From contig CM126204.1 of NCBI GenBank assembly GCA_052327205.1, forward strand, positions 155,310,001 to 155,374,000: 64,000 bases of DNA, in the 5' to 3' direction. This DNA comes from Somniosus microcephalus. Taxonomy: Eukaryota. Below, piece by piece: positions 1 through 64,000 of this stretch. The notes under the pieces are model-generated. The model worked only from the letters and a program-made list of their open reading frames with translations. It was not told the DNA's origin and made no database searches. Within the stretch, counting starts at the first letter, position 1. Every line of letters begins with the position of its first letter. The translations under genes were made by a program, and so were the position numbers.

Positions 1-682
1 GGGAACCATATTTTTGTGCAACTAGTACAAAGCACTAAATGTAAAGGGTTGCATTTCACTGCACTACCCAATCGGTTTAACAAGTTATTCATTGGTGTGT
101 GGAGACTAACCAAGGAATAAATCTGTTGTATAAAATATTGAGTTCAGGTAAAATGCACAAGTCAATAAATTAGTATTTTCAAATGGATGTAGAAAGCCAC
201 ATTTGGGTAATTTTGACTTTTGACTTCAATGGAAATAAAAATCAGGAGAGATATACACAACGGGCTTCCAATTCGCTATCAGTCAAAATTACCCCAGTAT
301 CTGTAAACAGGCAGTGTTGATATCTACCTAAAGACTACACCTAAAAAGAAGCCATTTACCCATGTTTACCAAAAATCCAATTAAAACAACATTTGTGCAA
401 GTGACAATTGGCTTAAATAACAGATATTTCCCCTCCCTCACTAGTCCCACACCCTACACCAGAGAGAGCTGGACAAGATGGCCTGCTCCCACCCAGCTAC
501 TAGAAAGTACAAACTGCCTGGTGAAAACTTCTTATTTTTGAGGGAAGGCACCTGACTTCCACTAGGCACTGCCTATGCAGGAATTCATTCCATCGGCCCT
601 AATGCTGGTGCCCTCATGTTATTCCACCTCCCATACTGGCAATGTTCCTGAAAGCTAAGATCAGCACACTAATAGGAAAAAG

Positions 683-688
683 TTTATT
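683..688 (-). promoter_or_regulatory. Possible XRN2 polyadenylation signal (AATAAA)
   Basis: tttatt on + strand about 1.15 kb downstream of the stop codon; usage not verifiable from sequence. Confidence 0.25.
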
Positions 689-846
689 CCTCATCAAAAT
701 AATGAAACATGGTCAAATATTTTTCAACTCAACAAATTGTTGTTGTCTGTATGTAGCGATCTGCTCATTCATGTTTTCAGTTAAGTATCTGGATACTGAT
801 CAAACTAACTTGAGTCTGATGACTTGATAGGATGTTAGAAAATATA

Positions 847-1004
847 TGGGTAGATTTTAACTTTTGCCGCCGGCGGTGGTTGTGGATCACCCACCCGTTA
901 TACACCCAGACAGGTTTTCCTTTCCATTGACTTCATGTATAAAGGACTGCCGATCCACTAGTGGCAGTTTTTCCACTGGTGATGAAACTTAAAATCTACT
1001 CCAT
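847..1004. mobile_element. Short TIR element (related shorter copy at about 204-296)
   Basis: atgggtagattttaa...ttaaaatctactccat; shares ccattgacttca with the reverse complement of 204-296. Confidence 0.5.
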
Positions 1005-1827
1005 CATCTCAAAATTTCTTCAAGCCAAGGCACATTATTCAATGCTTATTTATCTACTTAAACCCACCAGAGGAAGTGCAGTTGTACTCAAAAGCAGAAG
1101 AAAAATAAATAAATCGCACAACTACAGTAACTGAACAAAAAGAATTTGATGGTATTTCTGCACTAAAAACGGACGTAGTGTATCAACAGCTTCCCAATGT
1201 TGCCAGTAATCAAATATTTATAAAAATATGAAGGTCATGAAATATGTTCCTAGAAGTATACAGCTTTCAAGAAATCGATACTAACAACCAAAGTAGGTTT
1301 CAAAAATGGAAAAATCCCCACATTTGAAACATACTATTTAAAAAGCTTTTCTTTTAAGACATGTACAAATGCGATTACATTTGTATCGCAGATGAATTAG
1401 CTTCAAGAAAATTATAGAAAGAAAAACATGAAACAGAGAGGAATAGTAAACCAAAAATGGTAAAGCATTTACTAAAGATCACTTCTGATGTACAGTGTAC
1501 AGGAATAAAAACTCAATTGGTTTACCAATTTTACGAGGCGTACTAATCCATTATGATGTTAACAATTAAACTTGGCTGTATAGATTCTGCAATATATTTA
1601 CCACGCCCCGTCTTGACAGTTTAAAAAAAATGGAAACTGCAGAATCCATTTTACAGCAAGTGAAACATGAAGCACAAAAATACATAAACAAGTATTATAG
1701 TTTCACATTAAAAACTAGGTCAAGCACTCTTTACAGGTATTATGGTTAAAATTCAGCTTGGATGTATGCTGATCAATTAACTGGACCCTGTAAGGCACAG
1801 CTTGTGTTGCAGAGCCAAGTAGCGCTT

Positions 1828-1887
1828 TTAATTCCAGCTGTATCTTCCAGAATCTGGTGGCAATGGGTACTGTCTCCCAGAATACCC
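1828..1887 (-). CDS. XRN2: XRN2 last coding exon (GYSGRQYPLPPDSGRYSWN*)
   Basis: tttttcag acceptor, TAA at 1828-1830; resembles the human C-terminus YPLPPPSGRYNWN. Confidence 0.95.
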   Translation of the reverse strand, partial: GYSGRQYPLPPDSGRYSWN

Positions 1888-2210
1888 CTGAAAAATAAAA
1901 TGTTGCCAGACATTTTAAACCACTGTATAACCAAAGACAACAATTAGAATAAGTACATAAAAGCACAATTATGTCATTGATATTGATAGATGCAAGTCTA
2001 AGCGTGTAAGATTGTACACTGCAGTCATGTTTTGGGATTTTTTGACCATTTTTGAACAAGAAACGATTTGGAAACAAATTACATTTAAGTGGTGTGTTTT
2101 AAATTAAAGTGGGTTCATCGTTCTCCTTAAAGATGTATGCTGCAGCGCTGCAATAAAGAAGGAAATGGTGTGTCAATGAGTCAGTTATCCAAAATGGCTG
2201 GACACAAGTA

Positions 2211-2538
2211 CAGGAAACTTTGGTTTATCCGGAGGTTAACTGTCCGGAATGCTCGAGCCACCGGCAAAATTCAGGAGTCGGTTCAGTAAGTTTTTTTTCT
2301 TTTCGTTGCTTTTTTTCCCCACCAGTCAGGCTCTGCAAGGTCTAGCTAAAGCTGTTGCTTAGCTACAGAGAGGCTTGCAAGCTACAGCCAACTGTTTAGA
2401 AGCTAAGCAACAGGGTTTGTTGCCAGATACGGAGCTCAAAAGCTTCCGTATGTTTTAACATTAGCGCTGGTTTGTCCGGCAGTTTTGATGGGACGGCAAC
2501 AGCTCGGTCCCGTCGGTGCCGGATATCAAAGTTTCCTG
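2211..2538 (+). mobile_element. MITE family A, copy 1 (Tc1/mariner-pogo type)
   Basis: TA-caggaaactttg...caaagtttcctg-TA; internal sequence shared with 4 other copies. Confidence 0.88.
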
Positions 2539-5305
2539 TAATTTGTTATCTTGATTTAGAATACCAGTAGACCAACCAATCAAGATGGTATTCTTAGGTA
2601 CCCAGTATGCTGAGAATAAGCGCTTTGGAAGGAGGTAGTCAGTTTGGTTGACAGGTTTACTGGCGAATCCCTGAATAGTGAAGAATCATGGGGAGGGGAG
2701 AGAAGACAGCCTCCCCACTTCCTATGAACAGAGAAAAAGGGCTGAGGGGGTCCAGCAGTCTAATTAGGTCTGGGCCAATGAGAGAAAACCCTCTCATCTT
2801 AAGCCCAGGGCCAGTCAGAACCAAAAGGTGGCTCAGGAAAAGTTCAGTTAGCCCAAGAACGTGTGGAAGTGTGGCGCGGTTTAAAAAAAAATTACAGGGA
2901 GGCATTTGAAGTTAAGTGAAGTCAGTTTTGATTGTAACGGTCATGCTGTAAATTCACATGCAGCCTGGAAAATAATGCAGCTTAACGATTCATGTCTGGT
3001 CTCATCTCACCACCTTGTTTCAGTTCACCTACTGAAAAATTAGAGAAGTGCATGTGTGAAATACATGATATCCAGTTCAAATTGCATGGGGGCACTAGTG
3101 TTATAATTCCCTCATCCTGATTTCACTATCTAATGATTAGATATTGGGTAGAACCGGTAGATAAGGCGTGTGGTCTGCATACAGGAGTAACCAGCACCAT
3201 TGAACCTTAGGGAATATCTAAGGCACACCCAAAATTTTAACAACCGCAGGTATTACAATAAATCCTCATCTCCAATTTGCTGAGTCAGAAGCCTTAAAAT
3301 AAAAGTCAATCTGCACACTTGGCATTCCAACACCATGACAGAAGTGCAGGACATGTGGATATTCTGAACACGGGGACCTTATATGCCTAGCTGTGTTATC
3401 ACGGAGGAAATAGGCGGCGCGGAGAGGAGCAAAGTGAGCAAAAACAAGTCAAACGAACCAACCCATTCTTGTACACTTCCCAGCAGCCAGATTAAGAGTT
3501 GCAAAGGCCCAACAGCAAATAAACAGTTTGCACATCAGCCAGGAACTACAACAAAAAGCAAACACTGCAGATGCTGGAAATCTGAAATAAAAGCAGAAAA
3601 TGCTGGTGACACGCAGGTCAGGAAGCATCTGTGAAGAGAGAAACAGAGTTAACGTTTCAGGTCGATGACCTTTTGTCAGAACTGGAAAAAAGCAGGAAAT
3701 GGAACAAATTTTTAAGCAAGGGTAGGGGCTGGGAAATGGGGGAAGAGGATGAAAGAACAAAAAGGAAGGTCTGTGATAGGATAGAAGGCAGGTTAAGAGA
3801 CATTAAGAGATATTCAAGGCGAAAGATGTCACTGACCTCATCTCCTCTGGAGATCTCTCTCTCTCTCTTCTCCTCCTCCTCTCCCCCCCCACCCCCCCCC
3901 ACAGCCACCAACCTCATAGTTCCCCACCCCGCACAGCCCGTTTCTACCTCCTTCCCAAGATCCATACAGGACTGCCCCGGTAGACCCATCGTTTCAGCCT
4001 GTTCTTGCCCCACGGAACTTCTCTTCCTATCGCGCCTCTATTTTTTCTCCTTGTCCAGTCTCTTCCCACCTACATCCGCAACTCTTCCGACGCCCTCCGC
4101 CACTAGCAGTTTCCAGGCCCCAACTGCCTCCTCTTCACTATAGACGTACAATCCCTCGACACCTCCATCCCCCACCAGGATGGCCTGAGGGCGCTCCACT
4201 TCTTCCTTGAACAGAGGCCCAACCAGTCCCCATTCACCACCACCCGCCTCCGCCTGGCTGAACTCACATTTACTCCTTTGACTCCACTCACTTCCTCCAA
4301 ATCAAAGGTGTTGCTATGGGAACCTGCATGGGTCCGAGCTATGCCTGCCTTTTCATGGGATATGTGGAACACTCTTTGTTCCAGTCCTACTCGGGTCCCC
4401 TCCCTCACCTCTTGCCGGTACATTGATGACTGTTTCAGTGCTGTTTCCTGCTCTCGCCCTGAACTAGATAATTTCATTCACTTTGCTTCCCATTTCCACC
4501 CTTCCCTCGCCTTCACATGGTCCATCTCCGACTCTTCCCTTCCCTTCCTCGACTTCTCCGTCGTCATCTCTGGGGATAGGTTATTGACCAACATTCACTA
4601 CAAGCCCACTGACTCCCACAGGTATCTGGACTACACTTCCTCCCACCCCGCCTCCTGTAAGAACTCTATTCCATTCTCCCAGTTTCTCCGTCTCCACCGC
4701 ATCTGCTCCAACGATGCCACCTTCCATACCAGTGCTTCCGACATATCTTCCTTTTTCCTTAACCGAGGATTCCCCTCTTCAGTGGTTGACACAGCCCTTG
4801 ACCGTGTCAGTTCTATCTCCTGCACTTCTGCCCTCACCCCTGCCCCTCCCTCCCAGAACCACAATAGAGTTCCCCTTGTCCTCACCTTTCACCCCACCAG
4901 CCTCCACATTCAACGCATCATCCTCCTCCATTTCTGCCACCTCCAGCGTGATCCCACCACCAAACGCATCTTCCCCTCCCCTTTCAGCAATCCGTAGGGA
5001 CCGCTCCCTCCGCGACACCCGAGTCCACTCCTCTATCGCCCCCAACACCCCTTCCCCTGGCACCTTCCCGTGCAAGCGCAGGAGATGTAATACATGCCCT
5101 TATACCTCTCCACTGTCCAGGGCCCCAAACACCCCTTCCAGGTGAAACAGTGATTTACTTGTACTTCTTGCAATTTAGTATACTATATTCACTGCTCACG
5201 ATGTGGTCTCCTCTACATTGTGTGGAGATGCCGGAGTTGGACTGGGGTGGACAAATGTAAGAAGTCACACAACACCAGGTTATAGTCCAACAGCTTTATT
5301 TGAAA

Positions 5306-5342
5306 TCACAAGCTTTCGGAGCGCTGCTCCTTCTTCAGGTGA
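5306..5342 (-). ncRNA. Minimal hammerhead ribozyme motif (mirror copy, sense to XRN2 pre-mRNA)
   Basis: Exact reverse complement of 5771-5807. Confidence 0.75.
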
Positions 5343-5770
5343 AGTGGAGAAATGCATAAAGACACAGCTTATATAGTCAGAGAATCATGTCAGATGTTTA
5401 CAGGTAACCTTTCCAACTGCCATTTATCACATCTCGGCAGAGAGATAATCACAGCAGTCAAAGGTGTGAATGGTGTCCAAACAGGTCAGTCAGGGAAACA
5501 TTACATCAAAGAACAATGAGGTGGGGTCACAAGGGGTCAAATATTGCAGATGCTGGGTCTGCATCTGCAATATTTGACCCCTTGTGACCCACCTCATTGT
5601 TCTTTGATGTAATGTTTCCCTGACTGACCTGTTTGGACACCATTCACACCTTTGACTGCTGTGATTATCTCTCTGCCGAGATGTGATAAATGGCAGTTGG
5701 AAAGGTTACCTGTAAACATCTGACATGATTCTCTGACTATATAAGCTGTGTCTTTATGCATTTCTCCACT

Positions 5771-5807
5771 TCACCTGAAGAAGGAGCAGCGCTCCGAAAG
5801 CTTGTGA
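5771..5807 (+). ncRNA. Minimal hammerhead ribozyme motif
   Basis: tcac-CTGAAGA-a-ggagc(agc)gctcc-GAAA-gc-TT-gtga: intact core, stems I and II, palindromic AAGCTT stem III. Confidence 0.75.
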
Positions 5808-7895
5808 TTTCAAATAAAGCTGTTGGACTATAACCTGGTGTTGTGTGACTTCTTACATTCCTCTACATTGGGGAGACCAAATGCAGATTGGGTGACCGCT
5901 TTGCGGAACACCTCCGTTCAGTCCGCAAGGGGGACCCCAAGCTTCCGGTCGCTCGTCACTTTAATTCACCGCTCCACTCCCACTCAGACCTCACTGTCCT
6001 CGGCCTCTTGCATTGTTCCATGGAAGCTCAGCGTAAGCTCGAGGAACAGCACCTCATCTTTCAATTAGGCACTTTACAGCCTTCTGGACTCAACATAGAG
6101 TTCAACAATTTCAGATCATAACCTGGCCCCAATCATGTATATATTTTTTTATCCACACACTTTGTTTGTGCCTCCTGTTCTTCTCTCCCACATGGCAGCT
6201 GTCTTTCATTCTGCCAGTGCAATTTACACTTCATCTAGAGCCATCCTTTGTTTCTTAACCTGTCCCATTACCATCTCCTTTCGCCTTGAATATCTTAATG
6301 TCTCTTAACCTCTCCTGCCTTCTATCCTATCACAGACCTTCCCTCTTGCTCTTTCATCCTCTCCCCCATTTCCCAGCCCCTACCCTTGCTTAAAAATCTG
6401 TTCCATTTCCTGCTTTTTTCCAGTTCTGAAAGGTCATTGACCTGAAACGTTAACTCTGTTCCTATCTTCACAGATGCTGCCTGACCTGCTACGTGTCTCC
6501 AGCATTTTCTGTTTTTATTAGCCAGGAACTACAGGTGTATGGAGAAAGAAGAGTTATCTCCTGTATAAAAAGTTTGCATGGACCTAATTGTTTAAAAGTT
6601 GTTTGCATTTAAGTGCGCTTAAATCTTTCCTTTTAACTGTTTAAACGCAACACTATTTAAACTTGTAATATGGAAGCATTTTACAATTATGGCAATTCCT
6701 AGTTCTAGTTACAATAATTGTGAACATGTGAAATAAAAGTAGTATTAAATGTATTTTTAAACATGGATAAATGGTGTGGGATCTACTAAACAATGCAACT
6801 TCACCGTTTTCCCATTTCTTCCTCTCACCTCCACTTCCAAAAAACACAAGAATACAGCTAGTTACTTTTCTTAAGTTAAATCCTAAAAGGCTATTAACAC
6901 CATCTGATGGGCAAACTACAGAATTTATATAGCATTCCACTGCTTAACTGTAGAGTGATGCAAACTAGTATTTAAAAAAAAAAAAAAATCACCTTCCAAG
7001 GTGCATTTCCTGGTAGAAATGGGAGGAATTGCATTGTAAACCTATTGATAATCAAGCCAGACTCTCTTCTAGCATAATCTATTTTGCTGGCAATCAAAAG
7101 ACATAACTATCCACACTATTTGCACAAGTATGCATGCTAACCAGAAGCATTGCTTCAATGGGTTTTCTACGGTGCTATCCGTAGATTAAGGCAAATGTTG
7201 TCGTTGTTCATCCTGTCGTCCAGGTAGCATGCTGTACACAGGAGACTGCCTCGTTAGATTTGTCACTGTAGTGGGCAGAGGAGGTCAGCTGAGTTGAGAA
7301 AGCACTTCCCTAACTTGTGAAAACCGATTTAAAAATTGCCTGGAAGGATGAGGGCCATTTAGAACATTGATCAAGGTCCTTCAGATCAGCTACGGTATAG
7401 ATCAGATTTAATGCGAAGTTTAATTACTCTGTCAATTGCAACATTTCTAGAGATGGGCTGCACAAGGTGTTGCAGTTCAGCTGCACAAGGTGTTGCAGTT
7501 CAGCATATAGCACTAAGTCTTATAGTGATGAGGAGTACAAATGCATTAAGCTTTCAAGTTCCTACACTGCTTTTTTCCTGAACAAACTAGTGCCAAAATT
7601 TAGGGCAGTTTTCTTCTTGCAACTTGTGCCCAAAATTGGATTTTGGAGGAGGGAAATAAAATAAATTGGAGAACTTGTGGGCTGTAAATCGTACACAGAA
7701 GAGAAGGGAGGCATCCATTTTTTTTTAGTATGCAAGATTTAGAAGCTGGATCTTGGACAACTTTGAATCCAGGTACTTTGTTATTTAGTTATCCAAAAGG
7801 ATCAAACATTCTTTTGAAATATTAATACAGCTTCAATTAAACACCGTAGTTAATTAAAAGAAAGCAATTATTTTAACATTGTTGTCGACTGTCAC

Positions 7896-8037
7896 CTGTC
7901 GCCCTCTACGATCATCTTGTCTCTGTTGGTACTGGCTTGGCATTCCTGATCCAAGCCTCTGTTGATTCTGCTGGAACATACCACTCTGAGACTGCATGAT
8001 ACGATTCCATGCTAACTGCTGCTCAATCCCCTGGTTT
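7896..8037 (-). CDS. XRN2: XRN2 penultimate coding exon (NQGIEQQLAWNRIMQSQSGMFQQNQQRLGSGMPSQYQQRQDDRRGRQ)
   Basis: 142 nt; WNR..Q and DDR.GRQ conserved. Confidence 0.93.
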
Positions 8038-11000
8038 CTATGAAGTAAAAAAGTTAGTTTGTTGTTACTACTTCCTTTACAATGGACTACATTCAATTGT
8101 CAAGTTCCAAACTTTATGTCCCTCCAAAGAAAAGGGGGCAGGGGAAATACAACACAACACATTTTGTGGATAACATGGGGTCCAATTGAAAAATTAGAAT
8201 TGCGTTACAGACAATCCCTGGCATCTTCTAGCAGTTAGCTACAAGTGCACTGATAGCAGACTAGTAACAAACTATGAATCTGCCTCCAATTTTATTTTGG
8301 GGGGGGGGGGGGGGGGAAGAGAATAAAGGAGGAGAAACAGCCAAATATCCCTATTAAAAAGTAGACAAAAAAAATAGCCCATTACCCCAACCCACTGGAG
8401 GGGCCTGTTCCCGGACCTCTGCCAATACCTTTCTAGCTAGCTGTTTGAAAATTTACAAGCAGTCGAGGGACATTTGCCAAACTTACGCTCCCTCCCTTCA
8501 AGGAAGGATCAGGACTCTGTTGAGTGGCTCTGCAATGGTGCAGCAGACATCAATAACTTAACACAGGGAAAAAATAAATTATACAATTAAGTCTGAACCC
8601 AGCTCCTCCCACAAGTCATATTCTTGTGCCACCTGCTAAAACTTTTCCAAGTCTATAACACTAGCATGCAATACAGAGAAATGTATACATTAACCTCTCA
8701 CATTCTAACTTGTTGGAATGATTTAAATATACTTTGTGCAATACCATGCAGCAAAACTCTTCAGTACCAATTTAGTAGAATTCAAGTAGTTGCTACAATA
8801 TATTTCAGATTTTATGTTTTCCCAAATCTTCAGTTCTCCATTTACCGATCTGGAGCATCCTAGTTAAACCATGCTTTTGAAGTTCATCTTAAACAGCTAT
8901 GTTTTCTGACACCCAAGATCAATGATGATTCATTTATACATCAACTGTGATTCATGAATATTCATATGCTGGTTTTCCAAATGTGCATATACTAAGTTTG
9001 AATGCTTTCAAGCCCACAAAATATTTTAAAGTCTAACCACACAATTAGTCCAAACCATTACATTCATTTAAATCTAAATCGATGGGCTAAAATTCATGTT
9101 TTGAGATTTAGCCTTCATAATAGTCTGATGAGAGTAGTGATTTATTCTTAAGAAGCTTTGCTCATGGTAAAACTTTATATTGTCCAGCAATTTTGCATAA
9201 AAACCCTTGGATCAACATGCCAACAACATGCATTATTTATAACTAATGAACTCGAGCCCTTTTCTGATGGCTCCAAGAAGGGAAAAACCTGTTCTGACTG
9301 AATCCAAAAAAGACGACAATTCACACAAGTAGTAAACAAATCCACCCGTAGAAGGGGGCTTTATTTTCTAAATAGCCAGACACTTTCATGAAGCCTATTC
9401 TTTCCAGTTAATTGCAGGTTGTAAATGAATTCTTGCTGCTGAGTATTTAGAATCTAGGGTAGGGCTGTGGCTGTATTTTCCCATCCATTATGCTACTCAA
9501 TATGTCAGAAGGTCTGATCGGGAAGAAACCTTTTCAAGTCCTATTGATGCAGTTTCAATTGACCGTGGTGACCTAGCAACACAAGCACTAATTGGCACAG
9601 ACTGACTGACATTTGGTGTACAGTTTATATGGGAACAAGAATCCACATCAATTATAACCCAGTGTGTCAGCCTAGATTCCCAACAGGAAGAAATATTTAA
9701 TTGTCACCATCACCCTTAAGATGGATATGAATGAACAGGTATGAAAGCACTGGAAAAGTACCAAGTCCTAAATAACTAAATTGCACCAATCTACAGTATT
9801 AAATCAGCACTCAATTTTGTCTGCAAAAATTGTACCAAAATTTCAAGACCCTTAAACCTATAGTTTTTAAATATAAGCAATTGGTTAAAACAGAGTATTT
9901 ATATCCTAGTATTTTCAGGTTATTTCAGCTTCCTCTGCTTAGTTATGAATATATAAATACACAAGCATGATCACCATTTATAAGTTTAACGTTTCTTAAG
10001 GGGTCAGAGTTGCACCCTCCTTGATAAAGATTCCCTCGTTCAGAATAAACAGCTTCCCAGATTTCAAAAAGGTGGTGCATGTAGTCGACCCTCCCCCTCC
10101 ACTTTATGGAGTTCATGCCAAGGAACCTCCCTTGTTCTCACTTCACGTACAATGATTAATAGACAAGTACTTCCTTTGAGAGAACTTAAAAGCATGGATA
10201 AAAACTACTTTTGATCAGCAAATATCAAAAGATTTTTGGAAAAACTACAATTCGCCCCACTATATTGTATTGCAACAGTAAAACTGTTCACTTTGAAAGG
10301 TAGGATACAAAAAGGTACAGCATTCATCTTGGTTCAGTAAATTCAAATTGGGCGTGTACAAAATGTTTAAACTTGTCAGTTATTGTTGTAGCTGCCACTT
10401 AAGTAGCTCCACAGAGCATTACAAGATGCAGCCAATACTTGCACGTGGTTTGTGCATTACTCAAAAAAAAGTGTACACAATACACGTGCAACACTAATAG
10501 CCTTGGATTAGTAGAGCTGGAGTTAGAGATATATATTCTAATCACTTTTCTTGACTTCAGACAGGCAGTCTCTATGTTGCAGAAACAAATTAGCTAGACA
10601 ACACCATAGAAGAATGAACAGAGCACAAGTTGGTCTTATTTTTCAAATTACGACAAGAGGAAGAAATGCATGCAACCTTCAACTGAAGATGGCTATTCTG
10701 TGTGGAAATAGAATACTGCAGAACTGTCTTGCAACCAATAACCTTCGATTTATTTATATGGGTCCTTCAAAGTAGAAATATTAACATTCAGAAACTGAAG
10801 CCACTCAAGGTGCATCAACACCCTGGAAATATTTTCAGTTAAACTTACAAAGTTAAAACAATTTCTTGTACAAAAATTTCACATCCAGGCAACATCCCTT
10901 ACAAAATCCCTTATTACAAAACCATGTCACATTCATTCTACTGCACAGTACTATTGAACTTTACAAATTCAGTAATCCTCCTCCAGGTTTCTTCTGTATT

Positions 11001-14000
11001 TAATTCAGTTCAATCTTAAGTAGTTAAAGAAACTGTTTTCGGTTGCCACTAATAACTACTGACCTACAGTGACACTGCTCCACAATAGGCTTGTCAGGCC
11101 TGTAAAGTTGTACCAAAGAAGCTGATTAGTACTTGAAGAGGTTTGTAGCAAGAATCAATGGTTCGTCTGTACTAATACTGTGGTTCCAGCACAAAATGAT
11201 AATAGTGGAACACATTAGTTATGCCTCATTAAGCTCCACGATCCTCAAAAGAAATTTGTTTAGCCTACCCAAAAATCTAATGCAGATTTAAGCTTCCAAT
11301 GCTGAATTTTATAATTACACACACAACATACAATAAAGTCATAGCCAACAGACCTTAAAGGGAATAGCTTCCAAAGTAAGAGAAGTGATTTTTGCCAAGT
11401 TCCAGAAATGTATAAATTTTATATCATAATTGATGCATTGCCCAGGTATTTAACAAAATAAACTAAAAGGCAATATTTTTCTAGTCAAGGCACTGAGAAT
11501 AAGGGAAGGTCAAAGCAAATTAAATTTTAAAAATGGAGTAGGAATTGGTCAAAAACAAAAAAAAGACACTATTCTGAATATGAAGATTAGATACAGGTTA
11601 GTTGTTAAGAACTCCTAAATAAAACTACATAATCAGAGTTATCAGAAAACAAAAACAAAAGTCTAAAAGGCACTTAGAAAGATAACCAGCACTTTAAAAG
11701 TGTTTTTCTTATTTTAGCAGATGGTCTCAACTTTGTGTACTTTTTACATTTAAACTCATTTATTCAATGACTGCTTTGTATTAATATCTCCACTACAGTC
11801 AAGTTCATTAAACCAAAACTAAATGGAATGCAATAAAGTGAAAATGTTCAAGCAAAGTAGAGGGTATTTTGTTGATCACATTTTTCACCAATCTATATGT
11901 AGTTTGCAAAATGCTGAACAAAATGATCACGGTTAAAGAGAGAAGTCTGCTAACCGGAGGGTCATATCAAAATGTTAACTGATTACCTAATGTAGATCTG
12001 ATCCATCTTACTCCTTAAACCACAGCCTTAATTATATGAACAGAATAAAGATCCAAGGCAAAACAAGAAAAATTAAGTTCTCTGGAGCAAATTACTTTCC
12101 ATTAAAAGAGAAGCCCAAAATAGTCTAAGTATTAGAAGTAGAACAGGAGATTTCCTAATTGGGAGAAGAATTATTTTCCATATAGCTAATGCCAAAAGTC
12201 AGTTTGCATGAGCATCGACTGAATCTTACGGAGTTCCTGAGGAATGAAAGGGAATAGCCTCCTTGATCCAGCCATCTGATACATAACCACTCACCTGCTA
12301 TCCAGGGAAAGCAGTCATGGGAACTCACTGTTAGAGCATAGAGGCAGCAGCACCATCACATGCTGCTTTCTTTCTGGGCTCTTATCTGTCCTCTGGCAGG
12401 ATCTCAAAATCTGGACATGAAGTCTACTCTGGCACAAAAGCAGTATGTCCAGCTGCATGTAAAGCTCAGATATATTTGGGGTTTGTTGGGTTTACAGCAA
12501 TGTTTAATTGGTCACTAAAGAGAAGGTTTCCTTTCAGCTCAGTGGGGAACTAGATATCCTGAGTAAGGTATGTCTACTGGGCAGTATATCTCGAGTCACA
12601 GATCTAAACCCTATAATCAAAGGAGTCAAATGTAGACTGCTGCTAGAGATTAGCAATCTGATTACCCATTATTAGCTTGGAGAGCATCTTTGAGAGGCAG
12701 AAGCTTGACTTACAGTAATACGGTCCCCGATTGGGAACCCAATGGACCGAAAACGATGCCAACCTCATTTGGAGGTTGCCTTGAGCAAATAACATTTTGA
12801 TCTAGTCTTAGTTTCTTTCTCTTGTTTACAGGGACTCAAAAGTACTGTGCTTCAGCAGCTGTGATTTTGTTAATCCCACCACATACAAAGCAAGGCATCC
12901 AAGGAGTTGAGTTGTGAATCAAAGCTTTTTAAAAATCTATGGAGAGCTGCAGATTATCCCTATGTGAATGCTGATCCCAGCTACAGCAAACTATTCAGTT
13001 CAGGCCTCCACCTAAAAAGTCTTTAGGAATATGGGGGAGACGAAAGTCAATGTAGTTCACCAAGAGTTGTTGTGGAATAAGTCAGTCCTCGCAGTTAGGA
13101 ATTTGGAGGAGAAAGAACTAATTCAAATAATGGACCAGCATGCTACCTCCCATCCACTATCAACATCATTTAAAAAGAACCTTACAGTATAATTCACAAC
13201 TGTAAAAAAAAAATTACAAACCACAGTGGGAATGTAGAAACTAAAATCGGAAATTAACAATGAGGTCTTGCTGCCTTAGTTTGACTGGCAAAGCTAATTA
13301 AGTTCAGTTCAAATTTATGGTTACTTTTATTGGCTTGTGTAACAAGAGCACAATGCGGAGAAGATTAATATTCATGTATATTTTTTTCAATGTACAGGAT
13401 CTTTTATAGCATGCTTTCAGAAGCAAAAGCCCAATTCTTGTTAACAGGATTAAAGACAGCCTCCGAATGGATAGTTACCCTGTTAACAGGAATATTTTAA
13501 ATCAAGCAACAAGTTATAGAAGGGGGATAAAAGGACAATTTTCCTAACCTTGGGTTTGCATTAATTAGCGGGCTTCTACTGTTTGTACATAAACATCTAT
13601 GCTTTATAGCTGTGAAATCTGAAGAATGGGGCTATTTTTGTGTTATATTAAGAGATCTCTGAAGGAGTATTCCCATGTATAAAAGATCACTTTTGTTCTG
13701 CTCGGTGGACAGTTTGCTCAGGTTATTTTGGATCCAGTTAAACATCTACCCAAAGATCTTTCCCTGACCATGTACTTACCTGGCAGGTGAACCAAGGTTG
13801 TACACATCACTAGAAATTTTCAATAAACAACTTCAAGTGATGCTGTAGTTGAAAACTCTCTCAAACAAATTGTTTTGGGATTTAACTGGCTGATAGCAAG
13901 TCATGCCCCGTGTCATAATTTGACATGCATGCAAGCATTTCCAAGCTAAGTACCTCATCTTTTCTTCACCAATTTTTATTCCCTCCTTACCAGGTACAGT

Positions 14001-15140
14001 AGTGCAGGTACCCACTGCCCTCCAGCACCTCAGCCAAGTGGTCATTATTCATGCACGGGCCTCAAAAGGATATCTGGTCATAGGGGGCATCATAGCTGAC
14101 ATCCACACAATCATTTGTGATTGGGGATCACAGAATAGCTCTCAAAAACAGGAGCCCTGAGTCTTTTTCTCATTCCCTAAACAGATATGCTGAGGCCAAC
14201 AGTAGTACTCCTACAGCTGAGATCAACTAACTCAACATGCTGATCCATCAGGTGTGCATAAATGTCCCACTTTAAAGTAGAGGATTTGGCAAGAACAAAA
14301 AGGAAGTAGAGAGTCAGACCACAGTTGTTATAATTCATAACAGCAAGCTATATATCAGAGCTCTTCTAGCTGTATTGCAGTTTGGGAACCAAAGAACTCA
14401 GGATACCCTTAATGGGATCTGACTTTTCAGACAAGGGTCTGACAAACTCACCTGCTAAATGCATCAAGAAAAAAATATATATATGCATTTTCTCTTTTCA
14501 TGTATGCTCCTATAAACAAGACAGCACTTTAAAGACATTAAGCATGGTACAATTTACATACCCCGAGAGTTGATAGCAAAAATCCTTTTCCATAAAAGCA
14601 CAAGCTTTTCCACTAAATAATTACTTTTCTAGACAAGGCTGAACAGAACCATTTCAATTGTGGCAGGTAACACAAGAACTATTCTTACAAACTAGAAATC
14701 AACTACCCTAATGTGCTAATCACAGATCTCCATATGCCCCATCTAGATACAAGATCAATATTAAATAAAGGCAATATTAGAATATTGTAAAATATTAGAA
14801 AAAACAAACTGACAGAAGGAAGATAACAAAGGAAGGAAAGGAAGAAAGAAAGCAAAAACATGAATTTATATAATGCCCTTCACATCTTCAGCACTTTACA
14901 GCTGAAGTATTTTTGAAGTGGTGTAATGTAGGCAAACACAATCACCAATTGTGGACAGCAAGGTCCCATAAACAATCATGAGATAAATGTCTAGTTAATC
15001 TGTTTTTGCTTTGTTGGTTGAGGGATGTAGGCCAGGACAATAAAGTAAATAAGTGAAATCTCATTATACTGCATTCATTCTATTTGTTTTCTAGATAGGT
15101 TAAGTAAAACACAGCCTTAAAATTACATTATTAATCTTAC

Positions 15141-15204
15141 CTCTGAGGTATAAGCTGCTGAAAAAGCGGTTGTGGACCTCGCCATGAATCTTGGGGTCTC
15201 AAAC
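15141..15204 (-). CDS. XRN2: XRN2 exon (LRPQDSWRGPQPLFQQLIPQ-R)
   Basis: 64 nt; RPQDSWRGP.PLFQQ conserved. Confidence 0.95.
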
Positions 15205-18200
15205 CTGTAGATTATAATTATAATATAATTACAACACAATTCTAGAAATTCTTCCACATTTTGCACACTAGAAAACTGCAATATTGGGACTTTTAAACCC
15301 CCCCCCCACCATAAATCTGTTCAGTCTTTATATAGAACATTACAACCAAGCTTCACTTTTGTTTTACAAAAGTTCAGCTATCCAACAGTCAATTAAATTT
15401 CCATGAAATCCCACATACTAAATGGCAAATCCATGCATGTTTACTACCTGCAATTACCTTTTCGGTTGACAGCAAAACACCTGTTTAAAGTGGTGTTGTT
15501 TTAATAATGCTTTAAAAATATTTTTAAAGCTGTAAATTATCACACTAGATGTGCAATGAGATCAGACACTGGCATTTCACCTCTGATGCCAATGTTCAAA
15601 TTGAGCTCAAACTTAGCTAAGTAAGGGTCCTACATAATCTGTGTTAGGCTGGTCTCAGTCGACTTCCCAGTGCCTAATTCAGCACCAGCTGACAGAGTGA
15701 GACTGCTAGTTATTAGCTATGTTACTCCAAAGCCATTAGGTATCAGGTGTGAGAGATGAAAACATGTTACACTGATACATGAGTGGATGCTCTTGAGGTT
15801 GGGGCTGAATTACATTGTTGAAGCGCTCTCTGTTCTGCACCTAGCTATGCTAACTGGGAAATGCTTTATGCTGGCACTAGGTCTCCAAAATGGCAAATGT
15901 TGTACTTCCACATCAATCATCCCTTACCTTGAGCACAAAATTCAGACAAAAAATTTGAATTTGCTTTGGATTAGTTTATTGTGCTACCCCTGCGGTTAAG
16001 ACATATTCAGCACATCGTTCCATTTTGTTTGACCTTGCTCAGAGAAAAGCAGCGAACAGGTTTAACTGAATGGGCATAACATTCAGTGCTAATTTGTCTG
16101 CAGTTTGCTCAGTGGGTAAGGGTGAAGCAGTCTTGGCATTTACAAAATGCATTTACATGACATTAGGATACAGAGCATACCTGTATATATTCATATACAA
16201 GAAAAGATTGCAGATCATAAATATAAATAGTTTGAAGATCCAAGTCATTAATCAGATTCTGGTCTATTCCTAGCAACATTGGAGATGCAGCACTCAGGTG
16301 TACTCTTGGATACATGTATGCTGTAATGCTTTCTTTTCCTACACCCATTTCTCTCCTGTTATGTGCTCTGACATCTAACCTGGGGTTCATATTAGCCATG
16401 AGGAGGGATACCATGGTGCCTACTAACTCTTCCTACCACAGAGAGATACGTGACTTCCACTTAGCATTTCCTCACAGCAATATTGCAGAAAGAACTCAGC
16501 AAAAAGGGTGTAGGGAGTGCCCACTATCCACACTGTCACTGCAGATTGGTACTCCAATGTATCACCTCATAACAAGGCTTCCTTTATGTAAAAGAAAATT
16601 AATGCAATTAGAGGCACTTTCTCGATTAGAAATATTAATGCTGTCAGCCCAGGGAAGTATAGAGCAAGTCATCTTCAATGACAGTAACTGGACTGCTCAG
16701 AGGAAACAAATTTGAACATCTGTGTTACTAAAAGTACAACTGTGCCAATGATATCACTTTCTGTTTCCAGTATACTCTGGGGAAATTATGCAAAGTTCAT
16801 AGAATAAAATTGACAAGTAATAATTTTTCAAGAGAGCGAGCCTTTGTCTTAGTGGCAGCATTCCTGCCTCAGAATCAGAAGTTGCATGGTTCAAACCCTG
16901 CTCCAGACAGTCCCAGCAAGCTCTGGCTCTGAATCCTAAGGTGACATGCAGAGGGCTACTCTTGTCCGGGTGGCCCCTTTCATCGTATGGGTTGTGTGAG
17001 CCCATAAAATCCTCCCGCCGTACAGGGCTAACCACCCTATCAGCTAAGATGGTTATGGTCATGGACTGCTAATCAACCTTGGAAAGTATGAAAACAGCAT
17101 AATTTTTCAAGAAACAAAAGTGAAATCTTCCATCTCTCTTCCTTCCTAATGAAATTCCTCAGGATTCTTTTAACTTTAGTTGAATCTCTCCCAAAAATAG
17201 CAGCAGGGTATTAAATGGGAAAAGGATGCAGTTACCCTAATTCCTTTTACCCCAAACTCTGGTGCAAATGTCTTAGCAAGCACAGTATGTCACAAGCAAA
17301 GCATAATCTGAAGCTCAAGTATTCTAAATCAATTGAACAAACACTGAAAAAGGTCTCTAACCAATAGCTCTCTGGTCATTTTACAATATGGAGCAAATTG
17401 CAAATCAATCAAAACCCTTTGACAATTCTTATTTTCTTTAATGAACTCATGATTATCAGAAGTAAAACCAGCAACACTTGCTGGCTAATGAGGCAGAATG
17501 AAAGAAAACATTGGCCGGATTTTTTTTTTTTTTAAACCTGGGAACCCGCTGGGGGCAGGGTAGAGCGCGAGAAACCCGGCTGTGCAGTTTTAATTCCACA
17601 GCGGCGCGTGACGTCACAGGCAGGTTCCTCGCCTGACTGACAGGCTGGCTTCCAGTTGGGCGGGGAAAGCTAGACAAGAGGGCGCAACCCCGGGTAGGTG
17701 CAAGCCCCAACCTTGGGGTGGGGGTCCCGATCCCTGACCGGGGAGGGGGCGGGGGGAAAGAGAACTTGGGGTCCAAAAGGAAGCACTCCCACTTCTCCCA
17801 GCCCACAAGGAGTGCTCCGTGAGGCCATCCTCGCCTCGATGCAGCTGCTGGGATTCCAGAGGCCTAGGGTCCCTGGCCTGCCACAGTTAAAATTGCAAAG
17901 CAGGTTAACTCAAAGGCTTCCAGTTTTATCATAATGTTTAAAGTGCCAACCCACCTCCTGGGAGCGGGTTGGCTGCCCGCCCCCAGCCCCGCCTCGTTTT
18001 AAACCGGAAGTGGGTGGGTTGGAGTCGGGATTATGATTTTTAACAAGTTAACCTCCCACCCAACCCACCCGTTTGTTTGGTGTTAAAATTCCCCACATTG
18101 ACATTTTCCCTCTGGGTGGTTGCATCTCTATAAAAGCAAAATTTAACACTGGGCATCAAATACTATCCACTAAAAGTGCTATAATTTGAAGGTACAAGTT

Positions 18201-18368
18201 CATCCTCATGTAATTACTAGAGCTGCAACCAATGATGCCCCAAGTTTTAAATTTGGGTGCGCGCTCCCCTTAATGGGCTGCGTGGACCCAAGTTTTGCGC
18301 ATGCTCAAAACTTCACATCGGAAAAGCCGGTCACGCGGGACTGGCAGACAGCTGCGCAACTTGAGGGG

Positions 18369-19503
18369 ACATAAAAACTCTTCTACCCATATTCATGGTC
18401 ACCCCCTTGACCTCAGCAGCCTCTCTACTCCCACAGTCTTCATCTTTAACAAGGCCATCTCCAACCAATTCCTTGTAGCCCTCACCACCCTCCCAACTTC
18501 ATTTACCCCTGTCCCACCTCTGGAAAAATTTACTAATGTAAATTTAAGCCCATTACTACTATTTCCCCGTTAGGTCCTTCTCGCTTCCCTTTTAATTCCC
18601 CCAACCACACCACCTTTCATTACACACTCACTGGGGACTAAACCTCACCAACCTCCTTCTGGTCCTGCTCACCCCACCTACCAATGCCCCCTTGTACTCT
18701 GCCAGCAGAAAAACAGACCACCCCTCTCTGAATTTCTCTCCAGAAGGTCTGTTCACTAGCGAAAAAGGTTCTTCAAATCCACAACTTATTGTAGATGAAC
18801 GTATGGACCTCCTGGCTTTGACTGAAACTTGGCTAACAGGTGGAGACACCCTCTCTTTTACGGAAGCTTCCCCGCCTGGCTATACTTTCCACCAACTGCC
18901 CTGCCTGAACTGCCATAGTGGCAGTGTCACCCTTAGCACCAAGTCACACTTTGGCCTCTCCCCGCCATCTTCTCATTCAAGCATCTCACCTCGTTACAAA
19001 CCTCTCGCCTATGCTTTAAAATCCTCATGGTCTACAAGCCTCCCAAGCTCCACCCAGAGATATCTTCCCTCTTCCAGCCTCTACATTGAATGCCACTTCA
19101 TCTTCAATTTCTGCTCTCCTTAACGTTACTCCAATGAGCTCACTGCCTTCCAGTCATCCCTAAACCTCTCCCTCCATAAAAACTCTTCCAACCATATTCA
19201 TGGTCATCCCCTTGACCTCAGCATCACCTGCAGCCTCTCTACTCCCACGGTCTTCTTCATTGACGAGGCCATCTCCAACCAATTCCTTGTAACGCTCACC
19301 ACCCTTCCAACTTCATTTACTCCTGTCCCACCTCTGGAAAAATTCTTTCCCAAGTTACTTACAACCACACTTTCAAAGTCCCACTATCTCCCATCCTAGT
19401 GATTCACTCTGGCATGGCCCCTATCTTCAATCCATAAAGTTAAAGGATGCAGATTCGAGCATATTTTGGTTTAGCCATCCATCACCAGATCAGGCTGGAC
19501 CAC
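18369..19503 (+). mobile_element. L2-type LINE fragment (AP-endonuclease region) with internal duplication
   Basis: DLLALTETWL and THIHGHPLDL motifs; 18370-18530 repeated at about 19175-19345. Confidence 0.7.
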
Positions 19504-19551
19504 AAAAAAAGTAAAAAAATGTTTTTATTACAAAAATGAGATTAAACTCAC

Positions 19552-19647
19552 CTATGTTAGAAATGCCTGGAACAATGTTTTTCGTGGCAAGCCTGTAAGA
19601 TGCCGGAACCTTGGGTTCATACAAGTTCGCAGAGCCATCACTGTTAG
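19552..19647 (-). CDS. Candidate extra/alternative XRN2 cassette exon (T-NSDGSANLYEPKVPASYRLATKNIVPGISNI-G)
   Basis: 96 nt, stop-free, phase 1-1 matching the host intron, strong AG/gtgagt donor, modest tctcttcag acceptor; no homology recognised. Confidence 0.35.
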   Translation of the reverse strand, partial: LTVMALRTCMNPRFRHLTGLPRKTLFQAFLT

Positions 19648-20524
19648 CTGAAGAGACTAACCATGACAGCAGCCTACAGCATCGGTTACAACTTTTAGAA
19701 TTTTTTGATTGACAAGAATGGGCATCCACGAAGCATATTAGATATTTCTGTTTCTAAACCCGACTCATCCAATGGAAAATTGAAACTCTCAGAAATAACT
19801 GACAATGAAAGTAACTGGAATCTGTCTTTTCTTTTGCATAAAGGCAATATGAACACCAACTTCTTTTCCTGAGGCATTATATTTGAGAACAATTTACATT
19901 ACTATATTCAAAGGGTTATTTCCAGCATGTTTATGTCTGAGAAATGAAACTTTAAACGATGTCAAATTTCAAAGTGGAATCTTAACCTTTAAAAAAAAGT
20001 CCCAACCGCATATAGCGGGTGTGTTCATGCCAACTCAATTTGCCCGCTATACACGGTGGAATGTAAAACCACCTGAATGAAGCTGCCAAAAGACTCCACT
20101 TTCTGACCGCCTCCCATAGTTGTTAAAAAAGTAACAACCACGGTGTCTGAAGTCTCCATCAGCTGCTGGCACTGTTAACAGTTAACAACTATGAGAGCCA
20201 GTTGTTTACAGTGCAAACAGCTGATTGAAGCTGCTTGAAGACCTGACTTTCTTGAATTCAGCACAGCTTTGAAATCGTTAAGTACTGAAGCTGCCCAAAA
20301 TAGCCTGCGCACTTGATACATTTTAAGCAGCTTCGTTGTAATTGACACCTATGGTGATGACAAACGGTTAGCGCCATTTGCCCGATATCGGCGACTGTCT
20401 GTGATAAACACAGATGGTGTAAGTGGTGGGGACTGTATTCTAAACTGTTACAGTAGCTGCCTTTTATTTGTACTGAGAATTTGAAAACTATGGTGTACAT
20501 ATAAATGGATAGTATCACCCGACT

Positions 20525-20850
20525 GCGCTGTAATATTCTTCGGCAGCACCTCCCAAACCCACGACTCCTACCACCAGAAGGACAATGGCAGCAGGCACAT
20601 GAGAACACCACCACCTCCAAGTTCTCCTCCAACTTACACACCATCCTGACTTGGAAATATATTGCCATTCCTTCATCGTCGCTGGATCAAAATCCTGGAA
20701 CTCCCTCCCTGACAGCACTACGAGTACCTTCACCGCACAGACTGCAGCGGTCCAAGGCGGCGGCTCACCACCCCCTTCTCAAGGGCAATTAGAGATGGGC
20801 AATAAATGCTGGCCTTGCTAGCAATGCTCACATCCCAGGAATAAATAAAA
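20525..20850 (+). mobile_element. Same LINE family, 3' end
   Basis: Aligns by eye with 34210-34525. Confidence 0.8.
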
Positions 20851-22504
20851 AAATCATTAAGTCATGAGGGATATTCTGAAGCATACTATCACCCACTCCC
20901 ACACCTCACATTAGGACAGTGAATCATTGGCTGCACTGAGAAAAGTTACAGGCAATCTGCATATGTCTCCAGAAGGACTTCAATTCATGTTCACTACAAA
21001 AATACACTGCACAGGAATGAGCTTGCCTCATGCTCACAAGAACCTTGCAAATCTAACTCTAGGGAAGGTCAGATGTTGAGATCTTGTAATACGGGGTTAC
21101 AGCCCCGAGCATCCTGAAAGGGTTTCCCAGTAACTTTACTGACACTGCACTATATTGTATTGTGGCAAACAAAGAAACCTGAATATATGACACTAGTTCA
21201 AATGTAGAAAAATAACTTGTATCTGGAAAGGAAATATTGCATTTTTAAGTATCAAGTACAGTATTTGAATCAGTCTTAGATATGCTTTTTGAACATGTTT
21301 GTATAATTTTAATTGATTATAGAAATCAAAATTGCCAAATTCAATAAAGCAAATATTACGATTAATTACATTTCTAATAGCAACTTCTGTTTGCAGAAAC
21401 TATTGGCATGATATGTTGATCATTCTGCTCACGTGCAAGTTTCAGACTTGTTCAAATGAGGATTAGAACAAGTTTTTCATAACTTATAATGAAGACTGAT
21501 TAGGTTTTAGGTTTGTGAAAATCACTGTACAAGATTCTTGGAACAATTATCTACATTTTTGGGGGATGGGAAGAGAAATCAAGATATCAATCTGTGAAAT
21601 GAGTATGGTGATTTAACTTAAGCAGCACAGGATACATTACAAGAAAATACCTTGGTTCACCTAGAAGCAGCATTTTGTTTAAAAAAGAAAGCTTTCTTTT
21701 TTTTTATACAACTAAGCATTAAATTGCAGAGAGAAAAGCTCATCACTTTTCAACCCTATTAGGCCATATTTTTAGATGCTTGTTAACATTTCCACCGTGA
21801 ACTGAAGTGAGAACTCTTCTAATCAGCGTGACAATCAGGAAAAGCCTTGGTGTTTACTGATTGCACTAATCAAAACCAATTTTCAAATGCAGTTAATTGG
21901 CAAGCTTACAATGAAATGAAAGCATGTCATAAATCAGATTCAATTTTGGATTGCAAAAACCAAATATGCTATTCACATCAAGTGCTTGCAGACTGCACTT
22001 GACTCCCACAAGTTATCAGCACTCAGACAATTCATCAGCGGCACGTAGACTGAAATATCCTAGTCAAATCAAAGACTGCTGATGGAAACACCCACAACAT
22101 ATATTTTAGGGTGGAGGGGGAAAAAAAATAACATTCTGATTGACCGTACTGCCCTTCCACTATCTATAACCAATTCTCAACACCACTAACCTTTGACACG
22201 ATTTTCCACAGGCAGTAAGTGGACTGTGGGGGGGTGGGGGTGCTGATAACAGTAGAAGACATGCAATGATTTTATTGCATTAACAATTCAAAATTAAATG
22301 TTTTGTAGCACCAAAATGGGAATTAGCTGGTTGTGGAAAATTTCTGAAGCCAGGATTTTTAAAATAAATTTGAATATGTACTAGCAAGTGGAACTGAAAA
22401 AGCACATCAATTCTCATAACTGCACAACAGAAACAGATATACCACAGGAGATGCACTCATGCCAATGAGAACAGTGCAGATGTTATTGACACATATTAGG
22501 AAGA

Positions 22505-23100
22505 CTGAAGTACAGTTTTGGTCTCCTTACCGAAAGAAGGATATATTTGCCTTAGGAGTGCAACGAACGTTCAGTGGATTGATTCCTGGGATGGGGGGGA
22601 TTGTTCGATGAGGAGAGATTGAATTCTCTACTCCAGAGGACTGTGGATGCTCAGTCATTGAGTATATTCAAGACAGAGAGCGATAGATTTTTGGTCACTA
22701 AGAGAATCAAGGGACATGGGGATAGAGCAGGAAGGTGGAGTTGATGTAGGAGAGCATGCTTACTGTTTTAAGTTCTTAACGCATGACAAAAAAGTGACCC
22801 GATGTGTCAAACTTGATTATTGGACTTTGGATCCTCAACTGACTGAAACTAGGTCCAAATCCAGTTTTCCAGCCATCGGTGTTCAGTGATAGTAGCAGCG
22901 AGAATGTGGAACTCACTACCACATGGAGTAATTGAGGCGAATAGCATAGATGCATTTAAGGGGAAGCAAGATAAGTACACGAGGGAGAAAGGAGTAGAAG
23001 GATACGCTGAGATGAAGCAAGGTGGGAGGAGGCTCGAGGAGCATAAACACCGACATACACCTGTTGGGCCGAATGGGCCATTTCTATGCTGTAAAATTCT
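22505..23100 (+). mobile_element. Two adjacent CR1 3' fragments
   Basis: MWNSLPHGVIEANSIDAFKGK and cagttttggtctcctta; boundaries approximate. Confidence 0.7.
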
Positions 23101-24454
23101 ATCTAGTATTTTGATATGGGTCCCAATTCCTCGCAGGAGACAGAAGAGGATAACTAATTAAAATTGAAACAGAAAATGCCAGAAATATACAGAAGCTGCA
23201 TCAGCATCAGAAAACAGAAAAGGCAGGTGAGCATTTTGATAGACACCCTTCAGGTTTCTAGCATTTGCAACTAGAGTTAAGAGTTTAAAAAAAAAAGGTT
23301 TTGTTACAAAATAGAACATATGGTTAGAAATTAGAATGTAAAGGGAGAAAAAGATTACGAAATAGAAAGTACATAAAATCTTAAGTTTTGTAGTTATGGT
23401 TTTATATTGCAGCCTGGCACACTACAGCTGTAGGTCATGTCTCTGAGTACACATAGGGTGCTGCTGCAAGAGAACATGGGCAGGAAATCTAGCATCTGCA
23501 CAGCAACAGTGAGGAGGCCTAACGGAGAGGCCGGGGGGCTGGCTGAATAGTTCAAGAGAGCCTCTGCAGCCTCACGTTCACCGAAGTACAAGTAACTCTT
23601 CTTTAAAAAAAAACTGTTCTTTCTCTCTTCCTCTCATTTCCCCATTTCTTTGCCTCTCTCCTTTTAATTTTTAAGTGTTCTCTTGTTGTTCATTTAGGCT
23701 GTTTGCAATTAGTTTTTCCTTGTTTTTCTGTGTAGCAATTGAAAGTAGAGAAGGAACATTGGGAGAGGGGTGGGGATAGTGAACGGAATTCGTCTTGAGC
23801 GGTCGCGAATCCCAGCATATTGTGCGCCTGCCTGATTTTGAAAATTGGACAGGAATGCAAGACAGGAGACCAATTCACTAGAGCGTTTTGTGCCACCGCC
23901 CAAGATGAATTTCACTGCCATGGTGTCAAAAAAGCCCACACAGCAAGTGACAGGATAACAGAACGCTGCCTTGATTGCAGAGGAGGCAGCAGCATTTGTT
24001 TTAAATATAAGACGCCCAAGTGAAGGTCTCCAGATCGCCAGGATCGCAAACAATCATACATGCACACTCTACCTAGGGGCAAAAAAGTAGCAGGGAGAGG
24101 CACCGAGCTTTCAGTACATGCAGATGTGGAGGCATTGAAAACTTCACAACCCAAGGGTCAGTTCACACATTACAGCTCCAGGAATGGATCAGTTGGCAAG
24201 CGAAGACCCTTGAAAAAGTGGAAGGCCAAGTGAAGGAAAGCTGAGGTATTGAAGCAATGGAAGGTGGTGTTTAAAAACCTCATCCTAGCTGTTCCATTTT
24301 ATCTGCCCTCTCCTGGGTCCAGTGTCAACAGTATTCTTTTTCTCCTTATTGTAAGGCGCTCTGACATTTACCCTCACATGAAGAATACCATATAAATGCA
24401 AGTTGCTGTTTTTTTTTAATAAAGTGACAGTGATATTTGAGCCAATCAGTATAT

Positions 24455-24970
24455 TTGCAACATTAATGTAGTAAAACATCTCAAAGCAATTCACAGGAGC
24501 GTTAGCAAACAAAATGTGACACCGAGCCACATAAGGAGATATTAGGACAGGTGTTTGGTCAAAGAGGTAGGTTTTAAGGAGTCTCTCAGGAGGAGAGGTG
24601 GAGAGACTTAGGGACGGAATTCCAGAGCTCAGAGCCTAGGCAGCTGGAGGCACGGCCGCCAATGGGGGAGCGATTAAAATTGGGGATGCACAAGAGGCCA
24701 GAACTGGAGGAGCGCAGAGATCTGAGGGTTGTAGGGTTGGAGGAGATTAGAGATAGGGAGAACAGAAAATACGAATTTCACTATTACAACTTATATTTAC
24801 ATAGTGCAATTAACATAGAAAAGCACCCACAGGCGCTCCACAGAGACATATGATAAAAATGGATGCCAAGCCAAAGAAGTGGTTTGGTCCAAGAGGTGGG
24901 TTTTATGGAGGATGAGGATCATGAATGACAAGAGGGAGAACAGAGGTGTTTAGGGAGGGGAATTCCAAAT
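24455..24970 (-). mobile_element. L2-type LINE 3' end fragments
   Basis: Similar to 47140-47480 (gacaccgagccacataaggagata...ggaattccagagc). Confidence 0.7.
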
Positions 24971-25015
24971 GCTGAGATTGTGAACAGTCGGTTTCATTTC
25001 CCGCCTATTCTTCTC

Positions 25016-25151
25016 AGTTCTGAAGAAGGGTTTCGACCCAAAACGTTGACTCGGTTTCTCTCCATGGATGTTGCCTGGCCTGCTGAGTTTTTCCAGCGTT
25101 TTCTGTTGTTATTTCGGATTTCCAGCATCCGCAGTATTTTGCTATTGTATT
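25016..25151 (+). mobile_element. Short Penelope pLTR cassette with degenerate hammerhead
   Basis: agtt-CTGAAGA-a-gggt(ttcg)accc-AAAA-cgttgact plus tail ...ttccagcatccgcagtattttgc. Confidence 0.7.
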
Positions 25152-25369
25152 AAGTTTGTCAGTTCAACCGATTTCAATGATTTATGGGGAGTTCCACAGC
25201 GCAGCGTGTGGCGGAACACAGAATGACTGGCCACAACTTCAGGATTTCCGTGTTTATCTGCTCATGCGCTAAATCCTGAAGTTACGATCAGTTTCAGAGG
25301 TGTAATGACGGCGAATACTGACAGTTTGCTGTTATTACCACCGCAAAATCTGGGCCAATGGCATTGTTC

Positions 25370-26560
25370 TTCCCAAGGGTTAACTGGAGTTAATTGCAGC
25401 TCATCCAAGATTGGAAGTTGGACAAGCAATCTGACAACACTGTGGCAATGGAATGGCAGGGAGGTAGTGGAGAAGTAGAGCTGGCTGTCATAAGCATACA
25501 AGTGGAAGCTGATCTCTGTCTTCAGATGATGCTGCCAAGGGATAGCATGTAGATGAGGAATAGGAGGCAGCCAAGGAGAGAACCTCGGGGGACTGCAGAG
25601 GTCATGTAGATGAGGAATAGGAGGCAGCCAAGGAGAGAACCTCGGGGGGCTGCAGAGGTCATGTAGATGAGGAATAGGAGGCAGCCAAGGATAGAACCTC
25701 GGGGGACTGCAGAGGTCATGTAGATGAGGAATCGGAGGCAGCCAAGGAGAGAACCTCGGGGGACTGCAGAGGTCATGTAGATGAGGAATAGGAGGCAGCC
25801 AAGGATAGAACCTCGGGGGACTGCAGAGGTCATGTAGATGAGGAATAGGAGGCAGCCAAGGATAGAACCTCGGGGGACTGCAGAGGTCATGTAGATGAGG
25901 AATCGGAGGCAGCCAAGGAGAGAACCTCGGGGGACTGCAGAGGTCATGTAGATGAGGAATCGGAGGCAGCCAAGGAGAGAACCTCGGGGGACTGCAGAGG
26001 TCATGTAGATGAGGAATCGGAGGCAGCCAAGGAGAGAACCTCGGGGGACTGCAGAGGTCATGTAGATGAGGAATCGGAGGCAGCCAAGGAGAACCTCGGG
26101 GGACTGCAGAGGTCATGTAGATGAGGAATCGGAGGCAGCCAAGGAGAGAACCTCGGGGGACTGCAGAGGTCATGTGTCGAGATGGGAAGAGAAACCATTG
26201 CTCGGATGCTCTGGCTACGGTTTGATAGGCAAGAGTGGAACAAAGCAAGATTAGTCCCACTGAGCTGGCTAAAGGAGGAGATATGTTAGAAGATGTTGTT
26301 TGTGGTTGACCCTGTCAAAGGCTGCAGAGGTTGAAAAGAACGAGGAGGAATAGTGCACCACGGTCAGTCGCAGAGGATATAGTTTGTGTCCTTGGTTAGG
26401 ACTATTAGTGCTGTCGTAGAGACCGAAACCTAATTGGAGATTCAAACATCGAGTTGCGAGAAAAACGGGCATGTATTTGGGAACTTTGAAAGGGAAGGGA
26501 AATTGGGTGTTAATTTTCAAGGACAAAGGTATCAAGTGTGGGCTTGTTGAGTGGGAACCA
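25370..26560 (-). mobile_element. L2-type LINE RT fragment containing a minisatellite
   Basis: SAAFDRVNH, VPRGSILG.LLFLIY and FHLYAYDSQLY (decayed YADDTQLY). Confidence 0.8.
25546..26175. repeat. Minisatellite, 11 units of 57 bp (one 55-bp unit) plus 5 bp
   Basis: Unit catgtagatgaggaat(a/c)ggaggcagccaagga(g/t)agaacctcgggggactgcagaggt. Confidence 0.97.
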
Positions 26561-26822
26561 TTTAAAATGTCAGCTAGCATGGAGGTCAGGAAGAGAAGTT
26601 TAAATGGATTTTTCAATTTTTTGCAACTAATTTTCAAAATGGCCCCGATTAAATATACCAATCAGGCCATAAGTTTATAATAGCTACCAAGAGTGCTCAA
26701 CTAGTCACACAAATTTTATTTTTCATTTGTAAAATAGTACCCTAAATCTGCAAAATTTAAGCCTTAGTTTATGATACGTTTACTACTTAATCTGTAAATC
26801 ACAGGTTCATCAAATAACTTAC

Positions 26823-26959
26823 TTGGCAGTGGGACAGTAAGAGATGGTGGTGCTCTCATCAGTGGGGGCCGAGAATTTTTTCCTTGTTGATAACTAGGTG
26901 GAGCGATGTAACTGTAAACACCACTTCCTGCTGGAGAGCGGTCTTTTGACATAACATGG
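26823..26959 (-). CDS. XRN2: XRN2 exon (HVMSKDRSPAGSGVYSYIAPPSYQQGKNSRPPLMRAPPSLTVPLP)
   Basis: 137 nt, tttcag acceptor, A/gtaagt donor, phase 2-1. Confidence 0.88.
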
Positions 26960-27254
26960 CTGAAACAAAATTAAAGAGACAATATGTACACGTGCATATA
27001 ATACAAACCAGGTTATTCTTTTATTTTTAAACAATTTAACTAATAAAAATGTGGTTTGCTCTGAGTGATGGGGACTGAAGCCAATAGCTTTTTCAATGAT
27101 CCATATCCTGTAGCTTTGCACAATGTGAAACATTTCTCCCAAAACCAGACAATGTCGGAGAGTCCACGTTCAACATCCAAAACACAATTCCATTAAGTTT
27201 TCACAAATACTTCACAATTAAAGCCAGCGCCACACTTTTACTGATTTATGATTG

Positions 27255-27670
27255 AGAACTGAACTGAAAGGTTACACCTATCAGGAAAAATTGAACAGGC
27301 TGGGGCTCTTTTCTCTAGAGAACAGAAGACTGAGGGGTGGCCCGATAGAGGTCTTAAAGATTATGGAAGGGTTTGATAGAGTCGATGTAGAGATGTTTCC
27401 ACTTGCGGGGAGACCAGAACTAGGGGCCATAAATATAAAGATAGTCACTAATAAATCCAATAGGGAATTCAGGAGAAACTTCTTTACCCAGAGAGTAGAA
27501 CTCGCTACCACAAGGAGTAGTTGAGGCAAATAGCATAGATGCATTTAAGGGGAAGCTAGGTCAAACACAAGGGAGAAAGGAATAGGATATGTTGATGGGG
27601 TTAGAAGGGTGGGAAGAGGCTTGTGTGGAGCATGGACTGGTTGGGCTGAATGGCCTGTTTCTGTGCTATG
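27255..27670 (+). mobile_element. CR1 LINE 3' fragment
   Basis: YQEKLNRLGLFSLENRRLRG...RNFFTQRV. Confidence 0.85.
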
Positions 27671-28618
27671 TAACTTTTCAGTCTTGCTGTCCCCACAAAA
27701 AGGTACTGGCACATAGATTGTACGTCACAAAATGTTGAAGTTGCACTGGAGTGTACAAGTTGCACATGAATATGCAAAATATAAATTACATACCAAACAA
27801 TTTCAGGAGCTGGTGTGCTGCTCCAGGCTGTACTAAAATCTGTATCAATACCATTACCTGGATGACAATAAGGAATTTATATGTTCTGCTCCCATGGCCA
27901 ATAAGGACATGGACCAAAGGGAAGGCGGATTTATATTCAATGCTGGAGAAGTTTATGTGGGAATAGCCTCACCCTCAAATCTTTACAAATTCAATTTAGC
28001 AAATGATCTCTACTCACATTCCAATCTCTGTCAGACCTGGTGTTAGAGAATCAAATCTCAAGATCCCCCTGCACTAGTACAAAATCCAAAATTAAACGCA
28101 AACATACTGAAGGCATTGTTTCCACCCAACAATCAAGTTAATCACATTAAACCCTTGAATGGAGTCTGGAACTGGCTTCACTGCAGGAAAAGTTGTGAGG
28201 TGATGGAAGGCAACAAGGACAACAGCTGCGGTGATGGCATCAACTAGGATCTGACTGATAGACAGTGATTGGAGTAGGCAGTGATCCGAGAAGGCTGTAG
28301 ATCACTTGACTCTCCAGGGAATAAATTTTCTGAAGTGGACACTGTCCTTGTGGAATAAGACCAATTCTTAACAGTACATGGAGGTTTAACAAATGGGCAG
28401 GGGATGAGGGGGGGGGGGGGTGGGAAAAGAGAAAGGTAATTATTCGTACATACTGCGCCAGCATTAAGACAAGTAATTCATGCTTTTAGTCTGTATCTTA
28501 AGTAAATTAGGAGGCAACTCAAAGCTGGAGAGATAATCTTGCAGATGCTGAAATGATCTTGCTAACTATAACCTATTTAATTGAGCTTTTACATTTGATG
28601 GCTTGGAATGTCACTCAC

Positions 28619-28750
28619 CCCAGTGTTCTAAATGCCGACTGGTCCAGATGTACCTGGTGTCGATTTGGGTTAAAGCCAAGTCTAGGCCTCCAAGGCTGCT
28701 TCGAGTTAGACTGCTCCCAGTCACCTGGTTTCAGTACTTTAGGAGGCTTT
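28619..28750 (-). CDS. XRN2: XRN2 exon (KPPKVLKPGDWEQSNSKQPWRPRLGFNPNRHQVHLDQSAFRTL-G)
   Basis: 132 nt, GT-AG; VHLDQSAFRTLG conserved. Confidence 0.95.
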
Positions 28751-28858
28751 CTGAAAGAGAAAGGTGAAAACAAACAATTTAATGATCATTTCATAGAATT
28801 TTACAGCACAGAAGGAGGCCATTCCGCTTGTTATGCCTATGCCGGCTCTTTGAAAGAG

Positions 28859-28991
28859 TTCTGACGAAGGGTCATTGACCAGAAACATTGACTCTGTTTC
28901 TCTCTCCACAGATGCTGCCTGACTTGTTGAGTATTTCCAGCATTTTGTTTTTATTTCAGATTTTCAGCTTCCGTAGTATTTTGCTTTTGTA
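28859..28991 (+). mobile_element. Short Penelope pLTR cassette with hammerhead motif, inserted in a CR1 3' end
   Basis: CTGACGA-a-gggtc(att)gacca-GAAA-cattgactc followed by the tail shared with 6422-6519; TSD tctttgaaa(g/a)ag at 28847-28858 and 28992-29003. Confidence 0.75.
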
Positions 28992-29128
28992 TCTTTGAAA
29001 AAGCTGTCCAATTTAGTCCCACACTGCAGCTTCCTCCCCATAACCCTACAAATTAGTCCCCTTCAAGTTCATGTCCAATTTTCTTTAAAAAGTTCCTATG
29101 GAGTCTGATTCCACCACCCTTTCAGGTA

Positions 29129-29459
29129 CAGGAAACTTTGAGATATCCGGCACTGACGGGACCGGCGTGTTGCCAATCTATCAAAACTGCCGGACATACA
29201 AAGTTAATGTTGAAACAGAGGTTTTCATCTCCTTATCTGACAACAAACACTGTTGCTTAGCAACAGCTTCTAAAGAGTCAGCTGCAGCTGCAAGCATCTG
29301 TAGCTAAAGCTGCTGCTATAGCTACAGACCTTGCAGTGGCTGACTGGGGAAAAAAAAACGAACGAGATCTAAAAAAAACTTACAGAAAACGGCTCCTGAT
29401 TTTTGCCGTTAGATCGAGTATTCCGGACATACAACCTCCGGATAAACCAAAGTTTCCTG
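29129..29459 (-). mobile_element. MITE family A, copy 2 (inverted; interrupts a CR1)
   Basis: Same TIRs; TA duplication splits the CR1 sequence ctttcaggTA|gtacattccaga. Confidence 0.88.
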
Positions 29460-31206
29460 TAGTACATTCCAGATCTTAATACCTTCTGCGTGAAGAGATT
29501 TCTCCTCATTTCCCCTCTAGTACTTTTGCCAATTTTTTTAAATCTATGACCTCTGGTTATTAACCCACTTGCCAGAGGAAAGAGTTTCGGAAACAGTTTC
29601 CCCCTACTTACTATATCAAAACCCCATCATACTTTTGAATACCTCTATTTTGTCTCCCCTTAACCCTCTCTGCTCCCAAGGAGAACAATCCCAGCTTCTC
29701 CGATCTCTTCACATAACTGAAGTCCCTCATCCCTGGTATCATCTTGGTAAACCTCCTCTGTACCCTGTCCAGGGTCTTGACATCCTTTCTAAAGTGTGAT
29801 GTCCAGAATTGTACACAACACTCCACCTGAGGCCTAACAAGAGATCTGTAAAGGCTTAGCATGACTTCATTGTTTTTGTATTCAATGCCCCTATTTACAA
29901 AGCCAAGTATCCCACACGCTTTCTTAACTGCCCTTATCAACTTGCCCTGCCACCCTCAAAGATTTGTGAATATGCACCCCCAGGTCCCTCTGTTCTTGCA
30001 CCTCTCCGTCCCCACCTCAAAATAGTACCATTTAGATTATACTTCCTCTCCATGTTTCTCCCACAGTGCATCACTTCACACTTATCCGCATTAAATTGCA
30101 TCTGTCATGCGTCTGCCCATTTCACCAATCTGTATATGTCCTCCTGAAAGCCCATATATACATCATCTACTGCACTACCTTCATCAACCCACTCTGTTAC
30201 TTCAAAGAACTCAACAGGATAGTCAGACACGATTTGTCTTTAACAAATCCATGCTGGCTGTCACTTATTAACCCATGTTGCTCCAAGTGAGAATTAATTT
30301 GATCATTGACAATGGTCTCTAGTAGTTTTCCCACCACTGATGTCGGGCTGATTGGCCTGTAGTTACCAGGTTTATCCGTCTTCCCTTTTTTGAACGGGGG
30401 TGTAAAATTTGCAAACATCCAATTCTCTGACATCACTCCAAAATCCAAGGAGGATTGAAAGATTGTGGTCAGAGCTTCTGCGGTCTCCATCCTAGCTTTC
30501 CTCAGCAACCTAGGATACACCCCCATCTGTACCGGGTGGCTTGTTGACTGAGTGATGCCAACCTATTTAGCACCTCCTTTCTATCTATTTTTATCCTATC
30601 CAATATCTCTACTCCCCCCATCTCTACTGACATTAACTTCATCCTCTTCTTTTGCGAAGACTGATGCAAGTACTCATTCAGTACCTCATTTATATCCTCT
30701 GCCTCCACAAGAAGATTTTCTTTCTTGTCTCTAATTGGCCCCACTTTTCTTTTAACTATCCTTATACGTTTATAAAAGATTTTTGGGTTCCTTATGTCAC
30801 CTGCTAATCTTTTCTCATACTCTCTCTTTGCCCTTTTATTTCCCCCTGCCCTCTATATTCTGCCTGTTAATGTATCATTTACATCAACAAGGATGGTGAT
30901 TCTTAATAGAAGGATGTCAAATCTTAAGCAAGTACTGCCTGAACGTTATGTGATAGCGAGAACTAGGGCAATCACAGCGTCCCTCACTGAATTGATGTCA
31001 AGACAAGCATGTTTTCAGCAGGCATCAATGGACAATGATCAAAGAACCCTATTTTCTCCTCCCTAGCCAAGGCACCAAGTACTTCCACCCTAACTCAAAT
31101 CGGCTAACTTCATATAGACCCGAGAAAGAATCCTGCATCTTTGTGGTCTGAAATAACAGAAAATGCTGGAAACACTCAACAGGTCAGGCAGTATCCACGT
31201 TATTTT

Positions 31207-31570
31207 CGGTGGCATAGTGGTTAGCACGGTTGCCTCACAGCACCGGGGACCCGGGTTCAAATCTGGCCTCGGGTGACTGTCTGTGTGGAGTTTGCACATT
31301 CTACCCGTGTTTGCGTGGGTTTCCTCCGGGTGCTCCGGTTTCCTCCCACAGTCCAAAGATGTGCGGGTTAGGTTGATTGGCCATGATAAAAAAAAAAAAA
31401 AAATTGGCCCTTAGTGTTAGGGGGGATTAAATACGTGGGGTTACGGGGATAGGGCTTGGTGTAGGGACCGGGTGCTATGGGTTGGATGATCAGCCATGAT
31501 CTCGTTGAATGGCGGAGCAGGCTCGAAGGGCCGAATGGCCTACTCCTGCTCCTATCTTCTATGTTTCTAT
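31207..31570 (+). mobile_element. tRNA-derived V-SINE (HE1-like)
   Basis: A box tggcatagtgg, B box gggttcaaatc, V-domain gggtttcctccgggtgctccggtttcctcccaca, CR1-like 3' tail. Confidence 0.88.
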
Positions 31571-31811
31571 GTTATTTCAGATTTCCAGCATCCACAGTAT
31601 TTTGCTATTGTATCTTTGTTGTCCGAATGGTTTTGTGGTTTCTCACAAGCAAATGTGTGCTGACAACATGTTAACAGTTTCTCAACTAGAAAGAATCTTG
31701 CCACCAATGCTCATTCATTTTAATGATTCAAAGTTGCTACCTTGAATGTTAACTTTAAAAAAAAAAACCTCAAATCCCAGGAAAATTTTATTGTTTAGAA
31801 ATGCTACTTAC

Positions 31812-31880
31812 ACAGCTCCAGCTAAGAAGCAAGCTTTGAATACGTAGTCATCTTCAAACTGAGGGTCCTTGAATAGTATA
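31812..31880 (-). CDS. XRN2: XRN2 exon (ILFKDPQFEDDYVFKACFLAGA-V)
   Basis: 69 nt, phase 2-2; FKDPQF..DY.FKA conserved. Confidence 0.93.
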
Positions 31881-32004
31881 CTGCAAGGAGGGAGGGAAAT
31901 GTTTGCATTAAGCAGACTCCTTTTATTATACACATCAACGAACAAAACAGACTAAATCTGTGACCGGAAACCTTAGTAAGTTGTGCTAATAAATTTTCAC
32001 TTAC

Positions 32005-32061
32005 CTGCATGCATTATTCTGAACAATGTCTTGCAATGCTGGTATAGGAGAAACTACTGCC
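32005..32061 (-). CDS. XRN2: XRN2 exon (AVVSPIPALQDIVQNNAC-S)
   Basis: 57 nt, phase 2-2, ttttag acceptor, AG/gtaagt donor. Confidence 0.9.
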
Positions 32062-32724
32062 CTAAAAATAAATACATAAAGAAATTCATGTAGCCAAATA
32101 ACAAAGATGCGCCTCCCTTCGCTGATTTGTCTTTTTAAAAATCTTATTGCTTCTCCCTGCATTCACAGTCAAAATTGGAGCACCTGAGTCACTGATCTTT
32201 CCAATTCACCAGCAGAAGGCATGTGCACATAAAATAGATACCAATTATTATCCTTTCTCCTTAGATTCCACCCCACCCCCAGAAATAGCATTTCCTTTCA
32301 AGTATGACTCCAGGCACGTGCACACCAAAGAACAAATATAAGTTTGTTCAAGCAGCTGGTAATTCTGGATCTCAACATTCTAGTCCAGAATCAAGCACCA
32401 ACTACTCAGGCTGCATTTAAAATTGAACTGCGTTTTCAGTTTTTGAATCAGACTCATCGTTCAAGGACTCCCTCTGCCTAGCAGTAAATTAGTGTTTTAC
32501 TTTCAGTCTATGAAATGAGTCTTAAATTTATTAACTGAACCTTCAAAAATTTGAAGAGGAACAAAGTTTGCTTTTCCACCAGCCTAAATTCATAATTATG
32601 AATCAATTTACACACGCCACAATAATTACCAGATGATGCAGTTAGGGCCTTGTACATACACTTTATATTACTACAAAAAAAAACTATGAATACCAACAAA
32701 AATTTTGGTAGAATAAACACATAC

Positions 32725-32804
32725 TTTCCTGGTTGTATTACATCGCACTGTAATGTTAGAAGACCTTTAATACCATGGCAAAGTTCAGGAGGCATCTCCA
32801 AACC
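32725..32804 (-). CDS. XRN2: XRN2 exon (GLEMPPELCHGIKGLLTLQCDVIQPG-K)
   Basis: 80 nt, follows an 85-bp intron; PPELCHGI conserved. Confidence 0.93.
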
Positions 32805-32889
32805 CTATAATCACAAGTTTCATTTAGTAGAAATACTTACTTTAAAAAAAGCAGTGAGCAGCATTACAAATACACTATTGCATACCTAC

Positions 32890-32984
32890 CTGAGCATCAC
32901 CTTTTTGCAACTCAACAATGAAGTCAAATAGCTTGTGGTATTTTCCAACAAACAGCATATCACTGCCAAGACTATTTCGTCGAG
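32890..32984 (-). CDS. XRN2: XRN2 exon (TRRNSLGSDMLFVGKYHKLFDFIVELQKGDAQ)
   Basis: 95 nt; CAG/gtaggt donor chosen because it keeps frame with the next exon. Confidence 0.93.
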
Positions 32985-33348
32985 CTGCAATTAAGATATT
33001 CAAAAGTTTAATTTTATTTAAATATTTCCAGCATCTTTTGTTCAGATTTAATCATGCTATGTTATGTTTACTTACTGAATATAATAACACGAGAAGAGAG
33101 GCTAAAATTAAGAGGCTAAAAACCAACACCAAACTATTTTCATAATCACTGGAGCAATTTTTTAAATTTTATTTTACAACGCGCATGAAGTATCATTCAT
33201 TAAATCAGACATGCGTACAGTGGTTATACTGAATCAATAACACCCATCCATTATTATTGGCTTTCTGAGGCTTAGTAAAGCATGCAAGTAATTTCTGAAA
33301 AACTAAATGATTACCCAGTCAACCTGATGCAGTTATCGTAATACTTAC

Positions 33349-33432
33349 TTTCATCAGGACTGAGATCAGGGTAAACCTCTTTCAGAGCTGCTCTAAGCCG
33401 TCGCTCATCAACAAATGGTAGAAGTGCAACAC
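33349..33432 (-). CDS. XRN2: XRN2 exon (VALLPFVDERRLRAALKEVYPDLSPDE)
   Basis: 84 nt, phase 1-1, gtaagt donor. Confidence 0.97.
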
Positions 33433-33944
33433 CTAAAGACAGATAAGCAGTCAATTAGTGCTGGAAATAACTAGACCACAGACATTGATGGGCCTTGCAT
33501 AAGCAGTTGAATTTCTAGTTAACCTTCCTACTTTCTAAACAAAGTGGCAATCTAAGCTGGATACAAAATGTCTACAGGGCAAATTTCTGCAAAAGCCTTT
33601 TTTCTTTAAAAACACTCGAGTGTTAATCCTACTTCAAAATTAACCATTCGTGCATATAAATTCTGAATCAGCCAGGCAGCGATTTTGCACCATTTTGTAT
33701 GTCCAGTAAGATGATGTCAGGGTCCCACTGGGCTTTACCCAGCCTCCCCAACATTAATCCTAAACTTGCATAAGTGAACCTCGTTTTTTTTTTGCAATTT
33801 ATTTCATGCTACACGACAGTCAATCTGCTCAAGCGGCCAAGGCACAAAAATCTTTTATCACTCAGGCAGTTTTAATTGTTACTTCAGCACAGACCAACAA
33901 AGTCATCTACAGCACAACACCAGATTTGACCATGCTGCATCTTT

Positions 33945-34530
33945 CCTGCAGCGAGTGTCTCACCTCCTGACTCCCCAAAGCCTTTCCACCATCTACAAGG
34001 CACAAGTCAGGAGTGTGATGGAATACTCCCACTTGCCTGGATGAGTGCAGCTCCAACAACACTCAAGAAGCTCGACACCATTCAGGATAAAGCAGCCCGT
34101 TTGATTGGCACTCCATCCACCACCTTCAACATTCACTCCCTCCACCACCGGCGCACTGTGGCTGCAGTGTGTACCATCTACAAGATGCACTGCAGCAACT
34201 CGCCAAAGCTCCTTCAACAGCACCTTCCAAACCCGCGACCTCTACCACTTAGAAGGACAAGGGCAGCAGACGCATGGGAACATCACCACCTACACGTTCC
34301 CCTCCGAGCCACACACCATCCTGACTTGGACCTGTATCGCCGTTCCTTCACTGTCGCTGGGCCAAAATCCTGGAACTCCCTTCCTAACAGCATTGTGGGT
34401 GTGCCTACACCATATGGACTGCAGCGGTTCAAGGCGGCGGCTCACCACCATCTTCAAGGGCAATTAGGGATGGGCACTAAATGCAGGCCTAGCCAGCGAC
34501 GCCCACATCCCATCAATGAATTAAAAAAAA
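33945..34530 (+). mobile_element. CR1/L2-group LINE 3' end (second family)
   Basis: YKAQVRSVMEYSPLAWMSAAPTTLKKLDTIQDKAARLI...WNSLP and A-rich tail; further copies at 20525-20850 (+) and about 49180-49265 (-). Confidence 0.8.
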
Positions 34531-35559
34531 TAAAAAATGTTAGCCTAAGCATGATTCCCTATCTGATCTGGACAATTGCTCCTTCAACTGAACCAGAATA
34601 AAGACCTTCCATATCTGGAAGATTACAATTAGAATCCCTATAAACAGGATAGGCACCAACAAATAGAGTTAGTCAAGCCCATTTGCTGTGCTACAAGCAG
34701 ACTTCTTTTAACATGCAAAGATGCCCATATTCGACTTGACAGTGTATTGGGGGTGGTAGAACAGAGTTTCCATATCAGAGTCTGCCTCCACAATATGAAA
34801 CACTGAGGGCTTGGCTGCAGGAAGGTGGTGTTGTTCCTCCCAATCTTCAAAGAGTGAAAGGGGAAGTTGGACAAAAAAAAATCTGGAGGTTATAGAAATA
34901 AAGAGGGAAAAGAAGCTGTTGTACTGCTGACCTGTACTACAGTTGCAATTTCTTATTAAACGTACACTCTGCTGTACATAACCCTGCCTGCAGTACGTAA
35001 CCATGCCTGCAGTTTGTTCTGAACAGGTCCAAGACCCTATTATCCAGGGCTGTATGCGGGTCTTCACATGTCAACCACTGATGTTCTCAATTGGATCTGG
35101 TATCACCAGTACACTCAGGCTCACATCCAATTTGTAGGAGTCAAAGTATTGTGAACATGCCCAATTTAGACATCTCTGATTCCTCTCAAATGGCCAGCTG
35201 GAAGCTCAAATGAACAGTAAACAACATGAGCAGCTGGCTAGATTAAAACAGTCCCTAATTATCAGTAAGAGTCTGACCTCATGGGTACCAGACTAGTGAT
35301 ACAATGGACTGGGCATCAACAGGCATTGGTGTGTAGGAAGAGGACAGCGAAGAGAGAGAATTGGTTGACTTTTCAGACCTGTGCATTGACAACCAGATAT
35401 TTAGACAATGATTCTAGTCAGGAAGTTGTGAGCAAAATTCTAACTGCTTGTAATGTCATCTTTTAAGTTTTCTTATTGGAAATCCTAAATTATGACGTGT
35501 AGCGATAACTAAATTAAGCTTGCTTGGCGTGTCCTACTTTTCATGATGAAATCTGTGCA

Positions 35560-37392
35560 ACTGGCAAGCAAAATAAAGGAAAATCCTAAGATGTTTTATA
35601 AGTATATTAAGGGTAAGAGGATAACTAGGGAAAAAATAGGGCCCATTAGGGACAAAAGTGGCAATCTGTGTGTGGGGCCGGAAGATGTAGGAGGGGTTCT
35701 AAATGAATTTTTTGCATCTGTTTTCACTATGGAGAAGGGCGATGTGGACATAGAAATAGGGCGGGGGGACTGTGATATGCTTGAACATATTCACATCGAG
35801 AGGGAGGAGGTATTGGCAGTTTTAGCTGGCCTAAAAATGGATAAATCCCCAGGCCCGGATGAAATGTATCCCAGGCTGCTGTGTGAGGCAAAGGAAGAGA
35901 TTGCAGGGGCTCTAACACATATATTCAGGACCTCTCTGGCCACAGGGGATGTGCCAGAGGACTGGAGAACCGCTAATGTAGTACCATTATTCAAGAAGGG
36001 AAGTAGGGAAAAACCAGGGAACTACAGGCCAGTGAGCCTAACATCAGTGGTAGGAAAATTATTGGAAAAAATTCTGAGGGACAAAATTTGTCTCCACTTG
36101 GAGAGGCAAGGATTAAATCAGGGATAGTCAACATGGCTTTGTCAAGGGAAGATCATGTCTGACTAATTTGATTGAATTTTTTGAGGGGGTGACTAGGTGT
36201 GTGGATGAGGGTAACGCAGTGGATGTGGTATATATGGATTTCAGTAAGGCCTTCGATAAAGTCCCGCACAGGAGACTGGTCAAGAAGGTAAGAGCCCATG
36301 GAATCCAGGGTGCCTTGGCACATTGGATACAAAACTGGCTTAGTGACAGAAGGCAGAGGGTGATGGTCGAAGGTTGTTTTTGTGACTGGAAGCCTGTGGC
36401 CAGTGGGGTGCCACAGGGATCGGTGCTGGGTCCCTTGCTGTTTGTGGTCTACATTAATGACTTGGATATGAATGTAAAAGGTATGATCAGTAAGTTCGCG
36501 GATGATACAAAAATTGGTAGGGTGGTAAATAGCGAGGAGGGTAGCCTCAGTCTGCAGGACGATATAGATGGGTTGGTCAGATGGGCGGAACAGTGGCAAA
36601 TGGAATTTAACCCGGAAAAGTGCGAGGTGATGCACTTTGGGGGGGACTAACAAGGCAAGGGAATACACAATGAATGGAAAGACCCTAGGCAAGACGGAGG
36701 GTCAGAGGGATCTGGGTGTGCAAGTACACAGATCCCTGAAGGCGGCAGAACAGGTGGATAAGGTGGTAAAAAAGGCATATGGGATACTTGCCTTCATTAG
36801 CCGAGGCATTGAATATAAGAGCAAGGAGGTTATGATGGAACTGTATAAAACACTGGTTAGGCCACAGCTGGAATACTGTGTGCAGTTCTGGTCGCCACAC
36901 TACAGGAAGGATGTGATCGCGTTGGAGAGGGTGCAGAGGAGGTTCACCAGGATGTTACCGGGGCTGGAGCGCTTCAGCTATGAGGAGAGACTGGGCAGAT
37001 TGGGTTTGTTTTCCTTGGAGCAGAGGAGGCTGAGGGGGGACATGATTGAGGTGCACAAAATTATGAGGGGCATAGATAGGATGGATGCTGAGGAGCTTTT
37101 TCCCTTAGTAGAAGGGTCAATAACTAGGGGGCATAGATTCAAGGTAAAGGGCGGGAGGTTTAGAGGGGATTTGAGAAAGAACTTTTTCACCCAGAGGGTG
37201 GTTGGAGTCTGGAACTCACTGCCTGAAAGGGTTGTGGAGGCAGGAACCCTCACAACATTTAAGAAGCATTTGGATGAGCACTTGAAATGCCATAGCATAC
37301 AAGGCTACGGACCAAATGCTGGAATATGGGATTAGATCAGACAGGGCTTGATGGCCGGCGCGGACACAATGGGCCGAAGGGCCTCTATCCGT
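35560..37392 (+). mobile_element. CR1 LINE, 5'-truncated, young (ORF2 RT with two frameshifts)
   Basis: KSPGPD, NYRPVSLTS, DFSKAFDKVPH, GVPQGSVLGP, KFADDTK motifs; CR1-type 3' end ...gtgctgtataactctatgactc. Confidence 0.95.
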
Positions 37393-37761
37393 GCTGTATA
37401 ACTCTATGACTCAGTAGGGCAAGCATGTCAAGTATCCTTTGGCAAGAGATTAAAGCAGCACAAAAACACAGCCATTTCAGAAAAAGTTTTAAAATCAAAA
37501 ACTGAGAGCAGGCGATCATTATCCCACTCAGACAGAGAGACAACTTTGTCCATTAACTATCATAACAGCAGCTCATTTCAACCAACCACTCTACAAGTAA
37601 GAGAAGAAATAGCACTGTTGCCCAAATTGGCTGTGGTTTGCAATAGGAAAGGAAGTACTACAGAAGACTAGATTTTGAGAAACCATTTGAATTTTTCAAG
37701 CATGTCTATTGTGCACATTTTTTTTGACTTGTATAAAATGAATGCTTTTATTACAAAGTAT

Positions 37762-38297
37762 TTACAGCACAGAAACAAGTCAGTCATTCAGCCCAACAGG
37801 TCCATGCCAGTGTTTATGCTCCACACGAGCCTCCTCCTACCCCTCTTCACCTAACCCCATCAACGTATCTTTCTATTCCTTTCTCCCTCATGTATTTATC
37901 TAGCTTCCCCTTAAATGCATCTATACTATTCGCCTCAACTGCTCCATGGCAGCGAGTTCCACGTTCTAACCATTCTCTGGGTAAAGAAGTTCTCCTGAAA
38001 TCCTTATTGAATTTATTAGTGACTATCTTATATTTATGGCCTCTAGTATCTGGTCTCACCCGCAAGTGGAAACAACTTCTCCACATCTACCCTATCAAAC
38101 CCTTTCGTAATCTTGAAGACCTTTATCAGGTCACCGCTCAGTCTTTGTTTTTCTGGAGAAAAGAGCCCCAGCCTGTTCAATCTTTCCCGATAGGTATAAC
38201 CTCAGTGTTCTGGTATCATTCTAGTAAATCTTTTTTGCACCTTCTCCAGTGCCTCTATATCCTTTTCAGAATATGGAGGCCAGAACTGTTCACAGTA
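37762..38297 (-). mobile_element. CR1 LINE 3' fragment
   Basis: TRGHKYKI...DAFKGKLDKYM; boundaries approximate. Confidence 0.85.
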
Positions 38298-38779
38298 CTT
38301 TTTAGTAGTGCAAAATTTCACCAAGTCTGAAAAATTTAAAATTCTAGCTCTGATTTCTGCACCTAGGAGTTCAATATTTATTTCTGAACTAGTAGCGGAA
38401 TATCTAGATTAAGAGAAAATAAAAGTATTTTAAAACTTAATTATAATATAGTGCTGCCAAGTAAGGAATAATAGAAAAATAATTACTCCATTTCATTCTT
38501 ATTCATCTGTCAATAATGACAGGCAAAATTACCCTCTCCGTGTTGATCCTTGTTCAGCTCTTGAATCATAATACAGTCAAATTACTTCCAGTAGAAGACA
38601 GCCTTTCTCAAACCTACTTCTGCTTTTAATCTAAACACTGGGTCTTGCATATTTTACTGCTTTTCCCTTTTTCCATATAAACTTCTGCAAAACACAGCTG
38701 TCTTCAATCCACATTTAAAAATGTAATATTCAGAAGTACATTAGGATACGAGAATATACATTGAAATCCAAAATCCTAC

Positions 38780-38852
38780 CTTGCCAAGCATATTTCTTTC
38801 CATTTAAATCAAGAGCAAAATCATCAGGATAGAAGTCAATGATTGAAGAGTC
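38780..38852 (-). CDS. XRN2: XRN2 exon ([25 protein letters not shown])
   Basis: 73 nt, GT-AG, conserved [11 protein letters not shown]. Confidence 0.97.
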
Positions 38853-39930
38853 CTGTTAAAGAAAATATATACATCCATTTCCAGCCTGTCCAATCTCAAT
38901 TTATACAAATATACATTAGCCAAATACATTTTTTCTGCATTAGAACCAAATTCACAGTATATACAAGTTACATTTTTTGAAGAATCATACAATATATTCC
39001 TGTCAATTTTCAGCCTATTTGTTAAGCAATTAACAAGATAATGCATTTAAAATGGCTATTTATACCGATCTTTGTTCTCATTAAGGTGCATTAGCATTTG
39101 CTTAAGATCTATCATTTTCCTATGAAAATCAAATGACCAAGAATTGCAAATTACAATTAAAATGGTGTTTCAAGTTTTTAAAGGCATTAGCAGTTCAATC
39201 CAACATTAACTAGGATGGGAAAAATCTTAGTTCTAGGTACATTACAGATTATAGTTGCAGAAGTATGCATGAGACTTTTTGAACAAGACTCTTATCAATT
39301 GTCCTACAGATCGCTAGGTTTAAGACTAGAGACGACGTGCAGAAAGAAGTGTAGCAAGTAAGCAAAAATGATGCACAGGTTTTATTCAATGCACGATTTG
39401 GGTTTTCTTAAAGGTCGGGTTCTTTACTGCATATCTTACATCAATTAAGTTGCAATCAACAGCATTTTATTTTTGGTTAATAGAAAGTTGTCAAAACCAG
39501 GTTTCATAACCCATCTTAGAGCAAAGGTACAATAAATATATTAAGATTTGTATTATTTAAACCTCTCGCCTTACAATACACTGCAGACTGTTATCCTATT
39601 TCTATTTGGCTTGACTACCTCTACAATTGGTTGTATGCATTGTACGCTCAACCTTAATGCAGAAGATAGAGAACGAAGCGCTTCCATTGGATGGAAAGGT
39701 TGAGTGATGAAAATGGATATGTTATAAGGTGGTTGCTGTAAGACAAACAAGTTCCTTATTCTGCATCACCAACATTATTCAATTGTTAAATCTAGTTGAA
39801 AATTTAAAATATTGATTTCCATCAACATCTACTATATGCATTTGTGTTAATTTACATGGGTAGATCATGCAGAATATCCATTTTGAGTAACAGTCATGCC
39901 AATACTCCGACATGTTCCATAAAAACTCAC

Positions 39931-40020
39931 CGGATCCTCCATCAGTACCCGCCAAGTGTTAGGGAGGAAGTTACCACTTGCGGCAGGAAACACTCCCATC
40001 AACTGTTCTAGTGGTTTGAA
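39931..40020 (-). CDS. XRN2: XRN2 exon (FKPLEQLMGVFPAASGNFLPNTWRVLMEDP)
   Basis: 90 nt, ttgcag acceptor, CCG/gtgagt donor. Confidence 0.97.
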
Positions 40021-40879
40021 CTGCAAAGATTCAAATATGTTTATATGTAAATATTCAGAACAAATTTTGCACCCGCGTGACAAGTCAGTCATTCTGATGA
40101 AAATGTTCTGCTTAACTAAGAAATTAAATCCTTTGCAAAGGAAGAGGAGTAGGGGTAAGAGAAAGGGAAAAGAGGAACAAATGAAGCGGAGGACAGCAGA
40201 GAGAGAAGGGGAACAAAGGCTGGAAGTCTGGCTCATGGGGGTGGGGGGGGGGGGGGGTTGGGGAGGTGAAGGGAAAAAGTGAAAGCTTAAATTAAGACTA
40301 TGAAGGTTGTTCACTGCGGACTGTCTACCAAAAGCAGACATCCAAAGAGACAATATTACACAGCCAATAGTGCCGTGTTGCCTATTCGGCAAACAAATGG
40401 GCAGTTGGAAAATTTGCATTGCCAGAGGAACAATCCAGTTGAATTTTCAATTTAGTTAAACATTATCTGTCTTGCATACAGTCTTTTCATTATGTTGAGA
40501 GGGATCAAATTATATAAGAAATGCATATTTGTTGGATCCTAATCAATTTCACAGGCGCCATCTGGAAGGGGTCTATGACTGGAAGCTAAAAGACAATAGC
40601 CAGAGGTGGTAGAAAAATGGACTAATTCCGTAAAGGGGGCAGGGGAGGGAAAGAGGAGAGACAGGAAGGTTCAGGGCTCTATAGAAGCAGACATCAATAA
40701 CATTTAAAATGACAGTGCAAAAAAAACTAAGTTAAACGATTAAACTTACCTAAAAGGAAAGCAATTGGCTTTGAAATTGTTCAGAAAGGGAGACTCTAAA
40801 GCTGTTCAGACTGGGGACAAAGCTACCCAGTGGTGAGATTGTGCAATTACAGCATAACCAAGCTATATAGGGAAAACCC

Positions 40880-41926
40880 ATCGGCCCAGTATTTGCTGGA
40901 GCGGGACATCTCGCAGCATGCCCCATTAGTTAAACATTTCCCCTCACACTTCAGCTCGAAGTGTGTGCGCGCACTGGAAGTGCGACCTGATAATGGGGAC
41001 AGAGGTAAATGGGACCTTGGTGAACGAAGGGACCAACAGTCTACCTCCTTAACTAATGAGATGCAAGGATTGGAAAAGAAACAAAGGAACAGCGGAGAAG
41101 GAAATACAGGAAACACTGCTATCCGGAGGTGAGCTATCCAGCAAACTGGAGCCACCGGCAGAAATCAGGTGCCGTTTTTTTATTCTTCTTGTTTGTTTTC
41201 TTTGCTTTCTCCCCCCCCCCCAGTCAAGCAGTGTCTGTAGCTATAGCAACAGCTTTAGCTACAGACCCTTGCAGCCACACACACACACACACACACACGA
41301 GTGTTTAGAAGCTGTTGCTAAGCAACAGTGATTGTTGTCAGATACAGATAAGAATCTCTGTATCTTTCAACATTAACTCTGGAGTGTACAGCACTTTTTA
41401 GGCAACGGCAGCAGCTCGGTCCCGTCGGTGCCGGATAGCACAAAGTTTCCTGTAAAGTGAATTAGTCAAATCAGAAAGAGAAATAAAAAGTGAGGGAAAA
41501 GAAGATTGGATTCAGAGAAAAAAGACAAAGGAAAAGTATGAATTAAAAAAAAAAAATCTCTGAAAACAATTTACTATCTGTAGGAATGAGACTCCAGTTT
41601 CAATTGTTCCCTTTCTGTGCCGGAGAGCTTGAGTGGCATTGTAGGAACATAAATCTTGTAATTATAAAAAGGAACTTGCGCTGTTAAATTCCAGCCCCAA
41701 CTTTGTGGTGAGTTCAATTGGAAATCGAGGTGCAAATGCCACAATATCTTGAAAAACACGGGCAGGTTGAGGGCGAGCTGCTGTTTTCGTGAAACTAACG
41801 GTGGAGTGGTGCAAATTGTCCAACAACTTGTGCCGATTCGCAATTTACAGGGTATCTTTTCCTTGCCACATTAATAACAGTATGCGCATTAAACGCACCG
41901 TTACTTTGGCAGCAGATTCTGGCCCA
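40880..41926. mobile_element. Putative older TIR non-autonomous DNA element hosting MITE copy 3
   Basis: Imperfect TIRs atcggcccagtatttgctg / cagcagattctggcccat. Confidence 0.45.
41107..41452 (+). mobile_element. MITE family A, copy 3 (diverged, internal (CA)n)
   Basis: TA-caggaaac...aaagtttcctg-TA. Confidence 0.82.
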
Positions 41927-42030
41927 TTAGAAATGTGGGCATAGGAAGTTACAATGGGAAAAGTGATCAGGAAGTCAAGTGTTGCAGACAGGAAGTATGT
42001 ACAGAGCTATGATTATAGATACATTATATA

Positions 42031-42627
42031 CTAGCTGGGGGGGCCCCAGCGTTGCCAGGGCTGTTTTGGGCCGGGCGGTTTAAATCGAGTCCCAGCCCCT
42101 GTCTGTCTGTCCCTGTGTGAATCTGCTGCCGGGCAACATTTCTACCTTTTAATAGCTTCAAAGATGAAAGTGAAAGTACTTACAAAACGTTTTTGGTAAA
42201 TGTGATGTTATTTTTAAAAGAGATACTAACTTTTTAGAAGCTGGATTAGCAGAGTTTGAGCTGAAGTAGTGAAGCAATGGCTGCCCGATGCCAGAGTTGA
42301 AAAGCATTAGTCCCACCCACAGACGCAGTGATTGGCCAACCATCAGGCGACTGAACTGTAGGATTGGTCAATCGTGGCGGCACAGGATTGGTCGACCTTG
42401 ACGTCAGTCAATCAATGCTATTAGCAGATAATGAGTTTAATTTTGAAGGTTTTTTGCATAACGTGCGAACAATTTTAGTCCGACCGAAAAGTAAATACGC
42501 TTTTGATGGTTCTGGAATTGTCAGCTTTCTTTCGAGGTAACGCACGTGTAGGTACGTTCTATAACTTTCGAGTTTATTCAAGACAGACAGACAGACAAGT
42601 ATCCTTTTATTTCTATATACATATAGA
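42031..42627 (-). mobile_element. Non-autonomous Helitron
   Basis: Minus strand begins A|TCTATATGTATA, ends with hairpin GCCCTGGC-AAC-GCTGGGGC then ...GCTAG|T; no TSD; internal (GACA)n tracts. Confidence 0.8.
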
Positions 42628-43072
42628 TACATCCATGTGCATGCATACATACACGAGCTCCCATCCGATAAGTGCATTCCTGTTAAATTAATGTCTTAAG
42701 TCAGTATAATCTGAACCATTGTAACAATCCAGCAACATATGCATCTATACATATCAACACTATGGCCTACAAGTGCTCAACATAAAATACCGGAGACAGC
42801 ACAAACACCTGAAATCTTCACCCCAGTATACATCGGGGATGGCGTGACCTAAAATTGCCTTGAATGTTGCATATCAATACTAAAAATTCCTTCAAATCAT
42901 ATATCAGAATCAAAAGGTTGCTCATGGTGATGATAGAGTTCACCAACTTTTATCTCAAGGCTAGCTATAAGCTTATCAGGAAGCATTTTACCATTGTAGG
43001 TTATGGAAAAGCAAGCACAAAATACAGTAGTTACTTATTCCAGAGGGCTGAATGCACACTGCAAAATCTTAC

Positions 43073-43180
43073 CGGTTTTGTTCCCTTTTCAAACGTGGAT
43101 GGCATATCTTTAATGTCTTTGAAGTCTGAAGCAAATGGTGCATAGTGGAATGGGTAGAACCACTTCCAGGAAGCACACCC
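43073..43180 (-). CDS. XRN2: XRN2 exon ([36 protein letters not shown])
   Basis: Conserved XRN motif SWxWxYPxHYAP; 108 nt, GT-AG. Confidence 0.97.
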
Positions 43181-43393
43181 CTGTGAACAGAATTTAGCTT
43201 TTTAAAATCAATCCTTTTAAGGCAATCTTGCTTAAAGTAGAGGGAAATTACTTCTGGTACAAAGTACTTCCTTTTTAAAATCTACTGCAAGGACCCTCAA
43301 ATCCTGGGCTGCTCCAGTGACACACATTACAGTGTGTGTGCTGGATAGCTCCATTGCCAACAGCAATGGCCACAGCTTCAAACTGCTCTAAGA

Positions 43394-43746
43394 GCACGGT
43401 GGCATAGTGGTTAGCAGTGTTGCCTCACAGCGCCAGGAACCCGGGTTCGAATCCGGCCTCGGGTGACTGTGTGGAGTTTGCACATTCTCCCCGTGTTTGC
43501 GTGGGTTTTCTCCGGGTGCTCCGGTTTCCTCCCACAGTCCAAAGATGTGCGGGTTAGGTTGATTGGCTATGATAAATTGACCCTTAGTGTTAGGGGGATT
43601 AAATACGTGGGGTTACGGGGATCGGGTGGGATATGTGTTGGTGTAGGGGTTACGGGGATCGGGTGGGATATGTGTCGGTGCAGGCTCGATGGGCCGAAAT
43701 GGCCTCTATCTGCACTGTGGGGTTTCTGTTTCTGTGATTTCTGTGA
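43394..43746 (+). mobile_element. tRNA-derived V-SINE (HE1-like)
   Basis: A/B boxes, V-domain, CR1-like tail gggccgaaatggcct...ctgt and (ttctgtga)-type repeats. Confidence 0.88.
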
Positions 43747-43945
43747 CCCACAGAAAACTACATTAAAAACTGGGAATGCAGATTTCCCAGCATGGAGTAT
43801 GGTTTCCCAGGACTGGGTGGCTGTCAGGATGCTTTGAAGTCTCTTCTTTCCCTTCTCTTACTGTTTGCAATGGAGTGCTCTGGTACACTCCCTGTAACTT
43901 GCATCACCAGAGATATGTATGAGAAATTGACATTGCCAGACCTTT

Positions 43946-43950
<5 letters not shown>

Positions 43951-43994
<44 letters not shown>
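43951..43994. repeat. (TA)n microsatellite
   Basis: About 22 TA units after a T run. Confidence 0.95.
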
Positions 43995-43997
<3 letters not shown>

Positions 43998-44176
43998 GTG
44001 GCAGCATTTGATAAGGATCAAGTTTCTTCTGTAAAAAGGGGAACACAAACAAATGTACCCGCCAACACTATTCCTTCCCCTTTAATGTTCATTGATAAGA
44101 ACCCTCAATTTGGAATAATCCATCATTCATTGCAATTCTACTTCAATATAAAGTCAAAAACAAAAAGCTTACGTAC

Positions 44177-44312
44177 CTGGTAGTAGTACTGAAGAACCCA
44201 ACACAGACCTTCGACATACGATTCTACAACTTTTCTGCGGAATTTTTCATCAGCAGCATCAACATCAAACTTGTTTTTATAGTAACGTTGTTTCCAACCC
44301 TCTTCCCAAAGC
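44177..44312 (-). CDS. XRN2: XRN2 exon ([45 protein letters not shown])
   Basis: Highly conserved XRN CR2 sequence; 136 nt, GT-AG. Confidence 0.97.
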
Positions 44313-46459
44313 CTGCATCATAAAAACAAACTTAAGTCAAAATACCTACAAAAATAAAAATCTAGGTTTTGATTCAGTTTTCCTTATTCTTTGAATGCAG
44401 TTTATCCTCTGCATACCTTAAGGCAGATGTGTCCAACCTGCAACTCTCAAGCCCTGGCAATACGGCCACTGAAGCCAAGGCAACTTGATCCTATTTTCAA
44501 TTACATTTCTTATTTGCTGGTGTGTCCCGAGTCAATTGTTGGGCCTAGAGCTTCTAAAATGGTTCATTTAGCAGTCACCTCACCAGTGAGTAAGTCATAA
44601 TCAGAAGATCAGTTAGCATCAACAACTCTATATGCATGAAAAATAATGGGAACATTTATTGAAACCACATGTATCCCCTCCCCCAATACCAGGTACACGT
44701 CAATAGGGCTCAAAAATGGAAAACACTTGGCCATTCCACCTTAAAGATATAACCATAATTCTGTTCAGTCAAGTTGAGGGAGGGGGGGGGGGGGGGTGGG
44801 AGGGGAGAGTTTTAAAATCAAGATTTTTTTTTTTTTTTTAAACCGCAAGATGTTTTTGTGCTTATTAATGTGAATAGTAACACTTTCTCCAGTTCAGGTA
44901 CCAACCAACCAGCCACATCAAATGTTCCCAGGTCAGGTACAGCAGAGCACCATGCCCCAATTAATCTCAGAAGAGTAGTCGCTATTGTAATAGTGTGATA
45001 TTTCCATTTTCCACAACAGTCATCCTTGCATTCCGAGTGAGACTTCCTGGTTTTAATACCAACTGGTGCCCATCGGGAACTGATTCAAGACTGCCCAACT
45101 CATCTGGCTTAGAACCCTTACAGCCAATAGAAAAAGAAAGATTTACATTCTCTCCATAAGGGCTGAATTTTAACTCAAATTCCAGAGGTTATCTCCAAAA
45201 TGCAACAGCATCATTATGTGCACAGGCATGTTCTACACATCACATAATACACAAAAGTTCTCTCTAATTTTGCACAGCCAGGGGGTGAAAGAGTCAACGT
45301 TTTAAGGGGTGAAATTCATAAATTTGGCATCAAGCTCAAATTCTGCACTCTCCTGGTCTGCTGAAATATTTGAAGCTGTCTCCTGGTAGCAAACTATGCT
45401 CGGAGCTGTCTGGAATACAGCACCTATGAAGGGTCGACCCATGACTGGCTCTGGTTGGAATTTCTATCAACTGATGAGAAACCCTAGACAGAAACTCTGC
45501 TCCTTCATAGGATGTAACTTGAGCATTGTAGCAGTGGAAGGACCAGAAATTAGGGCGGAACCTGCATCAGTTGGGTTCCCGGTTCTGATCAGTCACATTA
45601 AGTTCCAATGCCGGGGGGGGGCAGGGAAGGTGGAAGTACTACTTCTGCCTGCCTTCCTCTGCCCAGAAAATCCTACCAGTTGTGCCATTCTTGCAGCCAG
45701 CAGTACATACACCTACAAGAAGCAGGCCTTCCTGGGCCACATGTGGACCCCATTAAGAACATTTTAAAATGCAATCGATGTCAGAGATCGATTGCCAGGA
45801 GAAAAGGGTCCACAAATGAAAGAGAAGCATCCAAATGAACATCGGAGCATCCACGGTCACATTAGCCTGTTGCATCCTTGACAGAGCAGCAAGGAGCAAC
45901 TCAGAAACCCTGGCCATTCTGGCAGGTAGGCACCCCTGCAGTGCTGCTACTGAAGTAGGTGCCTACCCCTGGTATGTAAATGTATCCATCCCCAGGAGTT
46001 GTGCTGGTTATAGCGTGGACAACGTGGCTGGAAGTTCCACACTGTTGCACTTCTGGCGGCTCAACGGCTCCCCAAGGATGACAATGCAGCAAGCATCACA
46101 AAATGCCCCGAGGAGCCAATCACCTATCTAAACACTGGCATGAAAGGAAGCCAGTCACTAGAAACAGCACTTTATACACACTCCAGACACTTACATCAGG
46201 CCAAACTGGTGACCTCTGTGTTGACAATTCATTTATTCAGTTTTTCCCTGTGCTTTTTTTCTATCCTGAAAGTACACATCCTCAAGGGCTGCAATTGCTA
46301 CTGTGACAGAGTGCTAGCTTGAACATTTCCTTCAGGAGAGAGAACACGAGTGAAAGTGAGAGCACTAATAAGTGAACGAGAGAAGAGAGAGATATAGTGA
46401 GAGGAGAGATATAGTGAGAGAAAAAGAAACCGAGAAAATGAGAGACACAGAGAATGAAC

Positions 46460-46825
46460 TTGAATTTATTTGCACCCTTCACATCCTCGAAGTCCTAAAG
46501 TGCTTCGCAGTCAATGAAATACTTTTGAAGTCACTCATGTCGGGAAATACAATAGCCAATATGTGCGCAGTAGGGATAAATTGACCGGTTAATCGGTTTT
46601 TGGCGGTGTTGACTGGTCCTGGATGCAGGCAGAACGCCCCTGTTCAAATTGTGCTATGGTGTGTTGCATGTCTCATCCAACAGAGGGCACTTCAGACAGC
46701 ATAGCACTCCTTCACTACTGCGTTGAACTGTCAGCCTAGATTATGTGCTCAAGTCTGGAGTGAGGCTTGAACCCACAACCTTCTGACTCGGAGGCGAATT
46801 TGCGACAACTGAACCAATCTGACAC
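46460..46825 (-). mobile_element. Deu-SINE-like (SacSINE1-like) element
   Basis: tRNA-like head (ggttgtgggttcaagc) at about 46760-46825 and Deu-like body; related fragment at about 14860-15040. Confidence 0.55.
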
Positions 46826-47139
46826 ACAAAAAAGTTGTTGTCTTAGGACTAAGTTACACCAAGGCTGAAACCCACCCTTGCTTTTGGAACAAAGCAGCTA
46901 TTTTCTTGGCCTAAATGATTTTCCTTCTATGCCCCATTTCTGTACCTCTAGAGCCAAAATACTCCTCAGCATGCTTTTGGTTGTGTAAGAAAAGGACAGA
47001 ATCAATTGATAATTACTACTTTTGGCCTGGACAATCTCCTTTGCCCTGCTATCAGTAACTGTCCCCTGCACAATATAGATGCGTCAAGTTAAAGGAGACA
47101 GAGACCACTTAGTAGCAATCAAATGTTCAAACTACAACA

Positions 47140-47662
47140 GGTGTTTATACAGCACCTTTAACATAGTAAAATGCCCCAAGGCGCTTCACAGGAGCGTTAT
47201 CAAACTAATTTTGACACCGAGCCACATAAGGAGATATTTGGGCAGATGACCAAAAGCTTGGTCAAAGAGGTAAGTTTGAAGGAGCATCTTAAAAGGAGGA
47301 AAGAGAGGTAGACAGACAGAGGTTTAGGGAGGGAATTCCAGAGCTTAGGGACTTGACAGCTGAAGGCACGGCTGCCAATGGTGGACCGATTAAATCGGGG
47401 ATGCACAAGAGGCCAGAATTGGAGTAGCACAGATATCCGAGGGTTGTGCAGCTGGAGGAGGTTAGAGATAGGGAGGGGCGAGGCCAGAGGGATTTGAAAA
47501 CAACATTGAGAATTTAAAAATCGAGGTGTTGCTTAACCGGGAGCCAATGTAGTTTTGAGAGCACTGGGGTGATGGGTGAATGGGACTTGGTGCGAGTTAG
47601 GACACGGGCAGCCGAGTTTTGGATAACCTCAAGTTTAGAGGGTGCAAGATGGGAGGCCAGCC
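47140..47662 (-). mobile_element. L2-type LINE 3' end
   Basis: KLEVIQNSAARVLTRTKSHSPITPVLSKLHWLPVKQ and PKLWNSLP. Confidence 0.85.
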
Positions 47663-47766
47663 GGGAGTACAATTCACCAAGTGACAGAACTGTTCTCGGC
47701 TCCACCCCACAGCACTCAGTTTCCCATTCACAAAACAGAAGCCCCAAAGCATCCTCAACTGTTCTC

Positions 47767-48884
47767 ATAAGAACACAAATAGGCCATATAGTCCCCGAGC
47801 CTGCTTCACCATTCAATAAGATCATGGCTGATCTTTGATCTCAACTCCACTTGCCTGCCCGATCCCCATATCCCTTGATTCCTCGAGTCCAAAAATCTAG
47901 ATCTCAGCCTTGAATATACTCAGCGACTGAGCATCACAAGCCCTTTGGGGCAGAGAATTCCAAAGATTCACAACCCGCTGAGTGAAGAAATTCCTCATCA
48001 TCTCAATCTTAAAAGGCTGACCCCTCATCCTGAGACTATGCCCCCTAGTTCTAGACTCTCCAGCCAGGGGAAACAACCTCTCAGCATCTCCCCTGTCAAT
48101 CCTCCTCAGAATCTTGTATGTTTCAATGAGATCACCTCTCATTCTTCTAAACACCAGAGAGTATAGGCCCAATCTACTCGATCTCTCCTCATAGGACAGC
48201 CCTCTCATCCCAGGAATCAATCTAGGGCACCTCTATGGCAAGTATATTCTTCCTTAGATAAGGAGACCAAAATTGTGCAAAGTACTCCAGGTGTGGTCTC
48301 ACCAAAGCCCTGTACAATTGTAGCAAGACTTCCTTACTCTTGTACAGGAAACTTTGGTTTATCCGGAGGTTAACTGTCCGGAATGCTCGAGCCACCGGCA
48401 AAAATCAGGAGCCATTTAGTTAGGTTTTTTTTCTTTTCGTTGCTTTTTTCCCCCCCCACCAGTCAGGCTCTGCAAGGTCTCGCTGAAGTTGTTGCTAAGC
48501 TACAGAGACGCTTGCAAGGTACGGCCGACTGTTTAGAAGCTGTTGCTAAGCAACAGGGTTTGTTGCCAGATACGGAGCTCAAAATCTCCATATGTTTCAA
48601 CATTAGCGCTGGTTTGTCCGGCAGTTTTGATGGGACGGCAACAGCTCGGTCCCGTCAGTGCCGGATAGCACAAAGTTTCCTGTACTCCAAACCCCTTGCA
48701 ATAAAGGCCAACATGCCATTTGTCTTCCTAATTGCTTGCTAACTGTTTCTTTTGCAAGGACACCTAAATTTCTCTGAACACCAACATTTAATAGTTTCTC
48801 ACCATTTAAAAAATATTCTGTTTTCCTATTCTTCCTACCAAAGTGAATAACCTCATATTTCCCCACATTATATAGCATCTGCCA
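47767..48884 (-). mobile_element. CR1 LINE 3' fragment (interrupted by MITE copy 4)
   Basis: MIPGMRGLSYEER..RLGLYSL..RRMRGDLIETYKI...NFFTQRVVNLWNSLP. Confidence 0.9.
48345..48682 (+). mobile_element. MITE family A, copy 4 (interrupts a CR1)
   Basis: Same TIRs; TA duplication splits the CR1 sequence ctcttgTA|ctccaaacccc. Confidence 0.88.
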
Positions 48885-49015
48885 TAACACAAAAGCAAAA
48901 TACTGTGGATAATGGAAATCTGAAATAAAAATGCTAGAAATACTTAGGTCAGGCAGCATCTGTGGAGAGAGCAACAGAGTTAACATTTCAGGTCGATGAC
49001 CTTTCATCAGAACTC
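48885..49015 (-). mobile_element. Short Penelope pLTR cassette with hammerhead motif
   Basis: Minus strand gagtt-CTGATGA-a-aggtc(atc)gacct-GAAA-tg-ttaactc plus the same tail. Confidence 0.75.
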
Positions 49016-49529
49016 CACCTCCCAATCACTTAATATATATTTTTAATATTAGAGTTTTTGATGACCTCAGGTTTAGAGAGGGTGGAAGATGGGAGGCCAG
49101 CCAGGTGTACAATTCACAAAGTGACAGAATTGTTTTCTGCTCCTCCCCACACCGCTGCTTCCCATTTCATCTATTTTTTCATTCACCCTCAGGATGTGGG
49201 CATCACTGGCAAGGCCAGCATTTATTGCCCACTCTTAGTTGCCCTGAGAAGGTGGTGGTGGGGAGATCTTCTTCCTGAGCTGTTGGTAGCCAGTTTGATA
49301 CAACTGAGTGGCTTGCTCGGCCACTTCCGAGGGCAGTTAAAAGCCAACCACAATGGTGTGATACTGGAGTCACATTTAAGGCAGACCCAGTAAGGAAAGC
49401 GGGTTTCCGTGTCATTTTTACAACACAGATTCATGGTCACTGCATAGAGATTTTTATTTACAGATTTTTTTAAAAATAAACTAAATTCAAATTCTCAAAC
49501 TGCCATGGTGGAATCTGAACTTGCGTTCT

Positions 49530-49780
49530 AATAAAATAAGGAATAGGAGCAGGAGTAGGCCATACAGCCCCTCAAGCCTGTACCGTCATTCAACTAAGAT
49601 CATGGCTGATCTTCTACATCAATTCCACTTTCCCGCCCTATCGTCATATTCCTTAATTCTCAGTGTCCAAAATTCTATCAATCGCAGTCTCGAATATACT
49701 CAACTACTGAGCATCCATAGCCCTCTAGGTAGAGAATTCCAAAGATTCACAACCCTCCGATTGAAGAAGTTTCACCTCAG
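49530..49780 (-). mobile_element. CR1 3' end fragment
   Basis: Similar to 47770-48000. Confidence 0.7.
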
Positions 49781-51859
49781 TCTCTGGATTATTAATTCAG
49801 GCCACGGGATTACTAGTCCAGCCACATAACCACTACATAGCCCTATATCCAGCAGTACTGACAAATTCACATTTAGCAATGGACAGTACTGTAAATCAAG
49901 TGGTGTACATGTCCTACGACAATAGGTTGCTTTGACTGGAGGCAGAAGAACCACCTGAATTTACAGATGTGGCTGATTGGATAGGTTTTCAGTTCTGCCA
50001 TATGACAAAGCTAGGTTTTGAATGATTGATTAATGAACTGAATCCAGAGGTGGATTTGATAGATCAGATTGAATCTAGGTCAGTAAGCAAAAGAATGGAA
50101 AGTCCCACGGTTAAGTTCTACCTCCGTTTCTGCAGAGTCCGGAGCCAAGGCTTCAGCCAGTATTACCAAAATCGCCAGATTTCTGACCTAGGTTACAACC
50201 GGAATGACTGAGACCAGTACAATGCGACACCCTTACTCCAGCAATCCTACAGTGCTGATGCCTCTTCTGCACCTCATGATGCTAAGATTTTACAGTTCAA
50301 GCAGGAAAAGGAGTGTCGTGTTAAGGAAGAAAAAATTATTTTCTCCTTAATACAAATGAATATGGATCCTGCTTCAAAATATGGTTCCCTAACCATGTGG
50401 GATGCTAGGCAATCTCCCATTACCTGGCGTGTCCGTGATTTAAGATTTAGACTATAGTTCAAATATCGATTTTTAAACAAACCATGGTGTATGAAGCAAA
50501 GTCATCCTGTCTTTAAAGAAAAGTCTAAGTATGTGCAAAGTTTGAATCCAGGCCTCAAAAACGCTGAACAAAAATTATTTCTAGAATTATCTTCAACCTG
50601 AACTCATTTTTCTTTACAAAAACATTAAAAACTTTGTGCAGTACAAAATCCTTGACACACAAGTTGGCAGGGCACTAGTACCCATGCTGTTCTCAACCAA
50701 CCATTTGTAGGCCTGCAAGACTGGGTTTGGGTGGTCATTTATAAATGATATGCCATTCCCTACATCAGAATTTCACCCATGACCAATTACAGAAGTTTAA
50801 GCGTTATACCTGTGTTGGATTACCAGTTTAAGTTGGTTGGAATCTGTAAATCGAGGTAGCAAGTTATTTATTGGTACAAGCATTTGCAGGTTGTTCCCAG
50901 CTCACCCAATACTGAAAACCGATCAGAGACAAAATTCTTTTAAGTGCGTGAAAATCAAAAGTAAATGTACAAAGCGATTAAGGCAATGCTTCATGGACTG
51001 TCTCTTCCACCCCCAGCAATATTTATTTTATGACAATGTCTATCTCAGTTTTCAGAGAAGAAATATAGAAAAATAAAACTCCACCACTTAAGCTAGGATG
51101 CACACGCTACAGTGGCATGTGCTGGAGAGCCAAGTGCGAAGAACATTTGGACACATTCATTCAAAAGCAGAGTGCCATTTATTTTAAGAGATTATCAGGA
51201 TCTGGAGCTACACAGAGTTTGGAACTGCCAGCTCATCAAGTCTGTACATGTCACTGGATTATAACCACAGTATTGATGCTAAAATCGCAAAGTACAAAAT
51301 AAGCCTTCGGTATAAATTGACATCACTTTTTTCACCCACTACTGTTGTCAGACAACTATTAGTCTAAAACCAGCACTACTTCCAAAAGGGTCAATTTCAA
51401 TTCACAGTATTTAGTCTTAAAGTATTCTCTCCACGTCCCCACCCACACCCAGCCCCCCACCACCCCCAGTATGCATTTAATAGTCCCCAGTGATAACTAC
51501 ACAATGAAAATGAACAGAACTGGTTAGTGCCTGTACATGCACTCAGATTACATATTCACGTGTGCATAAAAAGGAGATGTCTATCTCATTTACAGTTTGA
51601 TCTCAGAGGGAGAAGGAACTTTTAATAGGACAACCTACTTGCATACTAATTTCACTACTCATAATGAACAGCTCCAACATCTGAAAGTGCTTTGCTCAGC
51701 ATTCCTGTCCCTTCCACATTAATTACTACTCGATAAATGGAAAAGCAGTTATGGCAGAGATGATGAGATTTGCTACTTCAAATTAAATGGTATTAATTAG
51801 TGCGCCTATTTTAGGAATTTGCTGAACAGCTAAACAAGGTAACCAGCCGACAACTGTAC

Positions 51860-51963
51860 CTGATGTTATCTGGTGGTTCATCGTCATCATTATCCCCATT
51901 CTTCCTCTTCATTCCTAGCGGAACTGGGCTCCCATCTGAATTTGAACTGTTGACAGCTGGTGT
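51860..51963 (-). CDS. XRN2: XRN2 exon (TPAVNSSNSDGSPVPLGMKRKNGDNDDDEPPDNI-R)
   Basis: tttccag acceptor, AG/gtacag donor, 104 nt; resembles human SDGSPSPLGGIKRK...EDNVR. Confidence 0.92.
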
Positions 51964-54224
51964 CTGGAAAATTTAAAAAGTAAAAATAAAAAACAAATTA
52001 AAAAAATTGCTTTGTAAAACTGCAAAAGGCAGCGAATGACATAACTGGCTCAAACAAATCACAACTTAAGGTGGGACTTTGCCTGCAATGATGCTGGAGT
52101 TCTATGTGCTTTTGATTAAAGTTGCGATGTAGCAAGTCACAGAAATTCATGCCAACATGGAGTGTCACTAGTACTTAACAGATCAATAGAAAAGCTACAC
52201 TAAAACAGGCCAACAAGCTCAAAATCAAAATGATGCCTATAGATGTTGTAGAAGTCACATGACAAAACACTTCAGTCAGCAGGGCATCCTGCCACCGCCT
52301 TGAAATAACGAGCACTAGTTTGATTTTACTGAGAGCCATACATTATCATCCATCAATTCTGGAACATTTCCTTTCATGACATTGCAGTACTCTGCAATGA
52401 AAATCATCACATTAAGAATGGCAGAAGAACATTAATTTTGCAGCACTTTTATGCCACTATGCTGGTGGTGTTTTTTTTTCTTGTGACATGTCAGTGGAAG
52501 GGAACAAATCTTGTTTCTTCCCAAAGTCAGCATTGCACATTTGCAGTTCAAGTATTGCAAAAAATGGATGCAAGATAAAGCTTTCACTACAATACTCCAA
52601 CAACTGCTTCAAGTACATCCCCTATTACTCAAGTGCCACAATTCAATTTTTCTCACTAGTCAAATGCAGTCCAAGAGTGCCAACTCAGTAAGAACTCAAA
52701 CAATTTTTGTGGGCTGACAATTTGACTTGCTTACTGCAGTTGCTACATAATAATGGCGTAGCAACATCGCTTGTTTCCAGGATTGAAATGTTTGCAACCT
52801 ACTCTCTGCTGGCCAGTTGGTTAAGGTAGTGAACAGGTAAGCCAATGAGAACAGAAGGGTCTCGGATTCAATCCATGTGCTGTGTTGAACTTAGCTGGTC
52901 TCACATGGGGCAGCACAATTAGCTTTAGCACCCATGTGTGGAGGAGCAGAGAAACAGGGACACATACATACACACAGCCTGTGATTCCGTTACAGTTTAC
53001 TATCCAATAACCAGTGCTGGAAATGTGTCTGTATAGACATCAGGTGAACACACTGTTGTGATGTCCCCCTTGATCAATAGCCTGTCAACATTCACTGTAA
53101 GCTCATGAAAAATGCCCACTTTGGAAAAAGTGCCAGAGGTCATTCTTCACCTGTGGAACTGTACCCCAGCAAGCGATGACAAAAACTGACAGAAGGAATG
53201 AGGGTTTGAAACTGAAAATATATACTATGAAAGGTGATGCTCAATGTCTACAAGAAATACTTAACTCACGAGTTGTCCACTCAGCCTCATTTATATGAAA
53301 AAATCTTATTTACACCGAGGTGAAAATTATGTTCTGTGATATTCAAACACAATTGCATGAAATTCCTTTGCCAACTACCTTAAAGAAAGCATCAGTATAT
53401 TTTAAATGGGCTAATGCCCCATTAAAATAGCATCCAGGAGTTCACTACAGATGATTTAGTGCATGCTTATATAACACAACATTATTTTATGCTGCCTGGC
53501 CTGAGTATTTCCAGCATTTTCTGTTTGTATTATTTTATTCAACATATATGTCTCTTATACAAGATCCAGATTTTATTCGTCATGCAATTTCAGGCATATG
53601 TTAAATGCAAAATATAGGATTGTTAATGGAGTCCTACATTTAGCAATTAACAAATATGCTTAAAATACTGTCCCATTTTTAATCTTTCCCTTCGTTGTAC
53701 TTCTTTCCGCTAGCCCTGGTAGAGTGGATCGGTGACGATACACCAGGCACCTGCAACTGCCACTCAAAAGGAGTGATCAAAGCAGCCCTGGAATGACTGA
53801 CCAAGGAACAACAGTAATTTTCTACTCTAATTCTGTAGAACCACCACATTTTTTGGAACATTTCCCTTCCCCCCCCCCCCCCATTTAAATAATTCAGAGC
53901 TAAAACACTATTGCAGCTTCAGGATAGTACATGTGCTGTATTCGGAGCTCAATTAGCTAGCATATTTATTGAATCCCACAAGAACGGTTATGGTGGCTAC
54001 AAAAAAAATGTGCATTTTACTAACTGGGGGGGAAAAAAAAAAGAGGGTGGTACAGTTACTACTGAGAAAACATTTGAAACTAAATGTATAGTTTAATAAT
54101 TTGAAGTCAATGCAGTAAGTTATTCAACCAAAATAATTTAATAGCCAAGGAATTTAAGGGGAGATTGTCCAAAAAGATGCAGCAGTGGCACAAAAAGCTT
54201 GGTGCCCAATGAGGGATTAGCTCA

Positions 54225-55080
54225 CACTCATCATGAAGGGACCCACGTTATCCATAGCCACCCTCTCTCTTAATATATTTGTAAAAACCTGCAGTCTTGT
54301 CCTTGCTATCCCTCGCAGGCCTTTTCTCATATTGCCTTTTTCCAGCTCTAACCACTTTCTTTTCTGCCTAATCTATTGTGGTCAATTCCTGCCTCATCCG
54401 TCCAGTCAACCGTACCTACATTTAACGCCCTGGTTCGTGACTCACCCGTCTCCCTCTTAAAACTACTGGTGAATATTTTGGTCACTGTTGAGCTAGGTGT
54501 TCCCATACCGCTAGATTATTGACTAATTCAGGCTCATTGTTAGTTACTCAATGTAAGATGGCATGCTCTCTTGTTGGTTCAAGAACATATTGTTCCAGAA
54601 AACTGTCCCGAGACACATGAAATTCACTGCCTTTGGGACTTGAGCTGTTCTGCATGAAAATTAGTCTATGAAAATTAAAGTCTCCCATTATAACTACCCT
54701 TTTTGCAACAAGCTTCTCTGATCTCCGCGTTTATATATTTCGCAACTTTATTATTGCTATCTGGTGGTCTATAAACAACTCCCACCAAAGTCTTGCAACC
54801 TTTTCTATTCATCAACTCTACCTAAAAAGTGTTACTAATGCCTTCTCACCCTTACTGATAATTGTTCTTTCTAATGCTGTAATAGTGTCACTTGTCAATA
54901 TTGTTACTCTTCCTTTTCCAATATTTCTGCCCTTTCTAAAGACCTTATAATCTGGAACATTCATCTCCCAGTCATGCCCAGCTTGTAATCAGGTCTCAGT
55001 GATGGGCACAAGGTCATACCCTTTAAGCTGAATTTGTGCTCCTCATTCACTTGTTTTATTTCTCACACGACATAAGAACT
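54225..55080 (-). mobile_element. Old CR1 fragment, AP-endonuclease region
   Basis: Minus strand RVVIMGDFNF endonuclease motif near 54670-54700; heavily decayed. Confidence 0.6.
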
Positions 55081-57001
55081 TTTAATTGGGCAATGGACCT
55101 TATCCTGCCTTTATGCCCTGATGTTTTTAAACATAAATTTTAACTCATCACATGCCTTGTTTTTTTTAAAAATCACTTCTGTTGTATTTTCATCAGTTAT
55201 TTCCTATATTTTTTCTAAACCTGAAGTATTTATATTACCTTTAACACTACTTATGACCTCAACTTCACTCTTATCCCTTTTTTAAATCTTTAGGCTTTTT
55301 TTCCTGCCAAGCCAATACTATTTAAATAGATAAATCATATTGATAGTCACCTACAGGGATTAGAAGCCCGTAATGGTGTTATCGATGAGTTTTCAGAGGA
55401 CATCAGGCTGAATATAAAATATAACCCAAGAATTTTTTTTTTTTTTTTTAAACTTTGAAACACTTCCACTGAAATTATACTAGAACCCTGGCCTGGTGCC
55501 AATCTTGTAAACTCTATTCTCCCACTGACCTTACAACAGCAGTCATCCTGATCATGTACTTTCTACAGCAGTCACTTAGCACGTGATTCACAAGTTCAAC
55601 TTAAATCAAGATGCAGAAAAAAACAATGCTCTATACAATATAAATAATGTTTGCTTGGATCATGCATTATTAGGATGCAATGCATATTTGGGTTGAAATG
55701 ACTCACTGTTCAAAGCATCATCTGAAACTATAGATTAAAGTTCTAATGGTTAAACCCCACCCCTACTATTTTCCATCCAATATCGTCATAACTGATTAAT
55801 TCAATTTTGTTCTACATTAAAAAAAAATCAAACTAATGAGACAACAGTTCATGGTCAACATTGCGTATTGAAATCAACTGGTAACTTCATAAATTTGCAT
55901 CATCGTGAGAGAAAATTCATTTGTTGCATGACTATAACAGGATTCTTGAAATAACTTTACTCTTTAGATTGCTACAGATTATCCCATGATGAGTCTCCAT
56001 CATCAGGGTGGCAGGTATCCTTACTGGAATGCAGGGGAACTTCTACAGGCTGAAACTGTGCTCAAGATGGGGGAATGGTGCTCCTCTCATTTCAGGCACC
56101 CAGTGTCAGCATCAAGTACTGCGAGGTCAGGTGCAGAGCAAGGTTCGCTCTACTCTGCCCCATTCCTCGCTGATAAGATTGCCAAATTAGTGTTAAACTA
56201 TGGACACTTTTGTGCTGCAAGCCTGCCCACTAGGGGCTGTGTTGAGACTGCCCAAAGTCATGGGCCCCTTGCAGCCAGACAAAGAAAAAAACTTGAATCC
56301 CATCAGTCTGGATTTGAACCCAAGTCCCAGAATTGTGCCACCAAAGCTCCCACCTTTAAGTTTGCTTTCATATCAAGCAGACAAAACAATGGGGATCTCA
56401 CGCTTGGCATTCTTTTTATTTTGGTTTTGAGGTGTACAGACTCACCAGGCACAGGCTAGCACTGAAGAACTGATAAATACCCAGATGCATGGCCTAATGG
56501 AGCATTGATTAAAGACATCTAATTGTACTAAAATTCCTTGATCAATCTGTTTTTTCTAACTGCATCCTTAACAGAGATTAAGAGCATGAAATTATTCTGT
56601 ACCTTTGTACCCCTTATATCAGGAACTCTATGATGTCCGACCACAAATGTCATACATCCTTTATTCCCCAGCAAGGGAAATCAACTCCCCTGGCAGAATT
56701 CTAGCCACATTTCATGAAGTGAAGCAATAAAATTGGAAGAAATAGTTAATAGGGTGGGAATTAGAAAAAGTCACTTGGCCCACTAAGTTTACTCGATCCA
56801 TGTTTATATGAACTGCCTCATTTTCATCTCTCTCCTGCTTTGGCACAATGTCCACATCTATTTATTCAATGTAAACCAAAATCATATTTGTTTTATTTTT
56901 GAATGCTTCAATTGTCATTATATAAGCTAGAGGTAGATGCAGGAAGAAAAATGGTCGAGCCGCAAGGAACATCCTAAAATGAACTTCAAAAGTTACAATT
57001 A

Positions 57002-57339
57002 CAGGAAACTTTAGTTTAACCGGAGGTTAAATGTCCGGAAAGCTCTATCTACCGGCAAAATTCAGGAGCTGTTTCCTATAAGTTTTTTTACTTCTCGTTG
57101 CTTTTTTTTTTTCCCCCAGTCAGGTTCTGCAAGGTCTAGCTGAAGCTGTTGCTTAGCTACAGAGATGCTTTTAAGCTGCGGCCGACTGTTTTGAAGCTGT
57201 TGCTAAGCAACAGGGTTTGTTGATTCACACGGAGCTCAAAAGCTCCGTATGTTTTAACATTAGCGCTGGTTTCTACGGCAGTTTTGATGGTACGGCACCA
57301 GCTCGGTCCCGTCAGTGCCAGATACCAGAAAGTTTCCTG
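57002..57339 (+). mobile_element. MITE family A, copy 5
   Basis: TA-caggaaacttt...aaagtttcctg-TA. Confidence 0.88.
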
Positions 57340-60300
57340 TACTAGCTTCAGACAGAGCTAAAAATTATGAAATACAAGGATAAATATGACTTCTTCCAAG
57401 TCCATATCCCCTGGTTCTAGAATTTGTGGCAATCTTAAACATGTTAAAACAGTTCAATTTATCTAATTCCTTAAGAACCATGAATACTCAAATATCTCTC
57501 TTCTTGAGAGTCCACAATCCCAGGCTCTTTAATTTCCTTTTCATAGCGAAAATGCCATCGGCTACATATCAGTTTGGTTACCCTTTTATGCACTGCCTCC
57601 AATGCCTGGATACCCTTACTATAGTACAGCAACTGGAATTGTGCTGTTATCCAGCTGTGGCCATGGTCATTGTCACCATGTCCTGCCACAGTTGATAAGC
57701 CTGCACAGATTAGTGTCAAGGCTGACAATAGTGGCCACTTGGAGAAGCTACCAAGAATATTTTCCACCCATGCAACAATACCAAAGAGAAAAGAACCAGA
57801 GTGAGCAAAAAAGTACTGCCAAGAAAAATAAATCCCATCTCTATGGCTCATCACAGCAAGTAAGTTACACTTCAGGTTAAATTAGTAATCTTTAAAATGC
57901 CAGAAGTTATATGAAACAGAAACCCAACTTATTACATCATTAGTCTTGAGGTACCATATCAAATATGTGTTCTGAAAGACTTAAAATCCAATCTAACTAC
58001 TGTATTCAGAAGGAATTCCATCTAAATTGCAATGCCCTATTTATCTTACAAAAAGCCATGTGCTAGCTAACTTCCTTTTCCAGATGTCCTGAAATTTCTT
58101 CTCTTAACTCCTAATATTCTCACTAAAGATGTCAAGCTAAAATGCCTACAAAATTCTTCATCAAATCTTTTGAAAACATTAGTCAACATTTTGATGCTCA
58201 ATATGCTTCACAAAATTTCCTCCACCCTAATTTCTTTTAGTGTTCTTGAATTCTTTTTATATGGGTCTGTTGCTTTATGCACCTTAATGTATTCCATTTT
58301 TCCCCATCATCATTTCACCACTGATCACTATTTGCTCCAAATTTGGATATACCCAGCACTATTTTGGTTATCCACTTGGGAATCTAATTGGAGAGTACTA
58401 AACCATTTATAACCTTTGCCCCTGGTGCTGTGGGAACTGCCCATTTATTTTTCAGAGCTGGCATATTTATTATACAGCTGCTTTTCAGTTTGCAAATTTT
58501 ATTGCTAGCTGAGAAAAATACACAGTCCAGGCCAGCAAGCCCAAAAGTGCTTCTACTGGCCTGGCCAGGTAGGCTGAATCGCTCAAACTTTCAGCACCAG
58601 AAGATATGGCTAGCTTTGCAGCAACTGAAGAATCCATCTACTTTAGTTAATCTAGATCCTATTCAAGGCAACAATACTACCGTGCTGGAAGGACAGTTGT
58701 CACAACACCACAATATAATTTTCCCAGACATGAAGTCAGTTTGTACACAAGCAATTTAGTTCAAAGGCAGTGTGCCCAGATTTCTCTGAATTTGTAAATC
58801 TAGACATGGCACTTAAATCCACAATCCATACAAAAGAATAAAACCATAGACAGATGGTGCCCGAAAAAGGAGCCAGTACACTTCTTTGATTCAGCGCACA
58901 AAGTCTCACCTATTGCATTCTCCTTTGCACACTTGCGGAAAGGGAGAGGATGGAGCAAATGTGTGCAACACAGGGGTCTTGCATTTTCCATTTCCCCCCC
59001 ATACTCTCACTAATTTTCTAAACTTACGCATCGGGTAATTTTTTATGCTCATTAAAACAAGGCAGTGACTGCCGGAGAATAAAAAACATGTCTGCTTTTT
59101 ACTCCGTGTTGAGCACCCTTACACTCCAACAAGTCACTTAAATTCCACCAAGTCACTTTAACCCCAACCTCAGAGTTGCTCCTTCTGCAACTTGTATGCA
59201 TTTTTCCAATTCTGATACTACTGCTGCGGACGACCTCTCAGAGGAAAGCCTGACAATTCGCATAGCATCGTGGATAGTTTATACAATGTACTTTCAGAAC
59301 TCATTTCACCAAATGCACTACAGCCAAATGGGCTGGAGTCAAAATCCAAAGTGAAAAAAAGTTAGTAACCCACTAACGACCTATTCCTTAACTTTTCAGC
59401 ATATCAGTTTCAGCATCACCGCTTTTCTCTAATTTCCCCATTGAAATGAAATTTAACTTTCCCTTTGCTACAGACATTAAAATTATCCACCTCCATTCAA
59501 TTTCACCCTCTTGTACGAAAGAAACACTCTGCAATTACTCCCTAGCCATTTTTTCCACATTCCCAATTCTTTTGTCACCATGAAGGGAGCACTTCAGAAA
59601 AGCGACCTGGAATCACAAACCTCCATGAGGCCACATGATGTTAAGTAAATCAGGTTATCTCACAACAGGTGGTATAGCTTTTAAATGAGATAGGTTTAAA
59701 AAAAAGTCCAAGGAGGTCCAACATACCCCCTTCAGCACATGAAGTGTCAAACCTAAGCTCCATGAGGCGACCTCTTCCAGCCCCAACTCTGGATTTATAT
59801 TAACTAGAGTCAGTACAAAGCAAAAATCACTTTGCATCAGCAATAAACCTGGAGTATAAATACATTGTCAGTTTGTGGATAAAATACAAGCATATTTACT
59901 GCCAGGAATTAAGACGTCGAAGTAAGCAGCTCAAAGTTGTTTGCGCACCGAGTAATCTTTAACTAGAATATGGATGGGCTTGGAATGCAAAGTTACAGTA
60001 TACACAAATGCAGATCACTTAACTGACTAAAAAGTAAACTGCAGAACACCAATATCCAATATAATAGCAACTGAGGTCTTCGTGCTATTTAATGAAGAGA
60101 AGTTATTTGCAAGACATGCTATACTTCACAGATATACCAAAGAAAAATAATCAGAACTTCTCATAAGATATTTTTCTTGTGGAGGGAAGTGGAAAGGGAA
60201 AGGGAGGGGAGTTGCTGAAAAAACTACAACTCTAGAATCATCAAAACTATTATAATATGGCTCAACTCAAACAAATAACATAAGCAACATAGACCAAGAG

Positions 60301-60932
60301 CGCCTACTCAGTTCAGTTCTCTCCCCAATTTTAAAATCTTTCCTGACAGATTTCCTTCAATGCAGCCCTGTAAACATTTATTTACTTCAGTAGCTTGAGA
60401 AGAATGTGCAGATAAAGTACAGCAGGAGGAAATCACCTTAAATGAGAACGCTCTATTAAGTGCAAGATAATATGCAATAGAGATTCATAATTTAAGAAAA
60501 CAAAACACACCCACACTTAGAATCTGAGACCAGCAAATGACATTCTGTGGATTGTTCAACACTTTTGTTTCTAGGGGACTGCAAAGAAACTCCATGACTA
60601 AAATTTAAATGTTAGTGAGGAGGTACCTTCTCCTATTTTAAAAAGGTACTATAATAAGTACTATTCCATTTTTTGGAAATTAAAATCCAAATGTGTACTA
60701 CATTCTATGAACAAACAAGACCATGCTTTAACTAAACTATAGCCCTAACAATGTAATTTAATCTTGAAGCAGCTCAGGAGAACTGTACAAGAACTACAGC
60801 ATCTTAGAACATAGTTAGAATCATCACCTCTGATGTAACAGTTGTTACCTCATCAGGTAATAAATCACATATAAACATCTGATCATCGTAGCAACTTTTT
60901 GCTTTGGCTCCTAAAGCCTATCATAATCTCAC

Positions 60933-61076
60933 CCTATTTTGTTGATCTCTACCCTGTACTCTCATTTCAAAGGCCGTCTGTCTTGGATTCTGTATGGCCT
61001 GTGGTCTACCTCCACCACTCCGCTGGCCCAGAGCTTGTGGAGCAAGCTGCCCACCTGGAATGGATGGTACATCGGT
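60933..61076 (-). CDS. XRN2: XRN2 exon (TDVPSIPGGQLAPQALGQRSGGGRPQAIQNPRQTAFEMRVQGRDQQNR)
   Basis: tttcatcag acceptor, AGG/gtgaga donor, 144 nt, phase 0-0; resembles human NPRQAAYEMRMQ. Confidence 0.9.
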
Positions 61077-62915
61077 CTGATGAAAGAAAAAAAAGTTACA
61101 GGTATAGCAATGGTTAAAAAGGTGAAAAGGCTGCAATTTAGGCAACAAACTAGCAATCAAGAACAGTTTCAAGATAGATGAACAGGATACAACAGAAGCA
61201 CAAAGCACACCAAATTTCCATAAGGTCCCAGGAGGCAGATTGACAAGTCACAGAAGTTTCACAAAAAAAAAATCAGGCAAGTTGGCGTTAACAGGTGGAC
61301 AGACAGACCAGACCAACATAGGTCAGCAAACTTTTAGGAGGCAAAATTATCCCAGGACCTCCTTTTATAAATTTAACCCAATTATAATACTGAAACCTAC
61401 ACTGATAATTTCCAGATATTCTAGATTAACACAGCAAATTTATAGATACACTCATATTTTACTGCAATAAAAATTAGTACAATTTTTTTTAAATTTCATT
61501 TCTTCAAACTGCTTTTTTTTCCATCTTTTCAAATCTAATTCTTTGATATTTTCTAACACTATTTAATTTTTCCCCAAAGTACTATTTTACAAACAATTTC
61601 AGTTTCAAACAAACATCGTAAAGATAAAGTTTGTTTGGGGATCCTGATCCTGTTTGGAAAAGAAGTTCAGTTTAAACTAAAACCAAAATGCCAGCTTGTC
61701 TGTTGACAGGCTCCTCAATGATACTTTCCTCATCATTCGGAATAAAAACACCCAGTGAGAGAAAATTGTTGTTTTCCCACCATTTTGTGATTAAGGTGAG
61801 TGATAAGATTGGGGAGGGATATTCTCTACCTTAGTTGAATCTTAATTTATTTTCTATAGGAAAATAGCCCAAAATAAATTAATAAGAAAAATCTCTAGGG
61901 AAATACCTTTCAAGACATTTGGGGTAAAGATTTCAGAGACTTGCCAACAGTGGGGCCTCGCGCACAGTAAATTGCAGGGTCTTGTAAAATTCCACCCCCA
62001 ATGCATGATCTGAAATTACTATCCCCATTCCATGTTGTTCACAAGCCCCAACATTTCTCTTGTACTTTCACCCAAGTACCTGATTTTTTTTTATAGAAAA
62101 TTAGAACATCTAAAGTATCAAAACTTCTACAAAATAAAAGTAGGAACAAACATATAGGCCAAGCAACAGATCTGCACTACAGAGATGCATTTAGCATCGA
62201 CCTTCCGATTTATAAATTTTCTTCTGCAGACGAATTCAAACACCAACAGTTGATAAAAATGTGAGACCTTTCTGGATACCAGCCTTCCAAATCCCAGAAA
62301 TGGGAAATTGCTGGACACTAGAAAGTGCAAGTATGGCTATATTAAGTGCCGCTTGCTCTTTCCTTCCTCTATGAAATGAAACACCCCACTACAACTCCAC
62401 ACAGATGGATCAATCAAAACCAAGCATTTGCTATGTAAGGAATTATAGGTGTGAAGCCATCTTGTGGCAAACCACATTGAGCACCTCTGCTGTGGTGAAT
62501 GATACTTACTCAACAAAGAGCACCCCCTCCCCCCATACTAGCTGTTATCCATGTAGAAGGCACTTCTACAACGACATGGACTCCAACAGAAGAAATGATG
62601 TAACTTTCTTTACTCTAACAAAGGCTTTTAGCAGCATGCTCCATCTCAAGTACATGGAACTGAATCAAGCAAGATATTGTAACGGTTTTGTGGCAAACAA
62701 AGCTAGTTTTTGGGAGATTTTTGAGTCATGATACAATACCCTTGAGTCATGCCGAATGAAGTAAAACCTAGACTATGTAAACAACGCAGAATGTAATTAA
62801 TTGACCAAAGAGACACCCATGGAGAAAGATGTAGTCCACATTAGGAATCCTATTGATTCAAAAAACAAAAAGGTTGCGTAAAACAAATTAATGCTCCAAG
62901 ATCGATCAATTAGTA

Positions 62916-64000
62916 TCACAGAATGGTTACAGCACAAGAGGCCATTCGGCCCATGCCGGCTCTCTGCAGGAACACTTCAGCTAGTCCCACTCCCCCACCC
63001 TTTCTCCGTAGCCCTGCAAATTCTTTTCCTTCAGGTACTTATCCAATTCCCTTTTGAATGCCACAATTGAGACTGCCTCCACCACCCTTTCAGGCAGTGC
63101 ATTCCACTTGTGGCATAAAAAAGTTTTTCCTCATGTCGCCTTTGGTTCTTTTGCCAATCACCTTAAATCTGTGTCCTCTGGTTCTTGACCCTTCTGCCAA
63201 TGGGAACAGTTTCTCTCTATCGACTCTGTCTAGACCCATCATGGTTTTCAATACCTCTATCAAACCTCCTCTCAACCTTCTCTGCTCTAAGGAGAACAAC
63301 CCCAGCCTCTCTAGTCTATCCACATAACTGAAGTCCCTTATCCCTGGAATCATTCTCATAAATCTTTTCTGCACTTTCTCTAAGGCCTTCACATCCTTTC
63401 TAAAGTACGGTGCCCAGAATTGGACACAATACTCCAGTTGAGGCCAAACCAGTGTTTTATAAAAGGTTCATCATAACTTCCTTGCTTTTGTACGCTATGC
63501 CTCTATTTACGAAGCCCAGTATCCCGTATGCTTTTTTAACCACTTTCTCAGCCTGCCCTGCCACCTTCAACAATTTGTGCATATATACCTCCAGGTCTCT
63601 CGGTTCATGCACCCCCTTTAGGATTGTACCCTTTAGTTTATATTACCTCTCCTCATTCTTCCTACCAAAATGTATCACTTTGCACTTTTCTGCGTTAAAT
63701 TTCATCTGCCACGTGTACGTTCATTTCACCAGCCTGTCCATGTCTTCTTGAAGTCTATCACTAGCCTCCTCACTGCTCACTATACTTCCAAGTTTTGTCT
63801 CGTCTGTAAATTTTGAAATTATGCCCACATCCAAGTCATTAATGTATATCAAGAAAAGCAGTGATCCTAGTACCAACCCCTGGGGAACACCACACTATAC
63901 CTTCCTCCAGTCCGAAAAACAACCAACCGTTCACCACTACTCTACTTCCTGTCACTTAGCCAATTTCGTATACATGCCGCCACTGTGCCTTTTATTCCAT
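62916..64000 (-). mobile_element. CR1 LINE 3' part (runs off window)
   Basis: ALEKVQKRFMRMIPG...LGLFSLEQRRLRG; GVPQG region near 63880. Confidence 0.9.

Follow-up and report, generated by a model that had tools for sequence, protein, structure and literature searches.

The window (the whole stretch of 64,000 nucleotides that was analysed, from Somniosus microcephalus) contains on its plus strand an older, 5'-truncated and frameshifted Penelope-like element (3551-6519), which serves as host to a second insertion of the same architecture. The host starts with a 35-nt tail (3551-3585) followed by an inverted arm (3586-3825), which matches 6278-6519 at 224 of 234 columns with five gaps, and it is bordered by a 14-bp target-site duplication (TSD; 3537-3550/6520-6533). 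Comparison of the flanks of the insert delimits TSDs at 5209-5220 and 5859-5870 (plus strand). Between them, a 33-nt tail (5221-5253, minus strand), which forms the 3' end of the unit in the inserted family and in full-length copies directly precedes the ATG of the ORF, leads into a tailed arm (5254-5553) whose genome matches lie in the 3' UTR/pLTR of a Penelope-like family that is autonomous, in sense on the minus strand. A 7-nt loop, TGGGTCT (5554-5560), is followed by an inverted tail-less arm (5561-5859, plus strand) corresponding, by arm alignment and junction mapping, to reference positions 34-333. A tail, a short inverted tail-less arm and a TSD are common to the host and the inserted family.

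As the original prediction had it, the insert is a near-perfect palindrome with a one-sided 33-nt extension. When 5254-5553 was globally aligned with 5561-5859 in reverse complement, all 299 aligned columns were identical, with a single G indel, and the whole insert folds as one hairpin (-598.7 kcal/mol, z=-64 versus shuffles); an Rfam match to mir-1265, below the gathering score and covering the hairpin centre only, was discarded. Alignment with other copies indicates that the loop and the next G are parental sequence of the tailed arm, copies L002 and L016 running on GCTGGGTCTG-TATG. The tailed arm therefore spans 5221-5561 (341 nt) and the two arms are joined with 1 nt of microhomology. The longest exact duplication at the ends is the 12-bp TSD TCCTCTACATTG, whose right copy shares its first T with the end of the right arm. 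It covers the host L-Y-I codons, and the empty site obtained by joining the flanks reads ...CGLLYIGETKCRLGDRFAEH..., which restores the host LYIGETK frame, as had been claimed. Targeting of the YIG codons was considered and rejected, the target flanks of family copies being without a common site in an informal comparison; landing at this position is most likely due to chance in a repeat-rich genome.

The arms of the hairpin carry no substitution, a property found in only one other copy (L004) among the 77 insertions compared, and the insert can thus be regarded as very young. Identity over 335 nt to another genomic copy is 100%, and the recent date first proposed for the event holds. A near-perfect hairpin is also what a fold-back assembly or library artefact would look like, and in four public runs, from other samples, contigs are swamped by paralogous repeats and none spans the hairpin, the contig joints near 5207-5883 coming from other copies of the host family. 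Since no spanning read or contig was seen, the hairpin copy rests on one assembly. A read fold-back, however, would mirror the flanks, whereas the insert has separate host sequence on each side, is bordered by a TSD and bears its tail on one side only; its tail-less arm also stops where that of other copies does. An artefact is accordingly hardly credible, and the hairpin is a real, very young and ordinary dead copy of an active family whose tail end is routinely inserted twice in back-to-back orientation.

Each arm contains, as predicted, the core of a minimal hammerhead, CUGAAGA...GAAA, with a 4-bp stem I and a 5-bp stem II recognized by motif inspection and folding (5306-5342, minus strand; second copy at 5771-5807, plus strand). 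Folded in isolation, the motif forms stems I and II and is no better than shuffles (z=-1.1/-0.8). An Rfam scan of positions 1-20000 of the window gave no hammerhead match and the call thus rests on the motif. The same minimal hammerhead is present in the pLTR of the parent family, likewise by motif and stems and without an Rfam match. According to the available text of the corresponding reports, minimal hammerheads of Penelope-like elements act weakly or with the help of protein in vitro (PMC4209133, PMC11167929), and hammerhead cleavage is dispensable for insertion of the anole element (PMC11167929). The two hammerheads of the insert would be passengers, which in a read-through transcript would be locked inside the 300-bp duplex.

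The origin of the arm was established by searching the 6.4-Gb assembly, a search that had been proposed in advance. Tail and arm match many copies at 96-100% identity among the best 40 of 244 candidates that were scored, and other copies extend beyond the loop into the 3' UTR and an ORF encoding reverse transcriptase (RT) and GIY-YIG domains. One of them (L063) contains a 3147-bp tandem unit, giving a family unit of 3.15 kb, and partial tandems forming pLTRs were also found in L062, L065, L221 and L222. Open frames of 891-893 aa with RT, zinc-knuckle and GIY-YIG regions were present in all three copies fetched, which had been chosen for long open frames. These frames begin directly past the tail and contain GTAMG, RYIDD, a CX4CxxC linker and WYIGET. 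In Pfam, RVT_1 scored above cut-off in the parent ORF while no GIY-YIG model matched, so that the endonuclease assignment relies on the motif and on 40% identity to the C-terminus of the host. A query of the genome with the C-terminal protein returned 46,818 first-look candidates, a figure that is not a copy number. The arm is the 3' end of an abundant autonomous EN+ Penelope-like family, which may already be named elsewhere, and not a ribozyme element of its own; the prediction of an ORF-less product of Penelope retrotransposition is borne out.

Both the parent and the host proteins carry the CX4CxxC linker of Neptune/Nematis type. A CX2-5CxxC linker between RT and endonuclease is described in the available part of PMC8557442 as a feature of the Neptune clade, and the parent family has such a Neptune-type linker, which is shared with Nematis. 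Over the two segments aligned, parent and host proteins are 28% identical in the RT/thumb and 40% in the endonuclease; these values point to different families sharing this linker, in agreement with the earlier assignment of insert and host to separate families. The arm had also been described as unrelated to the host pLTR. This is partly wrong, as it fails for the central 25 nt, where alignment to the host reveals the end (tail) of a decayed host-type pLTR that the whole family carries within its 3' UTR (5538-5561, minus strand), 5538-5556 matching the host tail at 17 of 19 positions. About 146 nt directly after the family stop codon align with the host pLTR and tail, including a broken hammerhead core (alignment score 73 versus a shuffled maximum of 43; 64 versus 51 for a second copy), and 27 of 30 ORF-selected copies hold the host-type tail word without a mismatch. 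The inversion point, and hence the palindrome centre of the hairpin, falls inside this remnant. A truncation hotspot at the embedded tail was evaluated and rejected, 10 control centres being counted against 5 exact-pattern hits at the hotspot, with patterns that are not equivalent.

The possibility, raised initially, of a non-autonomous element bearing ribozymes was considered in the form of a palindrome of retrozyme or MITE type that would stand alone and replicate as a unit. The insert is indeed ORF-less and TSD-flanked with two hammerhead motifs, and its centre recurs in two other insertions. Yet the exact centre is single-copy in the assembly, the copies sharing its register differ in loop length, outer ends and loop-carrying arm, inversion points vary, and elsewhere the arms run on into the RT/GIY-YIG ORF. 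Similarly, asymmetric ends, a variable TSD and the single-copy centre are at odds with a MITE, and a DNA transposon with fixed-length TSDs is contradicted by varying TSD lengths. Animal non-LTR retrozymes, as presented in the available text of bioRxiv 10.64898/2026.07.22.740005, are also short, non-coding and PLE-derived with a type I hammerhead; they are, however, tandem direct repeats, each with a hammerhead, amplified as families, whereas the hairpin is a one-off inverted pair. Such an element is therefore very improbable here.

A survey of 220 loci gave 140 head-to-head junction detections, reduced to 101 distinct junctions. Sampling favoured top hits and short windows, collapsing the detections by junction position has probably fused two independent copies (L030, L098) into one, and one insertion (L007/L038) was entered as two junctions. 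In this sample, the family normally inserts as two arms bordered by TSDs, one carrying the tail and the other inverted and tail-less. The start of the tail-less arm falls within positions 29-37 in 70 of 83 cases; the tailed arm is the longer one in 48 and the tail-less arm in 44 of 98 oriented junctions, and 66 of 101 joins show 1-13 nt of overlap between BLAST ends. TSD-like duplications were detected in 60 of the 68 copies with both ends in view (10-18 nt, one mismatch allowed, a scoring which tends to over-extend into microhomology). In addition, subfamily-diagnostic sites were discordant between the arms of the same insertion in 54 of 892 comparisons (6%; 77 insertions), versus 28,768 of 67,648 (43%) between insertions, demonstrating that both arms come from one source. 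This concordance fits equally one RNA, two RNAs of one locus, or arm-to-arm conversion. Discordant arms were also examined as proof of two different RNAs and gave no clear case (L010 with 4 of 18 sites, others with fewer).

Arm ends lying at most 10 nt apart were found in 6 of 100 junctions, the query being left out, where shuffled pairs would give 1.49 (p=0.003), an excess which top-hit, short-window sampling could inflate; it is weaker at 25 nt (8 versus 3.8, p=0.03) and at 50 nt (13 versus 7.3, p=0.02). An independent insertion (L228), with its own flanks and its own 12-bp TSD, has the centre of the hairpin apart from one G, and L044, also with its own flanks, has the same register with one further change and the loop on the other arm. 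Three more insertions are joined at an adjacent CAGA/TCTG hairpin. A control pattern near reference positions 290-315 identified 10 near-perfect palindrome centres, and in 7 of these 10 palindromes the two outer ends share a word of 7-15 nt. Near-perfect 300-bp palindromes thus recur as a minority product and are no unique event. The 330-354 bin contains 14 arm ends, a class for which the first query selected; without those loci the count is 11 of 45 (p=0.049).

Based on these data, the insert is best explained, with a probability of about 0.85, as a young dead-on-arrival insertion of an autonomous EN+ Penelope-like retrotransposon with a Neptune-type linker, formed by a two-primer mechanism. 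In this proposal, the element endonuclease would cut the two target strands in a staggered manner, 12 bp apart, and each target 3' end would prime reverse transcription on element RNA, with one start at the very end of the tail and the other 33 nt inside. Both cDNAs would end early and then be linked head to head, with at most slight microhomology at the join. Their stops would mostly differ, and in the hairpin insert they would nearly coincide (341 versus 333). Near-coinciding stops are about four times commoner than independent stops predict, which suggests that the ends are coupled in a minority of events, either because one cDNA end snaps back or because both enzymes run off one RNA at the same end. 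The fold-back originally invoked is thus plausible for the centre and cannot alone account for the two outer ends. At the tail-less end, priming on RNA and a jump between templates would leave the same sequence. Two RT start sites and extension of both strands in vitro have been reported for the anole element (PMC11167929, in the text available), and self-priming was proposed for palindromic junctions of rotifer elements in the accessible part of PMC3846280.

Asymmetry can also arise after insertion. L007, with arms of 824 and 831, and L038, L039 and L041 are segmental paralogs with both flanks in common; over 1 kb, the latter three are mutually 98.9-99.2% identical and 97.5-97.8% identical to L007. 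A stretch of 408 bp that reaches from the centre of the palindrome into one arm is missing from these three (L038 was aligned, the others having the same junction), and L007 is ancestral as it carries parental bases beyond the other arm. In this one case, a palindrome was trimmed later by a 408-bp central deletion, and present-day arm lengths need therefore not equal the original stops. This event is what would be expected if most inverted insertions were born near-perfect, by snap-back or by copying of one RNA twice to the same end, and then suffered central deletions, the hairpin being an untrimmed primary product. The identity of the element would be unchanged under this view, which merely weights the steps differently. 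The symmetry excess, the single-source arms, the microhomology joins and the 48:44 split of the longer arm all fit such a history, and revision of palindromes by a break at the centre is named in PMC3300023, as far as its available text goes. However, a single trimming event was observed, copies with <1% arm divergence are mostly strongly asymmetric (77 insertions compared), and near-symmetry does not go with a younger age (arm divergence 1.1-4.1% in the near-symmetric copies, apart from L001). Moreover, 4 of 7 near-symmetric copies have a tail-less arm that exceeds the tailed one, unlike the outcome of a simple snap-back of the tailed cDNA. A palindrome-first origin is therefore rather unlikely. 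It is similarly doubtful, though conceivable, that the inverted arm derives from one coupled reaction on a single RNA, with starts 33 nt apart and central trimming, and that the family 3' end in addition captured a foreign pLTR with a dead hammerhead.

The two-primer proposal can be set beside known systems, each viewed through the available portions of its literature. An inverted 5'-truncated copy with a one-sided 30-40-bp tail is typical of canonical EN+ Penelope-like elements (PMC8557442, PMC3846280). Their complex insertions have the same head-to-head arms, the one-sided tail (33 nt in the hairpin), a variable-length TSD, a parent with RT and C-terminal GIY-YIG, and partial tandems, and the hairpin differs from them in that its arms are too short for any ORF and end at most 8 nt apart. 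In Poseidon of Anolis carolinensis (PMC11167929), element ends about 33 nt apart similarly bracket the tail and both target strands are usable primers; Poseidon belongs to Penelope/Poseidon, whereas the linker of the parent family is the CX4CxxC type of Neptune/Nematis, and the family's hammerhead is located upstream of the ATG, which the Poseidon hammerhead overlaps. Pairs of minimal hammerheads that lie 100-700 bp from each other on opposite strands have been ascribed to truncated Penelope-like elements in Schistosoma (PMC4209133). They share with the hairpin, where the spacing is about 430 bp, the minimal core, the short stem I, an extra unpaired base at stem II and the opposite orientation; in the family of the hairpin, in contrast, they are tied to mapped inversion junctions. 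A search of the literature, most subscription papers lying outside it, found no junction statistics and no twin-priming or palindrome-trimming account of PLE inversions.

The hairpin locus is ordinary in kind and of modest mechanistic value, its insertion form being already published for Penelope-like elements, and as one among many such copies it matters little by itself. The junction population, on the other hand, constrains how these elements make an inverted arm and tail: arms from a single source, either arm being the longer, a fourfold near-symmetric excess, recurrent joins at short hairpins and central deletion after insertion. If palindromes did come first, a family that is active would keep generating fragile, cruciform-prone sites. 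An in vitro test is feasible thanks to the intact young copies present in the genome. Finally, one position, reference site 212, differed between the two arms in 17 of 63 pairs; an origin by RNA editing or by deamination of cDNA was rejected, tailed and tail-less arms showing no direction (9 versus 7), and the position is left as a hypermutable site.

The 3' UTR of the inserted, active Penelope-like family holds a decayed pLTR of the host type, consisting of a dead hammerhead and a tail, which has been located in the first 160 nt past the ORF stop (family loci L191-L220) and at 5538-5561 of the window. This embedded pLTR and the active family share the same orientation. Additional pLTR/tail fragments of the host-type Penelope lie at 25083-25150, 28856-28992, 31570-31613 and 48867-49015. 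The window also contains a 57-bp tandem array (25432-26204), the inner copies of which are 97-98% identical, and another dispersed repeat family with several copies in both orientations (2208-2542, 29126-29472, 41298-41454, 48342-48686 and 56999-57343).

At reference position 212 of the inserted family (window 5432), a non-CpG C/T site, the two arms disagree in 17 of 63 pairs, a discordance higher than at every CpG site; it shows no directional bias between arms.

Among the other family loci, L143 (G000:C7:193.78 Mb) carries an inversion with arms of 265/265 and a loop of zero length, a form that simple snap-back would not produce. Four loci on G000:C42 (L007, L038, L039 and L041) are segmental paralogs derived from a single insertion; L007 alone retains the palindrome with its 770-bp arms, whereas the other three share a 408-bp deletion starting at the palindrome centre. 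One and the same segment of the family is repeated at intervals of 55-125 kb in L084-L092 (G000:C35, 56.5 and 61.06-61.70 Mb), which suggests a large tandem segmental array. A 1.2-kb truncated copy is present three times within a minisatellite-rich tandem duplication at L037/L067 (G000:C43:8.06-8.08 Mb). L014 and L065 are each interrupted near reference position 338 by a secondary insertion of ~280 bp.
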